Assembly: GCA_019694735.1 (NCBI GenBank)
Contig: JAIBBJ010000199.1
Location: 16,661-80,660 of the forward strand
From: Gemmatimonadaceae bacterium
GTDB lineage: Bacteria > Gemmatimonadota > Gemmatimonadetes > Gemmatimonadales > Gemmatimonadaceae
Length of the DNA: 64,000 nucleotides
Reading direction: 5' to 3'
Shown here: in pieces, positions 1 to 64,000 of the stretch
Position numbering within the stretch: the stretch's first letter is position 1
Layout of the letters: every line of letters begins with the position of its first letter
Program-made: the position numbers and the translations under genes
The notes under the pieces: generated by a model
The model's database searches: none
What the model was told of the DNA's origin: nothing
What the model saw: the letters and a program-made list of their open reading frames with translations, nothing else

Positions 1-285
1 GCCGGCCACCAGCGCGGCCGTGCCCAGGCCCTTCCGGCGCAGCGCGTCGAAGAACGCGGGGCCGCTGGCGAGGCCGACGGTGTAGACGAAGAGGACCAGC
101 CCGAGCTGTGCGACCGTGTCCGGCAGCCGCAGTGCCGGGTCGGCCGCGCCGAACGCGAGCCCGGTGAACAGCACCGCCGACACGCCGAGCTGCGTGCGGC
201 CCAGCCGCAGCCGACCGAGCGGATAGCCGATCGCCGCGATCAGGAAGAGCAGCAGCAGCGGCGAGGAGGCGAGGACGGTGCGCAC
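1..285 (-). CDS. AAE (YidE/YbjL) family aspartate:alanine exchanger-like transporter, 5' part only (runs off window start)
   Basis: Manual translation from GTG at 285: VRTVLASSPLLLLFLIAAIGYPLGRLRLGRTQLGVSAVLFTGLAFG...LGLVLFVYTVGLASGPAFFDALRRKG, the characteristic YidE/AspT N-terminus; not in the ORF track. Confidence 0.8.
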   Translation of the reverse strand, partial: MRTVLASSPLLLLFLIAAIGYPLGRLRLGRTQLGVSAVLFTGLAFGAADPALRLPDTVAQLGLVLFVYTVGLASGPAFFDALRRKGLGTAALVAG

Positions 286-369
286 GCGACCAATCTACGT
301 GCCGCGCCCGGTGCATCCTGTCAGGGACGCACCGGGCGCGATGTCAGCGAACGGGGCGGGGCCGCCGCG

Positions 370-1515
370 CTACGCCAGCACGCGCCGGAACACCTCGGTC
401 GCCTGCCGCATCTCCTCCAGCGTCCCGATCGAGACACGCAGCCAGTTCGTGAGTGGCGGGAACGGCCGGCCGACGGCGATGCCGTTCGCCCGGCACGCCA
501 TCCGCACGGGCTGCGGGTCGCGGCGCAGGTCGATCATAAGGAAGTTCGTGTCGCTCGGCCCGACCCGGTATCCGGCGCCCTCGAAGAACGCCCGCGTGAA
601 CGCCTTCGCCTCGCGGTTCGCGCGCTGCTCGGCCTCGATGTGCGCGCGGTCCTCGACGGTGGCCGTCGCGGCGGCGAGGGCGAGCACGCTGACGCTCGAG
701 CCGAGGCGCCACTTCTGCAGCGTCGCCGCGGTGTCGCGGTGCGCGATCGCGTAGCCGCAGCGCAGGCCCGCCATCCCGAACACCTTCGAGAAGGTGCGCG
801 AGACGACGACCATCGGGTCCTCGACCGCGATCGGCACGGCGGAGCGGTACGCGGGGTCGTCGACGTACTCGTGGTACGCCTCGTCCACGAGGATGGTCGT
901 CGCGGGGGAGGTCCGCCGCACCTGGCCGAGGAAGGCGCGCACGGCGGCCTCGCCGTGCACCGTCGCGGTCGGGTTGTTCGGGTTGCAGAAGAAGACGAGC
1001 CCCGCGCCGGCTGCGCGTGCGCCCATGGCGTCGAGGTCGAGCCGGAGCGCGGCGTCCACCGGCACGGTCACCACCGGATGCCCGAGCAGCTGCGCGAACT
1101 CGGCCGGCGGCTCGAACGTCGGCGCGGCGGTCACCAGCGCACGCTGCGGGCCGGTGAAGGCCTCGACGCACATCCGCAGGATCTCGCTCGAGCCTGCGCC
1201 GAGCACGACGTTCTCGGCGCCGACCCCGTGCGCCCGCGCGACCGCCGCGACGAGCACCTCCTCCGCCGCGTCGGGATACCGGTTCGCCTCGCCGAGCATG
1301 CCGGTGAGCGCCGCGAGGGCGCGCGCGCCCGGACCGTTCGGGTTCTCGTTCGAGTCGAGCCGGATGAGCCCCGCCTCCGCCGCGGCGGCCGGGCGCCAGC
1401 GGGCGGGTCCCGCTTCGCGGCCCCGCGCCGCGAGGGCGGGGAACGCCGGTGCCGCGAGGAGCCCGGCGCCACCGAGGCCGAGGGACGACACGAACTGCCG
1501 ACGGGAGACGGGCAT
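370..1515 (-). CDS. Tat-exported PLP-dependent class I/II aminotransferase (HisC/PtaA-like)
   Basis: SRRQF twin-arginine signal; LDSNENPNG, CNPNNPT, VDEAY and SRTFSKVFGMAGLRCGY (PLP lysine) motifs. Confidence 0.85.
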   Translation of the reverse strand: MPVSRRQFVSSLGLGGAGLLAAPAFPALAARGREAGPARWRPAAAAEAGLIRLDSNENPNGPGARALAALTGMLGEANRYPDAAEEVLVAAVARAHGVGAENVVLGAGSSEILRMCVEAFTGPQRALVTAAPTFEPPAEFAQLLGHPVVTVPVDAALRLDLDAMGARAAGAGLVFFCNPNNPTATVHGEAAVRAFLGQVRRTSPATTILVDEAYHEYVDDPAYRSAVPIAVEDPMVVVSRTFSKVFGMAGLRCGYAIAHRDTAATLQKWRLGSSVSVLALAAATATVEDRAHIEAEQRANREAKAFTRAFFEGAGYRVGPSDTNFLMIDLRRDPQPVRMACRANGIAVGRPFPPLTNWLRVSIGTLEEMRQATEVFRRVLA

Positions 1516-1548
1516 CACGCGCTCCGGGAGGGGAGGGACGCCGCGAAG

Positions 1549-2718
1549 CTATCGCCGGCCCGGCTCCGCCGCGAGCGTGGGCGGCCCATCGTACGGCGTG
1601 CGCAGGAGCTGCGTCATCGCCGGGACGTAGAACTGCCAGAAGGCGTTCTGGCCGTCCACGCGGAACGGGTTGTCCTCGAAGCGCGTGCGGATCCAGCCGA
1701 GCCCGGCGAACCGGTAGGGGCCCGGGTCGAAGTCCGTGTCCGAGAGGTCGGCCGCGAGGTAGAGCCGGTGCGAGTCGCCCACCACGCGGCGCGTGAGCAT
1801 CGGCACGGACTTCGCGACGCCCGCCGCCGCGAGGACCGAGTCCCGCGCGCGGAGCGGCGGCATCTCGAGCTCGGCCAGCACCTCGGTGCCCGGGTCGGCG
1901 GTGATGATCGGGAACCAGTAGTAGTACGGCGCGCCGCCGCTCGCCGCGGGCACGGCGTCCCGGCCCGCCTCGGTGAGCACGACGTGCGGAGCCGCCGCCC
2001 AGGGCTGGGTCGCCGTCAGGTAGAAGAGCCGGCCATCCTTGTGCACGAGGACCAGCGTCGGGCCGACGGGCAGGGAATCGTTGCCGTAGCGTTCGCGGTG
2101 CAGGCGCGGGAGCCAGAAGGGCACGTCGGTGGTGTCGCGGAGGTCCACGAAGAGCCGGGCGGTCCATCCCGTCCAGTGCACGCCGAGGAGCCCCTCGACC
2201 GTGGCGCGCGCCTCGGGCGGCGTAGGCTCCTCGAGCGCGTTGAACTCGAGGAGGAAGTGGCGGCCGCGGCCGGCGAAGGCGGCGAGGGTGTCGGCGTCGG
2301 GCACGCTGAGGCCGCCGAAGATCCGCTGGGAGTAGTCCATGTGCGCCCGCTCGCGCACGGTGTCGCGCAGGTCGTCCACGTACACGCCGTACGCGTCGCT
2401 CAGCACGATCCAGTCCACCGCCGCGAGGTCCTGCCCGGCGATCGTCCCCGGATGCGCACGGTCGTCCGGGTGATAGCCCACGTGGCTGCCGAGCGGCGTC
2501 CAGTGTCCGCCGTCGGGCGCCCGGTACTTCCGGTGGTTGAGCACCCAGGCGATGCCGCGGTGCTCGCGCGCCGAGAGGAAGGGTACGGTGTAGTCCACGA
2601 GCATCACGCGCTCGCGCTGCCAGGGCAGCTGCTCCCAGATCACGCGGGGCGCCCACCACGGGGCGCTGAGCGCGGCGAGGCTGAGACCGACCATCGCGGC
2701 GACGTTGGCGCGCTTCAT
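1549..2718 (-). CDS. Conserved hypothetical protein with N-terminal membrane anchor
   Basis: ATG at 2718 (MKRANVAAMVGLSLAALSAPWW); normal composition; motifs DYTVP..REHRGIAWVLNH, DAYGVY, EFN, WTGW look like a conserved family. Confidence 0.7.
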   Translation of the reverse strand: MKRANVAAMVGLSLAALSAPWWAPRVIWEQLPWQRERVMLVDYTVPFLSAREHRGIAWVLNHRKYRAPDGGHWTPLGSHVGYHPDDRAHPGTIAGQDLAAVDWIVLSDAYGVYVDDLRDTVRERAHMDYSQRIFGGLSVPDADTLAAFAGRGRHFLLEFNALEEPTPPEARATVEGLLGVHWTGWTARLFVDLRDTTDVPFWLPRLHRERYGNDSLPVGPTLVLVHKDGRLFYLTATQPWAAAPHVVLTEAGRDAVPAASGGAPYYYWFPIITADPGTEVLAELEMPPLRARDSVLAAAGVAKSVPMLTRRVVGDSHRLYLAADLSDTDFDPGPYRFAGLGWIRTRFEDNPFRVDGQNAFWQFYVPAMTQLLRTPYDGPPTLAAEPGRR

Positions 2719-2804
2719 CGGGAACCGGGGAGGGGGGCGGCGGATGCGGCGGAGGGCGCCGCGATGCACCTTTCCCGCGTGCGTCCCCCCGTGCCGTGAA
2801 AGCT

Positions 2805-3257
2805 ATGTCCGCCCCGCCCCCCGCGCCCGACGGCCTGCAGCGGTTCCTCGAGGCGCAGGCCGCCACCTTCGACGCCGCGCTCGCGGAGCTCCGCGCGGGC
2901 GCCAAGCGCTCCCACTGGATGTGGTTCGTGTTCCCGCAGCTCGCGGGCCTCGGACACAGCGACCTGGCGCGCCACTACGCGCTGCGCGACCTCGCGGAGG
3001 CGCGTGCCTACCTCGCACACCCGGTGCTCGGGGCGCGCCTCGCCGACGCCATGCACGCCGTGCTCGCCCACGACGGGCGCACGGCGCTGGATCTCCTCGG
3101 GGCGCCGGACGACCTCAAGCTGCATTCGTGCGCGTCGCTGTTCGCGCTCGTCTCGCCGCCCGGGTCGGTCTTCCACCAGGTCCTCGCGCGCTTCTTCGAC
3201 GGCGCGGTGGACGAGGCGACCCTGCGGCTGCTGGGATTCGGCGCACTCGATCCCTGA
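2805..3257 (+). CDS. DUF1810 family protein
   Basis: LQRFLEAQ...ELRAGAKRSHWMWFVFPQLAGLG...EARAYLAHPVLGARL...DDLKLHSCASLF signature. Confidence 0.85.
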   Translation: MSAPPPAPDGLQRFLEAQAATFDAALAELRAGAKRSHWMWFVFPQLAGLGHSDLARHYALRDLAEARAYLAHPVLGARLADAMHAVLAHDGRTALDLLGAPDDLKLHSCASLFALVSPPGSVFHQVLARFFDGAVDEATLRLLGFGALDP

Positions 3258-3348
3258 GCGGCGCGCGGCTGGCACAACGCCAGCGGCCCTGCCTACGTTC
3301 AGGCGTCGGGGCGGACCGCCCCGCCCGCGACCTCCCACTCCCACGGTC

Positions 3349-6300
3349 ATGATGCCCTCCCTCCGCCTCCACCGGGCGCTGCCCGGCCTCCTGCTGGCGC
3401 TGCCCCTGGCGCTGTCCCTCGTGCCGCCGCGCGCCCTCGGCGCGCAGGGCCCGGGCGCCCCGCTCGACTCCGCGCTGCTCAGCCAGTTCCGCTGGCGCAA
3501 CATCGGTCCCGATCGCGGCGGCCGCTCGATCGCCGTGAGCGGCGTCCGCGGACGGAAGCAGGAGGCGTACTTCGGGGCCGTCGGCGGGGGGCTGTGGAAG
3601 ACGATGGACGGTGGCGAGACCTGGTTCCCGGTCACCGACGGCCAGATCACGTCGGCCTCGGTCGGCGCGGTGGCGGTGAGCGAGTCGAACCCCGACGTGG
3701 TGTACATCGGCACCGGCGAGTCGGCGATCCGCGGCAACATCATGCCGGGCGACGGCCTCTACAAGTCGACCGACGCCGGCCGCACCTGGGCGCACGTCGG
3801 CTTCCGCGGCGTGGACGCGATCTCGAAGATCCGCATCCACCCGACCGATCCCGACATCGTGTACGCGGCGGTGTTCGGCCAGTACAGCGTGCCGAGCGAG
3901 GAGCGCGGCATCTACAAGAGCACCGACGGCGGGCGCTCGTGGCGCCGCGTGCTCTTCCGCGATCCGCGCTCCGGCGGCGTGGACATCGCGATCGACCGCA
4001 CCAACCCGAACGTGCTGTATGCGGCGCTGTGGGAGGCGTTCCGCAAGGAGTGGACGATGTCGTCGGGCGGCCCGGGCTCCGGGTTGTTCAAGAGCACCGA
4101 CGGCGGCGAGACGTGGACCGAGATCACGCGCCGGCCGGGGCTGCCGTCCGGTCTCGTCGGCAAGATCGGCGTCGCGCTCTCGGCGGCGAACCCGAACCGC
4201 GTGTACGCGCTGGTCGAGAACGAGAACGGCGGCCTCTTCAAGAGCGACGACGCCGGCGCGACGTGGACGGTGATGAACCAGGACCGGAACATCCGCCAGC
4301 GCGCCTTCTATTACACGCACCTCTTCGCCGACCACCAGAACGCCGACGTCGTGTACATCCAGAACGTCTCGTTCTACCGCTCGGCGGATGCCGGCAAGAC
4401 CATCACCAGCATCGGCAACGGCACGCACGGCGACTTCCACGACCTGTGGATCGACCCGGACGACCCGGCCCACCTCGTGGTCGGCAACGACGGCGGCGGC
4501 GCGGTCACCACGACGACCGGCCGCGCGTGGACCGCGCAGGACTTCCCGACCGCGCAGTTCTACCGGGTGATCACCACGGCGCACATCCCGTTCCACGTGT
4601 GCGGCTCGCAGCAGGACAACAGCACGGCGTGCACCCCGTTCAACTGGAACCGCGGGGGCGGTGGCGTCGGCGGCGGGCCCGGCCAGTTCGCCGGCGAACG
4701 CGGCGGCGCGGCCGGCGCCGGCGGGCCGGGGGCGGGCTACCGCGACCCGACCGCGGGGAGCATGGACCTCAGCTATGTCGCCGGCGGCGGCGAGCCCGGC
4801 TACATCGCCGCCGATCCGCTCGAGCCCGACCTCTTCTACTCGGGGACGAACAACGGCGGCTACGTGGACAAGTTCAACCGCCGCACCGGCCTCTCGCGCG
4901 AGGTGAACCCGTACCCGTGGTTCTACTCGGGCGAACCGTCGCGCGACATCCGCGAGCGGTGGCAGTGGACCTTCCCGATCATCTTCTCGAAGGCCGACCC
5001 CAAGCGGCTCTACGTCAGCTCGCAGCGTCTCTGGATGACGCGCGACGGCGGCGCCACCTGGGAGAACCTCTCGGGTGACCTCACGCGGCACGCGCCGGAG
5101 ACGCAGGGCCCCTCGGGCGGTCCGATCACCGGCGACATGAACGGCCCCGAGGTGTACGGCGTGCTGTTCGCCGTCGCGCCGGGCAAGCGGAACGTGGACG
5201 TGATCTGGGTGGGCTCGGATGACGGGCTCGTGCACGTCACGCGCGATGGCGGGAAGTCGTGGACGAACGTGACGCCGCCTGACATGCCGGACTTCGGGCG
5301 CGTGAGCATGATCGACGGCTCGTCGTTCGACGACGGCACGGCGTACGTCTCGGTGCGCCGTCCGCTGCTGAACGACCGCGCGCCGCACCTCTGGCGCACG
5401 CGTGACTACGGCCGCACCTGGACCCGCATCGTCACCGGCATCCGCGCCGACGACTACATGCATGCCATCCGCGAGGACCCCGCGCGCCGCGGGCTGCTCT
5501 ACGCGGCCGGGCAGCACGGCGTCTACGTCAGCTACGACGACGGCGACCACTGGCAGTCGCTGCGCCTCAACCTGCCCGACGTGCCGGTCTCGGATCTCGT
5601 CGTCGAGCAGAACGAGCTGGTGATCGCGACCCACGGGCGCAGCTTCTGGGTGCTCGACAACATCGCGCCGCTCCGCCAGTACGCGCCGGCGGTGGTCGCG
5701 GCGGGGGCGCACCTCTTCACGCCGCCGGCCGCGATCCGCAGCGGGCTCCCGGTGACGCTCACCTGGCGCTTCGCGGCCGCGCCGCGGCGCGCCGCGCTCG
5801 AGATCGTGGCCGCCGCCGGCGCCGTGCTGCGGCGCTGGGAGACCGATACGAACCGCACCGCGCCCGGCGCGGGGGCGCCCGCCGGCGGACGCCGGCGCGG
5901 CGGCGGCGCCGCGTTCATCCCCGCCAACGCGGGCCTCAACCGGTTCGACTGGGACCTGCGCACCACGCCGATCGCGAGCTTCCCGGGGATGATCCTGTGG
6001 GGCGCCGGCACCGCCGGACCGGCCGTTCCGCCGGGCACCTACACCGTGCGCCTCACCGTCGACGGCCAGCGGCACGAGGCGCCGCTCGTGGTGAAGCGCC
6101 ATCCGCTCCTCCCCGAGGTGACGGACGCCGACCTGCACGCGCAGTACCAGTTCGGCCGGATGGTGCGGGACCGCGCCAACGACGCGAACCTCCGCGTGAT
6201 CGAGATCCGGCGCGTGAAGGCCCAGCTCGAGGACCGCACCAAGCGCAGCAACAACGACCGCCGGCTCGCCACGGCCGGCCGGACGCTCACGACCAACGCA

Positions 6301-6609
6301 TCCGACGTCGAGGACGACATCTACCAGGTGAAGAACCAGAGCGGGCAGGACCCGCTCAACTTCCCGATCCGCGTCAACAACCGGCTCGCCAACCTGCTCT
6401 CGATGGCCGAGCGTGGCGATGGCCGGCCGACGACGTACATGCCGGAGATCTTCGGGATCCTCGACACCGAGCTGAAGGGGTATGAGGTGAAGCTGCAGCA
6501 GGTGTGGGCGCGGGACCTCGCCGCGGCCAACCGGGAGCTGGCACGGCTCGGGCTCCCGCCCCTCGACCCCAAGTGCGAGAAGGTGGACGGCTGCGCCCCG
6601 ATCCCGTGA
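3349..6609 (+). CDS. Secreted Vps10/sortilin-like BNR (Asp-box) repeat beta-propeller glycosyl hydrolase-like protein
   Basis: Signal peptide; WRNIGPDRGGRS start; many S/TxDGGxTW Asp-boxes; C-terminal helical region; real start at ATG 3349, not 3004. Confidence 0.85.
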   Translation: MMPSLRLHRALPGLLLALPLALSLVPPRALGAQGPGAPLDSALLSQFRWRNIGPDRGGRSIAVSGVRGRKQEAYFGAVGGGLWKTMDGGETWFPVTDGQITSASVGAVAVSESNPDVVYIGTGESAIRGNIMPGDGLYKSTDAGRTWAHVGFRGVDAISKIRIHPTDPDIVYAAVFGQYSVPSEERGIYKSTDGGRSWRRVLFRDPRSGGVDIAIDRTNPNVLYAALWEAFRKEWTMSSGGPGSGLFKSTDGGETWTEITRRPGLPSGLVGKIGVALSAANPNRVYALVENENGGLFKSDDAGATWTVMNQDRNIRQRAFYYTHLFADHQNADVVYIQNVSFYRSADAGKTITSIGNGTHGDFHDLWIDPDDPAHLVVGNDGGGAVTTTTGRAWTAQDFPTAQFYRVITTAHIPFHVCGSQQDNSTACTPFNWNRGGGGVGGGPGQFAGERGGAAGAGGPGAGYRDPTAGSMDLSYVAGGGEPGYIAADPLEPDLFYSGTNNGGYVDKFNRRTGLSREVNPYPWFYSGEPSRDIRERWQWTFPIIFSKADPKRLYVSSQRLWMTRDGGATWENLSGDLTRHAPETQGPSGGPITGDMNGPEVYGVLFAVAPGKRNVDVIWVGSDDGLVHVTRDGGKSWTNVTPPDMPDFGRVSMIDGSSFDDGTAYVSVRRPLLNDRAPHLWRTRDYGRTWTRIVTGIRADDYMHAIREDPARRGLLYAAGQHGVYVSYDDGDHWQSLRLNLPDVPVSDLVVEQNELVIATHGRSFWVLDNIAPLRQYAPAVVAAGAHLFTPPAAIRSGLPVTLTWRFAAAPRRAALEIVAAAGAVLRRWETDTNRTAPGAGAPAGGRRRGGGAAFIPANAGLNRFDWDLRTTPIASFPGMILWGAGTAGPAVPPGTYTVRLTVDGQRHEAPLVVKRHPLLPEVTDADLHAQYQFGRMVRDRANDANLRVIEIRRVKAQLEDRTKRSNNDRRLATAGRTLTTNASDVEDDIYQVKNQSGQDPLNFPIRVNNRLANLLSMAERGDGRPTTYMPEIFGILDTELKGYEVKLQQVWARDLAAANRELARLGLPPLDPKCEKVDGCAPIP

Positions 6610-6644
6610 GCGCAGGCGGGGCCGGGGAGGGACGCCGTGCGGCG

Positions 6645-8387
6645 GTGATCGTCGCGATCACCGCCGCGTGGACCGCGGTGTACGCACTCGCGACCCTCGC
6701 CCTGCCGGCGGCGATGCCGGCCCGGGCCGTCGCGACGGATGTGCTGTTCCTCCCGGGCCACGCACTCGCCGCGTGGGCCCTGCGGCAGGCCTGGCGGGCG
6801 CAGGCCCGCGAGTCGCCGTCCTGGCACGGATTCGGCGCGCTCTGGCTGTCGCAGGTCATCGGGGTCGCGAACTCCTTCATCTGGATCGCGACGAGCGCCG
6901 GGGTGCTGCCGCAGAACTCGGTGGCGTACCAGGCCATCGGCGTCGTCACGACGCTCCTCACGCTCTACGGCGTCGCGCGGCTCGTCCCGTTCCGCCGCCC
7001 GGGGGCGGCGACGGTCCCCTGGCTCGACATCGCGCTGCTCGCCCTCGCCAGCATCTCGATCGGCTGGTACTTCGTCGGCTGGCCGCTGCTGCGCAGCGGC
7101 GGGGAGAGCACCCCGGATTTCGCCTGGTGGGCGATCATCACGACCGCCGACACCTTCGCCGCGCTCCTCTTCGTGGCGGCGTGGACGTACCCGTCCGAGC
7201 GGCTCTCGACCACGGCGGCGGCGTGGCTCGGGTCCTCGTTCTTCATCTCGGCGTGGGGCGACGTCTACATCGAGACCGGCAGCGTCGACGGCACGTACGT
7301 CAGCGGCGGGCCGGTCGACATCCTCTTCGCCCTCACCATCCTCGTCACCACCGTCGGCGCGTGGCACGAGGTGCAACGGCGGCGCGCCAGCGCCCCGGAG
7401 CGGGACGTCCCGCAGCGCCGGATGCTGGTCGGCCGGGCGGTCACGCCCCTCATCGCGACCGCCGCCGTCCTCGCCCCGGTGCTCGTCGGGCTCGCCCGCG
7501 GCGACGGACGTGCCGCGTTCTACGTGCCGGTCGCGCTCAACATCGCGTTCCTGCTCACGCTGCAGTGGCGCCAGCTGCAGCTCGAACGCGAGATCGCGCG
7601 CACGCTCGCCGAGCGCTTCGGCCTCGAGCGCGACCTCGCGCTCGCCCAGCAGTTCGAGTCGCTCGGCCGCTACGCGGGCGCCATCGCCCACGACTTCAAC
7701 AATGTGCTCTCCGGCATCAAGGGCCACCTCCAGCTCGTGCGCATGGGGATGGTCCCCCCGGGCGAGATGGGGCCCGTGCTCGCGACGATGGAGGACGCGG
7801 TCGAGCGCGGCGTCACGCTCAACCGCCGCCTCGTCGGGCTGGTGCGCGGCACGTCCGTCGCGCCGGAGCCGGTGGACCTCGCCGCCCTCGTCCGCTCCGT
7901 GATCGCCTCGGTGCGGCCGGTGATGCCGCCCGGCCTCGCGCTCGAGCTCTCGCTGCCCCGCACCCCGGCCGTCACCGAGCTCCGCCCCGGGGACGCGGAC
8001 CAGCTGCTGCTCAACCTGCTCATCAACGCGCGCGATGCGATGCCGGAGGGCGGTCGCCTCGACGTGCGGGTCCGGGTCGAGGATGCGCAGGTCGTGCTCG
8101 AGGTCGAGGATGCGGGGACCGGCATCCCCGCCGCGATCCGTGACCGCATCTTCGAGCCCCTGTTCACCACGAAGGGCGCCCAGCGCGGCACCGGGCTCGG
8201 CCTCGCGACCGTGCAGGCCGTCGTGAAGGCGGCTCGCGGCACGATCGACGTGTGGAGCGAGGAGGGCCGCGGCACCCGCTTCACGGTGCGGCTGCCGCGT
8301 TCGGCGAAGGCACCCAATGCCGCCGCCTCGACCGCGACGATGACGCCGTCGTCACTGCCGGCGGTGCCGGGCGCGCCGCGAGGCTGA
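6645..8387 (+). CDS. Multi-pass membrane sensor histidine kinase
   Basis: About 8 hydrophobic helices, then H-box AGAIAHDFNNVL, N-box QLLLNLLINARDAM, DAGTGI, FEPLFTTK, GTGLGL; GTG start at 6645 is approximate. Confidence 0.85.
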   Translation: MIVAITAAWTAVYALATLALPAAMPARAVATDVLFLPGHALAAWALRQAWRAQARESPSWHGFGALWLSQVIGVANSFIWIATSAGVLPQNSVAYQAIGVVTTLLTLYGVARLVPFRRPGAATVPWLDIALLALASISIGWYFVGWPLLRSGGESTPDFAWWAIITTADTFAALLFVAAWTYPSERLSTTAAAWLGSSFFISAWGDVYIETGSVDGTYVSGGPVDILFALTILVTTVGAWHEVQRRRASAPERDVPQRRMLVGRAVTPLIATAAVLAPVLVGLARGDGRAAFYVPVALNIAFLLTLQWRQLQLEREIARTLAERFGLERDLALAQQFESLGRYAGAIAHDFNNVLSGIKGHLQLVRMGMVPPGEMGPVLATMEDAVERGVTLNRRLVGLVRGTSVAPEPVDLAALVRSVIASVRPVMPPGLALELSLPRTPAVTELRPGDADQLLLNLLINARDAMPEGGRLDVRVRVEDAQVVLEVEDAGTGIPAAIRDRIFEPLFTTKGAQRGTGLGLATVQAVVKAARGTIDVWSEEGRGTRFTVRLPRSAKAPNAAASTATMTPSSLPAVPGAPRG

Positions 8388-8412
8388 GCCGACGGCGGGG
8401 CGTCCACGCCGT

Positions 8413-8450
8413 GTCCGCGCCGCGCCGGCGGGCGGGAGCGCGGCGCGGAC
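8413..8450. terminator. GC-rich inverted repeat between convergent genes (putative terminator)
   Basis: 13-bp arms GTCCGCGCCGCGC / GCGCGGCGCGGAC between the stops at 8387 and 8457. Confidence 0.4.
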
Positions 8451-8456
8451 CCGGCG

Positions 8457-9374
8457 TCAGCCCGCGAAGATCCGCTGCGCCGCCGCCAACGTGGCGATCC
8501 CGTCCGCACGCGGGATGAACTCGTGCGCCACGAACCCGGTGAAGCCGGTCGCCGCGATCGCGCGCGCGATCTTGGGATAGTAGAGCTCCTGGTCCTCATC
8601 GAGCTCGTGGCGGCCCGGCACGCCCGCCGTGTGGTAGTGCGCGATGAAGGGCGCATACGTCTGGATCGTCCGCACGACGTCGCCCTCCATGATCTGCATG
8701 TGGTAGATGTCGTAGAGCAGCTTGAAGCGCCCGCTGCCGAGTCCCTTGGCGACCTCGACGGCCCACGCGGTGCGGTCGGCGTGGTAGTCCTTGTGGTCCA
8801 CCTTCGAGTTCAGCATCTCCATCACCAGCGTCACGCCGTGCCGCTCGGCGGCGGGCAGCAGCCGCTTGAGGCCGGCCACGCAGTTGGCGATCCCCTCGCC
8901 GTCGCCCATGCCGCGGCGGTTGCCGGAGAACACGATCATCTGGCCGATCCCTGCCTGGGCCACGAGCGGCAGGAGCCGCTCGCCCTCGGCGACCAGCTTG
9001 TCGTGCAGGTCGGGGCGGTTCCACCCGTCGGGGATGGGGCCCGGGCCGTTGGCTACCGTGCAGACGAGCCCGTGCCGCTTCGGCACCTCGTACTCGGGCT
9101 CGCTCAGCAGGTCGATGCCCTGCAGGCCGATGCGCTTCGCCTCGGCGCAGAGCGTGTCGAGCGGCATGGACGAGAAGCACCAGCGGGCCACGCTCTGGCG
9201 GTAGCCGGGCGCCGAGCCGGCACCCGGGAGGGCATCGCGTCGCGGGGCGGGCGCGTCCGTTGCCACCCCGCCTTCCTCCGCCCGCGCGAGACCGGGCGTC
9301 AGCGCGCCGGTCGCGGCGAGCGCCCCGGCGCCCGCGAGTCCTGCCTTGATCGCCTGCCGTCGGGTCGGGCTCAC
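8457..9374 (-). CDS. Tat-exported hydroxypyruvate isomerase-like / xylose isomerase-like TIM barrel protein
   Basis: TRRQA Tat signal; YRQSVARWCF, EMLNSKVDHKDY, LYDIYHMQIMEGD, HYHTAGVPGRHE, HEFIP; GTG start overlaps upstream stop (GTGA). Confidence 0.85.
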   Translation of the reverse strand: MSPTRRQAIKAGLAGAGALAATGALTPGLARAEEGGVATDAPAPRRDALPGAGSAPGYRQSVARWCFSSMPLDTLCAEAKRIGLQGIDLLSEPEYEVPKRHGLVCTVANGPGPIPDGWNRPDLHDKLVAEGERLLPLVAQAGIGQMIVFSGNRRGMGDGEGIANCVAGLKRLLPAAERHGVTLVMEMLNSKVDHKDYHADRTAWAVEVAKGLGSGRFKLLYDIYHMQIMEGDVVRTIQTYAPFIAHYHTAGVPGRHELDEDQELYYPKIARAIAATGFTGFVAHEFIPRADGIATLAAAQRIFAG

Positions 9375-11080
9375 AGTTCCCCCTTCTTCATCCGGTCCAC
9401 CGCCCCCGCGACGGCGCGGGCGGTGAGCGCCATGTAGGTGATGCTCGGGTTCTGGCAGGCGGAACTCGCCATGCACGCACCGTCGGTCACGTGGACGTTC
9501 GGCACCTCCCAGAGCGCGTTGTTCGCGTCACAGACGGAGACGTCGGCGCTGCGGCCCATGCGGGCGCCCCCCATCTCATGGATGCAATGGCCGGGCGGGT
9601 TCCCCGACCGCGTCTCGCGGATCCCGGTCGCGCCGGCCGCCTCGAGCATCTCGACGGCGGTGCGCACCATGTCCTCCTGCATCCTGCGCTCGTTGTCGCC
9701 CCACCGGCAGGTGATGCGCAGCGCGGGGATCCCCCACTTGTCCTTCACCTGCGGGTCGAGCGCGAGCGCGTTGGTCGCGACCGGGAGCGTCTCGCCCCAG
9801 CCGTGGATGCCGATGCCCCAGGTCGGGTCGAGCTCGGTGAGCAGCCTGGCCTTGAAGGCCGCGCCATGGCCCGCGCCGCTCCAGCTGCCGCGACCCCCGG
9901 CACCCCCCTGCATGCCGTAGCCGCGCAGGAAGTCCGGGTGCTGGCCGCTCGTCTGCGTGTTGCGGAACCGCGCGACGTACATCCCGTTCGGCCGGCTGCC
10001 GACGCTCTTGTACGCCTCGAAGCCGGCCATCCGGCCGCTCGCACCCCAGTAGTAATGGTGGTCCATGATGTACCGTCCGAGCGTGCCGCTCGCGTTCCCC
10101 ATGCCGTTCGGATGGGCCGCGCTCGTGGAATGCATCAGGATGCGCACCGACTCGAACGCCGACGCGCAGAGGAAGACCACCCGCGCCTCGTACACCGTCT
10201 CGGCCATCGTGCGGGCGTCGATCACCCGCACGCCCTTCGCCCGGCCCGTGCGCGGGTCGTGCACGACCTCGCTCACCACCGACCAGGGGCGCAGCGTGAG
10301 CCGTCCGGTCCGCTGGGCCGCGGGGAGCGTCGCGCCGATGGACGAGAAGTACGAGTGCGTGATGCAGCCCCGTTCGCAGGGGCCGCAGTAGTGGCAGGCG
10401 GCGCGGCCGTTGTGTGGCTGCGTGAGGATGGCCGCGCGACCGATGGTCCACACGCGCTGGCCGCCGAACGCCTTCAGCACCTTCTCGCGGGTGTGCCGTT
10501 CGACCACCGACATCGACATCGGCGGGAGGAACTCCCCGTCCGGGAGCTGGGCGAGCCCCTCGGCGGCGCCGCTCACGCCGATGAACCGCTCGACGTGCGA
10601 GTACCAGGGGGCGAGGTCGGCGTAGCGGATCGGCCAGTCGTTGCCGTGGCCGTCCTTCGCGTTGGCCTCGAAGTCGAGGTCGCTCCAGCGGTAGACCTGG
10701 CGGCCCCAGGTGATGGACCGGCCGCCGACCTGGCGGCCGCGGAACCAGCGGAACGGGGCGTCGTCCGGCGTCGTGTACGGGTTCTCGCGGTCGTTCACGA
10801 AGAACTTGCCGCTGTACTCGTCGCAGGCGTAGCACTCGCGCTGGATGGGCTGGTCGCGCTCGAGCGCCCAGCGGTCACCGTAGCCGCGGTAGCGGAGCTG
10901 ATGCGGCTGGACGTGCTCCACGTAGTCGGTCGCGGGGTCCACCGGGCCGCCGGCCTCGAGCACGAGGGTCTCGAGGCCGCGCTCCGTGAGCTCCTTCGCC
11001 GCCCAGCCGCCGCTGATGCCGGAGCCGACGACGATCGCGTCGAACCGGCGGCGCTGCACCGTGGGGCGCTCAGTGGCCAT
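9371..11080 (-). CDS. GMC family FAD oxidoreductase (glycoside 3-dehydrogenase-like catalytic subunit)
   Basis: FDAIVVGSGISGGWAAKEL FAD motif; GRQVGGRSITWGRQ; CHYCGPCERGC Fe-S motif; HEMGGARMG; CQNPSITYMALTARA. Confidence 0.9.
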   Translation of the reverse strand: MATERPTVQRRRFDAIVVGSGISGGWAAKELTERGLETLVLEAGGPVDPATDYVEHVQPHQLRYRGYGDRWALERDQPIQRECYACDEYSGKFFVNDRENPYTTPDDAPFRWFRGRQVGGRSITWGRQVYRWSDLDFEANAKDGHGNDWPIRYADLAPWYSHVERFIGVSGAAEGLAQLPDGEFLPPMSMSVVERHTREKVLKAFGGQRVWTIGRAAILTQPHNGRAACHYCGPCERGCITHSYFSSIGATLPAAQRTGRLTLRPWSVVSEVVHDPRTGRAKGVRVIDARTMAETVYEARVVFLCASAFESVRILMHSTSAAHPNGMGNASGTLGRYIMDHHYYWGASGRMAGFEAYKSVGSRPNGMYVARFRNTQTSGQHPDFLRGYGMQGGAGGRGSWSGAGHGAAFKARLLTELDPTWGIGIHGWGETLPVATNALALDPQVKDKWGIPALRITCRWGDNERRMQEDMVRTAVEMLEAAGATGIRETRSGNPPGHCIHEMGGARMGRSADVSVCDANNALWEVPNVHVTDGACMASSACQNPSITYMALTARAVAGAVDRMKKGEL

Positions 11081-11648
11081 GCGCGCTCCCCGCCGGGGTC
11101 GCGTGCACCGGCACGTCGCCCCGGTACTCGCCGGGCATGATCCGCACCTTGAGCACGTCGCGCCGCACGCGCTCGCTCGTGAGGTAGCCGTGCAGCACAT
11201 GGCCGCGGAGCCGTCGGTAGGCGCGCTTGGCCGGGACGCCGGCGTCGAGCGCCGACGACGCCCAGTCGAGCTCGCCGAGGCGCTGCACGGGGTCGAGGGC
11301 CGGCCAGCGGAGGCCGTAGCCGTCCACCGCATGCCGCTCGAACGCGGCGAGCCCATCGCGGAACTCCGTGCGCTCCGCCTCGCTCATCCACTCGGCGGTG
11401 ATGAGCTCGACGAACGCGGGCACGTTCACGTCGAGCGCCCCCGGGGTGTCCGTGCGCGGCAGGATCGCGTCGGCGACGGCGGCGACGAGGGCCCGCTCGT
11501 CGGGGCGGAAGAGGCGCGGCGGCTGCTGCGCGGCCTGCGCGTGCACGAGGCGCTCCCAGCCATCGGTCGCCCCTTCGGCGCGGGCGAGCGAGGGGAGCGC
11601 GGCGAGGCCGGCCAGCTGCAGCAGCGCGCGGCGCGAGAATGTGGTCAT
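11070..11648 (-). CDS. Gluconate 2-dehydrogenase subunit 3 family protein (Tat-exported partner of the GMC enzyme)
   Basis: MTTFSRRALL Tat signal; ADAILPRTDTPGA..VNVPAFVE; GYLTSE; 11-bp overlap with the GMC gene. Confidence 0.85.
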   Translation of the reverse strand: MTTFSRRALLQLAGLAALPSLARAEGATDGWERLVHAQAAQQPPRLFRPDERALVAAVADAILPRTDTPGALDVNVPAFVELITAEWMSEAERTEFRDGLAAFERHAVDGYGLRWPALDPVQRLGELDWASSALDAGVPAKRAYRRLRGHVLHGYLTSERVRRDVLKVRIMPGEYRGDVPVHATPAGSAHGH

Positions 11649-11804
11649 GCCCAACGTTGCATCACGGCCACGGGGGGCGGCAACCCGCGGCGCGGGTCCG
11701 CGCGGACGGCCGGACAACCTTCCGGGCCGCGCCGGCGGTCCAACGGAGGATGCGGCGGCCGCCCGCGTGTGCCACATTCTCCCCACTCCCTTCGCCCCGA
11801 CCCG

Positions 11805-14147
11805 ATGCTCACCGTCGCGCTCGCCCTCGCCGTCACGCTCGCCGACCCGCCGGTCCACAACGGCCGGAGCGGCCAGACGAAGGTCACGCCGCCGCGCCTG
11901 GCGGCGGAGGTCGTCGTGGACGGCAACCTCACGGAGCCGGTGTGGCAGCAGGCGGCGGTGCTGACGGGCTTCTCGCAGTTCTCGCCGCAGGACGGCATCC
12001 CGGCGGCGGACTCGACGCGCATCCTCGTCTGGTACTCCGCGACCGCCATCCACTTCGGCGTCCGCGCCTACGAGCCGCACGGCACGGTGCGCGCGACGCT
12101 CGCCGAGCGCGACCGGATCTCGGCGGACGACCATATCCAGTTCCTGATCGGCACCTTCAACGACGGCCGGCAGGCGGTGATGTTCGCGGTGAACCCGTTC
12201 GGCGTGCAGGCCGACGGCGCGCTGGTGGAGCAGGGGAACCGCTCCGGCGGCTTCATGAGCGGCGGCGCGACCGCCGCGCGCGAGAGCGCCGACCTCTCGC
12301 AGGACTACGTCTTCCAGTCCAAGGGGCACCTCACGGACTTCGGGTACGAGGTCGAGCTGACGATCCCGTTCAAGAGCCTGCGCTTCCAGTCCACCGCCGA
12401 GCAGACGTGGGGCTTCAACGTGGTGCGGCGCGTGCAGCACTCCAACTACGAGGATTCGTGGACGCCGGCGTTGCGCGCGAACGCGAGCTTCCTCGCGCAG
12501 TCGGGGACGCTCGCCGGGCTCACCGACCTGCACCGCGGGCTCGTGCTCGACGTCACGCCGGAGCTCACCGACCGCGTGGACGGCACCCCGGGCGCCGCGG
12601 CCTGGGGTTACCGCACCGCGGACCCGCAGCTCGGCGCGACCGTGCGCTGGGGCATCACCAACAACCTCACGTTCAACGGCACGTTCAACCCCGACTTCTC
12701 CCAGGTCGAGGCCGACGCGAACCAGCTGAACTTCGACCCGCGCCGTGCGGTGCAGATCCCCGAGCGGCGGCCCTTCTTCATCGACGGCATCGAGCAGTTC
12801 CAGACGCCGAACGGCCTCGTCTACACGCGCCGCATCGTGCAGCCGCAGGCCGCCGGGAAGGTGTCGGGGAAGATGGGCGCCACCAACGTCGCCCTGATGA
12901 CCGCGGTGGATGACCGCGTCGCGTCGTCGAGCGGGCAGGACTCGCCGATCTTCAACATCCTGCGCCTCTCGCGCGACCTCGGCCGCCAGTCGCGGCTCGC
13001 GATGACCTACACCGACCGCATCGACGGCGACAACAGCAACCGGGTGCTCAGCGTGGACGGCCGCGGCGTGCTGGGGCGGATCTACTCCGGCAGCTTCCAG
13101 GTCGCCGGGGCCCGCACCGTGCGCAACGGCACCACCACGACGGCGCCGCTCTTCGACGTCCGGGCGAACCGCGACGGCCGCGCCTTCGGCGTCCGCTCCC
13201 AGTTCAGCGGCATCGACCGGGACTTCCTCACGCAGTCGGGGTTCATCGGCCGCACGGGCGAGGTCCACGCCAGCGTCGCCCCGCGCTACACCTGGTTCTT
13301 CGAGCGCGGGTCGCGCGTCGAGACCTTCTCGTACTCGATGCTGTTCGACGGGACGTGGAACTACGACCGCTTCATGCAGCGTGGCGACGCGCGCGACAAG
13401 AAGATGCACTTCAACGCGAGCACGCTGCTGCGCGGCGGTTGGACCCTCGGCGGCTCGCTGCTGGTCGAGACCTTCGGCTACGACCCGACCTTCTACGCCG
13501 ACCTCTACCGCATCGAGGCCCCCGACGGCCTCGGCGGGCTCGACACGCTCCCGTTCGTCGGCACGCCCCGCCTGCCCAACCGCGACTGGGTGCTCAGCTT
13601 CACCTCGCCGCGCTTCAAGTACTTCCAGGCCAGCGGATCCTGGGTGTGGGGCCAGGACGAGAACTTCTTCGAGTGGGCCTCGGCGGACATCCTCTACGCC
13701 CAGCTCACGCTGAACGCGCGGCCCTCCGAGCGCATCCGCGTGGATGCCACGTACCAGATCCAGGAGTACAAGCGGAAGTCGGACGGGTCGCTGGTCGGCA
13801 CGACGCGGAATCCGCGCGTGAAGCTCGAGTACCAGGTCTCGCGGCCGTTCTTCGTGCGCGTGATCGGGGAGTACGTCGCGGTCGCGACCGACGCGCTCCG
13901 CGACGACACGCGCACCGGCTTCCCGCTGCTGCAGCGGACCGGGAGCGGCGTCTACGTGCGGACGACGCCGTCGCAGACGAACAGCCTGCGCGGCGACCTG
14001 CTGCTCGCGTACACCCCGCAGCCCGGCACGGTCGTCTACCTCGGCTACGGTGCGCGCATGTTCGAGCCGGAGCCGTTCCGGTACCAGCACCTCGCGCGCC
14101 AGAGCGACGCGGTCTTCCTGAAGCTGTCGTACCTCTTCCGGCGCTGA
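11805..14147 (+). CDS. DUF5916 / CBM9-like sugar-binding domain protein with probable C-terminal outer-membrane beta-barrel
   Basis: Signal peptide; VDGNLTEPVW; FAVNPFGVQAD; YEVELTIPFKSLRF; NPDFSQVEAD; ERRPFF; C-terminal LKLSYLF. Confidence 0.8.
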   Translation: MLTVALALAVTLADPPVHNGRSGQTKVTPPRLAAEVVVDGNLTEPVWQQAAVLTGFSQFSPQDGIPAADSTRILVWYSATAIHFGVRAYEPHGTVRATLAERDRISADDHIQFLIGTFNDGRQAVMFAVNPFGVQADGALVEQGNRSGGFMSGGATAARESADLSQDYVFQSKGHLTDFGYEVELTIPFKSLRFQSTAEQTWGFNVVRRVQHSNYEDSWTPALRANASFLAQSGTLAGLTDLHRGLVLDVTPELTDRVDGTPGAAAWGYRTADPQLGATVRWGITNNLTFNGTFNPDFSQVEADANQLNFDPRRAVQIPERRPFFIDGIEQFQTPNGLVYTRRIVQPQAAGKVSGKMGATNVALMTAVDDRVASSSGQDSPIFNILRLSRDLGRQSRLAMTYTDRIDGDNSNRVLSVDGRGVLGRIYSGSFQVAGARTVRNGTTTTAPLFDVRANRDGRAFGVRSQFSGIDRDFLTQSGFIGRTGEVHASVAPRYTWFFERGSRVETFSYSMLFDGTWNYDRFMQRGDARDKKMHFNASTLLRGGWTLGGSLLVETFGYDPTFYADLYRIEAPDGLGGLDTLPFVGTPRLPNRDWVLSFTSPRFKYFQASGSWVWGQDENFFEWASADILYAQLTLNARPSERIRVDATYQIQEYKRKSDGSLVGTTRNPRVKLEYQVSRPFFVRVIGEYVAVATDALRDDTRTGFPLLQRTGSGVYVRTTPSQTNSLRGDLLLAYTPQPGTVVYLGYGARMFEPEPFRYQHLARQSDAVFLKLSYLFRR

Positions 14148-14226
14148 CGGGCCGGCCGCGCGCGGGGGCGGTCCCGGCGCCGCGGCCGCCCGGGTCAGGT
14201 CCGCGCGGGGCGCAGGTCAGGTCCCC

Positions 14227-16539
14227 TCATCCGGCGCGGCGGACCGCGGGGGCGGCCGCGGGCGCGAGCGCCTCGCGCACCGCGGTCGCGAGCAGCAGCC
14301 CGGCGGCGTGCGCCGGGACGATCGCGCGGAACCCGACCTCACCCGCCCACGCGAGCATCGCCGGGTCCTGCTGCTCGGTGCAGGCGACGCAGGGCGCGCC
14401 GCCGTCGCCGGCCAGCGCCTGCACGAGCGCGAAGCCGTCGAGGGCGGGGAGCACGAGGTCGGTGACCACGACGCTCGGTCGCAGGCGCCGCGCATAGGCG
14501 AGCGCGGCCGCGCCATCGGCCGCCTCCACCACCGCGATCCCGGCGTTCTCGAGCGCATCGCGCCATGCCCGCCGCTCCTCCCGCACCTCGTGCACCACGA
14601 GCGCGCGCGGGGCATCCTGCGGCAGCGGGCGCGCGGGGCGCGGCCCGATGCGCGTGTAGCGCACGGACGGCACCGGCGGCGCGCCCTCGGCCGCCGCGCC
14701 GGACGCCGCCGGGATGGGCATCGCGAACGCCGGGTGCGTGCCGCCCGCCGCGGGTCTCGCCGAGGCCGCCGCCGGGGCGGCCGCCGGCGCCGGCCGACCG
14801 AGCATCCGCGCGACGACCGCGTCCACGTCGCTCTGGTCCGATGACTGCTCCTCGACCGGCGCCGGAACGTTGTCGATCAGCTCCTGCACCGAGGTCAGGC
14901 CCTCCACGACGCGCCGGAGGCCGGCCTCCCACATCGGGATCATGCCGGCGCGCTTCGCGAGGTTCACCAGTTCGACGCGGTCCTCGCGCCGCGCGATCGC
15001 GGAGCGCAGGTCGTCCGAGACCAGCAGGACCTCGGCCACCACCATCCGGCCCCGGTAGCCGGTGCCGCGGCACGCGTCGCAACCCACGGCGCAGCGGAGC
15101 TTCTCCGTCTTGCGGCCGATCATCAGCATCTGCTGCGTGACCGGCAGGTCGGCGAGCTCGATCGGGCGGGCGCACGCGTCGCAGAGCCGGCGCACGAGGC
15201 GCTGGGCCACCACCCCCTTCAGCGCGCCGGAGAGCGCACCCATGTCCACGCCGATGTCGGCGAGGCGGCCGATCGCGCTCGGGGCGTCGATCGTGTGCAG
15301 CGTCGAGAGCACCAGATGGCCGGTCAGGCCCGCCTTCACCGCGATCCCGGCCGTCTCGGCGTCACGGATCTCGCCGACGAGGATCACGTCCGGGTCCTGC
15401 CGCACGATCGAGCGCAGCGCGGTGGCGAAGTCGAGTCCCGCCTTCTCGTTCACCTGGACCTGGTTGATCCCCTCGAGGTGGTACTCGATCGGGTCCTCGA
15501 CGGTGACGATGTTCGTCTCGCCGGTGCGGCATTGCTCGAGCGCGGAGTAGAGCGTGGTCGTCTTGCCGGAGCCGGTGGGGCCCGTGACCAGCACCATCCC
15601 CTCATTGGCGCCGAGGAGCTGGCTGACGCGGTGCGTCTCGCTCGGCATGAAGCCGAGGGCGTCGAGGCCGCGCGTCGCCGAGTGGGCGTCGAGCAGGCGG
15701 ACGACCGCCTTCTCGTAGCGGTCGCCGAGGGGCAGGGTGGAGACGCGGAGGTCCACGTCGCGGCCGTCGAAGCGCGTGCTCGCGCGGCCGTCCTGCGGCC
15801 GCCGGCGGTCGGCGATGTCGAGGCCGGCGAGGATCTTGAGCCGGCTCATCAGCAGTGGCGCGACGTCCGCGCTCACCCGCGTGACATCGTGCAGCACGCC
15901 GTCCACGCGGTAGCGGACGAGCAGCTCGTCGTCCTTCGGCTCGAAGTGGACGTCGCTGGCCCGCTGGTCGAGCGCATCGGCGATGAGGCGGTCGAGCGAG
16001 TCCACCACGGCGCCGCGGTTGGGCAGCGTGCGGCGGCCCGTCGGGCCCTCCTTGACGATCCATTCGAGGCGCGACGGCGCCTGCACCGCCTGCGACGGCC
16101 GGCCGCCGTAGATCTTCTGGCTCGCCGCCCGCTGCGCGGCCGGCGAGCAGACGGTGATGCGCACCTGCCGCGCCGACGCGAACGACAGGTCGCGCTCGAG
16201 ATGCGGCACGAGCGGGTTCGAGGTTGCGACCTCGAGCACGGGCCCTTCCTCGCGCACCGGGATCACGCCGTAGCGCTGCGCGAGGTGCGGGGCGAGGAGG
16301 TGCGCGGTCTCGCGCGAGACGCCCTCGAGGTGCGCCGGCGACGCCCCGGAGAGCGCGCAGGCCACTTCGGTGAGCTCCGCAGTGGTCGCGCCCGCCGCCT
16401 CGAGCGCCTCCCAGGCGCTCGCGGCGGGCTTGAGCTGGTCGGCGGCCTTGTGCCCCTGCTGGCGCATCGCGTCCAGCAGCCACCGGTCGGTCCACGGGAT
16501 GCGAGCCTCGCGGCTGGCCTTCGAATCGGGCTCGGTCAT
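14227..16539 (-). CDS. GspE/PilB family secretion/pilus ATPase with C-terminal receiver-like domain
   Basis: T2SSE N-domain; Walker A GPTGSGKTTT; TVEDPIEY; Walker B ILVGEIRD; HLVLSTLHT; two CDAC zinc motifs; C-terminal REC (VVTDLVLP). Confidence 0.9.
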   Translation of the reverse strand: MTEPDSKASREARIPWTDRWLLDAMRQQGHKAADQLKPAASAWEALEAAGATTAELTEVACALSGASPAHLEGVSRETAHLLAPHLAQRYGVIPVREEGPVLEVATSNPLVPHLERDLSFASARQVRITVCSPAAQRAASQKIYGGRPSQAVQAPSRLEWIVKEGPTGRRTLPNRGAVVDSLDRLIADALDQRASDVHFEPKDDELLVRYRVDGVLHDVTRVSADVAPLLMSRLKILAGLDIADRRRPQDGRASTRFDGRDVDLRVSTLPLGDRYEKAVVRLLDAHSATRGLDALGFMPSETHRVSQLLGANEGMVLVTGPTGSGKTTTLYSALEQCRTGETNIVTVEDPIEYHLEGINQVQVNEKAGLDFATALRSIVRQDPDVILVGEIRDAETAGIAVKAGLTGHLVLSTLHTIDAPSAIGRLADIGVDMGALSGALKGVVAQRLVRRLCDACARPIELADLPVTQQMLMIGRKTEKLRCAVGCDACRGTGYRGRMVVAEVLLVSDDLRSAIARREDRVELVNLAKRAGMIPMWEAGLRRVVEGLTSVQELIDNVPAPVEEQSSDQSDVDAVVARMLGRPAPAAAPAAASARPAAGGTHPAFAMPIPAASGAAAEGAPPVPSVRYTRIGPRPARPLPQDAPRALVVHEVREERRAWRDALENAGIAVVEAADGAAALAYARRLRPSVVVTDLVLPALDGFALVQALAGDGGAPCVACTEQQDPAMLAWAGEVGFRAIVPAHAAGLLLATAVREALAPAAAPAVRRAG

Positions 16540-16764
16540 CAGGGTCGTCCGGTGGTCGTGCCCGGCGCCGCCCGCGCAGCAGCGCCGGCGGTGCACCGAG
16601 GTGCATGGGGCCATCGGCCTGCGGGCGTGGCCGCGGGTCCCGACGGATGCTCTCAGTGTCGTCCACGGCCGAGGGTTCTTTACCCGTGGTCCATCTTCCC
16701 GCCAATGGAACGGCCGGGCACCCGTCGGGGCGCCCGGCCGTCTACCCGCGGCCCGAAGGTCGGG

Positions 16765-18525
16765 CTATTCGAGGGCCGCCCGCGCCTTCGCATGCGCGGC
16801 GCGCACCGCCGTCTGCGCGCGCGAGATCGCCGCCCGCGTCTCCGGCGACGCCCCCCCGACCTCCACCTCGGTGAAGGCGCCGAGCGCCGCGACGTACCAC
16901 GCGGTCCACGTCTCGAGCAGGTCCTCCTCGGTGGCGCGCGGACCGCCGGCGGCGATCGCCGCACGGCTCAGCGCGGCCTCAGCCGCGAGGCGGCGCTCGG
17001 CCGCTCCGGTGACCTCGGCGATGAGTCCGCGGGTCGTGGCCCCGTCGGCCGAGGAGAGGGCGAGCGCCGTCACGAGGGCGGTGATCCCGACGTTGCGCAG
17101 CTCGTCCGGCGACACCTTGTCGAGCCGGTCGCCGTCGGTGTGGTAGAACTCGTCGGTGAAGTGCCAGAGCAGCAGGCCGGGCTTCTTCGCCTTCAGGAAG
17201 GGCGTGTGGTCCGAGCCGCCCTCGAACGGGTTCGTGCGGACCACCCATCCGTTCGTCGCCGCCTGCTCCAGCGCCCGCCCCAGCACGACGTCATTGAAGT
17301 AGTGCGGCGTCAGGTCGGCCTTCGTGAGCGGACTCCCGCCCCACGCGGTGTGATGGTCGTCGCCGCGCGTCCAGATCGCGGAAGGGTCGGGCATCTTCTC
17401 GATGAGGAAGGTGCCGCCCGTCTTCTGCGTGTCCTCGCCGACCATGTCGAGGGAGAGCCCCCACCGGATGCCGCGTGCCCGCGCCGTATCCTGCGTGATG
17501 TAGCGGTCGGTGGAGCGGATCTCGAGGCCCCAGAGGAACGTGATCGTGCGCGCCGGCGCCACGCGGCCGTCGCGCACGAGCTGCGCGGCCACGCGCGCCA
17601 TCTCCACCTGCGCCCCCACGCCGGAGGCGTTGTCGTTCGCGCCCGGTTCCTGCACGTGCGCACTCAGCACGAACCGCTCGTCCGGCGCACCCGCCCCGCG
17701 CACCTCGGCGACGACCGCCTGCTCGACCGCGTCCGGGGTCCAGCGCACGTCCGCGGCGACGTGGACGCGCAGCGGCGTGCCGGCGGCGCGGGCGCGCGCC
17801 ATGGCGGCGCGCAGCCGCTCGTGCGCCGCGTACGAGAGCTGGATCCCGAACGCCTTGGCGGCCGTGTCACGCGGCACCGAGCCGAACTGGATGGACTGCT
17901 GATGCACGCTGGGCCGCAGGTATTCGGGGAGCGCGTACCCGATCACGCCGAGCGCGCCGCCCCTGGTCACCGCTTCCGTGAAGGCGCGGCCCGCGCCGCC
18001 CTGCACGAGGACGAGCTTGCCGCGCACGCGGGCCTGCGCGACCTCGGACGGCGTGCCGCGGCCGACGTCCACCAGCTCGGCGGTGATGCCGCCGGCGGGG
18101 GTCGCGAACGAGTTCGTCGCGAGCATGTTCCGGTTGGTCGCGAACCGGAGGAGCGGTTCGGCCTCGCCGACGATCGCGAGCTCGGCGTCGACCGGCTCCC
18201 ACGCGGGCGCGGCCATCGGGTAGCGCTCCACGCGGTAGGTGAGACGGGTCCCGGCCGGCGCCCGATCCTCGCGGACGTAGCCCGCCGCCTCCAGGCGCTC
18301 GACGAGGTGCGCGATGGAGGCGTCGAACCCGCGGTTGCCCGGCCAGCGAACGAACTGGTCGAGGAAGGCGACCGTGCGGAAGGCCGAGTCGCCGGAGAAG
18401 CGCGGGGCGACGAGGGCGTGGAGCGGGGCGGTGGGGGAGCCGGCCGCTGCCGGCTGCGCGGCGGCGGCGAGCGGGACCGAAGCGAGGCCGGCGAGCGCGG
18501 CCGTGAGGCGGGCAGGGAGGCGCAT
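16765..18525 (-). CDS. Secreted M28 family metallopeptidase with PA-like domain
   Basis: Signal peptide from ATG 18525; SAHVQEPGANDNASG, LSLDMVG, GGSDHTPF, YHTDGD. Confidence 0.8.
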   Translation of the reverse strand: MRLPARLTAALAGLASVPLAAAAQPAAAGSPTAPLHALVAPRFSGDSAFRTVAFLDQFVRWPGNRGFDASIAHLVERLEAAGYVREDRAPAGTRLTYRVERYPMAAPAWEPVDAELAIVGEAEPLLRFATNRNMLATNSFATPAGGITAELVDVGRGTPSEVAQARVRGKLVLVQGGAGRAFTEAVTRGGALGVIGYALPEYLRPSVHQQSIQFGSVPRDTAAKAFGIQLSYAAHERLRAAMARARAAGTPLRVHVAADVRWTPDAVEQAVVAEVRGAGAPDERFVLSAHVQEPGANDNASGVGAQVEMARVAAQLVRDGRVAPARTITFLWGLEIRSTDRYITQDTARARGIRWGLSLDMVGEDTQKTGGTFLIEKMPDPSAIWTRGDDHHTAWGGSPLTKADLTPHYFNDVVLGRALEQAATNGWVVRTNPFEGGSDHTPFLKAKKPGLLLWHFTDEFYHTDGDRLDKVSPDELRNVGITALVTALALSSADGATTRGLIAEVTGAAERRLAAEAALSRAAIAAGGPRATEEDLLETWTAWYVAALGAFTEVEVGGASPETRAAISRAQTAVRAAHAKARAALE

Positions 18526-18579
18526 GCCGGAACCTACCGCGACTGGCGCCGCGCGGCGATGCCGATTACTCCTTCGGCA

Positions 18580-18666
18580 CAGCCGCCAGGGGTACTCCGC
18601 ACGGTGCGGGGTTGAGAAAGTCCCTTGGAACCTGACCCGGTCAACACCGGCGTAGGGAGTGCGGCG
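18580..18666 (+). promoter_or_regulatory. TPP (thiamine pyrophosphate) riboswitch
   Basis: GGGG..TGAGA..CCCTT-GGAACCTGA-CCGG(TCAACA)CCGG-CGTAGGGA core; P1 GCCGC(18582-86)/GCGGC(18661-65); P3 CTCCGCAC/GTGCGGGG; about 120 nt upstream of a TonB receptor. Confidence 0.9.
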
Positions 18667-18788
18667 AGTGTCGCGTCCGCGTTCTCGGGCCGCGTCACCC
18701 GCTCGCCGGGTGCGCGGCCCTTCGTCGTCGAAGGGGGCGTCCCGGCGGGGCCCGTCACTCCGGACACCTTCTCCCCCGAGGCTCCGGC

Positions 18789-20834
18789 ATGTCGTTCGTC
18801 CTCCGCAGCACCCTGGTCCTCGCCGTGGCGGCCCTCCCGGCCGCCGCACGCGCGCAGGCCGTCGGTCCCGACTCCGCCCGCCGCGCCACGCGCGACACGC
18901 TCGAGGCGGTCATGGTCCGCGCGACGCGCGCCGGGACCCCCACCCCGACCACGCGCACGACGCTCGCGCGCCGAGACATCGAACGGCTCAATCAGGGGCA
19001 GGATGCGCCGCTCCTGCTGCAAGCGCTCCCGAGCGTCACCACCACGAGCGACGCTGGTGCCTACTCCGGCTACAGCGCGATCCGGCTCCGCGGGGTGGAC
19101 CAGACGCGGCTCGCCATCTCGGTGGACGGCGTGCCGCTCAACGATCCCGAGGACCAGGTCCTCTACTTCTCCAACGTCCCCGACTTCCTCAATTCGATGG
19201 CGTCGGTGACGGTGCAGCGCGGCGTCGGCGCCAGCGCGTTCGGCACGGCGCCGTTCGCCGGCGCGCTGAACTTCGAGTCGGCGCCGCTCGCGACCGCCCG
19301 CGACCTCACCGAATACCAGCTCACGATGGGCTCGTTCGGCACGCGCCGCGCGAGCGTCGAGAAGGCAACCGGCCTCCACCGCGGATTCGCGGCGTACGGG
19401 CGGCTCTCCGCCCAGCGCACCGACGGCTACCGCGCGCACTCGGGCAACCGCGCACGCTCGGCCTTCCTCAGCGCCGGGTGGTTCGGCACGCGGGACGCCG
19501 TGAAGTTCACCGGATTCGCGGGGCGCTCGCGGATGCAGCTCGCGTACTACGCCGCCAGCGAGGCCGAACTGGCCGCGGACCGGCGCACCAACCCGATGAG
19601 TCCCGATGAGCGGGACGACTTCCACCAGGAGATGGCGAGCCTGCAGTGGACGCATGCCTTCGGCGAGCGGCTGCGCCTGCAGTCCACCGTGTACCGCAAC
19701 GGCGCCGGTGGCGCCTACGACGTCGCCGTCGCCCCCGAGCTCTGGAACTTCAACCTCGACCACCGCTGGGTGGGCCTGCTCTCCTCCCTCTCGTACGAGC
19801 GGCCGGGGCTGCAGGTGGCCGCCGGCGCGCACGCGAGCCGCTACAGCCGGGACCACTACCTCAAGATCCGCCCGGACCTCGACACGCGCATCTACGACAA
19901 CACCGGGTTCAAGGAGGAGCAGAGCGCGTTCGTGAAGGCCACGGTGACCCGCGGCGCGGTGGACCTCTCGGGCGACCTGCAGCTCCGGCGGGCCGCGTTC
20001 CGCTACCGGCCGAGCCCCGGCACGACCTTCCCCGAACCCTCCATCGACTGGGTCTTCCTCAACCCGAAGGTCGGGCTGACCTGGCGGGCCCGGCCGCGCG
20101 TCGAGCTCTTCGCGTCGCTCGGGAGCGCCGGGCGCGAGCCGACCCGAAGCGACCTCTTCGCCGGGAACGACGATCTCGACGATGCGACGGCCGCCGCCGT
20201 GCTGCCGCTCGACCGGGTCCGCCCCGAGCGGCTCCTCGATCTCGAGGCCGGTGTGCGCGTGCGCCGGGCGCGCCACTGGGTCTCGGCGAACGTCTTCTCG
20301 ATGCGGTTCGCGGACGAGATCGCCCCGATCGGGGCGCTCACCCTCAACGGCACCCAACTCCGTCGGAACGTCGGGCGGACCACCCGCACGGGCGTGGAGC
20401 TGGAGGGGAGCGCGGACCCCGGCTTCCAGCTCACGGTCAGCGGGAACCTGATGCTGCTCGACGCCCGCATCGCGCGGTACACCGACGAGGCGTCCGGCAC
20501 GACCTACCGCGATGTGCCGCCGCTGCTCACGCCGCGGGTGATCGGCAACCTGCAGCTGGTCCGGCACCAGGGGGACGGCGAGCTCTCGCTCGGCGTGCGC
20601 CACATCGGCCGCTCCCAGCTCGCCAACGACGGCAACGCCGCCCTCGTGACGCCGGCCTTCACCACCGTCGAGTTCGGCACCCTCATCCCGTTCCTCGGGA
20701 ATCTCATCCGGGTGCAGGTCCAGAACCTCCTCGATGCCCGGGGCTACGCGAGCGGCTACACCGACGGCACGACCCGCTACCTGTTCCCGGTCGCCGGGCG
20801 CACCATCCTGGCGACTTTGGTGATATCCTTCTAG
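18789..20834 (+). CDS. TonB-dependent receptor, probable thiamine(-precursor) uptake
   Basis: Signal peptide; TonB box-like DTLEAVMVRATR; plug QDAPLLL..PSV..TSDAG..GYS.IRLRG..DGVPLND; C-terminal Phe; directly downstream of the TPP riboswitch. Confidence 0.85.
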   Translation: MSFVLRSTLVLAVAALPAAARAQAVGPDSARRATRDTLEAVMVRATRAGTPTPTTRTTLARRDIERLNQGQDAPLLLQALPSVTTTSDAGAYSGYSAIRLRGVDQTRLAISVDGVPLNDPEDQVLYFSNVPDFLNSMASVTVQRGVGASAFGTAPFAGALNFESAPLATARDLTEYQLTMGSFGTRRASVEKATGLHRGFAAYGRLSAQRTDGYRAHSGNRARSAFLSAGWFGTRDAVKFTGFAGRSRMQLAYYAASEAELAADRRTNPMSPDERDDFHQEMASLQWTHAFGERLRLQSTVYRNGAGGAYDVAVAPELWNFNLDHRWVGLLSSLSYERPGLQVAAGAHASRYSRDHYLKIRPDLDTRIYDNTGFKEEQSAFVKATVTRGAVDLSGDLQLRRAAFRYRPSPGTTFPEPSIDWVFLNPKVGLTWRARPRVELFASLGSAGREPTRSDLFAGNDDLDDATAAAVLPLDRVRPERLLDLEAGVRVRRARHWVSANVFSMRFADEIAPIGALTLNGTQLRRNVGRTTRTGVELEGSADPGFQLTVSGNLMLLDARIARYTDEASGTTYRDVPPLLTPRVIGNLQLVRHQGDGELSLGVRHIGRSQLANDGNAALVTPAFTTVEFGTLIPFLGNLIRVQVQNLLDARGYASGYTDGTTRYLFPVAGRTILATLVISF

Positions 20835-20863
20835 GCATCTTCAGACCCATCAGGCCCCCCTGC

Positions 20864-21343
20864 ATGCCCGATCGCGTCCGTTCCCTCGCCGAGGAGATCC
20901 AGCAGACCCGACCGTGGAGTTCCGCGGCCGAGGAGGCGCTGGTCTCCGTGATGCGCACCTCCGCGCTCGTCCGGCGGCTGATCACGAAGAAGCTCGAGCC
21001 CTGCGGCATCTCGCAGCCGCAGTACAACGTGCTCCGCATCCTGCGGGGCGCGGGCCGCGAGGGGCTCCCGACGCTCGCCGTGCGCGACCGGCTCGTCGAG
21101 GAGGCGCCGGGGATCACCCGGCTGATCGACAAGCTCGAGCGCGGGAAGTACGTCAAGCGCGACCGTTCGGGACGTGACCGCCGGACCGTGCGCGTGCAGA
21201 TCACGGCGGCCGGGCTCGAACTGCTCACCCGAGCCGACGTGCTCGTGCGCGAAGCGCAGCAGGCGATCGAGCGGGGCCTCCCGAACGCCGAGGACCAGCA
21301 GGCGCTCGTCGCGCTCCTCGCCAAGGCCCGTTCGGCGCTCTGA
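20864..21343 (+). CDS. MarR family transcriptional regulator
   Basis: ISQPQYNVLRILRGAG...ITRLIDKLERGKYVKR..SGRDRRTVRVQITAAG. Confidence 0.9.
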   Translation: MPDRVRSLAEEIQQTRPWSSAAEEALVSVMRTSALVRRLITKKLEPCGISQPQYNVLRILRGAGREGLPTLAVRDRLVEEAPGITRLIDKLERGKYVKRDRSGRDRRTVRVQITAAGLELLTRADVLVREAQQAIERGLPNAEDQQALVALLAKARSAL

Positions 21344-21394
21344 CGTCGCGGCTCGGCGCGACGTCAGAGCGCCGCGCGGCTCAGCCGGCGAGCG

Positions 21395-22285
21395 TCACGG
21401 CGTGCCGCCGGCCACCGTCGGCAGGTTGCGCAGCTGCCACTCCTGATAGGACCCGTCGAACAGGCGCGCGTCGTATCCCAGCCAGTGCGCGATGAACCAC
21501 GTGGCGCTCGCGCGGTAGCCGACCCAGCAGTACGTCGCCACCTGGTCGCCGGCGCGCACGCGCTCGGCGAACAGGCGCTCGAGTTCCGCCCGCGGCTTCA
21601 GCGTGATCGCGCTGTCGGCGAAGAGGTCCTCCCACTCCAGCTGGCGCGCGCCGGCGAGGTGGCCGGCGCTCGGCATCCCGCTCCGGTTGCCGCTGCCGTT
21701 GTACTCGCCGGTGGTGCGCGTGTCGATTAAGCCGGTCCCCGGCTTGCCGAGGCGGCCGAGCATCCAGTCGGCGGAGGCGACCACGTCGCGCGGCGGCTGC
21801 GCCGACATCCGGCCCGGCGCCGGGACGGGCGCGGGGGGTGCGACCGGGCGGCCCTCCGCCCGCCAGCGCGCGAGCCCGCCGTCGAGGTACGCATAGCGCG
21901 CGTGGCTGAGCGCCGCGAGGGAGAAGAGCGCGCGCGTGGCCATCGGCCCCTGGTGCGCGAAGACCACCACGAGGTCACCGTCCGAGACGCCCAGGGCCGC
22001 GAAGCGCGCCCGCAGCGTGTCGGCGGGCGGCAGCTGCGTCGAGAGGCCGCCCTCGCGCACCACGAGCCGCGCGTACGGCAGCTGCCGGGCGCCGGGAATC
22101 GTCGCGGTGGCGCTGTCGGTCATCGTGATCTCGATGAGCCGGACGCGCGGATCGGACGTGTGCTCGGCCACCCATGCGGTGGTCACCACCTGCGGGCCGT
22201 CGGGCATGTCGCTCCGCCCGCTGGATTGCGCGGCGAGGGCCCCGGCGGAGGACAGGAGGAGGGCAACGGCGAGCGACACACGCAT
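21395..22285 (-). CDS. Exported two-domain rhodanese / sulfurtransferase
   Basis: Signal peptide; LRARFAALGVS; YLDGGLARW; GHLAGARQLEW; active-site loop YCWVGYRAS; LFDGSYQEW. Confidence 0.85.
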   Translation of the reverse strand: MRVSLAVALLLSSAGALAAQSSGRSDMPDGPQVVTTAWVAEHTSDPRVRLIEITMTDSATATIPGARQLPYARLVVREGGLSTQLPPADTLRARFAALGVSDGDLVVVFAHQGPMATRALFSLAALSHARYAYLDGGLARWRAEGRPVAPPAPVPAPGRMSAQPPRDVVASADWMLGRLGKPGTGLIDTRTTGEYNGSGNRSGMPSAGHLAGARQLEWEDLFADSAITLKPRAELERLFAERVRAGDQVATYCWVGYRASATWFIAHWLGYDARLFDGSYQEWQLRNLPTVAGGTP

Positions 22286-22362
22286 CGGGGGGCTCCAAGC
22301 AGGGATGGCTGAACGCTAGGGGAGGTTCGGTCCCGGGGCGAGCGGCACCCGGGCGGGCGCGG

Positions 22363-23922
22363 TCAACGCCGGCGCCGCGTTCCGCCGCCGAGGAGCGACC
22401 CGAGCACGCCGCGCACCAGCTCCCGCGCGATGCTGTTGCCGACGGTGCGGGCCGCGCTCTTGGCGACGAGGTCCACCATCCCGTCCCGGCGGCCACCCCG
22501 CGGGCCCGTCGAGCCGAAGATCAGTCCTCCCAGCCCGCCGAGCACTGCGCCCGCGGCCCCGGCGGCGCCGATCCCGCCGCCCGCCGGCCCTCCGCCGCCC
22601 GGCATCGGCGGCGGCGCACTGGAGGATGCGGTGCCCGCGCCCGCCTGCTCGGCCCGCGCCTTCAGCCGCTCGAACGCCGACTCGCGGTCCTGCGCCTGCT
22701 CGTACACGCCGGCGACGAGGGAGCGCTGCCGGAGCGCCGCCCGCTCGTCGGGCGTGATCGGCCCGATCTGCGAGCCCGGCGCGTACATCCACGCCCGTTC
22801 CGTGATGCCCGGCGTGCCCTTGGCGTCGAGCAGCGAGACGAGGGCTTCGCCCACCCCGAGCTCGAGGATCGCGGTCGCGATGTCGAGCGTGGGATTCGCC
22901 CGCATCGTCTCCGCCGTCGCGCGCACCGCCTTCTGGTCCTTCGGCGTGAACGCCCGGAGCGCGTGCTGCACGCGGTTGCCGAGCTGGGCCGCGACCTTCT
23001 CCGGGATGTCGACCGGGTTCTGCGTGATGAAGTACACGCCGACGCCCTTCGAGCGGATGAGCCGTACCACGAGCTCCACCTTCTCCACCAGCGCCGCCGG
23101 CGCGTCGGCGAAGAGCAGATGCGCCTCGTCGAAGAAGAACACGAGCTTCGGCTGCTCGAGGTCGCCCACCTCGGGCAGGTTCTCGAACAGCTCCGACAGG
23201 AGCCAGAGCAGGAAGCACGCGTAGAGGCGCGGGCTCTGCATCAGCCGGTCGGCCGCCAGGACGTTGACGACGCCGCGCCCGTCGGCCGCCTGCATCAGGT
23301 CGGCGATGTCGAGCATCGGCTCGCCGAAGAAGCGGTCGCCGCCCTGGTCCTCGAGCTGCAGCAGCCCGCGCTGGATCGCACCGATCGACGCCGCCGAGAC
23401 GTTGCCGTACTGCGTCTTCACCTGGGCCGCGTTGTCGCCGACGAACTGCACCATGGCCCGCAGGTCCTTCAGGTCGAGCAGCAGCAGCCCGTTGTCGTCG
23501 GCGACGCGGAACACGATGGAGAGCACGCCCTCCTGCGTCTCGTTCAGGCCGAGGAGGCGGCTCAGCAGCAACGGTCCCATGTCGGAGATCGTGGCGCGCA
23601 CCGGATGGCCCTGCTCGCCGAACACGTCCCAGAAGGTGACGGGACAGGCCGCGAGCGCGGGCGTCGGGAGCCCGCGCTCGCTGAGGCGCCCGGCGAGTTT
23701 CTCGCTGATGGTCCCCGCCTTGCCCATGCCGCTCAGGTCGCCCTTCACGTCGGCGAGGAAGACCGGCACGCCGATGCGGGAGAAGTGCTCGGCGAGCACC
23801 TGCAGCGAGATCGTCTTCCCGGTGCCGGTGGCACCGGTGATCAGGCCGTGGCGGTTGGCGAGGGCCGGGAGGAGGGCCAGTTCGCCGGCGGCGGACTTCG
23901 CGATCGCGAGGGGCTCGGTCAT
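22363..23922 (-). CDS. DUF853 (YjgR-like) HerA-like P-loop ATPase
   Basis: [16 protein letters not shown]; DVKGDLSG; [10 protein letters not shown]; [16 protein letters not shown]; [20 protein letters not shown]. Confidence 0.9.
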
Positions 23923-25400
23923 GGACGGAGGGGACGGATCTTCTTGATGAGGTCGCCTTCCAAGATACCATCCACGACCGCGATGCCGGAGACCACCTCG
24001 CCCCAGACGGTGTAGTCCCGGTCGAGGCGCGCGTTGTCACGGAGGTTCACGAACCACTGGGCATCCCCGGTATCGTGCCCGCGCGTGCTCATCCCGAGCG
24101 TGCCGCGGGCGTGGGGCACCGTGCCGAGCTCGTCGCGGAGGTACTGCGCGAGCCCCACGTACTCGTTCGCGCCGGGGCTGCCGCCCTGGATCACGAAGTC
24201 GTGCTCCACCCGGTGCCAGCGGAGTCCGTCGTAGTAGCCGTCCCTCGCCAGGGCGTAGAGCCGCGCCGCCATCAGCGGCGCGACATCGCCGCGCAGCCGC
24301 ACGTCGAAGGTCCCGCCGCCGCTCCGCTTGTCCATCGTCACGCGGAGCCGGAGCTCGCGGCCGAGTGCGAGGGCCACCGCCTCCCGCGGCAGCGTCGCGC
24401 GCACCGGGGGCGGACGGTCCTCGCTCGCCGGACGCCCCGCGGCCGCGAGGAGCGCCAGCCGGGCGTCGCGCTCGCTGGCATTGGCCCGTTGCACGAAGCG
24501 CTCGAAGGCGCGTTGCGCGGCCGGCCCCGCGTCGCCGCGCGCCGAGCCCGTGACCGCCTCCGCGGCCGCGCGCACCACCTGCGCCCCCTCGCGCGAGAGC
24601 GCGGCCACGAAGAGCGCGTCATCGGCGTGGCCGGTCAGCGTGCGCAGCAGCGGGATCGCGGTCTCGGCCACGTTGTCGTCGCGGTCCCGCGCCAGCTGCC
24701 GGAGGGTCACCGTGTCCTGGAGCAGCGCCGCGGCGCGCGCGGCGTACTGGCGCAGGTGCGCGTCGCGGTCGCTCGTGAAACGGGCCATCGCCCACCGAGC
24801 CTCCTGGGGGGCGACGCGCGCGAGGGCCACCAGGGCCTGCGCCCCGGCCTGCCAGCTCACGCCGCCGCGCGGGCGGCGCGACACGTCGGTGGGCATCTCG
24901 CGGATCCAGCGGGCGAACGTCTGCACGAGCGCCTCGTCGCCGGCGCAGCTCCCGCGCACGAGCTGCGCGGCGCGCAGGCGGACCGGCCACGCGCTGTCGG
25001 CGGCCGCGAGCCGGAGCGCGGCGCAGTCGTCACGGAGCGCGGCGAGCTGGCGGTATCGGATGCGCCACGCCGGTTCCACCCAGGTCGGGGGCGGCCGGAG
25101 CGCGGGGCCCTGCGTACGCGCCGCGAACTGCGGGTCCTGGATGCGGCCGACGGCGCGCTCGGCGAGCGCCCGCACACGGGCGTCGGGATGCGCGCGTCCC
25201 TCGGCCAACGCCGGGTCGGCGACGTCCCGCCGGTCCTCGGCGAGGAGGATCCGCCCGACGAGCGCCGAGTCCGCGCGGGCGAGGGCGGCGGCCTGCGCCG
25301 GGAGTGCTTCCGGCAGCACGCCGGTGGCGAGGGCGGAGGCGAACGCGGCCGCCGCGACGGTGTGCCACGCCCGGGAACCGCGCGAGGAGGCTGGGGTCAT
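23919..25400 (-). CDS. Exported HEAT-repeat + cyclophilin-type peptidyl-prolyl isomerase
   Basis: Signal-like N-terminus; HEAT-like helices; [20 protein letters not shown]; [21 protein letters not shown]; [10 protein letters not shown]; ATGA overlap with the ATPase gene. Confidence 0.85.
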
Positions 25401-25462
25401 GGGGGAACGTTGCGCCGCCCGCTCGCTTCCCGCCACCGGCGCCCCTCGCCAGCTTTCACGCG

Positions 25463-25975
25463 ATGCTCATCCTGAAATTCCTCCAGACGCTCATCAAGGC
25501 GCTCAACTCCGACGGGACCCCCGGCCAGGTGGGCATGGGGATGGCCCTCGGTCTCTGCCTCGGCCTCTCGCCGCTGATGAGCCTGCACAACCTCGTGGTC
25601 CTCGCGATCGCCTTCCTCACCACCGTCTCCATCCCGGGCTTCATGCTCGGCTGGGCGATCGCCGTGCCACTCGGGTTCGCCCTCGACCCGGTCTTCGATC
25701 GGGTCGGCATGGCCCTCCTGATGAACGACGGTCTCGCGCCCGCCTTCACCTGGGTGGTGAACACCCCCGTGGTCGCCTGGTCGCGCCTCAACAACTCGAT
25801 CGTCGTCGGCAGCCTCGCGGTCTGGCTCGCGGCGCTCCTGCCCGCGTTCCTCGTCTTCCGGTACCTGGTGGCGAAGTACCGCGCGCACGTGTTCGCGCGC
25901 CTCGAGCGCCTGAAGGTCTTCCAGGCCATCAAGGCGTCCAAGCTCTACCAGATGTACGAGATGTTCCGTCCATGA
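25463..25975 (+). CDS. TIGR03546 family membrane protein
   Basis: LIKALNSDGTPGQVGMGMALG..LGLSP; FALDPVFDRVG; NNSIVVGS; paired with a TIGR03545-like gene. Confidence 0.85.
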   Translation: MLILKFLQTLIKALNSDGTPGQVGMGMALGLCLGLSPLMSLHNLVVLAIAFLTTVSIPGFMLGWAIAVPLGFALDPVFDRVGMALLMNDGLAPAFTWVVNTPVVAWSRLNNSIVVGSLAVWLAALLPAFLVFRYLVAKYRAHVFARLERLKVFQAIKASKLYQMYEMFRP

Positions 25976-27801
25976 GCTGGATCCGCTGGAAGGCCCTCGT
26001 CCCGCTGGTGCTCGTCCTCCTCCTCGTGGTCGGCGCCACGATCCTGTTCCTCGACCCGGCCGTGCGGCGCGGCATCGAGGCCGGCGGGACCGCCGCGGTC
26101 GGCGCGAAGGTGGACCTCGCGCGCGCCCATGTCGGCATCCTCGACGGCCACGTCACCCTCGCCGGCCTCCAGGTCACGGACCCGTCGGCGCCGATGACGA
26201 ATCTCGTCGAGGCCGACGCGCTCGTCTTCGATGTCGGCATCCTGCCGGCGCTCTCGGGCAAGGTCGTCATCGACACGGTGGCCGCGCGCGGCATCCGCTT
26301 CGGCACCCCGCGGCGCACCTCCGGCGCGATCCCGCAGCCCTCGGACCCCGCGCCCGAGGAGCCGAGCGCGGTCCGCAAGGTCATCGACGAGTGGATGGCG
26401 CAGGTGAAGGTGCCGCCCCTCTCGCTCGAGACGCTCACGCAGACGGTGAACGTGGACGCGATCAGCGCCGAGAGCCTGGCGACGCTCCGCGCGGCGCGTG
26501 CGGTCGCGAGCTTCGCCGACTCGGCGCGTGACCGCTTCACGGCCGGCTACCGGGCCCTCGACCCGCGGCCGACGATCGACTCCGCGGAGGCGCTCGCCAC
26601 CCGCTTGCGCAGCGCGAACCTGCGCACCCTCGGCCTCGCCGGCGCCCGGCAGGCGGCGACCGACGTGCGGCGCACCATCCGCGACCTCGACGCACTCGAT
26701 GACAAGCTGAAGGCGTTCGAGCGCAGCACCCGCGCCGATGCCGACTCGATCAAGGGCCGCGTGGAAGCGGTCGGCCGCGCACGCGCGACCGACTATGCGT
26801 ACGCGAAGTCGCTGCTCCGGCTCCCGAGCTTCGAGATCCCGGCGATCGGTCCGCAGCTCTTCTCGCCGATCATCGCCGAGAAGGTCGGCGAGGTGATGTA
26901 CTGGGTGAACATGGCCGAGCGCTACGTGCCGCCGGGCATGAAGCGGTCCATGGAGCAGGGGCCGGCGCGCGTGCGCGCATCGGGCACGACCGTGCGGTTC
27001 CCGGTCGAGAAGGTCTATCCGGACTTCCTCGCGCGGCTCGCCGAGCTCTCACTCGCCATCGGCGGCGAGGGCGCGGCGGCCGGCGAGTACCAGGCGCGGA
27101 TCGTCGGGCTCACCACGCAGCCGGCGGTGTACGGTGCGCCGACGCGCTTCCTCGTCAGTCGGGCCGAGGGGAAGGTCGGACCGCGCGACGCGCGCATCAC
27201 CGGCTCCCTCGATCATCGGGGCACGCCGCGCGACTCACTCACCGCAACGCTCACCGGCTTCCCGCTCCCCACGATGCCGCTCGCCGGACTCGGTGGCGCG
27301 GTCGCCCTCGGCGACGGCACCTCGGCGCTGGTGGTCGCGCGCGACGGCGACCGGCTCGGGGGCCGCTGGCTCTGGCGGTCGACGGCGGTGCGTTGGCAGC
27401 GCGACAGCGCGGCCGCGCCCAGGGCGACGACACCGGCGATGCGGCTGGTCGAGGAGGCCCTCTGGCGGGCGATGACCCGCATCGAGGCCGTCGAGATCGA
27501 GGCGCGCTTCAGCGGATCCGTCACGCGCCCCGAGCTCGCGGTGCGCACCAACATCGCCGACGCGGTCGCCAACGCCCTCAAGGCCCAACTCGGGGAGGAG
27601 GTGCGCCGCGCGGAGCAACAGGTGCGGGCGCGGGTGGACGCGCTCGTGGATCAGAAGGCGCGCGAGGCGCGAGCGAAGGCCGACGAGGTGCGGCAGCAGG
27701 CGGAGCAGCGGCTCGCCGAGGAGCGGGCGAAGCTCGAGGCGCAGAAGGCCGCGCTCGAGGCTCGGCTGCGCGACCTCGTGCGGATCCCCGGCATCGGCTG
27801 A
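25972..27801 (+). CDS. TIGR03545 family (AsmA-like) protein
   Basis: IRWKALVP N-terminal anchor; GAKVDL; QVTDPSAPMTNLVEAD; R.SG..V.FP..K.YPDFL; C-terminal coiled coil; ATGA overlap with TIGR03546 gene. Confidence 0.8.
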   Translation: MSWIRWKALVPLVLVLLLVVGATILFLDPAVRRGIEAGGTAAVGAKVDLARAHVGILDGHVTLAGLQVTDPSAPMTNLVEADALVFDVGILPALSGKVVIDTVAARGIRFGTPRRTSGAIPQPSDPAPEEPSAVRKVIDEWMAQVKVPPLSLETLTQTVNVDAISAESLATLRAARAVASFADSARDRFTAGYRALDPRPTIDSAEALATRLRSANLRTLGLAGARQAATDVRRTIRDLDALDDKLKAFERSTRADADSIKGRVEAVGRARATDYAYAKSLLRLPSFEIPAIGPQLFSPIIAEKVGEVMYWVNMAERYVPPGMKRSMEQGPARVRASGTTVRFPVEKVYPDFLARLAELSLAIGGEGAAAGEYQARIVGLTTQPAVYGAPTRFLVSRAEGKVGPRDARITGSLDHRGTPRDSLTATLTGFPLPTMPLAGLGGAVALGDGTSALVVARDGDRLGGRWLWRSTAVRWQRDSAAAPRATTPAMRLVEEALWRAMTRIEAVEIEARFSGSVTRPELAVRTNIADAVANALKAQLGEEVRRAEQQVRARVDALVDQKAREARAKADEVRQQAEQRLAEERAKLEAQKAALEARLRDLVRIPGIG

Positions 27802-27939
27802 CGGCTCGGGAGGCGACGGCGCCGTCATCGGGCCGTCGCCGGTGCGTTGCACGGCCGTGACGGGACGATGCCGGCGGGGTGACACGGCGCGCCGAACCTT
27901 CGGCGTTCCGACCGACCTCCACCCTCGCCCCGCCCTCCC

Positions 27940-29604
27940 ATGCGTTCCACCCGTGCCTTGCTGCTCCCGGCCGCGCTCCTCGGCGTCGCCGCGTGCGCCC
28001 CCGACTCGCTTCCGACGCTGGAACCGGCGTCGGCCTCCGCACTCTCCCGTCGCGCCGACGAGCGCACGCCCGCGACCATCGAGCTCGAGAAGATCGGCAC
28101 GTGGGTCGGCGGGGGCGCGCAGGCGAGTGAGATCACGGCCTACGACGATGTGAGCCGCCGGATGTTCGTCGTCAACGGCGCGCTCGGCACGGTGGATGTC
28201 GTGGATGTGCAGGTGCCGTCCGCGCCGGTGCGCGTGGGGCAGCTGCAGTTCGCCGGCAGCGCCAACAGCGTCAGCGCGTACCGGGGCGTCGTCGCGATCG
28301 CGGTCGAGAATGCCTCGAAGACGGCAGCGGGCACCGTGGAGTTCTACCGCACCACTACGCTCGAGCCCTTGGCCAGCGTCGGCGTCGGCGCGCTGCCCGA
28401 CATGGTGACCTTCTCGCCGGACGGACGGTACGTCGTCGTCGCGAACGAAGGGGAGCCGAGCCCCGACTACACGGACGACCCCGAGGGGTCGGTGAGCATC
28501 ATCGAACTGCGCGGCCTCGTGCACTGCGACGACGAGGACGAGGCGGAGCACCGCTTCCATGATGGCGATGATGACGATGGGCGCCGCCCGGCGCCGCGGG
28601 TCCGGCACGTCCGCTTCACCGCGTACAACGGTCGCGAGACGGCGTTGCGGGCACAGGGGATCCGCATCTACGGCCCCAACGCGACCGCCGCCCAGGATCT
28701 CGAGCCCGAGTACGTCGCCATCGACGGGGACTCGCGCACGGCGTGGGTCACGCTCCAGGAGAACAACGCGCTCGCGATCATCGACCTCCGGTCGGCGACC
28801 ATCCGCGAGCTGGTGCCGCTGGGCTACAAGGACCACCGCCTCGCCGGGAACGGCCTCGATGCGAGCGATCGCGACAACGCGGTCAACATCCGGAACTGGC
28901 CGGTGTTCGGCATGTACCAGCCGGATGGCATCGCGGCCTTCAGCGTCGGGCGCCAGACGTACCTCATCACGGCGAACGAGGGCGATGCGCGGGACTATCC
29001 CGGCTTCGCCGAGGAGTCGCGGGTCAGCGCCCTCGCGCTCGACCCGGCGGTGTTCGGCGACGCGGTCTGCGGCGGCCCGTGCAAGGACAACGCCCGCCTC
29101 GGGCGTCTGACCGTCACCCGGACGCTCGGACAGGACCCGGCGTCCGGCCTGTACCGCGAACTCTACGTCCTCGGCGGCCGCTCGTTCAGCATCCTCAGCG
29201 CCTCCGGCGCGCGACTCTGGGACTCGGGCGACCAGCTCGAGCAGCGGACGGCAGCGCTCCCGAACGTCGCCTTCAACGCGAGCAACACCGGCAATGCGTT
29301 CGACGATCGCAGCGACAACAAGGGTCCGGAGCCGGAAGGCGTCGCCGTGGGCCGGATCGGACGCAAGACCTTCGCCTTCATCGGGCTCGAGCGCGTCGGC
29401 GGCGTGATGGTGTACGATGTCTCCGTCCCCACCGTGCCGGTGTTCGCCACCTACGTGAATACGCGCGCGGGGGCGGCGGGTGACCTGGGCCCCGAGGGCC
29501 TGCAGTTCGTCCCGGCGGAGCGCTCGCCGATCAAGGCGCCGCTCCTCTTCGTCGGCAACGAGATCAGCGGCACGACCGCCATCTTCGAGATCAAGCTTCG
29601 GTAG
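27940..29604 (+). CDS. Choice-of-anchor I family beta-propeller lipoprotein (alkaline-phosphatase-associated domain)
   Basis: Lipobox LGVAAC; SEITAYD; VGALPDMVTFSPDG; ANEGEPS; DLEPEYVA; LQENNALA; GMYQPDGIA; ANEGDARDY; RSDNKGPEPEG; GLERVGG. Confidence 0.85.
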   Translation: MRSTRALLLPAALLGVAACAPDSLPTLEPASASALSRRADERTPATIELEKIGTWVGGGAQASEITAYDDVSRRMFVVNGALGTVDVVDVQVPSAPVRVGQLQFAGSANSVSAYRGVVAIAVENASKTAAGTVEFYRTTTLEPLASVGVGALPDMVTFSPDGRYVVVANEGEPSPDYTDDPEGSVSIIELRGLVHCDDEDEAEHRFHDGDDDDGRRPAPRVRHVRFTAYNGRETALRAQGIRIYGPNATAAQDLEPEYVAIDGDSRTAWVTLQENNALAIIDLRSATIRELVPLGYKDHRLAGNGLDASDRDNAVNIRNWPVFGMYQPDGIAAFSVGRQTYLITANEGDARDYPGFAEESRVSALALDPAVFGDAVCGGPCKDNARLGRLTVTRTLGQDPASGLYRELYVLGGRSFSILSASGARLWDSGDQLEQRTAALPNVAFNASNTGNAFDDRSDNKGPEPEGVAVGRIGRKTFAFIGLERVGGVMVYDVSVPTVPVFATYVNTRAGAAGDLGPEGLQFVPAERSPIKAPLLFVGNEISGTTAIFEIKLR

Positions 29605-29620
29605 GGGCCCGGCTCGACGC

Positions 29621-29657
29621 GCGAGGGGCGCCGCGGCCACGCCGCGGCGCCCCTCGC
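29621..29657. terminator. Perfect 17-bp-stem hairpin between convergent genes
   Basis: GCGAGGGGCGCCGCGGC-CAC-GCCGCGGCGCCCCTCGC. Confidence 0.55.
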
Positions 29658-29720
29658 CGTTCGTCCGGTCCGGAGGCGACCGGTGCGCCGGCGCCCGACC
29701 GCCGCATCAGCGGACGGGGG

Positions 29721-31031
29721 TCACCGCGCGCCGGCCGGCACCTGCTTCCAGAACGCGATGCCGCTCGCCTGCTGGCCGATCGCGACGCTGCCGACCTTCT
29801 GCCGCGCGACGATGTCGAACACGTCCACGCGGCCCGGGGCCGCGCCGACGCCCTCGCTGGTGACGAACGCGTAGCGCGAGTCGGTGGAGACGGCGACGCC
29901 GTGCGCGAGCGTGTTCGTGGTCGGGATCTGCGCGACGCTCTGGCCGGTCGCGAGATCGTAGATCTCGAACTTCGCCCCCTGCTTCAGCGTGGCGACGAGA
30001 TACTTCCCGTCGGGCGTCACCGCGAGGTTGTAGACGCCGCGGCCGGTCTTGATGTGCCGGACCACCGTCCACGAGTCGCGCGAGATCTCGACGATGTCGT
30101 CCGCCTTGTTGCAGGCGACGAAGATGCTGGCGCCGGTGACCGACGGCTGCGCCCACGTCGGGGAGCAGGTCTGCGGGGTCATCTCGTGCTTGTGTCCGCC
30201 CATGGCGAGGTAGCCGACCTGCGCCGGGTCGGCCGTGGCGCCGTTCGACGCCTTCTTCGTGCCCTCGACCCACATCTCGACCATCGGGTCGTCGGCGGCG
30301 AGCGGCCCCTCGCGGCCGACCGCGACCGAGAACCGGCGGCTCACCTTCATCGCGCGGAGGTCGATCTCGACCAATTGGTCGTCCATCATGCAGCCCGAGT
30401 ACTGCAGCCGTCCGTCGGGCGAGACCCGGCTGCCGTGCGGCATCGTGCAGGTGACGATGCGTGCGACCTCCTCCAGCGTCGGCGTGTAGACGACCGACTG
30501 CGACGACGGCACCATGTCGCCGTGCAGGTTGAAGTTCGCCGAGATCGCGTACAGTCCGTCGGGCGTCACGTCGATCGACGCCGGGAACGCGCCGAGCAGG
30601 GTCCCCGGCCCGGCGAGCGTGTCGGGGCCGAGCACGTACTGCCAGTACTTGCCGTCCGGGAATCCGTGACCGGTCGTCATGTGCAGGCGCTTGCCGTCGG
30701 CCGAGATCTGCAGCCCGTGCGGCCCTTCCATCTCCGCCTGGAGTTCGCCGATGATGATCTCGCGCTCGACCGTCGCGCCGTCCGGCCCGAACCGCACGCG
30801 GTAGATCTTGTCCGCACTCTCCGCGCCGGCGTACACGTAGTACGTCGCGGCCGGCTGCGCCGGCGCGGTGGTCGCCGGTGGTGCGGCCGCGGACCCTGCC
30901 GCGCGGGCGGGCGGGCCGCCCTGGGCGCCGAGGTGCGGTGCGAGCGCCGTGAGCAACCCGAGCGCGGCGGCCGTGCCGGCCGCCCGGGACAGACCGGATG
31001 CGTGGTTGCGGCCGTGGTCGGCGTGGTGCAT
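29721..31031 (-). CDS. Exported YncE/YVTN-type beta-propeller protein
   Basis: Signal-like segment; repeated GPHGLQISADG, ASIDVTPDG, MPHGSRVSPDG, YNLAVTPDG, AHGVAVSTD blades; ATG 31031 has an SD-like AAGGG (alternative ATG 31061). Confidence 0.8.
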   Translation of the reverse strand: MHHADHGRNHASGLSRAAGTAAALGLLTALAPHLGAQGGPPARAAGSAAAPPATTAPAQPAATYYVYAGAESADKIYRVRFGPDGATVEREIIIGELQAEMEGPHGLQISADGKRLHMTTGHGFPDGKYWQYVLGPDTLAGPGTLLGAFPASIDVTPDGLYAISANFNLHGDMVPSSQSVVYTPTLEEVARIVTCTMPHGSRVSPDGRLQYSGCMMDDQLVEIDLRAMKVSRRFSVAVGREGPLAADDPMVEMWVEGTKKASNGATADPAQVGYLAMGGHKHEMTPQTCSPTWAQPSVTGASIFVACNKADDIVEISRDSWTVVRHIKTGRGVYNLAVTPDGKYLVATLKQGAKFEIYDLATGQSVAQIPTTNTLAHGVAVSTDSRYAFVTSEGVGAAPGRVDVFDIVARQKVGSVAIGQQASGIAFWKQVPAGAR

Positions 31032-31079
31032 TGTCTCACCCTTGCGGTGTCGGTCAACCATCCTGAGGAGCCCCCTGCC

Positions 31080-33179
31080 ATGCGGATGTTAGCACGCAAT
31101 CGTCGATTCGTCACGCAGACCCTCGGCGCGGCGTTGACGCTCGCCGCCGCGGCCGGCCTCGCCGCCGCCCAGCAGGCGGGGGCCGCGCCGGCGGATCGTC
31201 CCGCGATGCGCAACGCCCCGGCGGAAGCCATCCCCGCCGCGCGGCTGGTCGCGGAACCGGCCTCGCTGGCACTCCGGGCGGGCCAGACGGTCCCCTTCCG
31301 CGTGCGCGCCTTCGACGCCAACGGACGCGAGATCGCCAATCCGTTCGTGCAGGTGCGGGCCAGCAATCGCGGCGTGCGCTTCGCCGACACCACCGTGACC
31401 GCCACCGCGGCCGGGCGCTACGAGGCGACGGCGATGGCCCTGGGCGCGAACGGTGCGCCGATCTCGATCACCATCCCGATCACCGTGACGTGGCCCGCGC
31501 TCACCCGGCTCGAGATCGCGGGCACCGCCGGGCCGCTCTATGCGGGGCTCACGCAGGCCCAGAAGCTCAACGGGTGGCATGCGGACGGGTCGGAGCGGAC
31601 CGGCCTCACCGCCAGCTGGCGCTCGAGCGATCCCCGGGTGGCGACGGTGAACCGCTTCGGCGACGTCACCGCACTCGCGGCGGGCACCGTCACCGTCACC
31701 GCCGAGGCCGAGGGCGTCAAGGCGACGCGCACCTACACGATCGGCACCAATCCGGTCGCGAGGATCGAGATCGGCATCGCCGAATCGCAGATCCGCACCG
31801 GCGACGTGCTCCACCTGAAGGCGACGGCGCGCCGCGCCAACGGCCAGGTCGTCGCCGACGCGCCGATCACCTGGAGCTACACGTACGTGCCGGACGACTC
31901 GATCGCCCCGGCCGGCCTTCCCGGCGGGGCGGGCATCGTGCAGTTCGACCGCTTCGCGGCGAACTATCCGGGCCGGTACACGCTGCTCGCGCAGTCCGGC
32001 GGCGCGTACGCGCAGTGGGCGGTGCAGGTCAATCCGCGTGATGTCCGCCAGCGCATCCAGGTGACCGGCCGCGGCAACATCAATGCCACACACACCTCGG
32101 ACCTGTGGCCGTGGACCGGCAAGAACGGCCGCGACTACGTGCTCGTCGGCACCTGGGGCGGCGACGGGTACGCCCTCGTGTTCGACATCACGGACATGGA
32201 CAACATCGTCAAGACCGACTCGGTCCGCGTGGACGCGCGGACGATCAACGACGTGACGGTCTCGCCGGACGGCCGCTACGGCGTGCTCTCGCGCGAGGGC
32301 GCGTCCAACCGGGTCAACGGCGTCGTCATCCTGGACCTCGCCGACCCGGCGCATCCGAAGGTCGCCAGCACGTTCGACCAGGAGCTCACCGGCGGTGTGC
32401 ACAACATGTTCGCCACCAACGACTACCTGTTCGCGATCTCCGGCGGCGCCAAGTACGTCATCATCGACGTGCGCGACATCTACAAGCCGAAGTACGTGAG
32501 CGAGTACCGCCACCCGAACGCCCGCATCCATGACCTCTGGGTGCGCGACGGCATCGCCTACTCGGCGCAGGGCGGCGTGGGCGTCGTCGTGGTGGACGTC
32601 GGCAACGGGCGCTACGGCGGCTCGATCGAGAACCCGAAGCTCATCACGACGTACCGCGTGAACTCGGGCCATGAGATCTTCCCGTACTTCCAGCAGAAGA
32701 CCGGGCGCACCTACCTGTTCATCGGCGACGAGGAGATGAGCCGCCGCGGCCGCACGTGGGAGGGCACGCAGTACTCGCTCGCCGGCCCGGACGGCAAGCC
32801 GCCCCGCAACGGCATCGCGCAGACGTCAGGCGGCTACACCCATATCGTGGACTTCACCGACCCGATGCATCCGATCCCGGTCGGCCGCTACCACCTCGAG
32901 GACTACGGCTCGCACGACATCATCGTCGAGGACGACATCCTCTATCAGGCGTACTACGACGGCGGCGTCCGCGTCGTGGACGTCTCGGGCGAGCTCCTCG
33001 GCAACATCTACGACCAGAACCGCGAGATCGCCGTCTTCAAGCCGTACGACCCGGACGCCTACACCCCCAATGCGCCGTTCGTCATGAACGCGATGCCGTG
33101 GAAGGGCCGCGTCCTGTTCACCGACTTCAACAGCGGCCTCTGGGCCGCGAAGCTGCTGCCCAAGCCCGTCGTGCAATAG
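31080..33179 (+). CDS. Exported Ig-like (Big_2) + LVIVD-repeat beta-propeller protein
   Basis: Signal peptide; WRSSDPRVATVNRFG Big_2 motif; LVIVD-type blades (LVFDITD, VILDLADP, VIIDVRD, VVDVG, VRVVDVS); SD GAGGAG upstream. Confidence 0.8.
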   Translation: MRMLARNRRFVTQTLGAALTLAAAAGLAAAQQAGAAPADRPAMRNAPAEAIPAARLVAEPASLALRAGQTVPFRVRAFDANGREIANPFVQVRASNRGVRFADTTVTATAAGRYEATAMALGANGAPISITIPITVTWPALTRLEIAGTAGPLYAGLTQAQKLNGWHADGSERTGLTASWRSSDPRVATVNRFGDVTALAAGTVTVTAEAEGVKATRTYTIGTNPVARIEIGIAESQIRTGDVLHLKATARRANGQVVADAPITWSYTYVPDDSIAPAGLPGGAGIVQFDRFAANYPGRYTLLAQSGGAYAQWAVQVNPRDVRQRIQVTGRGNINATHTSDLWPWTGKNGRDYVLVGTWGGDGYALVFDITDMDNIVKTDSVRVDARTINDVTVSPDGRYGVLSREGASNRVNGVVILDLADPAHPKVASTFDQELTGGVHNMFATNDYLFAISGGAKYVIIDVRDIYKPKYVSEYRHPNARIHDLWVRDGIAYSAQGGVGVVVVDVGNGRYGGSIENPKLITTYRVNSGHEIFPYFQQKTGRTYLFIGDEEMSRRGRTWEGTQYSLAGPDGKPPRNGIAQTSGGYTHIVDFTDPMHPIPVGRYHLEDYGSHDIIVEDDILYQAYYDGGVRVVDVSGELLGNIYDQNREIAVFKPYDPDAYTPNAPFVMNAMPWKGRVLFTDFNSGLWAAKLLPKPVVQ

Positions 33180-33201
33180 GCAGCGTTCGACACGAAGTGG
33201 A

Positions 33202-33236
33202 ACGCGGGCGCCCGGCCACCGGCCGGGCGCCCGCGT
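33202..33236 (+). terminator. Perfect 16-bp-stem hairpin after the LVIVD gene
   Basis: ACGCGGGCGCCCGGCC-ACC-GGCCGGGCGCCCGCGT, 22 bp after the stop; no U tract. Confidence 0.5.
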
Positions 33237-33274
33237 CGCTTACCCATGCGGGCGGGCCCGCGTACCTTCCGGTC

Positions 33275-34429
33275 ATGCGTCGGCCGCTCCGTCCGTCGCC
33301 GCCCCCCCGGTGCGTGCGCGTCCTGCTGGCGGTGCTCGCCGCCGCCGGGTGCGCGCGCGAGCCGCAGGGACCGCCGGCGATCGGCTTCACCTACGCCTTC
33401 CAGGACACGCTGTTCCGCGCCTTCCTCGAGCGGGAGATCGAGCGGGAGCGGCCCGAGGGCGCGGTGCGCATCGTCGTGCGCGGCGCCGACGACGCCGCCG
33501 TCGGCGCGGGTTCACTCGGCGCGGAGGTCCGGTGGGCGACCCGGCTGGCGGCCGACCCGCGCGTCATCGTCTCCGTCGGACCCGACGGCAGCCGTGAGGC
33601 GCTGCAGGTCGCGCCGATCTACCGCGGCGCCGGGGTGCCCGATCTCGTGCCCACCGGCACGAGCCGCCTCCTCGCCGACGCCGGCCCCCAGACCATCGCG
33701 CTGCCGCCGAACGACTCGGTGCAGGCCGAGGTGTTCGCGGCGTTCGCGGACACCGCGCTGCGGGCGCAACGCGTGCGGGTGCTCCACATCCCGGATGAGT
33801 ACGGCGTCGGGCTCGCGCGGTTCGCCGAGGCCGCGCTCCGGCGGCGCGGCATCGCCGTCGGCGCACGCGTCACGGTGCGCCAGGGCGCCGATTGCCGCGT
33901 CGCGGCCGACTCCACCGCGTTCGCGCTCGCCGTCGAGGAGGCCGCGCGCGACGCTGCACCCGACGTCGTCCTCATCGCCACGCGCACCCGCGAAGGGGCC
34001 TGTCTCACCGCGGCGCTGAAGCGGCGGCTGCCGACGGTGCGCATCGTGCTCGGCGACGGCGTGGACGTGAGCGAGGAGTTCCGCACCCGGGCCGCCGCGG
34101 CGGCGGTGGGCGTGCACGCGATGCTCTTCTGGCATGCGAGCGTCGGCCGCCGCGACGCCGCCGACCTCGCGGCCCGGTTCGAGCGCGAGGTCGGCCGGCC
34201 GATGCGCAGCGGCGAGGCGATGTACCTCGACGGCGCCCGGCTCGCTGCCACCGCCATCCGTACCGTGGGCGCCGACCGCGCGGCCGTGCTCGCGTGGCTG
34301 CAGGGCGTGGGCACGCGCACGCCGCCCTACGTCGGGATCACCGGCGAGTTCTCGTTCGCCCCCGGCGCCAGGCGGCCGATCTACATCGGCCGCTTCGACG
34401 GACGCGACTTCACCATCGTCGCCCGATGA
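33275..34429 (+). CDS. LivK-like (branched-chain amino acid type) substrate-binding lipoprotein
   Basis: Lipobox LAAAGC; VGPDGSREAL; PNDSVQA; DEYGVGLARF; DVVLIA; YLDGARL; YVGITGEFSF. Confidence 0.75.
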   Translation: MRRPLRPSPPPRCVRVLLAVLAAAGCAREPQGPPAIGFTYAFQDTLFRAFLEREIERERPEGAVRIVVRGADDAAVGAGSLGAEVRWATRLAADPRVIVSVGPDGSREALQVAPIYRGAGVPDLVPTGTSRLLADAGPQTIALPPNDSVQAEVFAAFADTALRAQRVRVLHIPDEYGVGLARFAEAALRRRGIAVGARVTVRQGADCRVAADSTAFALAVEEAARDAAPDVVLIATRTREGACLTAALKRRLPTVRIVLGDGVDVSEEFRTRAAAAAVGVHAMLFWHASVGRRDAADLAARFEREVGRPMRSGEAMYLDGARLAATAIRTVGADRAAVLAWLQGVGTRTPPYVGITGEFSFAPGARRPIYIGRFDGRDFTIVAR

Positions 34430-37197
34430 GCGCCATCGGTCGCCCGGCGACGCTCCGCGCCCGGCTGATCCTCCTCGGGGCGCTGTCCATCCTGTACGTG
34501 ATCGTGGTCACGGTGCAGCTGGGCAGCGTGCTCGTACCGGCGGCGACCGCGATGGAGGGGCGCGCCCGCGACCAGCTCTCCGAGCACGACCGCATCGCCG
34601 GTGACCTCAAGCGGATGACCGAGGCCCGGCGCGAGGTCGCGCGCTGGGTGCCGCCGATCCGGGATACCGTCGGTCGCGAGTCGCTCGCGGCGATCCGGAC
34701 GGAGATGGACCGGCTGCTCGCCGAGGGCGTGGCGATGCGGGGCGCGCTCGAGCGCGCCGACGTGCCGCTGGAGATGCGGGTGCTCCTCGCCGAGGCGCTC
34801 GAGCAGGAGACGGCGCTCGGCGTCCACGTCGTCGAGGCGATCCGCGCGGTGCAGCTCGGGCGTCCCGCGGACGGCGTCGAGCCGCTCCGCGCCAGCGGTC
34901 TCCGGTCCGACTCGAGCGCCCGGCTCCTCTCGCTCGCGCAGCGCCGCGCCCTGGCCATCGCCGTGGACGAGCAGGGCACCCTCCTGCGCGACCTCGAACG
35001 GCTCGAGCGCTGGGCGAGCCTCTGGGTGGTCGTCGGCCTCGTCCTGTTCGCGTGGGGCGTCTGGATGCTCCGCGACCAGCTCCTGCGCCCGCTCGCCGCG
35101 ATCGAGGGGGCGGTGCGCCGCATCCGTGACGGCGACCTCGACACGGTGCTCGCCGTCCCGCGCGCCGACGAGCTGGGCCGCCTCGCCGACCTCGTGAACG
35201 ACATGCGTGCCATGCTGCGCGCCCGCGCCGAGGACGAGACCGCCCGCCGCGAGGGACTCACCGAGCGCTTCGGGCGCATCCTCGACGAATCGTCCAACGA
35301 GATCGGCATCTTCGACGCCCGGTCGCTCCGGGCCCTCCAGCTCAACCGGGGGGCGCGCGCGCACCTCGGCTACGCCCCCGAGGAGGTCGCGGCGCTGTCG
35401 CTTCCGCAACTGCTCCGGGCGATCGACGTCGGCGTGCTGCACGAACTCGTCGCCCGACTCCGGACGGGGCAGCAGGAGCGGCTCATCCTCACCACCCGCC
35501 AGACGCGGAAGGACGGGAGCGACTATCCGGTCGAGCTGACGGTGCGCCTCTCGCGCGACCGCGACGCCGAACTGCTCATCATCGTCGGCGAGGATGCCGG
35601 GGCGCGCGAGCGGGTGCGTGAGCTCGACCGGGCGCTCCGTGAGCACAGCTACCGCGAGCAGCAGCGCCTCGAGCGCGAGCCGGTGGGGGCGACCCTCGCG
35701 TCGATCGCGTCCATGGCCGCGCAGGCGCTCCAGGTCCCGCAGGTCGGCATCTGGCGCGAGAAGGGCGGCGCGCACCATTGCATCGGGACCAGCGGGCCGC
35801 CGGGGCCCGAGCTCGCCGCGCGCGCGCTCCCCGACGCCCCGTGGCACCTCACCGTGACCGTCCCGGCCACCGCCCGCGGCGACCTCCTGCTCGTGGCCGA
35901 GGCGCCCGCGCCGGACCGCGTGTGGAGCGCCGAGGAGCGCACGTTCCTCCGGGCGGTGGGGGCGCTCGCGGCCCGTGCGGTGGACGCCGACGAGCGGCGC
36001 GCGCTCGAGCAGGCCCTCGCCCGAGCCCAGCGGATGGACTCGATCGGGCAGCTCGCCGGCGGCATCGCGCACGACTTCAACAACATCCTCACCGCCATCC
36101 TCGGCAACCTGGAGATCGCGCGGAGCGGGCTCGATCCCAACGACGGCCGGGCCGGCGCGATCGCCGACGCGGAGGAGGCGGCGCGCCGCGCCGCGGATCT
36201 GACGCGGCAGCTGCTCACCTTCGCGCGGCACCAGCGGGTGGAGCAGCGGGTGATCGACCTGAATGCACTGACCCGCGACGCCGACCGCATGCTGCGCCGG
36301 CTCGTGGGGCCGGAGGTCGAGATCGACACCCGGCTCGACCCGGCGCTGCGCGCGGTGCGGGCCGCGCCCGGCCAGATCGAGCAGGTGCTGCTGAACCTCG
36401 TGGTGAATGCACGGGACGCCACCCCGCGCGGCGGCCGCATCAGCATCGCCACCCGCAACCGACTCGTCGCCGGAACGCCGGGGGACGGGGCGGGGGACGT
36501 GCCGCCGGGCGACTACGTCGAGCTCAGCGTTCGGGACACCGGCAGCGGCATGCCCGCCGACGTGCTCGAGCGCGTGTTCGAGCCCTTCTTCACCACCAAG
36601 GAGCCCGGCGCGGGCACCGGACTCGGACTCGCCGTCTGCTACGGGATCGTCCGCCAGGCCGGCGGCGACATCGTCGTGCAGAGTGCGCCCGGCGAGGGCA
36701 CGGTGTTCCGCGTACTGCTCCCGGCCGTGGATGCGCCGGTGGAGCCGCTCGATCGTGCCCCGGCGCCCGGCCAGGCGCGCGGCAGCGAGACCATCCTGGT
36801 GGCCGAGGACGAGCCCGCGATCCGCACGCTCGTCGCCCGGGCCCTGGGGGCGCGCGGATACCGGGTGCTGCACGCGGCGGACGGCCAGCAGGCGCTCGAT
36901 GTCGCCGCCGGTCTCGCCGAGGCGCCGCACCTCCTGCTCACCGATGTGGTGATGCCGCGGCTGGGCGGCCCCGAGCTCGCCGTCGCCCTCCGGCACCGCT
37001 GGCCCACGCTGCCGGTGCTGCTGATGTCCGGCTACACGGCCGATGCGCTGCGCGAGGGGCGCGAGGTGCCGGAGAGCGCCTTCCTGGCGAAGCCGTTCAC
37101 CGCGGACCAGCTGAGCCTGCGCGTGCGCGAGGTGCTCGACGGGCGCTACCGCCGGGAGACCCCCAGGCCCGGGGCCACGCGCGCGATCCCGGGCTAG
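34426..37197 (+). CDS. Hybrid sensor histidine kinase (2 TM, HAMP, PAS, GAF-like, HisKA, HATPase, REC)
   Basis: HAMP (RADELGRLADLVNDM); PAS (RKDGSDYPVEL); IGQLAGGIAHDFNNIL; QVLLNLVVNARDA; FEPFFTTK; REC ILVAEDE..TDVVMP..MSGY..LAKPF; ATGA overlap with the SBP gene. Confidence 0.9.
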   Translation: MSAIGRPATLRARLILLGALSILYVIVVTVQLGSVLVPAATAMEGRARDQLSEHDRIAGDLKRMTEARREVARWVPPIRDTVGRESLAAIRTEMDRLLAEGVAMRGALERADVPLEMRVLLAEALEQETALGVHVVEAIRAVQLGRPADGVEPLRASGLRSDSSARLLSLAQRRALAIAVDEQGTLLRDLERLERWASLWVVVGLVLFAWGVWMLRDQLLRPLAAIEGAVRRIRDGDLDTVLAVPRADELGRLADLVNDMRAMLRARAEDETARREGLTERFGRILDESSNEIGIFDARSLRALQLNRGARAHLGYAPEEVAALSLPQLLRAIDVGVLHELVARLRTGQQERLILTTRQTRKDGSDYPVELTVRLSRDRDAELLIIVGEDAGARERVRELDRALREHSYREQQRLEREPVGATLASIASMAAQALQVPQVGIWREKGGAHHCIGTSGPPGPELAARALPDAPWHLTVTVPATARGDLLLVAEAPAPDRVWSAEERTFLRAVGALAARAVDADERRALEQALARAQRMDSIGQLAGGIAHDFNNILTAILGNLEIARSGLDPNDGRAGAIADAEEAARRAADLTRQLLTFARHQRVEQRVIDLNALTRDADRMLRRLVGPEVEIDTRLDPALRAVRAAPGQIEQVLLNLVVNARDATPRGGRISIATRNRLVAGTPGDGAGDVPPGDYVELSVRDTGSGMPADVLERVFEPFFTTKEPGAGTGLGLAVCYGIVRQAGGDIVVQSAPGEGTVFRVLLPAVDAPVEPLDRAPAPGQARGSETILVAEDEPAIRTLVARALGARGYRVLHAADGQQALDVAAGLAEAPHLLLTDVVMPRLGGPELAVALRHRWPTLPVLLMSGYTADALREGREVPESAFLAKPFTADQLSLRVREVLDGRYRRETPRPGATRAIPG

Positions 37198-37208
37198 ATT
37201 GCCCTCCC

Positions 37209-38036
37209 ATGGACGCCATCCAGGCCTACTTCAGCACCATCCCGTCGTCGCACCGCGCGCTGATCCTCGCCGGCGGCATCGCCTTCTTCTGGGTCTGGGA
37301 GAGCGCCTTCCCGCTCTTCCGGTTCGAGTACCGGAAGTGGCCCCACGCGCTCGTGAACCTCTTCTTCACCGCCACGACCATCGTCGTGAATTTCGTCCTC
37401 GCGTTCCTGCTCCTGGACGCGAGCGCCTGGGTGACCGGGGCCGGGATCGGCGTGCTCTCGTGGATGGGCGGTGCCCCGTTGTGGCTCCAGGCGCTGGTCG
37501 GGCTGCTGCTGCTCGATCTCGTCGGGGCGTGGCTGGCGCACTTCGTCGAGCACAAGACGCCGGTGCTCTGGCGCCTGCACCTGATCCACCACTCCGACAC
37601 GCACATCGACACGACGACGGCGAACCGGCACCATCCGGGGGAGAGCGTCGTCCGGTTCGCGTTCACCCTGCTCGCGGTGGTGGTCGCCGGGGCGCCGATG
37701 TGGCTGGTCTTCCTGTACCAGAGCCTGAGCGTGGTGCTCAGCCAGTTCAACCACGCCAACATCGCGCTGCCGGCCTGGCTCGACCGCGCGCTGGCGTGGG
37801 TGGTCGTCTCGCCGGACATGCACAAGGTGCACCACCACTACGTGCTGCCCTACACCGATTCGAACTACGGCAACGTCTTCTCGGTGTGGGACCGGGTGTT
37901 CGGCACCTTCATGGATATGGAGCGCGCCCGACTGGTGTATGGCGTGGATACCCACATGGATCCGCGCGAGCACGGGACCGTCGGGGCACTCCTGACGATG
38001 CCCCTGCGACCGGGGACCAAGGGCCCCAAGGGCTGA
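37209..38036 (+). CDS. Sterol desaturase / fatty acid hydroxylase family membrane protein
   Basis: His boxes AHFVEH, HLIHHSD, RHHP, FNHAN, HKVHHH; NYGNVFSVWDRVFGT. Confidence 0.9.
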   Translation: MDAIQAYFSTIPSSHRALILAGGIAFFWVWESAFPLFRFEYRKWPHALVNLFFTATTIVVNFVLAFLLLDASAWVTGAGIGVLSWMGGAPLWLQALVGLLLLDLVGAWLAHFVEHKTPVLWRLHLIHHSDTHIDTTTANRHHPGESVVRFAFTLLAVVVAGAPMWLVFLYQSLSVVLSQFNHANIALPAWLDRALAWVVVSPDMHKVHHHYVLPYTDSNYGNVFSVWDRVFGTFMDMERARLVYGVDTHMDPREHGTVGALLTMPLRPGTKGPKG

Positions 38037-38076
38037 GCAGGCGGCGTCCAACCCAGCGTCGGGTCGGTCGAACCGT

Positions 38077-38094
38077 TGTCAGGCAGAGTTGACG
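38077..38094. promoter_or_regulatory. PpsR/CrtJ-like box (distal): TGTCA-N8-TGACG
   Basis: TGTCAGGCAGAGTTGACG, one mismatch to TGT-N12-ACA and close to TGTCA-N8-TGACA; lies in the bchE upstream region. Confidence 0.5.
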
Positions 38095-38125
38095 GGGGAT
38101 TCTCTGTAGCCTACAGAGAATCCCC
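38095..38125. repeat. Perfect 15-bp inverted repeat with 1-nt spacer
   Basis: GGGGATTCTCTGTAG-C-CTACAGAGAATCCCC, read directly from the sequence. Confidence 0.9.
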
Positions 38126-38184
38126 TACGTCTTTCCCCTCACACGATTTAGGGCACTTCTCCCTACTGCGCTGAGGCGTCACTG

Positions 38185-38228
38185 TGTGCAGGTTCTGTGG
38201 CATTCCGGACTGTCACGCAAACCCGACA
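38185..38228. promoter_or_regulatory. Tandem PpsR/CrtJ-like boxes 8 bp apart upstream of bchE
   Basis: TGTGCAGGTTCTGTGGCA (38185-38202, TGT-N12-GCA), then 8 bp, then TGTCACGCAAACCCGACA (38211-38228, perfect TGT-N12-ACA); 23 bp before the bchE ATG. Confidence 0.65.
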
Positions 38229-38251
38229 CTCGCGATTCGGAGGCCCCTCGC

Positions 38252-39961
38252 ATGCGCATCGTCCTTGTGCACCCCAACTATCACTCGGGTGGGGCGGAGA
38301 TCGCGGGGAACTGGCCGCCGGCGTGGGTCGCCTACATCAGCGGGGCGCTCAAGGCGGCCGGGTTCACGGATGTGACCTTCCTCGATGCGATGACGGACCA
38401 CATCGCGGACGACGCGCTCGCGGCGCAGCTCCTCGCGCTCGACCCGGACGTGGTCATGCTCACGGCGATCACGCCGGCGATCTACAAGGCGCAGGAGACC
38501 GTCCAGCTGGTCCGCCGCGTGGTGCCCCGCGCCACGACGGTGCTCGGCGGCATCCACGGCACCTTCATGTACGGCCAGGTGCTCGGCGAGTGCCCGCAGA
38601 TCGACTACATCGTGCGCGGCGAGGGCGAGGAGGTCGTCGTGAACCTCGTGCGGGCGCTGGCCGAGGGCCGGCTCCCGGCCGAGCGCGAATCGATCCGCGG
38701 GATCGCGTTCCTCAAGGATGGCGCGCCGGTCGCGACCACGCCGCACCCGTCCATCCAGGATCTCGACACGCTGACGCCCGACTGGGACATCCTCAACTGG
38801 GACCGCTACATCTACATCCCGCTCAACACCCGGGTGGCGATCCCCAACTTCGCGCGCGGCTGCCCGTTCACCTGCAGCTTCTGCTCGCAGTGGAAGTTCT
38901 GGCGCCAGTACCGCACGCGCGACCCGAAGAAGTTCGTGGACGAGATCGAGTACCTCGTCACGAAGCACAAGGTCGGCTTCTTCATCCTCGCCGACGAGGA
39001 GCCGACGATCAACCGGAAGAAGTTCGTCGAGCTCTGCAACGAGCTGATCGCGCGCGACCTCGGCATCAAGTGGGGCATCAACACCCGCGTCACCGACATC
39101 CTGCGCGACGAGGAGCTGCTGCCGCTCTACCGCAAGGCGGGGCTCGTGCACGTCTCGCTCGGCACCGAGGCCGCGGCGCAACTCAAGCTCGACCGCTTCA
39201 ACAAGGAGATCAAGGTCGAGCAGTCCAAGAAGGCGATCCAGCTCCTCCGGCAGAACGGCATCGTCACCGAGGCGCAGTTCATCGTCGGGCTCGAGAACGA
39301 GACCCCGGAGACCCTCGAGGAGACGTACCGGATGGCGCAGGACTGGAAGCCGGATCTCGTCAACTGGAACTGCTACACGCCGTGGCCGTTCTCCGACCTC
39401 TTCGCCGACCTCGGCGACAAGGTCGAGGTGCGCGACTACGCGAAGTACAACTTCGTCACGCCGATCATCCAGCCCGACGTGATGACCCGTGACCAGGTGC
39501 TCTTCCACGTCCTGAAGAACTACCGCCGCTTCTACTTCAGGAAGGCGACCGGCGGGTATCTCTGGGACAAGGACCCGTTCCGCCGGAAGTACCTCCGCGG
39601 CTGCCTGAAGGCCTACCTCAAGAGCGCCATGGAGCGCCGCTTCTACGACCTCGGCCGCGTGAACTACTGGGGTGCCGGCAAGGCCGACTGGCAGTTCGAC
39701 GAGTCCAAGATCACCTCGAAGGAGGAGCTGGTGCGCCTCCGCACCAAGCGCGAGATCCAGCACGTGCACGGGCAGTCGCCGCTCGATCCGGCGGTGCCGA
39801 TGGTCTCGGTCGCGGGGCACGAGCTCCCCGCCGACGAGTTCATCGCGCCCAAGCGCTCGACGATGCGCCCCAAGGCGAAGGGCGGCACCGCGGTGATGCC
39901 GGACGAGGACGCCTCGACCGCCGCCGTCGCGGCCGCCAGCGAGGGGATCCGCGCATGCTGA
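38252..39961 (+). CDS. bchE: Mg-protoporphyrin IX monomethyl ester anaerobic oxidative cyclase (B12-dependent radical SAM)
   Basis: Diagnostic N-terminus [28 protein letters not shown]; [18 protein letters not shown] radical SAM motif; [18 protein letters not shown]; GGAGG SD before ATG 38252. Confidence 0.95.
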
Positions 39962-41322
39962 GCCTCGGCGACCTGGCCGAGCCGGTGCCGGCGGACCTGC
40001 TCGCGAAGTACGATGTCGCCGGGCCGCGCTACACGTCGTATCCCACCGTCCCGGCCTGGCGCGACGACTTCGCGCCCGACGACTTCGCGCGCGCCCTCCG
40101 CGCGGCCGGGGCGACCGGGACGCCGGTGGCCCTCTACGGCCACTTCCCGTACTGCGCCGCCAAGTGCTTCTACTGCGGCTGCAACGCCGTCACCACCAGC
40201 CGGCCGGAGGCGATCGACCGCTACCTCGACGACCTCGAGCGGGAGCTCGACTGCGTCGTCGGCGAGCTCGGGCGCTTCCACCGGACGGCGCAGCTGCACT
40301 GGGGCGGGGGCACCCCGAATCACCTCGACGACCGCCAGCTCGAACGCGCGTTCCGCCTCTACGCCGACCGCTTCCGCTTCACCGACGAGGTCGAGCTGAG
40401 CCTCGAGGCCGACCCGCGACTCGTCTCGCGGGAGCAGCTCCGGACCCTGCGCGCCCTCGGCTTCACGCGCATCTCGTTCGGGGTGCAGGACCTCGACCGC
40501 AACGTCCAGGAGGCGATCGGCCGCCTGCAGTCGCCGGCCCTCGTGCGCGACGTGTGCGAGAGCGCGCGCGAGGCCGGCTTCACCGGGCTCAACATCGACC
40601 TCATCTACGGCCTGCCGCGGCAGACGCCGGAGTCCTTCGCGCGCACCATCGACGAGGCCCTGCGCCTCGGGCCCGACCGGGTCGCCTGCTTCGGCTACGC
40701 GCACCTGCCGTCGTCGCGGCCGCACCAGCGTGTCATCGAGGAGGCCGAGCTGCCCGACGCGCCCGAACGGGCGGCCCTGTTCCAGCTCGCGGTGCGCCGC
40801 TTCACCGAGGCGGGGTACGCCTGGATCGGGCTCGACCACTTCGCGAAGGCCGACGACCCGCTCGCGGTCGCGCAGCGCGAGGGGCGGCTCCACCGGAACT
40901 TCATGGGCTATACCACGATGCCGGCCGCACATCTCGTCGGCACCGGGATGAGCGCCATCTCCGACGTCGGCGGCGCCTTCGCGCAGAACGAGGCGCGGCT
41001 CGGTCCGTGGCGCGAGCGGGTGGACGCCGGGCGGCTGAGCACGGTGCGCGGCCTGTGGCTCTCCGACGATGACCGCGCGCGGAAGCACGCCATCCAGCAG
41101 CTGATGTGCAACCTCGAGCTCGCCTTCGACGACATCCCGCCCGGTGTCGACGACCTGCGGGCGCGCTTCGCGCCGTTCGAGGACGACGGTTTCGTCGAGT
41201 TCGGTGTGGACCGCGTGCAGGTCACGCCGCGCGGCCGGTTCTTCATCCGCAACCTCTGCATGGAACTCGACGCCTACCTGCCGACCCAGCAGGGACAGGG
41301 GCGCTTCTCGAGGACGGTGTGA
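39955..41322 (+). CDS. hemN: Oxygen-independent coproporphyrinogen III oxidase
   Basis: [13 protein letters not shown]; [15 protein letters not shown]; HWGGGTP; RISFGVQD; [10 protein letters not shown]; IGLDHFA; LHRNFMGYT; 7-bp overlap with bchE. Confidence 0.92.
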
Positions 41323-41918
41323 CCGCGTCGGCCGGCCGGATCGGCCCGAACGCGATCATCCAGACGGCGGCCGCACTGCGCGCGCGCGTGGGCGAGGTCC
41401 ACGCGCAGGCGCTGGTCGTCGGCGCCACCGGACGCGGCCTCGGCGCGCTCCCGACCGAGATGGTGGACGAGGCCGAGGTGAACCGGCTCGTGCGCGCGCT
41501 CGCCCACGACCTCGACCCGGCACTCTTCGAGGCCGTCCTCCGCGACGCGGGACGGCGGACCGCCGACTACCTGATGGCGCACCGGATCCCGCGCCTCGCA
41601 CAGCGGCTCATGGGCCTGCTGCCGCCGGCGCTCGCGCTCCGGGTCCTGCTCGCAGGCATCATGCGGCACACCTGGACGTTCGCCGGGTCGGCCGCCGTGA
41701 CGCTGAGGCGACCGCGCGGCGCGCCGCTCACCCTCGAGATGCGGCACTGCCCCATGTGCCGAGGGATGCGCACGGGGACCGCGACCTGTCACTTCTACGC
41801 CGCGACGCTGGAGCACCTGCTCACGACGCTCGTCACCCCGGCGGCACGGGTGGTCGAGACGAGTTGCGAGGCGACGGGCGGCCCCGCCTGCGCGTTCGCG
41901 CTTCGGCTCCGCGGCTAG
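41319..41918 (+). CDS. bchJ: BchJ (V4R-domain bacteriochlorophyll biosynthesis protein)
   Basis: RIGPNAIIQ; GRRTADYLMAHRIP; RHTWTFAGS; CPMC..CHFYAATLEHL..ETSCEATGGPAC; GTG start overlaps the hemN stop (GTGA). Confidence 0.9.
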   Translation: MTASAGRIGPNAIIQTAAALRARVGEVHAQALVVGATGRGLGALPTEMVDEAEVNRLVRALAHDLDPALFEAVLRDAGRRTADYLMAHRIPRLAQRLMGLLPPALALRVLLAGIMRHTWTFAGSAAVTLRRPRGAPLTLEMRHCPMCRGMRTGTATCHFYAATLEHLLTTLVTPAARVVETSCEATGGPACAFALRLRG

Positions 41919-41990
41919 GCTGCCGCAGCGAGGCGCCGAAGCCGGGAGCCGAAGCTAGGCGCCACGGCGCCGGACGCGCCCCCCGGGCCC

Positions 41991-42614
41991 TCAGCCGGTC
42001 GGTCCGTCGCCGGCTGCCGTGCCCCCGTGACGCGCCAGCCGCGCCATCAGGTGGCGCCGCACGTCCGGCCACTCCGCGCGGAGGATGCTGTACATCACGG
42101 TGTCGCGGGCCGTGCCGTCCTTCCGGGCCTGGTGGTGCCGCAGGATGCCGTCGCGCTGTGCGCCCAGCGCCTCGATCGCGCGCTGCGAACGCGCATTGAA
42201 GCGGTCCGTGCGCAGGCCGACCACGGCGCAGCCGAGCGCGTCGAAGGCGTGCGTCAGCAGAAGGAGCTTGCACGCGGTGTTCACGTGGCTCCGCTGCCAA
42301 CGGGCCGCGTACCAGGTATAGCCGATCTCGACGCGGTCGATCGCCGCCTCGATGTCGTGGAAGCGCGTCGTCCCGACGATGGTCCCGTCGCCGGCGAGGC
42401 GGACGACCCAGGGCCACATCCGCCCGTCCCGCTGGCCCGCGAGCGCGGTCTCGACGTACGCGGCCGCCTCCTCCGGGCGCGGCACGGACGTGAACCAGAG
42501 CTCCCAGAGCGCGCCGTCGCGCGCCGCCTCGGCCAGGGGCTCCGCGTGCATCGGCGTCAGTGGCTCGAGGCGCACGCCATGCCCCTCGAGGGTCACCGGT
42601 GTCAGATGGATCAT
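41991..42614 (-). CDS. GNAT (RimJ/RimL-like) N-acetyltransferase
   Basis: VTLEGHGVRLEPL; VGTTRF; VEIGYTWYAARWQRSHVNTACKLLLL; NARSQRAIEALGA; RDTVMYSILRAEWP. Confidence 0.9.
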   Translation of the reverse strand: MIHLTPVTLEGHGVRLEPLTPMHAEPLAEAARDGALWELWFTSVPRPEEAAAYVETALAGQRDGRMWPWVVRLAGDGTIVGTTRFHDIEAAIDRVEIGYTWYAARWQRSHVNTACKLLLLTHAFDALGCAVVGLRTDRFNARSQRAIEALGAQRDGILRHHQARKDGTARDTVMYSILRAEWPDVRRHLMARLARHGGTAAGDGPTG

Positions 42615-42728
42615 GGTCCGAATGTAATCCAGGTCACGCGCGCGCGGCGCCGCGCCCGCCGCGTGACGCAGCGCACGAAACCTCGTGCGTGCTCGCGCGT
42701 ATCTTCGAGTGGACCTCACCCCACACCC

Positions 42729-43808
42729 ATGCACATGACCCGCGCCCGTTCCGTGTTCGTGCTCGCCGCGCTCGTCGCGGCGGCCGCCTGCTCCGACTCC
42801 ACCGGGCCCTTGCCGCCCCTCGACGAGGCCGCGCTCGTCGGCGACATGAACGCCGCCGCGTCCGCCACGGACGCCCCCGCGGCCGCCAGTCTCGCGGTCC
42901 TGGGCGACCAGATGAACTTCGCCCTCGGCGGCGGGGTCGCCGTCGTCGCGGCAGAGGCCGTGCCCGCGCTGCTCAAGGACCCGCTCGCCCTCGTGAAGGA
43001 CGGCGCGCTCGCCAAGCGCCTCGCCCCGACCACCGGCGGCACGACCGCCAGCGTCATCCCGCAGGCCGCGCTCGGCAAGACGTTCGTGTACTCGACCGAC
43101 TCCGGCCGCTACGTCTTGAGCGCACGGACCGGAGCGCCCGCGAACGGCGTCCGGTTCGTGCTCTACGCGGTGGACCCCCTCTTCCAGGAGATCGTGCTGC
43201 CGCTCACCGAGGTGGGCTACGCCGACCTCACGCGGACGGTCGTGAACGACAATGCGCGCGCCCGCGTCGAGGTCTGGACGACGGGTGGCGAGACCAAGGT
43301 GCTCGACTACGTCGCGATCGTCGGCGGCACGCTCGTCGCCCCGGCGGTGACCGTCGAGGGCTTCTCGCGGAATGGCGCCGACTCGCTCGCCTTCCGGCTG
43401 GTGACGCGCGCGTCGCTCGCGAATGAGAGCGTCAGCATCAACTGGCGCGCGGCCGTGCCGTCGCGCGACCTCGTGACCGTCGTCGAGCAGGTGCTCACCG
43501 GCGGCGAGGTCGGGTCCGTCGCCTTCGACGGCAAGATCGCGAGCGCCAATGGGGTCGTGACCATGAAGGGCACGCTCCAGCAGCAGTCCGGCGGCACGAT
43601 CACGGTCAAGGTGAACGGCGAGACCTTCGCGCGCATCGTGCTCGCGACGCCGAGCGCCGAACCGGAGATCACGGGCCCGACCGGCGAGCCGCTGACCGAA
43701 CAGCAGGTCGTCATGCTCCAGCAGATCTTCGCCTGGTTCCAGGGCGCCTATGCCCTCTTCTTCGGCCTCCTGGCCCCGGTCTCCGGCCTGCTCGACCTCG
43801 CCTTCTGA
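42729..43808 (+). CDS. Hypothetical lipoprotein
   Basis: Lipobox LVAAAAC-SDSTGP; beta-rich mature region; clean ORF followed by a strong hairpin. Confidence 0.75.
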   Translation: MHMTRARSVFVLAALVAAAACSDSTGPLPPLDEAALVGDMNAAASATDAPAAASLAVLGDQMNFALGGGVAVVAAEAVPALLKDPLALVKDGALAKRLAPTTGGTTASVIPQAALGKTFVYSTDSGRYVLSARTGAPANGVRFVLYAVDPLFQEIVLPLTEVGYADLTRTVVNDNARARVEVWTTGGETKVLDYVAIVGGTLVAPAVTVEGFSRNGADSLAFRLVTRASLANESVSINWRAAVPSRDLVTVVEQVLTGGEVGSVAFDGKIASANGVVTMKGTLQQQSGGTITVKVNGETFARIVLATPSAEPEITGPTGEPLTEQQVVMLQQIFAWFQGAYALFFGLLAPVSGLLDLAF

Positions 43809-43848
43809 CGCGACGCTGGCGCCGGGGGGTACCGGCGTCGGGTGAACT

Positions 43849-43888
43849 GAGGCCCCCGGCCGGTCCTTCGGGACCGGCCGGGGGCCTC
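43849..43888. terminator. Perfect 18-bp-stem hairpin with C(UUCG)G tetraloop between convergent genes
   Basis: GAGGCCCCCGGCCGGTCC-TTCG-GGACCGGCCGGGGGCCTC. Confidence 0.7.
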
Positions 43889-43908
43889 GTCATCTGGTCG
43901 GCGTCACC

Positions 43909-43957
43909 CGGGCGCGCGGGACTCGGGCGCGCGGGACTCGGGCGCGCGGGACTCGGG
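43909..43957. repeat. 15-bp tandem repeat x3 (CGGGCGCGCGGGACT) plus partial copy
   Basis: Three exact copies at 43909, 43924 and 43939, just downstream of the CBS gene stop. Confidence 0.85.
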
Positions 43958-43964
43958 GGCCGGG

Positions 43965-44429
43965 TCACACGGGGGCGCCGCGCCTCGGGAAGACGAAGGT
44001 CTGCTGCCCGAGCCGACGGTCGGCGACCGCGGAGACGAGGTCCACCGTGGACACGATCCCGACGAGGCGGTGGTCCTCGACGACGGGCAGCCGGTGCAGC
44101 CGTTCGCGCTTCATCACCTCGGCGGCGAGCGTGACCGCGTCGTCCGGGCGCAGCGAGCGCACGGGCGCGCGCGTCATCGCCTCCTCGACCGCGTGTCCCT
44201 CGAGGATCCCGTGCTCGCGTCCGCCGTCCATCTCCGGTGGCTCGGACGGGAGTCCGGCGATGAAGTCGAGCAGGTCGCTGGCGCTGAGCATGCCGACGAT
44301 GCGGCCGTTCGCCACGACGGGCATCCCGCCGAGCCGCTCGGTGGCGAGGAGTTCGGCGGCCTCGCGGATGCTGACGTCCGGTGCGATGGTCAGCACCTCC
44401 GTGGTCATGATGTCGCGTAGCTTGAGCAT
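43965..44429 (-). CDS. CBS domain pair protein
   Basis: LRDIMTTEV...GGMPVV..GRIVGMLS..D; VEEAMT..; RLPVV..RLVGIVSTVDL. Confidence 0.9.
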   Translation of the reverse strand: MLKLRDIMTTEVLTIAPDVSIREAAELLATERLGGMPVVANGRIVGMLSASDLLDFIAGLPSEPPEMDGGREHGILEGHAVEEAMTRAPVRSLRPDDAVTLAAEVMKRERLHRLPVVEDHRLVGIVSTVDLVSAVADRRLGQQTFVFPRRGAPV

Positions 44430-44456
44430 CGGGACCTCCCGGGTGTTGGCGCGGCC

Positions 44457-45551
44457 TCAGCGCGTGGTGGGGAGCGGGAAGCGGAGCCCGGCGAAGACGC
44501 CCTCGCCGTCGGACGGCATATCGCCGCCGACCGGGGCGAGCGCGACCTCGGCACCTGCCGCGAGCGCCCGCTGCACGAGTGCCTCGATCTCGTCGGGGTG
44601 CTGCCGCCAGGCGCGTTCGGAGAAGATGAGCTCGGCGAGGGCGCCCAGGTCGGCGGCGGTGCGGGCGGGCGTGAGTCCGACGGCGGCCCGGCCGTGTGCG
44701 TGCGCCATCTCGCGCAGCTCCGCGACGCGACGGAGCCGGAGCGTACGCTCGAGGTCCTGGAGGGCCCCATGGATGACCGGGGCGGTCACCGCGTCATCCG
44801 CGGAGAGCGCGAGATCGGCGACCAGCACCGCGCGGTCGGCCACCGCGCCGGGCAGGTGGGCGAGCAGGCGGGCCGCAGCCTCGGCGCCGCCGCCGATCAG
44901 GATCGGCATGGTTCGTCCCGCCAGATGGAGCACCTGGGTGCGCGCGAACGCGAGCAGTCGGTCCGTGGCCTCCTGCCGCTGGCGCTGGTCCTCATCGGTC
45001 CTCGTGCGGCCACGCGTGCCGTCGTGGAACCCGAGGCGCGCCGCGTCCCCCATGTGCGGTCCCGGCTCGTGGTCGAGCGTGGCATCGCGCGAGACCAGCG
45101 GCTCCAGCACACCCTCGTGCCAGCGGTGGATGCGCAGGTGCAGGCGGTCGATGCGGACCACGAGCGCCGGCGGCTCGTCCGCCGCGCGGAGGAACGGGAC
45201 CAGTCGCACGCCCGGGCCCCACGCCACCTGCGTCTCGGCCGCGTCGCGGAGGTGGACCGTGAGCACCTCGCCGCCGGCACTGGCGAAGCAGGCCCACCCG
45301 AGCCCGCCGGCCGGGGTCTCGCCGTTCGGCAGCCGGCCGAGGACTTCCGCGGCGCAGCGCTCGAAGGCGTCCTGCTCGTCGGCCGGGGCCTGGACGAGCG
45401 ACTCGCGGACGTCGTTCAGTCCCTGCCGGAGGCGGACGCGCCAGTTGCGGCGCGCCGCGGGGTCCGCCGGGGCCGCCTCGATGTACACGGAGAGGGTGAG
45501 CTCGTCGCGGTGCGCACGCACGAAATCGAGGAGATCGTCTCGGATGTTCAC
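44457..45551 (-). CDS. Bacterial archaeo-eukaryotic release factor 1 (baeRF)-like protein
   Basis: GTG 45551 after GGAGG; LSVYI N-domain; middle domain VVRIDR..RI / ILIGGG; eRF1 domain-3-like GRAAVG...LAELI...IEALVQRALAAGAEV...GVFAGLRF; no GGQ. Confidence 0.65.
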   Translation of the reverse strand: MNIRDDLLDFVRAHRDELTLSVYIEAAPADPAARRNWRVRLRQGLNDVRESLVQAPADEQDAFERCAAEVLGRLPNGETPAGGLGWACFASAGGEVLTVHLRDAAETQVAWGPGVRLVPFLRAADEPPALVVRIDRLHLRIHRWHEGVLEPLVSRDATLDHEPGPHMGDAARLGFHDGTRGRTRTDEDQRQRQEATDRLLAFARTQVLHLAGRTMPILIGGGAEAAARLLAHLPGAVADRAVLVADLALSADDAVTAPVIHGALQDLERTLRLRRVAELREMAHAHGRAAVGLTPARTAADLGALAELIFSERAWRQHPDEIEALVQRALAAGAEVALAPVGGDMPSDGEGVFAGLRFPLPTTR

Positions 45552-45711
45552 GGGGCCCTCCGGCTCGTTCGGATCCACCGTACAGGTGCAATACTGCCCG
45601 GCGGTGCGGTGGGAGCCATCAGCGGAGATGCTGAACCCGTGTGCGGGGAAACCGTAGGTGGGCCGAAGCCGCACGGGTGGGTTCCCTCGCACGGCGCGGC
45701 CGGGAAGCACG

Positions 45712-45741
45712 ACGGGGCGGCGCCGTCCGGCGCCGCCCCGT
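45712..45741 (-). terminator. 13-bp-stem hairpin downstream of the giant FN3 gene
   Basis: ACGGGGCGGCGCC-GTCC-GGCGCCGCCCCGT, 25 bp past the stop at 45767. Confidence 0.5.
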
Positions 45742-45766
45742 TGCGTGTCGAGCCGCTGTCGAGCGG

Positions 45767-48700
45767 TCAGGGATAACCGCGGGCCCAGTGGTTGGTCAGG
45801 TTGCCGGTGTAGGCGGTGGAGAGGATCGGATAGACGGCGGGCAACGCCGTCCCCCACGTGTGGCTGATGTAGTTCACCGTGGTGGGGCTGCCGGTGTCCT
45901 GTGTCCGCGTGATGGTGTTCTGGAAGTTGACCATCAGCCAGTACGTGCCGGCGGCGACCGTCACGTTGCCCGTCGTGAACTCGACCTGGCCGGTCGTGCT
46001 GATGGTCCCGACGGCCTGCGCGACGAGCACGCTGGGCCGGCCGGCGGCATCGGTGTAGAGCCCGATCCGCGCGCCGCCGGTGCCGCCGGCGACGTTCAGC
46101 CCGAGGTGCGTGAGCGTGATCGGCTGCGAGATCGTGATCTGCTGGCCGATCAGGTAGTTCGGGCTCCACGGGCTCGTCCCGGCGAAGGCCGTCGGGTAGC
46201 CGTAGCGCACCACGTACGAGGCCTTCACGGAGACGTTGGAGAACGAGCTGTAGCCCTGCAGCATGATGAACCAGTCACCGGCCGCCGGGTTGTCGATGAC
46301 GCACTCCTCGGCGTTGCCGCCGATGTACGGCCGGCAGTTGAAGAGCCCGAGGGTCGCCGCGAACCCTTGGCGCACGTACAGGTCGGCGTCGCCGGTGCCG
46401 CCCGAGATGGTGACGCGCAGCTGCGGCGTGCCGGCGGGCACGTTGATGACGTAGTGGCGCTGCGCGGACGCGGTGTCCGTGATGCCGGCGATCGTCTGCC
46501 CGTTCGACATCGGGACCGGCATCCACACGCCGGCTCGCACCGTCGTGTCGGAGAGGGTGCCGTTGGAGACCGCGCGGACGGACCACGAGGCGCTGATCCC
46601 GGCCGGCACCGAGGGATAGGTGTACGTCGTGACGTCCGGTCCCACCGTGCCGATCACGCTGACCGGGGTGCACCCGACGCCGCCGCACGCGAGGATCTGG
46701 TAGCCGGTCTCGATCGTGCTGTTGTCGGACCAGGTGACGTCGACCCGCCCGCGGTCCACCACCGTCGCCTGGATGCCGCTGGGCGCGACGAGCACCGTGG
46801 ACGCATCCCCCGACACCGGGCCGCCCGCGGAGAATCCGATGCCGCTCCGGAACGTCCGCACGCGGTAGCGATAGATGCTGTTCGGCACCACCGAGCTGTC
46901 GACGTGCGCGGTGACGTCGACGCCCAGCACCGCGGTGATGCTGAAGTTCGAGCAGCCGGTGCCCGCGCAGCGCTCGATGACGTTGAACGTCTCGTTGTCG
47001 GCGTTGTCGGCCCACGTGACGGTCACGCGGTTGACCGTGTTCGGCGTCACCACGAGCGCGCTCGGGTCGGCCGGCTGCCGCGTGTCCGCCGCCGCCGTGT
47101 TGCTGTACGGGGTCACGCCCACCGCATTGAAGGCGCGGATCCGGTAGACGTATGACCCGTTGAGCACGAGGCCGGTGTTCGCGAAGCCGGTCACGTCCGG
47201 ACCCGTGGTCGCGATCTCCTCGAAGTCGGTGCATCCCGCGCTGCTGCACCGTTCGATGCGGTAGCCGGACTCGTCACTGGCGTTGTCCACCCAGCCCAGG
47301 TTGATCTGGACCGAGTTGATCATCGTCGCCGTCAGCCCCGTCGGGGCCGCCGGCAGCGTGGTCGCCGCGACCGCGGTGGCCGTGTAGGCCGAGTTCCCCA
47401 CCGGGTTCGTCGCGACGATCCGGAACTGGTACGTGTTGTTGAAGGCGAGGTCGTTCACCTGGAAGGCCGCGACGTCCGGCCCCACGCTCGCGAACGGCGC
47501 GAAGTCGACGCATCCGCCGCCCGTGCAGCGCTCGAGGATGAACCCGGTCTCGTTCCCCGAGTTGTCGAGCCAGGTGAGCGACGCCTGGGTCTCCGAGAGG
47601 GTGGTGGCCGCGAGGTTGAGCGGGACGTTCGGCGCATCGAGGAGCTGCAGCACCTCGCTGCTGTTGTCCGACGAGCCCGCCGCGTTGGTGGCGCGGACGC
47701 GGTAGTTGTAGAACTCGCCGGTGGTGAGGCCGGCGTCCTCATAGAAGGTCGAGTTCGCGGGCACGCTGCTCACCGGGGCGAAGTCGGCGCACTCCTTCCC
47801 GAGGCAGCGCTCGATGACGAACGCATCCTCGTTGTTCGCGTTGTCGTTCCAGTCCACCCGGATCGCGGTCGGCGACGTGATGACGAGACCGATGATCTCC
47901 GGGCGGTCGGGCAGCAGGGTCGAGCCCACGGCGAGCGGGGAGGCGCCGGAGATGCCGGCGGCGTTCCGCGCGTAGACGCGGTACGCGTACTGGCGCCCGA
48001 GGTCCACGCGGGCGTCGGCGTAGACCGTCGTCGCCGCGTCCACGGAATCGCGCAGCGCCACCCCGGTGTTGCAGGCCGGGTCGTCGCAGCGTTCGATCAC
48101 GAACCAGATCGGTGCCCCGCCGGCGGACGCGTTCCAGGTCACGTCGATCTGGGTCGCCGTGATGGTCGTCGCCACGACGTCGGTCGGGTCGCCGGGGATG
48201 GAGGTCGTGGCCCCCGCCTCCGCCGTGTAGGCCGAGGCGCCGGCGGCGTTCACCGCCCGCACCCGGTACGTGAAGGATTCATTCGGCGCGATCGGCGCGT
48301 CGGTGAACGCGGTCGTGCCCGGCGGCAGCTGGGCCTGCTCGGTGAAGTCGCTGCACCCGACGCCGGCGCACCGCTCCACGCGGAACGACTCCTCGTTGTC
48401 CGACGCGTCGGCCCAGGCGAGGTCGATGCGCGTGGCGCTCACGGTCGTCGCCGTCAGTCCGGTCGGGGCCGCGGGCAGGTCGGTGTCGAGCTCCACGATC
48501 GCCGAGTAGCCCGAGCTGCCGGCGGCGTTGCTCGCCCGGACCCGGTACCGGTACGTGGTGTTCGCGACCGTCGAGACGTCGCTGAAGCTGACGGTGTTCG
48601 GCGGTTGGAACCCGATCTGGGCGAAGGAGGTGCACCCGGTGCCGGTGCAGCGCTCCACGAAGTAGGCGAGCTCGTTGTCCGCGGCGTCGACCCACGCGAG

Positions 48701-51700
48701 GTCGATCCGGGTGGCGCTGATCACGGTCGCCGCGAGGCCCGTCGGGTCCGCCGGCGTGTTCGTGCCCGCCGCGGCCACGTTCGACGCGCCCGAGACGCCG
48801 GAGGCGTTCTGCGCGCGGACGCGGTACAGGTACGCGATCCCCGCCGGCAGGCCGGTGTCGCTGTAGTTGGTGCTGTTCGCGGCGATCGTCGCGATCGTCG
48901 CGAACGTGCAGGCCGAGGCCTGGCAGCGCTCGATGACGTACGCGGTCTCGTCGGTCGCGTTGTCGGTCCAGGCGAGGTCGATCCGGGTCGCGTTGACCGT
49001 CGTCGCCGTCAGCGCCGTCGGGATCCCCGGCACGTTCGTCACGGCCGAGACGATGGCGCTGTAGCCCGACGGGCCGGCGCCGTTCACCGCGCGGACCCGG
49101 TAGCGGAAGGTGCTGCTGCCCGCGAGGCCGGCGTCGCTGTATTCCGTCGCGCCGGCCGCCGTGGTGGCGATGAGCGCGAAGTCCGTGCAGCTGCCGCCGG
49201 CGCACCGCTCGATCTGATAGCCGGTCTCGTTGTCCGCGTTGTCCGACCACGCGAGGTCGATCCGGGTGCCCGACACCGCGGTCGCGGTCGCGCCGCTCGG
49301 GTCGGCCGGCAGGATCGTCGTCGCGGTCGCGGCGTTCGACCACCCCGAGCTGCCCTCCGAGAAGGCCCGCACGCGGTAGGTGTACGACGTCGCGGCGGCG
49401 ATCGGCGTGTCGCTGTAGCTCGTGGCGTTCGCGGCGAGCGTCGCGAGCAGCGTGAAGCTCGAGCAGCCCGCGCCCGTGCAGCGCTCCACGCGGTAGCCCG
49501 TCTCGTCAGAGGCGTTGTCGGTCCACGCGAGGTCGATCCGGGTCGTCGAGAGCGGGCCCGCGACGAGGTTCGTCGGGTCGAGCGGCACGACGGTGCTGCC
49601 GTCGGCGACGTCGGAGTAGGCCGAGTTCGCGACGCCGTTGTACGACCGCACCCGGTACCGGTAGGTCGTGCCGATGGTCAGCGTCGAGTCGGCGTGCGTC
49701 GTCACGTTGGCCGCGACCGTCGCAACCTCGGTGAACGTCGTGCACCCGACGCCCGCGCACCGCTCGATCCGGAAGCCCGTCTCGTTCGAGGCCGGGTCCG
49801 TCCAGGTCAGGTCGATGCGGGTGCCCAGCACCGTCACGGCGTCGAGTGCCGTCGGGGCGGCCGGGGCGAACGTGTTCGGGCTCACCGTCGCCGTGTACGC
49901 CGAGCTGCCGGCGGCGTTCACCGCGCGGACGCGATAGCGGTAGAAGGTGTTGCTCGCGAGACCGCCGTCCACGTAACCGGTGGCGCCGGGGGCCAGCTGG
50001 ATGAGTTGCGTGAAGCTCGTGCAGGACACGCCGGTGCAGCGCTCGACGCGGTAGCTGACCTCGTTCGTCGCGTTGTCGGTCCACGCCAGCGTGATCTCGG
50101 TGGGGGCCGTCACGACGGCCGAGAGGCCCGTCGGGTCCGCCGGCAGGAGGGTGCTCGCCTCGACCGGCCCGTCATAGCCGGCCGCGCCCGCGTTGTTGAA
50201 GGCCCGGATGCGGTACCGGTAGGCGTTGCCCACCGCGACCGACAGGTCGGTGTACGTGGTGGCGTCCACCGGCGCGGTGCCGATCTCGGCGAAGTCGCTG
50301 CAGCCGCTGCCGGTGCACCGTTCGATCGCGACGCCGTTCTCGTTGGTGGCGTTGTCGGTCCAGCTCAGGTCGATGCGGGTCCCCGTCGTCGTCACCGCGG
50401 CGAGGCCCGTCGTCGCGGCCGGCCGCAGCGTGTTCGCCGTCGCCGTCGCGGAATACGCCGACGCGCCCACGCGGTTCACCGCGCGCACGCGGTATCCGTA
50501 GGTCTGGTCGAGCGCACCCGTCGAATCGACGAGCGAGTTGGTGTTCGGCGCGAGCGAGTCCAGCCGCGCGAAGGTCGTGCAGCCGACCCCCGTGCAGCGC
50601 TCCACCTCGAGCCCGGTCTCGTTGGTCGCCCCCTCCGTCCAGCTCAGCGCGATCCGCGTGCCCGACTGCAGCACGGCGGTCAGGCCGGTCGGCGCGGTCG
50701 GCGTCGTCACCGAGGCGGTCGCCGTGTTCGAGAAGCGCGACGACCCGTTCGCGTTGATCGCCCGCACGCGGTAGGTCATCACGTTGCCGAGCGCCAGCCC
50801 GCCGTCCACGTACTGCGCGACGTTGGTGCCCACCAGGATGAGGTCGCTGAAGTCGCCCTCGCCGCAGGGCAGGGCGGTGCAGCGCTGGATGACGAACCCG
50901 TCCTCGTTCGCCGAGTTGTCCGTCCAGGCGACGGTGATCGCGGTCGGCGAGGTCGCCGTCGCCGTGAGGCTCGTCGGGTCGGCCGGCACGTCGGTCGTCG
51001 CATCGACGACCGCCGAGAAGGCCGAGGCGCCCGCGCCGTTCAGCGCGCGCACCCGGTAGCGGTACGTGAGGTTCGGCGTCAGGCTCGCGTCGCTGTACGC
51101 CTGCGTGTCCGGGGCCAGGCTGTCCACGCGCGCGAACGCCGTGCAGCCGGCGCCGGTGCAGCGCTGCAGCTCGTACGCGGTCTCGTTCGTGGCGTTGTCG
51201 GTCCACGTGAGGTCCACCTGGGTCGCCGAGACCGTCGTCGCCGCCAGGGCCGACGGCGCGGACGGCAGCACCGTGGTCGCCGTGGCGATGTTCGAGGGGG
51301 CCGACGTGCCGATCAGGTTGGCCGCCACGACGCGGTAGCTGTACGACTGCCCGGCGGCGACCGTGCTGTCGATGTGGCTCGCGACGCCGGCTCCGACCGA
51401 GACGAGGTCCGTGAAGCCGCCGCAGGCGACGCCCGTGCACCGCTGGATCGTGAAGACCGTCTCGTTGTCCGAGGCGTCGGCCCACGCGAGCGCGATCCGC
51501 GTGGTCGAGGTCGCCTGCGCGGTCAGCGACGCGGGCGCGGCCGGTGTCGCCAGCGTCGTCACGGCGACCGCGGTGTACGCGGACGCGCCGGCGCCGTTGA
51601 CCGCCCGCAGCCGATACGCGTACGTCAGGCCCGGCGTGAGGCCGGCATCCCCGGCCCCGGTCGCGTTCGCCGCCGCGGTGATCACGAGCGCGAAGTCGCT

Positions 51701-54700
51701 GCAGCCGACGCCGGCGCACCGCTCGATCTCGAATCCGGTCTCGTCGCCCGAGTTGTCGGTCCACGAGATCGTCGTGCCCGTCGCGCTCGCCGGCACCACC
51801 GTGAACGCCGACGGGATCGCCGGGAGGTTCGTCGAGGCCGCCGCCGTGTTGGAGTAGGCCGACGTGCCGGCCAGGTTCCGGGCCCGCACGCGGTAGGTGT
51901 AGGTCTGCGACGCCGTGAGCCCCTCGTTCGCGTACGCCGTCACGTTCGCGCCCACCGAGTCGAGCAGGGCGAACGTGGTGCAGCCCGCGCCCTGGCAGCG
52001 CTCGACGTAGAAGCCGGTCTCGTTCGTCGCGTTGTCGGTCCAGCTCAGGTCCACGCGCGTGTCCGACTGCGTCGCCGCCGCGAGGCCGGTCGGGGCGCTC
52101 GGCAGCTCCGTCGAGGCCGTCGCCGTCGCGGTCGGGGTCGAGAGGCCCGAGAAGTTGCGCGCGAGGACGCGGTACCCGTACACGTTGCCCACGGTCGCCG
52201 TCAGGTCGGTGTACGCGGCGATGCCGCCCGCCACCGAGTCGATGACCGTGAACGTCGCGCAGCCGGCGCCGGTGCAGCGCTCGACCAGCACGCGCGTCGC
52301 ATCGAGCGCGTTGTTGGTCCACGCCAGCGCCACCGAGGTGCCGGACGTCGTGGTCGCCGTCAGCGCGCTCGGCGCGTTCGGGAGCGTCGTCGAGACCGAC
52401 GCGACGTTGGAGGCCGCGCCGGCGCCGACGATGTTGAAGACGACGACGCGGTAGTCGTACGACGTGGACGGGGCGACCGTGGAGTCGATGAACGACGTCA
52501 CGTTCGGCCCGACGGTGTCCAGCGGCGCGTACGTGCACCCGGTGCCCGCGCACCGCTGGACGATCACCCCCGACTCGTTCGCCGCGTTGTCGGTCCACGA
52601 GAGCGTCACGCGCGGGCCGGCCGAGAGCGTCGCCGCCAGCGCGGACGCCGGGTTCGGCGCCCGCGTGTCGCCGATCGCGATCGCCGTGTAGCCCGACGCG
52701 CCCGCGGCGTTGTACGCCCGGACGCGGTACCGGTACGCGGTGCCCGCGGCCACGCTGGCGTCCGCGTAGCCGACGATGTTCGCGCCGACGGTGCCGATCT
52801 CGACGAAGTCCGTGCAGGCCTCGCCGGTGCAGCGCTCGATGCGGAAGCCGAGCTCCGTCACGGCGCCGTCCGTCCAGGCCAGGCTCACCTGCGTCGGGCC
52901 GCTCGTCGTCGCGACGAGGTCGGTCGGGTCGCCCGGCGCGGCCGTGGCGACCGTGGCCACGTTCGACGCCGCCGACGGGCCGGTCGCGTTGACCGCCCGC
53001 ACGCGCCACCGATACGTCGTGCCGGCCGTCAGGCCGGTGTTCTGGTAGGTCACCACGTTCGAGTCGAGCGTCGCGAGCGTCGTGAAGTTGACGCAGCCCA
53101 CGCCCGCGCACCGCTCGACGACCTGCGCCGTCTCGTTCGTCGCGTTGTCCACCCACGACAGGTCCACCTGGGTCGTCGAGATCAGCGTCGCCGTGAGCGT
53201 CGACGGCGCCGCCGCGCTCCGCGTGCTCGCGACCGCATCGCTCGTGTAGGCGGAGTTGCCGACCGCGTTGCGGGCGCGCACGCGGTAGCGATAGTCGCCC
53301 TCCGCGGCCACCGTCTGGTCGTTGTACGTGTTCGTCCCGGCGGTGACGAAGCCCACCTCGGTGAACGCGGTGCACCCGACGCCGCTGCAGCGCTCGATGC
53401 GGAAGGTCGTCTCGTTGTCCGAGGCGTCCGTCCACGCGAGGTTGACCTGCGTCCCCGAGATCGTCGCGGCCGAGAGGCCGGCGGGCGGGGCGGGGAGGAG
53501 CACGGCGGCGAGCACCGGGCCCGCCTCGACCGAGGTGCCGGCCACGCCGACCGCCTTCACGCGGTACCGGTAGCTCGAGCCGACGACCACCGAGTCGTCG
53601 GTGAAGCTCGTGGCGCCGGCCGCCAGCGTCGCGCGCAGGCCGAAGCCCGAGCAGCCGGTGCCGGTGCAGCGCTCGACCTGGAAGCCCGTCTCGTTGCTCG
53701 TCGTGTCGGCCCAGCTCAGGTCCACGCGCGAGGCCGAGACCACGCTGGCGGCGAAGCTCGCCGGCACGCCCGGCGGGCGCGTGTTCGCGTTCGCCGTGTT
53801 CGTCGCCGCCGCCGATGCCCCGGCGACGTTCACCGAGCGCACGCGGTAGCTGTAGTAGGTGTCCGCGATGACCGTGACGTCGCTGTACGCCGTCGCGTTC
53901 GCCGCCGTGGTGTCGATCGCCGCGAACGTCGTGCACCCCTGGCCCGTGCAGCGCTCGATCACGAAGCCCGTCTCGGTCGCCGAGTTGTCGGCCCACGAGA
54001 GGTCGATCTGCGTCGCCGAGATCGTCGTCGCCGCGAGGGCGGTCGGGGCGGCCGGCCGGATGGTGTTCGCGGTCGCGGTGGCGCTGTAGGCCGAGGGCGC
54101 GACGTTGTTCGTCGCCCGGACACGGAACACGTAGGTGTTGTCGAGCGCGAGGCCCGTCGCGCTGGCGGTCGTCGTCCCCGCCGGCAGCGTCGCGATGGTC
54201 GTGAAGTCGGCGTCGCCCGCGCAGGTGCCGTTGTTGCAGCGCTGGACCTCGAACGCCGTCTCGTTGTTCGAGTTGTCCGACCACGCGAGGTCGATCCGCG
54301 AGCCGGAGATCGTCGTCGCCGTCAGCGCGCTCGGGGCCGTCGGGCCGGCGAGCACGACGTCCACCGGGCCGGCGTACGCCGAGTTGCCGATGGCGTTGCG
54401 CGCGCGGACGCGGTAGCGGTACGTCTGGCCGGCGGTCAGCCCGGCGTCGCTGAAGCTCGTGTCGTTCGCCGCGCCCGCCGTCAGCTCGGCGAAGTCCGTG
54501 CAGGCCGCGCCCTGGCAGCGCTCGATCCGGTACGAGGTCTCGTTGTCCGCCGCGTCGGCCCAGCGCACGCGCGCCGCCGTGGCCGACGTCGCGAGCACCG
54601 CGAGCCCCGTCGGGGCCGCGGGCAGCCGCTTCACCGTGAGGATCAGCTCATAGTGGCCCACCGAGCTCCCGGTGCGCCCCACGCGCACCAGCACGTGCTC

Positions 54701-55690
54701 CGTCGCCGGCGCCACGCCGACCACCCGCGAGTCGGTGCTGCCGGTGATGTCATCCTCGGCGGCGCCGAAGCCCGTCGTGCCGTCGGCCCGGAACAACGCC
54801 AGCGTCGTGTTCAGCGGCGAGGCGGGCGTCAGTCGCGCGGCGCGGGTCTCCGCGAACACCGAGTCGCCCGCCCGCACGCTGATCGCCTGCCAACCTTCGG
54901 TGAGCGAGGCGATGAGGTTGCGGTCGCGGAGCGTGTCGGGGACGCCGGCCGGATTGAGGCTCGCCGGCGCGCCGAGGGCGGCCGCCGGGGTGCGGTTCCC
55001 CGTCGAGGGCCGCACGAAGAACTGCCGGGCGTCGCTCCAGATCACCTCGGTGAACGTCTGGAAGGGCAGCACCGGCCGCGTCCGGATGTGCCAGCTGCCG
55101 GTGTCGGACACGGTGACCGTGAACTGCGAGCCCGCGGCCGTCTGCGTCGCCGGCGCGTCCCCGAACGCCGGGTCCCGCGACACCTGGTACTGCCAGCCCG
55201 TCGCCAGCGTGAACGACGTGCTCAGCGTGACCGGCTGCGCGAAGTCGACCGTGTCCGCCACGGCGAACGCCGGGATCGTCGGCACCACCGGCGCCACCGT
55301 GACGTTGCCCGGCACGTTGGCACCGCCGGTCACGGTGATCGCCGCGCCCGAGCGCCCGTAATGCTGCACCTGCCCGCCGACCGTGCCCTCGACGAAGAGC
55401 TCGTACGTGCCGTTCGGCACGTCCGGGATCTGCCCCGTCCAGTTGTTGCTGGTCGTGTTGAGCGTCAGCGCCGCGGAGGTCTGGAAGGTCGTCGTGCCGG
55501 TGCCGCGGATCGTCGCGCGCATGCCGGTGAGCGGCTGGATCGCGTGCGCGCTCAGCGGGTCGGCGACGACCGTGAAGACCGGCGTGATCCGCCCGTGCGT
55601 CTGCGGCCGCGTGGGCGCGTCGCACGAGATGGCCACGGACGCGGCCGCGAGGACGGCCGCCAGGACGAGGGGTCGACGAGTCGTATGCAT
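45767..55690 (-). CDS. 3307-aa surface lipoprotein with 29 fibronectin type III repeats, PPC domain(s) and C-terminal beta-sandwich (putative adhesin)
   Basis: Lipoprotein-type signal ending VAISC; 29 repeats of about 93 aa counted by eye (P..P..L.A....I.L.W.DN..NE.G(F/Y).IERC.G.GC..F...Y.YRVRA.N..G.S); PPC motif GGTGDADLYVRQG..CRPYIGGNAEEC. Confidence 0.9.
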   Translation of the reverse strand: MHTTRRPLVLAAVLAAASVAISCDAPTRPQTHGRITPVFTVVADPLSAHAIQPLTGMRATIRGTGTTTFQTSAALTLNTTSNNWTGQIPDVPNGTYELFVEGTVGGQVQHYGRSGAAITVTGGANVPGNVTVAPVVPTIPAFAVADTVDFAQPVTLSTSFTLATGWQYQVSRDPAFGDAPATQTAAGSQFTVTVSDTGSWHIRTRPVLPFQTFTEVIWSDARQFFVRPSTGNRTPAAALGAPASLNPAGVPDTLRDRNLIASLTEGWQAISVRAGDSVFAETRAARLTPASPLNTTLALFRADGTTGFGAAEDDITGSTDSRVVGVAPATEHVLVRVGRTGSSVGHYELILTVKRLPAAPTGLAVLATSATAARVRWADAADNETSYRIERCQGAACTDFAELTAGAANDTSFSDAGLTAGQTYRYRVRARNAIGNSAYAGPVDVVLAGPTAPSALTATTISGSRIDLAWSDNSNNETAFEVQRCNNGTCAGDADFTTIATLPAGTTTASATGLALDNTYVFRVRATNNVAPSAYSATATANTIRPAAPTALAATTISATQIDLSWADNSATETGFVIERCTGQGCTTFAAIDTTAANATAYSDVTVIADTYYSYRVRSVNVAGASAAATNTANANTRPPGVPASFAASVVSASRVDLSWADTTSNETGFQVERCTGTGCSGFGLRATLAAGATSFTDDSVVVGSSYRYRVKAVGVAGTSVEAGPVLAAVLLPAPPAGLSAATISGTQVNLAWTDASDNETTFRIERCSGVGCTAFTEVGFVTAGTNTYNDQTVAAEGDYRYRVRARNAVGNSAYTSDAVASTRSAAAPSTLTATLISTTQVDLSWVDNATNETAQVVERCAGVGCVNFTTLATLDSNVVTYQNTGLTAGTTYRWRVRAVNATGPSAASNVATVATAAPGDPTDLVATTSGPTQVSLAWTDGAVTELGFRIERCTGEACTDFVEIGTVGANIVGYADASVAAGTAYRYRVRAYNAAGASGYTAIAIGDTRAPNPASALAATLSAGPRVTLSWTDNAANESGVIVQRCAGTGCTYAPLDTVGPNVTSFIDSTVAPSTSYDYRVVVFNIVGAGAASNVASVSTTLPNAPSALTATTTSGTSVALAWTNNALDATRVLVERCTGAGCATFTVIDSVAGGIAAYTDLTATVGNVYGYRVLARNFSGLSTPTATATASTELPSAPTGLAAATQSDTRVDLSWTDNATNETGFYVERCQGAGCTTFALLDSVGANVTAYANEGLTASQTYTYRVRARNLAGTSAYSNTAAASTNLPAIPSAFTVVPASATGTTISWTDNSGDETGFEIERCAGVGCSDFALVITAAANATGAGDAGLTPGLTYAYRLRAVNGAGASAYTAVAVTTLATPAAPASLTAQATSTTRIALAWADASDNETVFTIQRCTGVACGGFTDLVSVGAGVASHIDSTVAAGQSYSYRVVAANLIGTSAPSNIATATTVLPSAPSALAATTVSATQVDLTWTDNATNETAYELQRCTGAGCTAFARVDSLAPDTQAYSDASLTPNLTYRYRVRALNGAGASAFSAVVDATTDVPADPTSLTATATSPTAITVAWTDNSANEDGFVIQRCTALPCGEGDFSDLILVGTNVAQYVDGGLALGNVMTYRVRAINANGSSRFSNTATASVTTPTAPTGLTAVLQSGTRIALSWTEGATNETGLEVERCTGVGCTTFARLDSLAPNTNSLVDSTGALDQTYGYRVRAVNRVGASAYSATATANTLRPAATTGLAAVTTTGTRIDLSWTDNATNENGVAIERCTGSGCSDFAEIGTAPVDATTYTDLSVAVGNAYRYRIRAFNNAGAAGYDGPVEASTLLPADPTGLSAVVTAPTEITLAWTDNATNEVSYRVERCTGVSCTSFTQLIQLAPGATGYVDGGLASNTFYRYRVRAVNAAGSSAYTATVSPNTFAPAAPTALDAVTVLGTRIDLTWTDPASNETGFRIERCAGVGCTTFTEVATVAANVTTHADSTLTIGTTYRYRVRSYNGVANSAYSDVADGSTVVPLDPTNLVAGPLSTTRIDLAWTDNASDETGYRVERCTGAGCSSFTLLATLAANATSYSDTPIAAATSYTYRVRAFSEGSSGWSNAATATTILPADPSGATATAVSGTRIDLAWSDNADNETGYQIERCAGGSCTDFALIATTAAGATEYSDAGLAGSSTFRYRVRAVNGAGPSGYSAIVSAVTNVPGIPTALTATTVNATRIDLAWTDNATDETAYVIERCQASACTFATIATIAANSTNYSDTGLPAGIAYLYRVRAQNASGVSGASNVAAAGTNTPADPTGLAATVISATRIDLAWVDAADNELAYFVERCTGTGCTSFAQIGFQPPNTVSFSDVSTVANTTYRYRVRASNAAGSSGYSAIVELDTDLPAAPTGLTATTVSATRIDLAWADASDNEESFRVERCAGVGCSDFTEQAQLPPGTTAFTDAPIAPNESFTYRVRAVNAAGASAYTAEAGATTSIPGDPTDVVATTITATQIDVTWNASAGGAPIWFVIERCDDPACNTGVALRDSVDAATTVYADARVDLGRQYAYRVYARNAAGISGASPLAVGSTLLPDRPEIIGLVITSPTAIRVDWNDNANNEDAFVIERCLGKECADFAPVSSVPANSTFYEDAGLTTGEFYNYRVRATNAAGSSDNSSEVLQLLDAPNVPLNLAATTLSETQASLTWLDNSGNETGFILERCTGGGCVDFAPFASVGPDVAAFQVNDLAFNNTYQFRIVATNPVGNSAYTATAVAATTLPAAPTGLTATMINSVQINLGWVDNASDESGYRIERCSSAGCTDFEEIATTGPDVTGFANTGLVLNGSYVYRIRAFNAVGVTPYSNTAAADTRQPADPSALVVTPNTVNRVTVTWADNADNETFNVIERCAGTGCSNFSITAVLGVDVTAHVDSSVVPNSIYRYRVRTFRSGIGFSAGGPVSGDASTVLVAPSGIQATVVDRGRVDVTWSDNSTIETGYQILACGGVGCTPVSVIGTVGPDVTTYTYPSVPAGISASWSVRAVSNGTLSDTTVRAGVWMPVPMSNGQTIAGITDTASAQRHYVINVPAGTPQLRVTISGGTGDADLYVRQGFAATLGLFNCRPYIGGNAEECVIDNPAAGDWFIMLQGYSSFSNVSVKASYVVRYGYPTAFAGTSPWSPNYLIGQQITISQPITLTHLGLNVAGGTGGARIGLYTDAAGRPSVLVAQAVGTISTTGQVEFTTGNVTVAAGTYWLMVNFQNTITRTQDTGSPTTVNYISHTWGTALPAVYPILSTAYTGNLTNHWARGYP

Positions 55691-55699
55691 CGGTCAGGA

Positions 55700-57403
55700 T
55701 CAGGGATTCGGGACCGTGATGACCACCGTGCCGGTGGTGCTGCCGCCGCCACCGCCACCACCGCCGCCACCACCACCACCCATCGCGGCCGCCGCGGCGG
55801 CGCCGCCGCCCAGCACCGCGATCCACACCCACTTCGGCATGCCGCCCTTCTTCGCGACCGCCGGTGGCGCGCCGCCGCCCGGGCCCGCGGCCACCGCCGT
55901 GCGCAGCGGCACCGCGATGCGCGTGAGCTGCCCCGGCTGGAGCAGCACGTCCTGCGTGCGCGTCGGCAGCCCCGGGGCGCTCGTCTCGAGGCGATACCGC
56001 CCCATCGGCCCCGTGAACGTGAACGGCGACGCGCCCGTCGTGCCGGTCGTCACCTCGCCCCAGTGCCACCGCTCGATCCCGACGAGGCGCACCGAGGCGC
56101 CCGGCACGTCGGCCACCACCGTCAGCTGGCCGAAGAGATGGTTCTCGCGCCGCGCGACGTCGGCGACCGCGATCGTCTGCTGCGCCGTCACCGCCTGCCG
56201 CGCCGCCGCCAGCAGGGCCGCGGCGTTCGGGCCCGGCACCGCCGCGGACGCGCCCGACCACGGGCCGATCAGCCGGCCGAGGTAGTCCACCACCGGCGAG
56301 CCCGGCACCGCGTTCGCGATCTCCGTCCCCAGCTTGAGCGCGCCGAGCGGCCGCTGCGTCCACTCGTCGAGCGTGCTGCGCGTGTCGCCGGCGGTCCGGC
56401 ACTGCGCGAGGCCGATGCCCCACGCCGCCTGCCCGTCGATCAGCTGCGTCGCGAGCGGCGTCGAGTCCGGCCGCGCCTGCGGCAGCGCGAGCACCGCGAG
56501 GTTCGCGGTCGCGTCGTATGCCGCCACGCGGACTTCGCCCGGGGCGGGCGTGCCATTGAAGGACGCGCTGATCGCATCGCCGCCGCGGATCGCGCTGTAG
56601 GTCGTGACCACGAAGCGCCCGCCCACCACCGCGCCGGCGGCGCACGTCGGCGCCGCCGCGCCGAAGCGCGTCACCGACAGGGCCACGGTCGCGCGGAACG
56701 CCCGCTGCCGCGCGTCCTCGGTGATGTTCGCCGAGACCACCGCCGCCGACGTGAGCTGGAACGAGAGCGTCAGGTTCACGCCCGGCAGCACCTCGCGCGT
56801 GATGCGCGCGGGCAGGTAGCCCGTCGCGCCCACCTCGATCTCGTACGTCCCCGGCGCGAGCGTGAGCCCCGGACCGGCCGGGAGCACGCCGATCGTGTTG
56901 CCGTTGGCGCCGCGCACGAGGACGTTCACCGGCACCGGCATCGTCGAGGGGTCGAGCCGCAGCTGGCCCTGCGCCGCGCGGTTGCCGACGGCGGGCCACT
57001 GGTACGCCATGCGCGTGACGTCGTCGCCCGCGGTGCGCGAGCCGACCGCGGTCCGCGCCGTCCGCAGGGCCGTGACGACGCCCTGCGGGAAGGCGACGGT
57101 GTCGATCACGATCGCCGGATTGGTCCGCATCACCCAGCGCGCCCATGTCCCGGCGAGCGTCTCGTCGCCATTCTCGAGCAGCAGCTGCGTCACGAGTTGG
57201 GCGGCGCGCGCCCAGTTCGCGTCGGGCGCGCCGAGCGCGGGATTGAGCGCCGCGCGCGCGAAGTCCAGCGCGCGGTCGGGCGCGAAGTCGTCGTACGCCT
57301 GCGTCGCCTGCCGGAGCAGGTCGGAGCGCGTGGGCTGCTGCGCCGCGGCGGGCGCGGCGGCGACGGCCGCGAGTGCGGCGGCGAGAAGGAGGCGGCGCAT
57401 CAT
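55700..57403 (-). CDS. Secreted/anchored protein: helical N-domain, PEGA-like, degenerate trypsin-like domain, PEGA-like, hydrophobic + poly-Gly tail
   Basis: Signal peptide AAA/QQ; PGTYEIEVGATGY and GRYRLETSAPG PEGA-like motifs; trypsin-like scaffold (FVVTTYSAI, YD..ANLAVL, PGSPVVDYLGRLIG); ATGA overlap with the kinase. Confidence 0.75.
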   Translation of the reverse strand: MMRRLLLAAALAAVAAAPAAAQQPTRSDLLRQATQAYDDFAPDRALDFARAALNPALGAPDANWARAAQLVTQLLLENGDETLAGTWARWVMRTNPAIVIDTVAFPQGVVTALRTARTAVGSRTAGDDVTRMAYQWPAVGNRAAQGQLRLDPSTMPVPVNVLVRGANGNTIGVLPAGPGLTLAPGTYEIEVGATGYLPARITREVLPGVNLTLSFQLTSAAVVSANITEDARQRAFRATVALSVTRFGAAAPTCAAGAVVGGRFVVTTYSAIRGGDAISASFNGTPAPGEVRVAAYDATANLAVLALPQARPDSTPLATQLIDGQAAWGIGLAQCRTAGDTRSTLDEWTQRPLGALKLGTEIANAVPGSPVVDYLGRLIGPWSGASAAVPGPNAAALLAAARQAVTAQQTIAVADVARRENHLFGQLTVVADVPGASVRLVGIERWHWGEVTTGTTGASPFTFTGPMGRYRLETSAPGLPTRTQDVLLQPGQLTRIAVPLRTAVAAGPGGGAPPAVAKKGGMPKWVWIAVLGGGAAAAAAMGGGGGGGGGGGGGSTTGTVVITVPNP

Positions 57404-59232
57404 CCCTTGGGCTTGAGCTCGATGGTGATCGTCTTCACTTCACCGGCCTGCAGGTCCACCGTCTGCGAGACGGTCTCGTAACCGTCCTTCGAGACCTTGA
57501 TCGTGTGCGTCCCGCCGAGGAGACGCTCCTGGAAGTTCCCCTTGTTGCCGAGCGAGCGGCCGTCGATCTCGACCGTCCCCGCCACGGGGAGCCGCACGCG
57601 GAGCGTCGCCATCGCCGCGTCGGCGGCGCCTGCCGCCGGCGCACTCGGCGCGGGCTGCGTGGCGGGCTGCTGGGCGGGCAGCGTGGAAGCGGGTACGGTC
57701 GCCGGCGCGGAGGCCTGCTGGCGCGGCGCCGGGGCCTTGGTCGGGGCCTTCGTCGGCGCCTTGGTCTCCGCGGCAGGCGCCTTCGTCTCCGCCGCCGGCT
57801 TCGTCTCGGTCGCCGGGGGCGTCGTGGCGGGGGGCGCGCTCGCCCCCGTCGCGGAATCGGTGCCGGTCGTCGCCGCGCCGGCGACCGGGCCCGGCGTCGC
57901 CGTGCCCAGGGCCGACACCGGGGCCGACGCGACCTGCTGCGTCACCGGCGTGGCCGGCGCCTCGCCGCCCTTCGTCGCGAAGTACGCCGCCGCCCCGCCG
58001 CCGAGCACCACCACCGCGCCAATCACGGCGAACAGGCCGGCCTTGCTCTTCGGCTCCGGCGCCGGCGCAGGGGCCGGCGCGGCGGTCCGCGCCGCCGGCT
58101 TCTGCCCCGCCACCACCGTGCGGTCGTTCGGCCCCGTCGTCGCCTTCGCCGCCGACGACCGGTTCTTGCCGCTCGTCGAGCCCGCCGGATTCGCACCCGG
58201 GCCGCCCGTCCGCAGCTTCTTCGCCTCCGCGGGGTCGAGCACGACCGTCGCCACGCTCGGCCGCACCGGGCCGCGGGCCACGAAATCCGGGTCGGCCATC
58301 GACTCGATGAAGTCGTGCACCGTCAGGAAGCGGTCCGCCGCGTCCTTCGAGAGCGCGCGGGCCACCGCCTGCGCGACATGCGCCGGGATGTCCGGCACGT
58401 CGTCGTGCAGCGACGGGGCGGGGAACATGCAGTGCTTGTGCAGGATGTCGATCGCCGAGTCGCCGTCGAACGGCACGTGCCCCGCGAGCATCCGATACGC
58501 CATCACCGCCACCGAGTACTGGTCCGAGGCGCCGGAGACCGGCTTCCCCATCCCCTGCTCGGGGCTCATGAAGTACGGCGTGCCGATCACCGAGTCGGTC
58601 GCCGTGAGCTTCCCCTCGGAGAGCGCCTTCGCGATGCCGAAGTCCGTCACGATCACGCGGTCGCGCGAGTCCAGCATCACGTTCGCCGGCTTGATGTCGC
58701 GGTGGATGACCTTGTTCTGGTGCGCGTAGTCGAGGGCGTCGGCGACCTGGCGGAGGATCTCGCAGGTCTCGTCCACCGGGAGCGACCCGCGCTCCTTCAG
58801 CCGGTCCTCGAGCGACTGCCCCTCGAGGAACTTCATCGCGTACCAGAAGAGCTTGCCGCTGTCGCCGATCCGGTAGATCGGGATGATGTGCGGGTGGTCG
58901 AGCGCCGCCGCCGTCCGCGCCTCGCGCTTGAACCGCTCGACGCCATGACCGAACGTGAGCTCCGGCGGCAGCACCTTCAGCGCCACCTTGCGGGCCAGCC
59001 CCGTCTCCTCGGCGAGGTACACGACCGCCATGCCGCCGCGGCCGAGCATGTGCTTGACGTTGTAGACCCCCTTCGTGTCCTCGCGGAGCAGCCGCTCCAT
59101 GTGCAGGAACGAGGACTGGTCCATCGCCGCGGTCGCCGCGGCTTGGCCCTCGGCGTCGGAGACGAGGGACCCGCAGGAATGACAGAAGCGCGCCTCGTCA
59201 GGGACGGGCGTGCTGCAGTGGGCGCAGATCAT
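57400..59232 (-). CDS. Eukaryotic-like Ser/Thr protein kinase with N-terminal zinc ribbon, TM helix and C-terminal PEGA domain
   Basis: CAHC..CHSC; GRGGMAVVY; VALKVL; HRDIKPANV; DFGIAK; GTPYFMSPEQ; SDQYS; TM LFAVIGAVVVLGGGAAAYF; GTHTIKVSKDGYE. Confidence 0.93.
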   Translation of the reverse strand: MICAHCSTPVPDEARFCHSCGSLVSDAEGQAAATAAMDQSSFLHMERLLREDTKGVYNVKHMLGRGGMAVVYLAEETGLARKVALKVLPPELTFGHGVERFKREARTAAALDHPHIIPIYRIGDSGKLFWYAMKFLEGQSLEDRLKERGSLPVDETCEILRQVADALDYAHQNKVIHRDIKPANVMLDSRDRVIVTDFGIAKALSEGKLTATDSVIGTPYFMSPEQGMGKPVSGASDQYSVAVMAYRMLAGHVPFDGDSAIDILHKHCMFPAPSLHDDVPDIPAHVAQAVARALSKDAADRFLTVHDFIESMADPDFVARGPVRPSVATVVLDPAEAKKLRTGGPGANPAGSTSGKNRSSAAKATTGPNDRTVVAGQKPAARTAAPAPAPAPEPKSKAGLFAVIGAVVVLGGGAAAYFATKGGEAPATPVTQQVASAPVSALGTATPGPVAGAATTGTDSATGASAPPATTPPATETKPAAETKAPAAETKAPTKAPTKAPAPRQQASAPATVPASTLPAQQPATQPAPSAPAAGAADAAMATLRVRLPVAGTVEIDGRSLGNKGNFQERLLGGTHTIKVSKDGYETVSQTVDLQAGEVKTITIELKPKG

Positions 59233-59617
59233 CGGGCGTGAAGGGCCGTCGAATGGGGTGGGACCGACCCGCCGAATATCCGGTCAGACTCTAATGTTTG
59301 CAATATCCCGGACCGTCGAGGGTCGAACCGCCATCGGGACTCGGAACGGTGAGAGAATCGTGCCAGTCCGTCACGGTGGTGGAAGTCCCGACCGGCATCG
59401 CCGCCAAGTCCTTTCCGCGCAACGCGTTGCTCGGGGCCCGCAGCTGGGCGTCGCCGACGGGCTCCCCCCGGCGACCTGCGTCACCCCGGGAGGCGGTCGG
59501 AGGTTACCATGGGACCGTGCGACCGGACCCCTCTGACCGGCGGCTGCCGCGCGCGGCCCGTGCGCCGGGGCGCGAGTGATGCGCCGCTGCCGCGGCGCCG
59601 GTGCGGCGATTCGCCAG

Positions 59618-61762
59618 TCAGCCGGCGATCAGGCGCCAGACCTGCGCGACCAGGAAGGTCGCGACGACCCCCATGCCGAGCGGCAGCAGCGTGGCGACGG
59701 CCGTCCACTTCACACTGCGCGTCTCCTTGTGGATCGTGTAGATCGTCGTCGAGCAGGGGTTATGCAGCAGGCTGAACAGCATCAGGTTCACCGCCGTGAG
59801 CGCGGTCCAGCCGTGCTGCCGGAGCAGGGCCCCGACCTCGGCGGCGTCGAGCTCGAACATCACCCCCGCGCCCGCCCCCAGCTCGGGCGTGCCGCCCACG
59901 AGCACCGTGAGCATGAGCACCGTGGGGATCACGATCTCGTTCGCCGGGATCGCCACCACGTAGGCGAGCAGGATGACCCCGTTGAGGCCGAGGAGGATCC
60001 CGACGGGGTCCAACCATCGGGTGACATGGGCCGCGACGCTCTCGCCGCCCCAGCCGACGTTGGCGACGAGCCAGATCACCGCGCCGGCGGGCGCCGCGAA
60101 CACGATCGCGCGCCACAGCACGATCAGCGTCCGGTCGATCAGGCTCGTGTAGAGCGTCTGCCAGATCCGCGGCGGCCGGTACGGCGGCAGCTCCAGCGAG
60201 AAGCTCGTCGCCTCGCCGCGTAGCACGGTGCGCGTGAGCAGCCAGCTCGAGAGGAACATCGCCGCGACGCCGATCAGCGTGACCGCCACGACCGCGGTCG
60301 CCGAGACGAGGCCGGCCAGCGCCGGCGGCGCGAGCGCGCCGATGAAGATGGACGCGAGCAGGATCTGCGTCGGCCAGCGCCCGTTGCAGAGCGAGAAGTT
60401 GTTCGTGATGATCGCCACCAGCCGCTCGCGCGGCGAGTCGATCACGCGCGTCGCCACCACGCCGGCCGCGTTGCAGCCGAACCCCATGCACATCGTCAGC
60501 GCCTGCTTGCCGTGCGCACCCACGCGCCGGAAGAGCGCATCGAGGTTGAAGGCGACCCGCGGCAGGTAGCCGAAGTCCTCCAGCAGCGTGAACAGCGGGA
60601 AGAAGATCGCCATCGGCGGCAGCATCACGGCGATCACCCAGGCGGTCGCGAGATAGACGCCGTCCACGAGCAGCCCCGTGAGCCACCACGGGGCGCCCAT
60701 CGCGTCGAAGGCCCCGCGGAGCCACGGATGCCCGGCGTCCACGAGCAGCGACGCGATCATCCCCGACGGCACGTTGGCCCCCGCGATCGTCAGCCAGAAG
60801 ACGATGCCGAGCAGCAGCACCATCAGGGGGAACCCGGTCGCGCGGCTCGTCAGCAGGCGGTCGAGCGTCCGGTCGAACGTGAATCCCGCCTTCGCGGCCC
60901 CGCGGAGCGCCGCCCGCGCGGCGATCCGCTCCGCGGCCGCGTAGAGGCCCTGGGCGATGCGGTCGTGGAAGTCGGGACTGAGCCGCCACCGCACCTCGTT
61001 GGCGCGCGCGACGACCGCTGGCGGCAGCATGGCCTGCACCCGCTCGTCGGCGTTGAGCAGCCGCAGCGCCACCCAGCGCGCGTTCGGCCGCTCCGGCTCC
61101 GCCGCGCGCACGGCCGCCTCCACCTCGCCGATCAGCGCCTCGACCTCCGGCGTGAAGTGGCTCGCGCGGCCCGGGGCCGGCGCGACCTCGCCCCGCGCCA
61201 CCTGCTGCACCGCGGCGCGCAGCGCGTCGAGCCCCTCGCCCTGGCGCATCGCCGCGGGGACCACCGGCACTCCGAGCTCCCGGGCCAGCGCCTCGGCGTC
61301 CACGCCGATGCCGAGCCGGCGCGCCTCGTCCATCAGGTTGAGGCAGACCACCACACGTGGCGTGATCTCGAGCACCTGCAGCGCGAGGTTCAGGTTGCGC
61401 TCGAGCCGCGTCGCGTCGAGCACGATGATCGTGACGTCCGGCCGCCCGAACAGCAGCGCGTCGCGCGCGACCTCCTCGTCCGTGCTCGCCGCCTGCAGCG
61501 AGTACGTGCCGGGCAGGTCCACGAGCTTGAACCGGTCCCCGCCCACGGTGAACAGTCCTTCGGCGCGCGTGACCGTCTTGCCCGGCCAGTTGCCGGTGTG
61601 CTGCCGGAGGCCCGTGAGGGCGTTGAACACCGTGCTCTTGCCGGTGTTCGGGTTGCCGGCGAGCGCGACGAGGAAGTCCCAGCGGTCGGACCGCACCCCG
61701 AGCTGGACCAGCGATTCGTCGCGCGCCGGGAGGCGCGTCCGCATCGTCGTGCCCGGCGTCAT
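59618..61762 (-). CDS. feoB: Ferrous iron transport protein B
   Basis: GNPNTGKS, NWPGKTV, DLPGTYSL, NLMD G-motifs; EDFGYLPRVAF; MGFGCNAAG; CNGR; HNPCSTT; ATG 61762 overlaps the upstream stop (ATGA). Confidence 0.95.
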   Translation of the reverse strand: MTPGTTMRTRLPARDESLVQLGVRSDRWDFLVALAGNPNTGKSTVFNALTGLRQHTGNWPGKTVTRAEGLFTVGGDRFKLVDLPGTYSLQAASTDEEVARDALLFGRPDVTIIVLDATRLERNLNLALQVLEITPRVVVCLNLMDEARRLGIGVDAEALARELGVPVVPAAMRQGEGLDALRAAVQQVARGEVAPAPGRASHFTPEVEALIGEVEAAVRAAEPERPNARWVALRLLNADERVQAMLPPAVVARANEVRWRLSPDFHDRIAQGLYAAAERIAARAALRGAAKAGFTFDRTLDRLLTSRATGFPLMVLLLGIVFWLTIAGANVPSGMIASLLVDAGHPWLRGAFDAMGAPWWLTGLLVDGVYLATAWVIAVMLPPMAIFFPLFTLLEDFGYLPRVAFNLDALFRRVGAHGKQALTMCMGFGCNAAGVVATRVIDSPRERLVAIITNNFSLCNGRWPTQILLASIFIGALAPPALAGLVSATAVVAVTLIGVAAMFLSSWLLTRTVLRGEATSFSLELPPYRPPRIWQTLYTSLIDRTLIVLWRAIVFAAPAGAVIWLVANVGWGGESVAAHVTRWLDPVGILLGLNGVILLAYVVAIPANEIVIPTVLMLTVLVGGTPELGAGAGVMFELDAAEVGALLRQHGWTALTAVNLMLFSLLHNPCSTTIYTIHKETRSVKWTAVATLLPLGMGVVATFLVAQVWRLIAG

Positions 61763-62829
61763 GCCGCCCCCGCGGGCGCACCGCCGATCGCCGCATCCGC
61801 GGCCGCACCATCCTCCGCCGCGGGCTCGACCTCGATCCACGCCGCCTGATGCCGCCGCAGCGCGATCAGGGCGCCCCGGATCCGATAGGCGATCGGGTCG
61901 CCGCCCGCGGAGCGCATCTCGCCGACGATCCGCGTCCCGGGGACGACGCCGAGGTCGAGCAGCCGGCGGCGCTGTGCCCCCCGGCAATCCGAGGAGAGTC
62001 GCCGCACGCGGCCGACCTCGCCCATCGCGAGGTCCGCCAGTGTCCGCACCGGCCCGTGCGCGACCTCGGCGCGTTCGATGCTCACCGCCGGCTCGAACGC
62101 CCGCGGGATCGCCAGCTCACGGCCATCGAGCACGAGCGCCGTCATCGTCGGCGTGCGCGAGCGCACCACCACCGACTTGCCGAGCGCGAAGCCCTGCGCG
62201 ACGAGACGGTCGTAGGCGTCCGTCGGCTCGTCCTCGAGGTGCACGATCGTCCCGCCATCCCCGGGCGGCAGCGTCGGCAGCGGGAGGTCCGTCGTCACCG
62301 GCAACTCACCGGTCGCGGTCGGGATCGGGTCGCCGTGCGGGTCGAACCGGGGCTGCCCCAACCGTTCGGCGAGCCGCTCCACCTCCTCCGGCGTGAGCAG
62401 GTGCTCCTCGTCCTCCGCGACCTCGTGCCACTCCTCGGGGCCGATGCCGGTGCGGTCGGCGAGATAGTGCTCGAGCAACCGGTGCGACCGGACGATCCGG
62501 AGTGCCTCCGTGCGGCCTACGGCGGTCAGGCGGTGCCCCAACGGGCCGTGCCGTTCGGCGAGGCCGCGATCGGTCAGCCGGTCGAGCAGGTCGCGCGCCA
62601 CGGCCTGCCGGACCTGTAGCGCGCCGGCCAGCGCGTCCGGCGTGACGTCGGTCCCCTCGGCGCCCCGATGGAAGAGGTACTTGAGTGCATCCTCCACGCG
62701 GACCCGTTCGGTCGCCCGCCGGAGGCGGCGCAGGCGCGCCGCGACCCCCACGCGCGGCCAGAAGGCGGCGAGGCAGAGGGTGCTGAGGAGGGCGAAGAGC
62801 CCGAGGGCGAGGGCAGGGTCGGTGTACAT
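61759..62829 (-). CDS. Membrane-anchored DtxR/MntR family metalloregulator fused to two FeoA/SH3-like domains
   Basis: N-terminal hydrophobic helix; EDALKYLF wHTH; LTAVGRTEALRIVRSHRLLEHYL; HEVAEDEEH; PRFDPHGDPIP; C-terminal canonical FeoA RRLLDLGVVPGTRI...GDPIAYRIRGALIALR. Confidence 0.88.
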   Translation of the reverse strand: MYTDPALALGLFALLSTLCLAAFWPRVGVAARLRRLRRATERVRVEDALKYLFHRGAEGTDVTPDALAGALQVRQAVARDLLDRLTDRGLAERHGPLGHRLTAVGRTEALRIVRSHRLLEHYLADRTGIGPEEWHEVAEDEEHLLTPEEVERLAERLGQPRFDPHGDPIPTATGELPVTTDLPLPTLPPGDGGTIVHLEDEPTDAYDRLVAQGFALGKSVVVRSRTPTMTALVLDGRELAIPRAFEPAVSIERAEVAHGPVRTLADLAMGEVGRVRRLSSDCRGAQRRRLLDLGVVPGTRIVGEMRSAGGDPIAYRIRGALIALRRHQAAWIEVEPAAEDGAAADAAIGGAPAGAA

Positions 62830-62832
62830 ATC

Positions 62833-62850
62833 TTTTAGGACGTACGAAAA
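62833..62850. promoter_or_regulatory. Candidate DtxR/MntR-type operator (imperfect AT-rich palindrome)
   Basis: TTTTAGGACGTACGAAAA: 7 of 9 symmetric pairs; TTTAGG half-site; 3 bp from the regulator start codon in otherwise GC-rich DNA. Confidence 0.55.
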
Positions 62851-63059
62851 ATGCGGAGCGCGCGGACCGTCGTCAAGGCGCCGCGCGGCGCCCCGGACCG
62901 TTCCGGCGCGGGCGGACCTTGGAGGGTGGCGTATGCGTCAGCCCCGTAGCCCGTGCCGGTCGCGCCAGGCGGACGCGCCCTTCGCGCGCTGACCTCCACG
63001 AGCCTCCGGGCCGCCGCGAGCCGTGGAGCGCGCCGCAGGCGGCAGGGCCGGGGACGCGA

Positions 63060-63088
63060 ACGCCCCCCGCCGCGAGGGCGGGGGGCGT
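63060..63088 (-). terminator. 12-bp-stem hairpin downstream of the S8 peptidase
   Basis: ACGCCCCCCGCC-GCGAG-GGCGGGGGGCGT. Confidence 0.5.
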
Positions 63089-63111
63089 CCGGTCCCACCG
63101 GGGGCGCGCGG

Positions 63112-64000
<889 letters not shown>

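What the first reader, a model, noticed from the sequence alone, without database searches (positions are those of the whole stretch)
45767..59232. Candidate undescribed three-gene surface-sensing system: Ser/Thr kinase, pseudoprotease, giant FN3 adhesin
Seen: kinase and pseudoprotease overlap (ATGA), the FN3 gene starts 9 bp later, and a hairpin closes the unit. The kinase has intact catalytic motifs, a cytoplasmic zinc ribbon, one TM helix, a Pro/Ala/Thr stalk and an external PEGA domain; the middle protein also has PEGA-like domains. Inference: an envelope-spanning relay in which contact or tension on the long adhesin is passed through PEGA-containing partners to a Hanks-type kinase, loosely analogous to receptor-kinase adhesion signalling.
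Basis: partly seen in the sequence, partly recalled or inferred. Interest (0 to 1): 0.75.

Follow-up and report, generated by a model that had tools for sequence, protein, structure and literature searches.

The report
Kinase, dead protease, giant lipoprotein operon
An uncultured wastewater bacterium (Gemmatimonadaceae) carries a tightly linked three-gene unit for a membrane Ser/Thr kinase, an inactive HtrA-like protease partner and a giant repeat lipoprotein; the three genes are gained and lost together, so they probably form an undescribed envelope receptor-kinase complex, but what it senses is untested.

Summary
Three minus-strand genes run from a conserved promoter-like element to a strong hairpin:
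- a kinase (57400-59232);
- an inactive protease (55700-57403);
- a 3307-aa lipoprotein (45767-55690).

The kinase is an intact Hanks kinase with a zinc ribbon, one membrane helix and an external PEGA domain. The middle protein has a helical domain, a PEGA-like sandwich, an HtrA/DegS-like fold without the catalytic triad, a second sandwich, and a membrane anchor. Its closest solved structure is the cellulose-binding inactive protease domain of RsgI9. The third protein has 29 diverged FN3 repeats and a tip of binding modules.

Across 55 genomes of the genus, all three genes are present or absent together. Kinase and partner overlap by 1 or 4 nt in 16 of 16 loci.

In four genomes of the genus (a fifth, in a second genus, starts the same way) the FN3 giant is replaced by a Big_2/RCC1 lipoprotein that keeps only the N-terminal ~210 residues. 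The pairing of a PEGA-ended protein, a kinase where its whole length is visible, with a helical/PEGA partner recurs well outside this genus.

The best reading is a split receptor kinase with an exchangeable antenna, similar in logic to TagQ/TagR-PpkA. Tension sensing is not supported. All function is inferred.

The parts
59275..59303 (-). Promoter-like element TTGCAA-17 nt-GATATT, 42 nt upstream of the kinase ATG
   Evidence: TTGC[CG]N-(16-18)-[GA]ATATT lies at the same distance from the start codon in 13 of 16 orthologous loci. It matches 8 of 12 consensus positions, below the threshold of the consensus scan. Its function is inferred from conservation only.
57400..59232 (-). Hanks-type Ser/Thr kinase, 610 aa. 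Zn ribbon at aa 3-22 (59167-59226), kinase domain at aa 57-301 (58330-59064), membrane helix at about aa 399-420 (57973-58038), Pro/Ala/Thr linker, external PEGA domain at aa 553-608 (57409-57576)
   Evidence: The orthologue alignment shows that the Zn ribbon, the following SCGSxVSDAxGQAAA motif and the catalytic core are highly conserved, while the linker is not. It is the only clear PEGA-bearing kinase among 24 Hanks kinases in the genome.
55700..57403 (-). Membrane-anchored inactive-protease partner, 567 aa. Signal peptide; helical domain at aa 26-128 (57020-57328); PEGA-like sandwich at aa 130-215 (56759-57016); HtrA/DegS-like fold at aa 239-385 (56249-56689); second sandwich at aa 424-498 (55910-56134); membrane helix, poly-Gly and conserved C-terminal strand TGxIxIxVPNP (55703-55834)
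   Evidence: AlphaFold2 model with mean pLDDT 84.8. Foldseek top hit is RsgI9 S1C-NTF2 (7sjy, E 4e-12), followed by DegQ, DegS and AlgW. Profile search against PDB: Deg1 1e-9, RsgI9 9e-7, MamO 5e-4. Catalytic positions read His to S270, Asp to N302 and Ser to P367; the His and Ser columns vary across 27 family members. The tail is unique in the genome.
45767..55690 (-). Giant lipoprotein, 3307 aa. Lipobox AIS-C22 with Asp at +2 (55625-55690); N-terminal region aa 23-360 (54611-55624), of which about aa 12-209 is the part conserved across payload types; 29 FN3 repeats at aa 357-3059 (46514-54622); PPC domain at aa 3080-3146 (46253-46453); C-terminal jelly-roll at aa 3160-3307 (45770-46213)
   Evidence: Repeats are 41% identical on average (range 22-58%), so the array is old. 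The tip model has pLDDT 90; the best fold match is the ColG tandem collagen-binding domains (5iku, E 1.4e-5). No catalytic domain was found.
45708..45747 (-). GC-rich hairpin after the last gene (13-bp stem GGGGCGGCGCC..., loop GGAC, plus a 4-bp extension)
   Evidence: -44.9 kcal/mol, z = -3.84, and 0 of 200 shuffles fold as well. It has no T-tract, so a terminator role is inferred.

Best explanation
The three genes are one operon that encodes a split receptor kinase in the envelope of a two-membrane bacterium.

- The Hanks kinase has a cytoplasmic Zn ribbon and catalytic domain, and a periplasmic PEGA domain on a long flexible linker. It has no ligand-binding ectodomain of its own.
- Its translationally coupled partner is anchored in the inner membrane. 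It displays a helical domain, two PEGA-type sandwiches and an inactive HtrA-like domain, and serves as co-receptor and adaptor.
- The large lipoprotein docks through its conserved N-terminal ~210 residues. It carries an exchangeable ligand-binding 'antenna'. Here that is 29 FN3 spacers ending in a PPC domain (collagen-binding-domain-like) and a jelly-roll module. In relatives it is Big_2 plus an RCC1 propeller.

Binding of a polymeric or particulate ligand would change the assembly or clustering of the complex and so switch on kinase autophosphorylation. This would resemble how the TagQ/TagR complex is thought to dimerise PpkA.

Shown here: gene order, coupling, co-inheritance, domain content, loss of protease catalysis, payload exchange, and recurrence of the PEGA-ended gene and partner pair.

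Inferred: physical contacts, direction of signal flow, ligand, and output.
For: 1. Co-inheritance across 55 genomes of the genus. The kinase orthologue is in 31, the partner in 29, and the lipoprotein N-terminal module in 24 plus the payload variants. The 2 kinase-only cases lie at contig ends. No genome has the partner or the lipoprotein without the kinase. 24 genomes, closed ones included, lack all three.
2. Kinase and partner overlap by 1 or 4 nt in 16 of 16 loci. The gap from partner to third gene is -4 to +10 nt in most FN3-type loci.
3. The unit keeps its own promoter-like element in 13 of 16 loci, while the flanking genes differ.
4. Kinase and partner share PEGA-type sandwiches.
5. The partner's core has an HtrA fold without the catalytic triad. 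Its nearest solved relative, the RsgI9 S1C domain, is a non-catalytic, cellulose-binding sensor module of a transmembrane signalling protein (PMC12203970).
6. The payload is exchanged while the N-terminal module is kept, in G010, G194, G198 and G205; the cut-off third gene of G083 begins the same way.
7. The partner's helical + PEGA module has 245 representative clusters. Of the six distant members I looked up, two sat on ~1-kb contigs that show no neighbours. In the other four, an overlapping upstream gene ends in PEGA in three; one of these is a full 957-aa Zn-ribbon kinase, and the other two are fragments cut by the contig end. The fourth has a Zn-ribbon protein upstream and a PEGA kinase downstream.
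8. The giant's tip consists of binding-type folds and has no enzyme domain.
9. Activated-sludge metatranscriptome contigs match all three genes exactly.
10. A lipoprotein, a periplasmic partner and a Hanks kinase form a proven working module in TagQ/TagR-PpkA (PMC13713981).
Against: - There is no direct evidence for any protein-protein contact. No multimer prediction could be run.
- The lipoprotein's first domain is not demonstrably PEGA-like (hhalign 7-37%), so the idea that PEGA domains dock all three proteins is unproven for the third.
- No phosphatase, FHA protein or regulator lies in the unit or on the contig, so the output is unknown.
- The conserved Asp at +2 of the lipobox would mean inner-membrane retention under the E. 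coli rule. That is hard to reconcile with an extended stalk of roughly 100 nm.
- The metatranscriptome contigs do not span the gene junctions and may contain DNA.
- Co-inheritance fits a regulator-and-cargo relationship just as well.
Confidence: 0.45

Rival explanations
1. Biogenesis and quality-control unit. The inactive HtrA-like protein is a dedicated, membrane-tethered holdase or chaperone for the very large lipoprotein, like the chaperone mode of DegP but without proteolysis. The kinase monitors or regulates this export or assembly. For example, it could phosphorylate the partner's conserved Thr/Ser-rich cytoplasmic tail. In this reading the lipoprotein is the cargo, not the sensor.
For: HtrA fold without a triad. 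Strict co-inheritance with large repeat lipoproteins of two different kinds. A conserved cytoplasmic tail, [ST][ST]GxIxIxVPNP, after the membrane helix. Tight coupling of the genes.
Against: Many distant members of the partner's N-module family are only ~280-450 aa, too short to include the pseudoprotease part; the two ~280-290-aa members I looked up gave no context, but one 450-aa member still sits directly after a PEGA kinase. This places the conserved function in the kinase-partner contact rather than in chaperoning. No PDZ domain was found, although HtrA chaperones use one to capture clients. The closest solved relative is a sensor module, not a chaperone.
Confidence: 0.25
2. One reading: a mechanical relay. 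Contact or tension on the long FN3 stalk is transmitted through the PEGA partners to the kinase.
For: There are 29 FN3 domains, each probably stapled by a C-x4-C disulfide, ending in binding modules. The module is anchored at one end by lipid.
Against: Four close relatives replace the stalk with a compact Big_2/RCC1 protein. Others fuse a propeller directly to the partner. A long stalk is therefore not needed for whatever the conserved core does. No data bear on force.
Confidence: 0.1
3. Co-located but functionally independent genes. The lipoprotein is a biofilm or floc matrix protein or adhesin. The kinase and partner are unrelated envelope proteins that merely share a transcript.
For: No interaction data exist. 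The organism lives in activated-sludge flocs and biofilms, where adhesins are expected.
Against: Presence and absence match exactly across 55 genomes, and the gene order is kept despite changing flanks and a payload swap at the same position.
Confidence: 0.12
4. Anti-phage defence: a PD-T4-6-like kinase linked to a surface decoy or receptor.
For: PADLOC PD-T4-6 models match the kinase (E 6e-93).
Against: The match is to the generic Hanks catalytic domain, and the genome has 24 such kinases. The other two proteins have no PADLOC match. No mobile-element or defence-island context was seen.
Confidence: 0.03

Closest known systems
TagQ/TagR-PpkA sensor module of the Pseudomonas aeruginosa H1-T6SS (PMC13713981)
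   Same: A membrane lipoprotein plus a periplasmic partner form a complex that engages the periplasmic part of an inner-membrane Hanks kinase, probably by dimerising it. The genes are clustered.
   Different: No homologous domains are shared beyond the kinase core. Here the domains are PEGA, an inactive HtrA fold and FN3 or RCC1. No T6SS genes, no Fha and no TagST-like ABC genes lie nearby. The partner is membrane-anchored, and the lipoprotein is about ten times larger.
RsgI9 anti-sigma factor ectodomain of Clostridium thermocellum (PDB 7sjy; PMC12203970, citing Mahoney et al. 2022)
   Same: It is the best structural match to the middle protein (Foldseek E 4e-12; profile E 9e-7). It is an S1C/HtrA-like domain used as a non-catalytic extracytoplasmic ligand (cellulose) sensor in a transmembrane signalling protein.
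   Different: RsgI9 is a single-chain anti-sigma factor that signals by regulated proteolysis. Here the inactive protease is a separate protein coupled to a Ser/Thr kinase and flanked by PEGA sandwiches. No NTF2 domain was detected.
HtrA family (DegS, DegP, DegQ, AlgW) and the known inactive protease MamO
   Same: Same trypsin-type fold. The TM-score normalised to the target is 0.64-0.74 for DegS and HtrA1 protease domains. The 'TxY.AIRG' and 'D..G.l.G' scaffold motifs are conserved.
   Different: Catalytic His and Ser are absent across the family. No PDZ domain was found. The membrane anchor is C-terminal.
PFNA operon of Bifidobacterium (pkb2-fn3-aaa-atp-duf58-tgm; PMC8430577)
   Same: A Ser/Thr kinase gene lies next to a gene for an FN3-domain surface protein in a lineage-specific cluster that has been proposed to sense external signals.
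   Different: No MoxR-type AAA, DUF58 or transglutaminase genes lie inside the unit. The FN3 protein there has 2 FN3 domains, against 29 here. The organisms belong to different phyla with different envelope types. No inactive protease is present.
Receptor kinases with a built-in propeller sensor, such as Mycobacterium tuberculosis PknD (cited from my own knowledge)
   Same: A Hanks kinase is linked to an extracytoplasmic beta-propeller. The RCC1 variants of this system follow the same logic.
   Different: In PknD the sensor is fused to the kinase. Here it sits on a separate partner or lipoprotein.

Membership tests
Hanks-type (eukaryote-like) Ser/Thr protein kinases | Pkinase fold with Gly-rich loop, VAIK Lys, HRD catalytic loop, DFG and APE motifs | tested here: met
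   PF00069 scores 155.9 bits (cut-off 31.7). GRGGMA, VALK, HRDIKPAN, DFG and SPE are all present and conserved in 16 orthologues.
PknB/Stk1 PASTA kinases | Extracellular PASTA repeats; NCBIfam NF033483 above its cut-off | tested here: not met
   NF033483 scores 297.8 bits against a cut-off of 450. The match covers only the kinase and juxtamembrane part. No PASTA domain was found in Pfam.
PEGA domain proteins (PF08308) | PEGA / CarboxypepD_reg-type beta-sandwich above the gathering score | tested here: met
   Kinase: 37.7 bits (cut-off 20.8). Middle protein: PEGA 22.2 bits and CarboxypepD_reg 41 bits (cut-off 32.3). hhalign of the kinase PEGA domain against the middle protein's sandwich 1 gives 92% and against sandwich 2 gives 86%. 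The giant's first domain is inconclusive at 7-37%.
HtrA / S1C serine proteases | Trypsin-type double beta-barrel fold | tested here: met
   Foldseek probability 1.0 to DegS, DegQ, AlgW and HtrA1, with TM-score up to 0.74 normalised to the target. Profile match to Deg1 at 1e-9.
HtrA / S1C serine proteases | Catalytic triad His-Asp-Ser | tested here: not met
   Aligned positions are S270, N302 and P367. The His and Ser columns are variable and never His or Ser consistently in 27 family members. The protein is therefore an inactive protease, not an enzyme of this family.
HtrA / S1C serine proteases | C-terminal PDZ domain or domains | tested here: not met
   No PDZ match in Pfam. The AlphaFold2 model shows a beta-sandwich in that position instead.
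TagQRST-PpkA threonine phosphorylation pathway | Homologous components and linkage to T6SS and an FHA protein | tested here: not met
   Pfam finds only PEGA on the kinase ectodomain, and HtrA-like and PEGA-like domains in the partner. None of the genome's 7 FHA domains is on this contig. The resemblance is in architecture only.
Bifidobacterium PFNA cluster | Kinase + FN3 protein together with MoxR-type AAA ATPase, DUF58 and transglutaminase genes | tested here: not met
   Only three genes lie between the promoter-like element and the hairpin. Downstream lies a CBS-pair gene on the same strand. The upstream flank is conserved only in the closest relatives, and an earlier scan note reads it as a feo gene. 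Flanks in more distant relatives are unrelated to each other.
Bacterial lipoproteins | Signal peptide ending in a lipobox with invariant Cys | tested here: met
   LAAASVAIS-C22-DAP. The motif SCD[AS]P is conserved in 8 orthologues and in the RCC1-type variant. Lipidation and final location cannot be tested here.
PD-T4-6 defence kinases (PADLOC) | Specific match beyond the generic kinase domain, plus defence context | tested here: inconclusive
   Strong hits (E 6e-93) mainly cover the generic Hanks kinase part (aa ~53-312; the best model extends to aa 535). The partners have no hits. The genome has 24 such kinases.

The most novel reading that the evidence does not exclude
PEGA-ended Hanks kinases and their overlapping 'helical + PEGA' partners form a widespread, unnamed class of modular split receptor kinases in Gemmatimonadota and allied bacteria. 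The partner's module has about 245 clusters at 50% identity. In this class the sensor is supplied in trans and can be exchanged like a cassette: an inactive HtrA domain, an RCC1 propeller, or a giant FN3 or Big_2 lipoprotein. The partner's conserved cytoplasmic C-terminal strand (TGxIxIxVPNP) resembles the last strand of the kinase's own PEGA domain (...LxLxPRP). It may plug into the kinase's cytoplasmic Zn-ribbon region, or act as its phospho-acceptor, and so carry the signal across the membrane.
Probability: 0.25. Interest if true: 0.75.

Novelty: new variant of a known kind. Interest (0 to 1): 0.55.

Why it matters
How bacterial Hanks-type kinases sense anything outside the cell is known for only a few cases, such as PASTA kinases and TagQR-PpkA. 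This locus offers a defined three-part candidate in an abundant wastewater lineage.

It adds three specific points:
- An inactive HtrA fold appears to have been recruited as a co-receptor. The only close precedent is RsgI9.
- The sensor 'antenna' is swapped between close relatives at a fixed docking module.
- The pairing of a PEGA-ended protein (a kinase where its whole length is visible) with the partner extends to a few hundred protein clusters.

If confirmed, it would give a general rule for reading many orphan PEGA kinases. It would also give a handle on how floc- and biofilm-forming Gemmatimonadota perceive surfaces or polymers.

Tried and rejected
- **Paralogous systems in the same genome: none found.** The partner, the lipoprotein N-terminal module and the partner's tail each occur once. 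A second kinase next to a PEGA hit on contig C74 turned out to be a TPR kinase beside a TonB-dependent receptor, and is unrelated.
- **The partner's C-terminal tail as a shared sorting signal: rejected.** No other ORF in the genome ends this way.
- **A conserved fourth gene: none.** Flanks differ between loci: a Big_1 protein, acyl-CoA dehydrogenase, a hybrid histidine kinase, and CBS or a feoB-like gene.
- **Consensus promoter and terminator scan: nothing found.** The promoter-like element emerged only from the comparison of orthologues.
- **Evidence for co-transcription from metatranscriptomes: inconclusive.** Only short contigs were found. All three genes are covered, but no junction is spanned.
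- **PEGA-likeness of the giant's first domain: inconclusive.**
- **Defence system reading: rejected.** PADLOC gives only generic kinase hits.
- **Literature:** searches for PEGA kinases and for kinase and lipoprotein co-receptors found no description of this system.
- **Failed call:** one genome search failed and was repeated successfully with a shorter query.

Full report
**Source and setting**

The window is contig C119:16661-80660 of a 3.5-Mb metagenome-assembled genome (MAG), 97% complete. GC content is about 73%. The nearest public relatives are labelled Gemmatimonadaceae. Near-identical DNA occurs in many activated-sludge, wastewater and biofilm metagenomes.

**Check of the observation**

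Three minus-strand ORFs fill 45767-59232.
- The kinase's TGA overlaps the next gene's ATG (…GGATGATG…).
- The third gene starts 9 nt after the second gene's stop.
- Upstream lies a gap of about 390 nt after the neighbouring upstream gene; an earlier scan note reads that gene as feoB.
- About 20 nt after the last stop there is a hairpin with a 13-bp GC stem plus a 4-bp extension. Its free energy is -44.9 kcal/mol, z = -3.84, and no shuffle folds as well. It has no T-tract, so the consensus scan does not call it a terminator.

Pfam and NCBIfam confirm the domain calls.
- The kinase has Zn_Ribbon_1, Pkinase and PEGA.
- The middle protein has CarboxypepD_reg/PEGA and a sub-threshold Trypsin_2 match.
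- The third protein has fn3 and PPC.

The kinase motifs GRGGMA, VALK, HRDIKPAN, DFG and SPE are intact.

**The kinase**

Among 16 orthologues the Zn ribbon (C3, C6, C17, C20), the following SCGSxVSDAxGQAAA stretch and the catalytic core are nearly invariant. The region after the membrane helix is a low-complexity linker of variable length, ending in a PEGA sandwich in which only scaffold residues are kept.

The genome has 24 Hanks kinases. Only this one has a clear PEGA domain. The kinase is not a PASTA kinase: NF033483 scores below its cut-off.

**The middle protein**

A search of 5.8 billion proteins found 72 full-length homologues. Nearly all are unnamed; the three that carry a name are labelled Gemmatimonadaceae or Gemmatimonadales.

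The AlphaFold2 model built on 27 of them is confident (mean pLDDT 84.8). It shows these parts in order:
- signal peptide;
- five-helix domain (aa 26-128);
- beta-sandwich (aa 130-215);
- double-barrel domain (aa 239-385) plus helices;
- second beta-sandwich (aa 424-498);
- disordered tail containing a hydrophobic helix, a poly-Gly run and a conserved terminal strand.

Foldseek places the core with the RsgI9 S1C-NTF2 ectodomain (7sjy, E 4e-12), followed by DegQ, DegS, AlgW and HtrA1. A family profile finds Deg1 (1e-9), HtrA/DegP-like and DegQ family proteases, RsgI9 (9e-7) and the inactive protease MamO (5e-4).

In those alignments the catalytic residues are replaced:
- His aligns with S270, a column that varies (S, A, T, E, Q, K, N, R).
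- Asp aligns with N302, which is Asp in some members.
- Ser aligns with P367, also a variable column.

Catalysis is therefore lost across the whole family, while the scaffold motifs are kept. RsgI9's protease-like domain is described as a cellulose-binding sensor module (PMC12203970). That is a direct precedent for this fold serving as a non-catalytic receptor in transmembrane signalling.

Both sandwiches of the middle protein are PEGA-type. hhalign against the kinase PEGA profile gives 92% and 86%.

The C-terminal tail is KK, a helix of about 17 hydrophobic residues, Gly13, then STTGTVVITVPNP. The motif [ST]GxIxIxVP.P is conserved, and no other ORF in the genome ends this way. It resembles the last strand of the kinases' PEGA domains (…LxLxPRP; one orthologue ends …LVPNP). 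I record this but cannot explain it.

**The third protein**

- It has a lipobox (AIS-C22) with Asp at +2. The motif SCD[AS]P is conserved in all orthologues examined.
- The N-terminal region of about 360 aa has no Pfam match.
- It has 29 FN3 repeats of about 93 aa, each with a C-x4-C pair. Pairwise identity is 22-58%, mean 41%, and neighbouring repeats are no more alike than distant ones. The array is therefore old, not recently amplified.
- A PPC domain follows, then a C-terminal beta-sandwich ending in a conserved RGYP.
- The tip model (pLDDT 90) best matches the tandem collagen-binding domains of ColG (5iku) and other binding-type sandwiches. No enzyme fold appears.
- Orthologues are 2930-3588 aa long.

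Calling it an adhesin or ligand-binding stalk is reasonable but remains an inference. With Asp at +2, its final location (inner membrane, outer membrane or cell surface) is open.

**Is it a unit?**

- Order. In every related locus with enough contig, the order kinase, partner, third gene is kept.
- Junctions. The kinase-partner junction overlaps by 1 or 4 nt in 16 of 16 loci. The partner-third gene junction is -4 to +10 nt in most FN3-type loci and 56-106 nt in the others.
- Census of 55 genomes of the genus. The kinase orthologue (at least 67% identity) is in 31, the partner in 29, and the lipoprotein N-terminal module in 24 plus the variants below. The two kinase-only cases are at contig ends. 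No genome has the partner or the lipoprotein alone. 24 genomes, including closed or 100%-complete ones, lack all three.
- Spread within the family. Only 2 of 64 sampled genera have the full-length partner.
- Flanks. They are conserved only among the closest relatives and otherwise differ. No fourth gene travels with the unit.
- Promoter. A promoter-like TTGC[CG]N-(16-18)-[GA]ATATT sits 40-70 nt before the kinase start in 13 of 16 loci. No internal promoter-like or terminator-like site was found.
- Expression. Activated-sludge metatranscriptome contigs match all three genes without mismatch. None spans a junction, and DNA carry-over cannot be excluded.

**What changes the picture**

1. In four genomes of the genus (G010, G194, G198, G205), the third gene is 1165-1226 aa where it is complete; in G198 the contig end cuts it at 890 aa. 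Where the whole protein was scanned it carries Big_2 plus other Ig-like repeats and a seven-blade RCC1 propeller. In G083, from a second genus, the cut-off third gene begins the same way, with the N-module and a Big_2 domain. The partners in these four genomes are among the closest to ours (61-64% identity). The variant shares with the FN3 giant only the lipobox and the first ~210 residues (27% identity, E 1e-9). In G010 the downstream flank is the same as in our window. So the gene was replaced in place.
2. In another family of the same order, the PEGA kinase is followed by one 1211-1250-aa protein. There the partner's helical + PEGA module is fused to an RCC1 propeller, a second repeat domain and Big_2.
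3. The helical + PEGA module alone (aa 23-220) finds 245 representative clusters at E no greater than 1e-3. Their lengths are typically about 280, 450 or 550 aa.
4. I looked up six distant members. Two sat on ~1-kb contigs that show no neighbours. The other four were:
   - one directly after, and overlapping, a 957-aa Zn-ribbon/Pkinase/Big_2/PEGA kinase, and followed by another overlapping envelope protein;
   - two after overlapping gene fragments that end in PEGA domains;
   - one after an overlapping Zn-ribbon protein, with a PEGA kinase just downstream.

The conserved core is therefore a PEGA-ended protein, a kinase where its whole length is visible, paired with the helical/PEGA partner. 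The inactive protease, the propellers and the giant lipoproteins are exchangeable additions.

**Mechanism**

The most economical reading is a split receptor kinase. The kinase has no sensing ectodomain beyond a PEGA sandwich on a flexible tether. The partner, made in fixed ratio through translational coupling, supplies matching PEGA sandwiches and a ligand-binding inactive protease. The lipoprotein docks through its conserved N-terminal module and supplies a second, exchangeable binding surface. Ligand-dependent assembly or clustering would then activate the kinase.

This is the logic shown for TagQ (lipoprotein), TagR (periplasmic protein) and PpkA (PMC13713981). The domains are not homologous, and no T6SS or FHA genes are linked here.

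- Shown: the steps up to 'same unit, co-inherited, shared PEGA domains, no catalysis, payload exchange'.
- Inferred: the contacts, the direction of signalling, the ligand and the output.

I give this reading 0.45.

The main rival (0.25) is that the inactive HtrA-like protein is a dedicated holdase for the giant lipoprotein and the kinase regulates its biogenesis. Independent functions (0.12) fit poorly with the matching phyletic pattern. A defence role (0.03) rests only on generic kinase matches.

**Novelty**

I found no description of this system in the literature.

The Bifidobacterium PFNA operon also pairs a kinase with an FN3 protein. It is defined by MoxR, DUF58 and transglutaminase genes, which are absent here (PMC8430577).

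Earlier notes from this scan describe other operons centred on PEGA kinases, in Gemmatimonadales and in a Krumholzibacteria genome. These suggest a broader theme, but they are unchecked leads.

I class this as a new variant of a known kind: a Hanks receptor kinase with accessory envelope proteins. It has three unusual features: the inactive HtrA co-receptor, the swappable antenna, and the breadth of the partner family.

Noticed in passing
L030 (G191:C4:55001-74000), third gene at about locus 4864-14738: In one complete relative (99% complete), the giant FN3 gene is interrupted by in-frame TGA and TAG codons. The open frame from the start is only 179 aa, while the kinase and partner are intact. 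This is either a pseudogene or an assembly error in the repeats.
   Followed up: partly
window 55703-55760 (partner tail) and 57403-57440 (kinase C-terminus): The partner's extreme C-terminus (…TGTVVITVPNP, after a membrane helix and Gly13) looks like the last beta-strand of the kinases' PEGA domains (…LRLTLEPRP; one orthologue ends …RITLVPNP). Both membrane helices contain VLGGGAAA. The significance is unknown. It may simply reflect the Gly/Ala bias of a 73% GC genome.
   Followed up: partly
window 55616-55624 (residues +2 to +4 after the lipobox Cys): Asp directly follows the lipid-anchored Cys in all orthologues and in the RCC1-type variants (SCD[AS]P). Under the E. coli rule this means inner-membrane retention, which is hard to reconcile with a stalk of 29 FN3 domains. 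The lipoprotein sorting rules of Gemmatimonadota are unknown to me.
   Followed up: no
L038 (GCA_004196275.1, SDBV01035160.1) 710-5520: A distant relative of the partner is preceded by an overlapping 290-aa Zn-ribbon protein with no kinase domain. A 742-aa kinase with two PEGA domains lies 460 nt downstream. The module appears rearranged or split.
   Followed up: no
L024 (G003:C1) 1279-6300, minus strand: In the most divergent member of the genus, a 1674-aa PAS/GAF hybrid histidine kinase with a receiver domain lies several kb downstream of the triad on the same strand. In this assembly the FN3 gene is open for only 1006 aa.
   Followed up: no
window 59233-59620: The ~390-nt region upstream of the kinase contains two copies of GGATATT 22 nt apart (59302-59308 and 59275-59281). 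The second copy is the -10-like hexamer conserved in orthologues.
   Followed up: partly
G000:C74:26315-31318: A second kinase in the genome (803 aa, TPR-rich) sits directly upstream of a TonB-dependent receptor that has a CarboxypepD_reg/PEGA-like plug extension. It is unrelated to the triad, but it is another kinase paired with an envelope protein.
   Followed up: partly

What the first reader, a model, noticed from the sequence alone, without database searches (positions are those of the whole stretch)
61759..62829. Membrane-tethered DtxR/MntR regulator fused to FeoA and coupled to feoB
Seen: N-terminal TM helix followed by an Arg-rich stretch (cytoplasmic C-terminus by the positive-inside rule), complete wHTH and metal-binding domains, the usual SH3-like domain, and an extra canonical FeoA domain; ATGA overlap with feoB and no separate feoA or feoC. 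The HEVAEDEEH motif has Glu where DtxR has Cys102, as in MntR/SloR-type proteins. Established: DtxR-family repressors are normally soluble and FeoA interacts with FeoB. Inference: the repressor is docked on its own transporter, sensing Fe(II) or Mn(II) flux at the membrane.
Basis: partly seen in the sequence, partly recalled or inferred. Interest (0 to 1): 0.65.

Follow-up and report, generated by a model that had tools for sequence, protein, structure and literature searches.

The report
Membrane-anchored metal-sensing FeoA partner of FeoB
The gene before feoB encodes a membrane-anchored protein that joins a DtxR-type metal sensor to a FeoA module; it belongs to a widespread, barely studied family and more likely controls the metal transporter directly than acts as a DNA-binding repressor.

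Summary
ORF 62829..61759 (-) encodes 356 aa: an N-terminal hydrophobic helix, an Arg-rich juxtamembrane helix, a DtxR/MntR-fold core with all metal ligands, an SH3-like domain and a canonical FeoA domain. It overlaps feoB by ATGA.

It is not a one-off. Full-length relatives form 338 clusters (50% identity) and occur in more than 575 species of at least 8 phyla. 77% of the best 150 cluster representatives carry the helix. feoB follows directly in 79 of 80 loci. The only characterised relative is helix-less PgMntR of Porphyromonas gingivalis, which has twin FeoA domains and lies upstream of the Mn transporter feoB2.

The "repressor" reading is weak.
- The wHTH is among the least conserved parts, is neutral to acidic, and misses Pfam PF01325 in about 95% of members.
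- 31 of 80 loci encode a canonical soluble DtxR immediately upstream. Its recognition helix is conserved and co-varies with a DtxR-type box at the operon head.
- The window has a degenerate copy of that box (62834-62849), and its genome has a canonical DtxR elsewhere.

Best reading (about 0.5): a membrane-anchored, metal-sensing FeoA subunit that gives FeoB post-translational feedback, with transcription left to the soluble paralog. This is a new variant of a known kind.

The parts
61759..62829 (-). Whole ORF, 356 aa: membrane-anchored DtxR-like protein with twin FeoA/SH3 domains
62761..62817 (-). Residues 5-23: N-terminal hydrophobic helix, predicted transmembrane anchor (N-out, C-in)
   Evidence: AlphaFold2 helix 5-23 with pLDDT 86-93. 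Conserved in 24 of 24 Gemmatimonadota homologues and in 115 of the best 150 cluster representatives. The positive-inside rule holds in 111 of 113.
62701..62760 (-). Residues 24-43: W-P-R-x-G turn and Arg-rich juxtamembrane helix (net charge about +4 to +6)
   Evidence: W24, P25, R26 and G28 are invariant in the phylum. P25 is kept in 76% and G28 in 86% of the family. The spacer from the helix to the ED.LK motif is 21-22 residues in 67 of 113.
62527..62700 (-). Residues 44-101: wHTH-fold domain. Helix 1 (E46, D47, K50) is conserved; helix 2, helix 3 and the wing are divergent.
   Evidence: No PF01325 hit. Column entropy is about 3 bits. Net charge is 0. The fold is present.
62317..62526 (-). 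Residues 102-171: DtxR dimerisation and metal-binding domain with H116, E120, H135, E139, E142, H143 and the DPHGDPIP motif
   Evidence: PF02742 at 83.5 bits. The ligands are invariant in 146 representatives.
62065..62277 (-). Residues 185-255: first SH3-like/FeoA-like domain (the usual third DtxR domain) with H197-x-E199-D200-E201-P202
   Evidence: Second FeoA stretch. Strands 192-253 in the model. The motif is kept in at least 93% of the family.
61822..62043 (-). Residues 263-336: canonical FeoA domain (R287-R288-R289-L-L-D-L-G, R325)
   Evidence: PF04023 best stretch 263-336. Sequence matches to solved FeoA structures 2k4y, 2k5l, 2k5f and 2gcx. R289, D292, G294 and R325 are invariant.
61759..61762 (-). 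ATGA stop/start overlap with feoB (translational coupling)
59618..61762 (-). feoB, 714 aa, G domain plus membrane domain, no FeoA domain of its own
62834..62849 (.). Degenerate DtxR-type box TTTAGGACGTACGAAA (+ strand), 5-20 nt upstream of the ATG
   Evidence: 12.7 bits against a matrix built from 20 orthologous loci; rank 5 in the 3.5-Mb genome. Orthologous loci carry TTTAGGCnnGCCTAAA at the same place.
63057..63091 (-). GC-rich hairpin after the upstream S8 peptidase gene. It probably ends that transcript, so the feo operon would have its own promoter in 62830-63056.
   Evidence: 15-nt arms, 93% complementary. No sigma-70 consensus was found by the simple scan.

Best explanation
The gene encodes a bitopic inner-membrane protein with a short N-tail outside and the bulk in the cytoplasm. 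It serves as the FeoA-type partner and built-in metal sensor of the FeoB encoded directly downstream.

Proposed mechanism:
- A DtxR-fold dimer core binds cytoplasmic Mn(II) or Fe(II) at two intact sites. One is D47/E139/E142/H143. The other is H116/E120/H135 plus H197/E199/D200/E201 from the first SH3 domain.
- Metal occupancy changes how the C-terminal FeoA domain engages the G domain of FeoB, so uptake is throttled after translation.
- The anchor, the fixed 21-22-residue spacer and translational coupling keep sensor and transporter together.
- Transcription of the operon is probably controlled through the upstream DtxR-type box by the canonical soluble DtxR paralog. That paralog lies on contig C18 in this genome and is the first gene of the same operon in many other phyla.

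Shown: the architecture, the conservation, the synteny with feoB, the box, the degenerate wHTH and the existence of the paralog. Inferred: membrane insertion, contact with FeoB, the direction of the feedback, and which protein reads the box.
For: - Architecture and fold.
- Helix conserved, with positive-inside topology.
- feoB lies directly downstream in 79 of 80 loci and no other FeoA gene is in these operons.
- The FeoA domain and the metal ligands are the most conserved parts, and the wHTH is among the least.
- Paired test in 31 loci that hold both proteins. wHTH pairwise identity is 0.28 for the anchored protein against 0.39 for the canonical paralog, although its other domains are more conserved (0.61 against 0.51-0.56). 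wHTH net charge is -1.6 against +2.7.
- PF01325 is matched by 6 of 113 and 2 of 33 family representatives, but by 10 of 10 adjacent canonical paralogs.
- The box TTTAGGCnnGCCTAAA is the only hit of at least 13 bits in each 9-kb locus, except for a second, weaker hit beside it in two loci. It sits 105 nt or less upstream in 20 of 22 Gemmatimonadota loci. In other phyla it sits upstream of the canonical gene that heads the operon.
- The canonical helix follows the box type (ASVTDMIKKL with TTAGG or TTAGAC; AAATDMARKL with TTAAG). The anchored protein's helix is acidic and unrelated to box type.
- With the same box, the residue equivalent to DtxR Q43 is E, R, K or D.
- The window's genome has a canonical DtxR (PF01325 at 62 bits) and a second classical feoA-feoB pair.
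- Precedent: in the natural FeoA-FeoB fusion of Bacteroides fragilis, FeoA stabilises GTP-bound FeoB (PMC8980893).
Against: - PgMntR, the helix-less relative, shifted its own promoter DNA in EMSA and Mn(II) strengthened the shift (PMC4805248). However, binding persisted with EDTA and needed the very basic second FeoA domain.
- In Gemmatimonadota the helix-3 start S-R-x-x-A and some Arg residues are semi-conserved and the wHTH is neutral rather than acidic, so residual DNA binding in the window protein cannot be excluded.
- No canonical DtxR is adjacent in the window.
- Co-occurrence of the anchored protein with a canonical DtxR (13 of 13 genomes) is not significant against the base rate.
- No direct evidence of FeoB contact or of membrane insertion exists.
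Confidence: 0.5

Rival explanations
1. The protein is a genuine membrane-tethered DNA-binding repressor that binds the upstream box when metal-loaded, and it also docks on FeoB through FeoA.
For: - Complete DtxR fold with a wHTH.
- A box lies right at its start codon.
- No adjacent canonical regulator in Gemmatimonadota loci.
- Weak sub-threshold PF01325 matches of about 22 bits in frames of 348-375 aa that I take, by size only, to be orthologues.
- PgMntR EMSA (PMC4805248).
- ToxR- and CadC-type regulators show that membrane-bound DNA binding is possible (own knowledge).
Against: - The wHTH is among the least conserved parts and is not basic.
- The same box is paired with charge-reversing changes at the base-contact position.
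- The box type tracks the canonical paralog's helix, not this protein's.
- Every genome in the phylum sample that has the protein also has a canonical DtxR.
- In DtxR the N-terminus lies next to the DNA (own knowledge), so a 20-residue tether would place the membrane against the DNA-binding face.
Confidence: 0.25
2. A membrane-anchored decoy. The protein forms heterodimers with, or otherwise sequesters, the soluble canonical DtxR at the membrane, and so links transporter state to repressor availability. The sequestration of Mlc by PtsG is the analogy.
For: - The dimerisation domain is highly conserved in both paralogs.
- The two genes are adjacent in 31 of 80 loci.
Against: No test of interface compatibility was possible. 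The idea adds a step that the data do not require, and the FeoA domain and the feoB coupling are left unexplained.
Confidence: 0.07
3. A latent regulator released by intramembrane or juxtamembrane proteolysis. The conserved Pro and Gly just after the helix would be the cleavage determinant, and the soluble product would then act on DNA, as PgMntR is reported to do.
For: - Helix-breaking P25 and G28 are conserved next to the helix.
- Genuine helix-less members exist, with stop codons just upstream.
Against: No protease gene is conserved in the loci (the gene lists). The same wHTH objections apply as for the repressor model.
Confidence: 0.05
4. The hydrophobic N-terminus is not a membrane anchor. 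It would be either an annotation artefact or a helix that packs on the protein.
For: There is no experimental topology, and the model confidence for residues 21-40 is only 65-67.
Against: - It is conserved at protein level in more than 100 cluster representatives from at least 8 phyla, with mean hydrophobicity of 1.6-3.5 over 19 residues and a strict charge asymmetry.
- tblastn alignments in relatives start at residue 3-4.
Confidence: 0.03

Closest known systems
PgMntR (PG1044) of Porphyromonas gingivalis, the 'twin-FeoA' DtxR subfamily (PMC4805248)
   Same: - DtxR-like core followed by two FeoA domains, encoded in one operon with a feoB (feoB2, a Mn transporter).
- All ligand residues named in the paper (D19, H85, E89, H104, C108, E111, H112, D132, H134, H166, D169, E170) map to invariant window residues. 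D19 maps at offset 28 and the other eleven at a constant offset of 31 (D47, H116, E120, H135, E139, E142, H143, D163, H165, H197, D200, E201).
- The genome also has a second, classical Feo system, as P. gingivalis does.
   Different: - PgMntR is 310 aa and starts after the point where the helix ends in the window protein, so it has no membrane anchor.
- It has Cys at the position of E139.
- It was studied only as a soluble DNA-binding regulator. The paper does not mention a membrane-anchored form.
- I could not check whether the P. gingivalis start codon is correctly placed.
Canonical DtxR/MntR/IdeR/ScaR metalloregulators (e.g. 5zr6, 8pvt/DR2539, 1c0w)
   Same: The fold (TM-score 0.87-0.92), the dimerisation domain, both metal sites and the SH3-like third domain.
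   Different: - N-terminal membrane helix.
- An extra FeoA domain.
- The wHTH is not recognised by PF01325, is not basic and is poorly conserved.
FeoA, and the natural FeoA-FeoB fusion of Bacteroides fragilis (PMC8980893)
   Same: A canonical FeoA domain (PF04023) encoded with feoB, and the only FeoA in the operon. Tethering FeoA close to FeoB has a precedent in that fusion.
   Different: Here FeoA is fused to a metal sensor and a membrane anchor instead of to FeoB itself.
FeoC (a small wHTH protein that binds FeoB in gamma-proteobacteria)
   Same: A wHTH-fold module associated with FeoB for which DNA binding has not been shown (own knowledge). It offers a possible functional analogy for the degenerate wHTH.
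   Different: No sequence relationship was found: the Pfam scan of the window protein lists no PF09012 match. There is no Fe-S cysteine motif; the Cys pair in this region occurs in only about 11 of 137 family representatives.
Regulators that dock on their transporter (Mlc-PtsG, MalT-MalK) and membrane-bound one-component regulators (ToxR, CadC)
   Same: The general idea of coupling regulation to a transporter at the membrane.
   Different: Mlc and MalT are soluble and are recruited to the transporter. ToxR and CadC have an N-terminal DNA-binding domain, then a transmembrane segment, then a periplasmic sensor. Here the helix is N-terminal and only about 3-4 residues lie outside.

Membership tests
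DtxR/MntR family metalloregulators | N-terminal wHTH DNA-binding domain (Pfam PF01325) | tested here: not met
   No PF01325 hit at E<=0.01 for the window protein. 6 of 113 and 2 of 33 family representatives hit it, against 10 of 10 canonical neighbours. The fold itself is present.
DtxR/MntR family metalloregulators | Dimerisation and metal-binding domain (PF02742) with primary and ancillary site ligands | tested here: met
   83.5 bits. D47, H116, E120, H135, E142 and H143 are invariant or nearly so.
DtxR/MntR family metalloregulators | Metal-dependent binding to a palindromic operator | not testable with these tools
   A DtxR-type box exists upstream, but sequence covariation points to the canonical paralog as its reader.
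DtxR/MntR family metalloregulators | Soluble cytoplasmic protein | tested here: not met
   Conserved N-terminal hydrophobic helix with positive-inside asymmetry. This is a prediction only.
Twin-FeoA DtxR subfamily (PgMntR type) | DtxR-like core plus two C-terminal FeoA/SH3 domains | tested here: met
   All 146 representatives match PF02742 and PF04023.
Twin-FeoA DtxR subfamily (PgMntR type) | Encoded directly upstream of feoB | tested here: met
   ATGA overlap in the window. 79 of 80 loci. Helix-less members as well.
Twin-FeoA DtxR subfamily (PgMntR type) | Colinear metal-ligand residues with PgMntR | tested here: met
   Constant offset of 31 for 11 residues named in PMC4805248, compared with the invariant columns.
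FeoA | SH3-like domain of about 75 aa that matches PF04023 above threshold | tested here: met
   81.3 bits against a cut-off of 23, residues 263-336. Sequence matches to solved FeoA structures.
FeoA | Binds the N-terminal G domain of FeoB and is needed for transport | not testable with these tools
   Inferred only from strict synteny and from the absence of any other FeoA in the operon.
Membrane-bound one-component regulators (ToxR/CadC type) | Cytoplasmic DNA-binding domain, one transmembrane segment, periplasmic sensor domain | tested here: not met
   The helix is N-terminal and only about 3-4 residues precede it. There is no periplasmic domain, and the sensor is cytoplasmic.
FeoC | Small wHTH protein matching PF09012 | tested here: not met
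   The Pfam scan of the window protein at E<=0.01 lists no PF09012 match.

The most novel reading that the evidence does not exclude
A DtxR-fold metal sensor has left DNA and become a membrane-anchored allosteric subunit of a transporter. Metal occupancy of the DtxR sites would gate FeoB through the fused FeoA domain. This would be the first described post-translational metal-feedback device of the Feo system. It would work beside a canonical DtxR paralog that keeps the transcriptional role.
Probability: 0.45. Interest if true: 0.75.

Novelty: new variant of a known kind. Interest (0 to 1): 0.6.

Why it matters
How FeoA acts on FeoB, and how Feo-type uptake is shut off quickly when the metal is replete, are open questions.

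This family offers a natural construct in which a well-understood metal switch (the DtxR core) is wired to FeoA and pinned beside FeoB. It occurs in hundreds of species. Several are cultured: Cyclobacterium qasimii, Maribacter caenipelagi, Lutibacter oricola, Tenacibaculum and Saccharicrinis fermentans.

The result also bears on annotation. Databases name these proteins 'DtxR family Mn-dependent transcriptional regulator', which may be wrong for most members.

The side-by-side pair of a canonical and an anchored paralog is a clean case of a transcription-factor fold being repurposed.

Finally, the only characterised member, PgMntR, belongs to the minority that lacks the helix, so its published role may not hold for the family.

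Tried and rejected
- I looked in the window's own genome for a regulon of the box. The consensus matrix gives only 8 sites of at least 10 bits. The variant TTCGT-N4-CCTAA occurs twice: at the window site and at C130:46515, upstream of a molybdopterin-oxidoreductase-like gene. About 0.8 occurrences are expected by chance, so nothing can be concluded.
- I tested whether genomes without a canonical DtxR still carry the anchored protein, which would force it to be the box reader. None of 9 such genomes has it, and all 13 genomes that have it also hold a canonical DtxR. With a base rate of about 85% this is not significant.
- I tried to retrieve PgMntR itself to check its start codon. A search seeded with a Bacteroidales member returned only Marinilabiliales-type relatives.
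- I looked for a difference between the two FeoB paralogs that might indicate Fe versus Mn. Both keep the Cys in the first gate motif and they share 35% identity. No full-length FeoB structure was found by sequence. Metal specificity is unresolved.
- A simple sigma-70 scan found no promoter in 62700-63200, and there is no Rfam match in 59000-64000.
- A Cys pair in the wHTH of some members looked like a possible Fe-S site, but it occurs in only about 11 of 137 representatives.
- Full-text searches found no paper that describes a membrane-anchored DtxR-FeoA protein.
Full report
**The object.** The minus-strand ORF 62829..61759 encodes 356 aa. Its TGA overlaps the ATG of feoB as ATGA (61759-61762). 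feoB (59618-61762) is a full-length FeoB (TIGR00437 E=1e-116) with no FeoA domain of its own. Pfam finds Fe_dep_repr_C at residues 102-171 (83.5 bits) and FeoA twice, best at 263-336. It finds no Fe_dep_repress (PF01325) match even at E<=0.01. The best NCBIfam match is a Thermus-type MntR, far below its cut-off (123 against 350 bits).

**The fold.** An AlphaFold2 model built on 24 homologues has mean pLDDT 87. It shows:
- helix 5-23;
- helix 26-38;
- a three-helix wHTH with a wing (41-101);
- the long dimerisation helix and metal domain (103-156);
- two SH3-like domains (192-253 and 272-336).

Foldseek places the core on MntR, ScaR, SloR, IdeR and DR2539 with a target TM-score of 0.87-0.92.

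**Is the helix real?** The helix and the following W-P-R-x-G turn are invariant among 24 Gemmatimonadota homologues of 53-74% identity. tblastn alignments in other genomes start at residue 1-6.

An exhaustive profile search finds 338 clusters (50% identity) at E<1e-30. Of the best 150 representatives, 115 (77%) have an N-terminal 19-residue window with Kyte-Doolittle mean of at least 1.6.

In 111 of 113 of these the 15 residues after the helix hold more K+R than the residues before it (4.9 against 0.1). The N-tail has a median of 3 residues. The spacer to the first DtxR helix is 21-22 residues in 67 of 113. The predicted topology is therefore N-out, C-in, with a structured, fixed-length tether. 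Helix-less members are genuine: stop codons lie just upstream, and feoB still follows.

**Distribution and context.** A scan of one genome per species gave more than 575 hits. They include:
- Gemmatimonadota;
- Bacteroidota, with cultured Cyclobacterium, Maribacter, Lutibacter and Tenacibaculum, and later Saccharicrinis, Marinifilum and Maribellus;
- Ignavibacteriota, Chloroflexota, Calditrichota, Acidobacteriota, Verrucomicrobiota and Latescibacterota.

In 79 of 80 fetched loci feoB follows directly; the remaining locus ends at the contig edge. Outside Gemmatimonadota feoB is mostly split into a G-domain gene and a membrane-domain gene.

In 31 of 80 loci a canonical DtxR/MntR gene of 217-237 aa lies immediately upstream on the same strand, often overlapping. 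Within the phylum the anchored gene is patchy: 13 of 81 genomes.

The window's own genome (3.5 Mb, 97% complete) also holds two related loci:
- a canonical DtxR on C18, with PF01325 at 62 bits;
- a classical feoA-feoB pair on C37. The two FeoB proteins share 35% identity.

[quoted passage not shown] It is co-operonic with feoB2, the Mn transporter, in a genome that also has an iron FeoB1 (PMC4805248).

Of the twelve residues the authors list, D19 maps at offset 28 and the other eleven map onto invariant residues of the window protein at a constant offset of 31. PgMntR is therefore a helix-less member that begins just after the anchor.

That paper reports binding to its own promoter. However, the binding persisted in EDTA and was lost on removal of the very basic second FeoA domain (pI 11.4). 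The paper does not mention a membrane-anchored form, and I found no other paper that does.

**Does the anchored protein read DNA?** Five lines of evidence say probably not.

1. Across 146 representatives the columns for helix 2, helix 3 and the wing have entropies near 3 bits. The metal ligands, the DPHGDPIP motif, the H-x-EDEP motif and the FeoA motif RRRLxDLG are invariant or nearly so.
2. PF01325 is matched at E<1e-3 by 6 of 113 helix-bearing and 2 of 33 helix-less representatives. It is matched by 10 of 10 adjacent canonical paralogs at 58-73 bits.
3. In the 31 loci that hold both proteins, the anchored paralog is more conserved than the canonical one in helix 1 and the metal domain (0.61 against 0.51 and 0.56). 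It is less conserved in the wHTH (0.28 against 0.39). Its wHTH net charge is -1.6 against +2.7. In Gemmatimonadota the wHTH is also among the least conserved parts (0.41 against 0.67 for the metal domain) and is neutral (+0.1; the window protein is 0).
4. A DtxR-type box, TTTAGGCnnGCCTAAA, gives the only matrix hit of at least 13 bits in each 9-kb locus, apart from a second, weaker hit beside it in two loci. It lies 105 nt or less upstream of the anchored gene in 20 of 22 Gemmatimonadota loci. In other phyla the same kind of box lies 29-122 nt upstream of the canonical gene that heads the operon.
5. Box variants track the canonical recognition helix. TTAGG and TTAGAC boxes go with (A/P)SVTDM(I/L)KKL, and TTAAG boxes go with AA(A/V)TDMARKL. 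The anchored protein's helix is acidic, variable and unrelated to box type. Among Gemmatimonadota loci with the same box, the residue equivalent to DtxR Q43 is E, R, K or D.

**The box in the window.** The window carries a degenerate copy, TTTAGGACGTACGAAA, at 62834-62849. The right half-site is intact and the left is diverged. It scores 12.7 bits and ranks fifth among all positions of its genome. It sits at the same position as in loci L001 and L014.

**What remains open.**
- DNA binding by the window protein is not excluded. Gemmatimonadota members keep an S-R-x-x-A start of helix 3 and several arginines. No canonical gene is adjacent here. PgMntR shows some DNA affinity.
- The co-occurrence test was uninformative.
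- Fe versus Mn cannot be decided. The ligand set is Mn-like: E, D, H or N and never Cys at position 139. The P. gingivalis analogy also points to Mn. The FeoB sequence gave no discriminating feature.
- Membrane insertion and FeoB contact are predictions.

The most likely reading (about 0.5) is a membrane-anchored, metal-sensing FeoA subunit that gives FeoB post-translational feedback, with transcription handled by the soluble canonical DtxR through the upstream box. The membrane-tethered repressor model keeps about 0.25.

The family is a new variant of a known kind. The twin-FeoA subfamily is published. Its dominant membrane-anchored form, its degenerate wHTH and its pairing with a canonical paralog appear not to be.

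Noticed in passing
L018-L080 (e.g. L022:5005-7294, L055:5023-7207): Outside Gemmatimonadota the feoB that follows the anchored gene is usually split into two genes: a G-domain gene of about 255-290 aa and a membrane-domain gene of about 470-480 aa. They are often overlapping. In Gemmatimonadota feoB is one gene of 714-767 aa.
   Followed up: partly
Own genome, contig C37:6380-8918 and contig C18:658-1461 (outside the window): The same genome has a second, classical feoA-feoB pair (its FeoB is 35% identical to the window FeoB) and a canonical soluble DtxR/MntR (PF01325 at 62 bits). This mirrors the FeoB1/FeoB2 situation in P. gingivalis.
   Followed up: partly
L029, L032, L061, L056, L067, L073, L079, L036, L038, L043, L048, L049, L051, L060: 22-71 nt upstream of the first gene: There are three operator variants: TTAGG-N4-CCTAA, TTAGAC-N2-GTCTAA and TTAAG-N4-CTTAA. 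They co-vary with the recognition helix of the canonical DtxR paralog (SVTDM(I/L)KK against AAATDMARK). This looks like a small natural specificity code for this DtxR clade.
   Followed up: partly
L110:2960-2980 and L112:2518-2538: Two unrelated helix-less family members share a different perfect palindrome, ACTTTGAC-N2-GTCAAAGT, about 38 nt upstream of their start. No canonical DtxR is adjacent. Helix-less members may be true autoregulators with their own operator.
   Followed up: no
Window 63057-63091: A GC-rich hairpin (15-nt arms) lies just after the stop of the upstream minus-strand S8 (subtilisin-like) peptidase gene (63112-64000, running off the window). It is a likely terminator and lacks a T-tract.
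   Followed up: no
Window 62871-62876 (-): A TTGACG hexamer lies 18 nt upstream of the AT-rich patch. The same TTGAC(G/A) is seen upstream of the box in L001, L007, L010 and L014. There is no good -10 hexamer and no Shine-Dalgarno sequence, so the leader may be very short or absent.
   Followed up: partly
Own genome, C130:46515-46528: This is the only other copy of TTCGT-N4-CCTAA in the genome. It lies about 27 nt upstream of a 696-aa molybdopterin-oxidoreductase-like gene (minus strand, 44398-46488). The count is within chance expectation (about 0.8).
   Followed up: partly
G023:C1:152680-153773 (loci L103, L105): In one Gemmatimonadota genome the anchored gene matches in two separate frames (residues 3-161 and 34-272). 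This could be a frameshifted pseudogene or an assembly error. A canonical DtxR lies directly upstream there.
   Followed up: no
Window 57400-59232 (-): The gene after feoB is a 610-aa Ser/Thr protein kinase with an N-terminal zinc-ribbon-like CxxC...CxxC motif and a low-complexity Ala/Pro/Thr-rich C-terminal half. It showed no obvious link to the feo operon.
   Followed up: no
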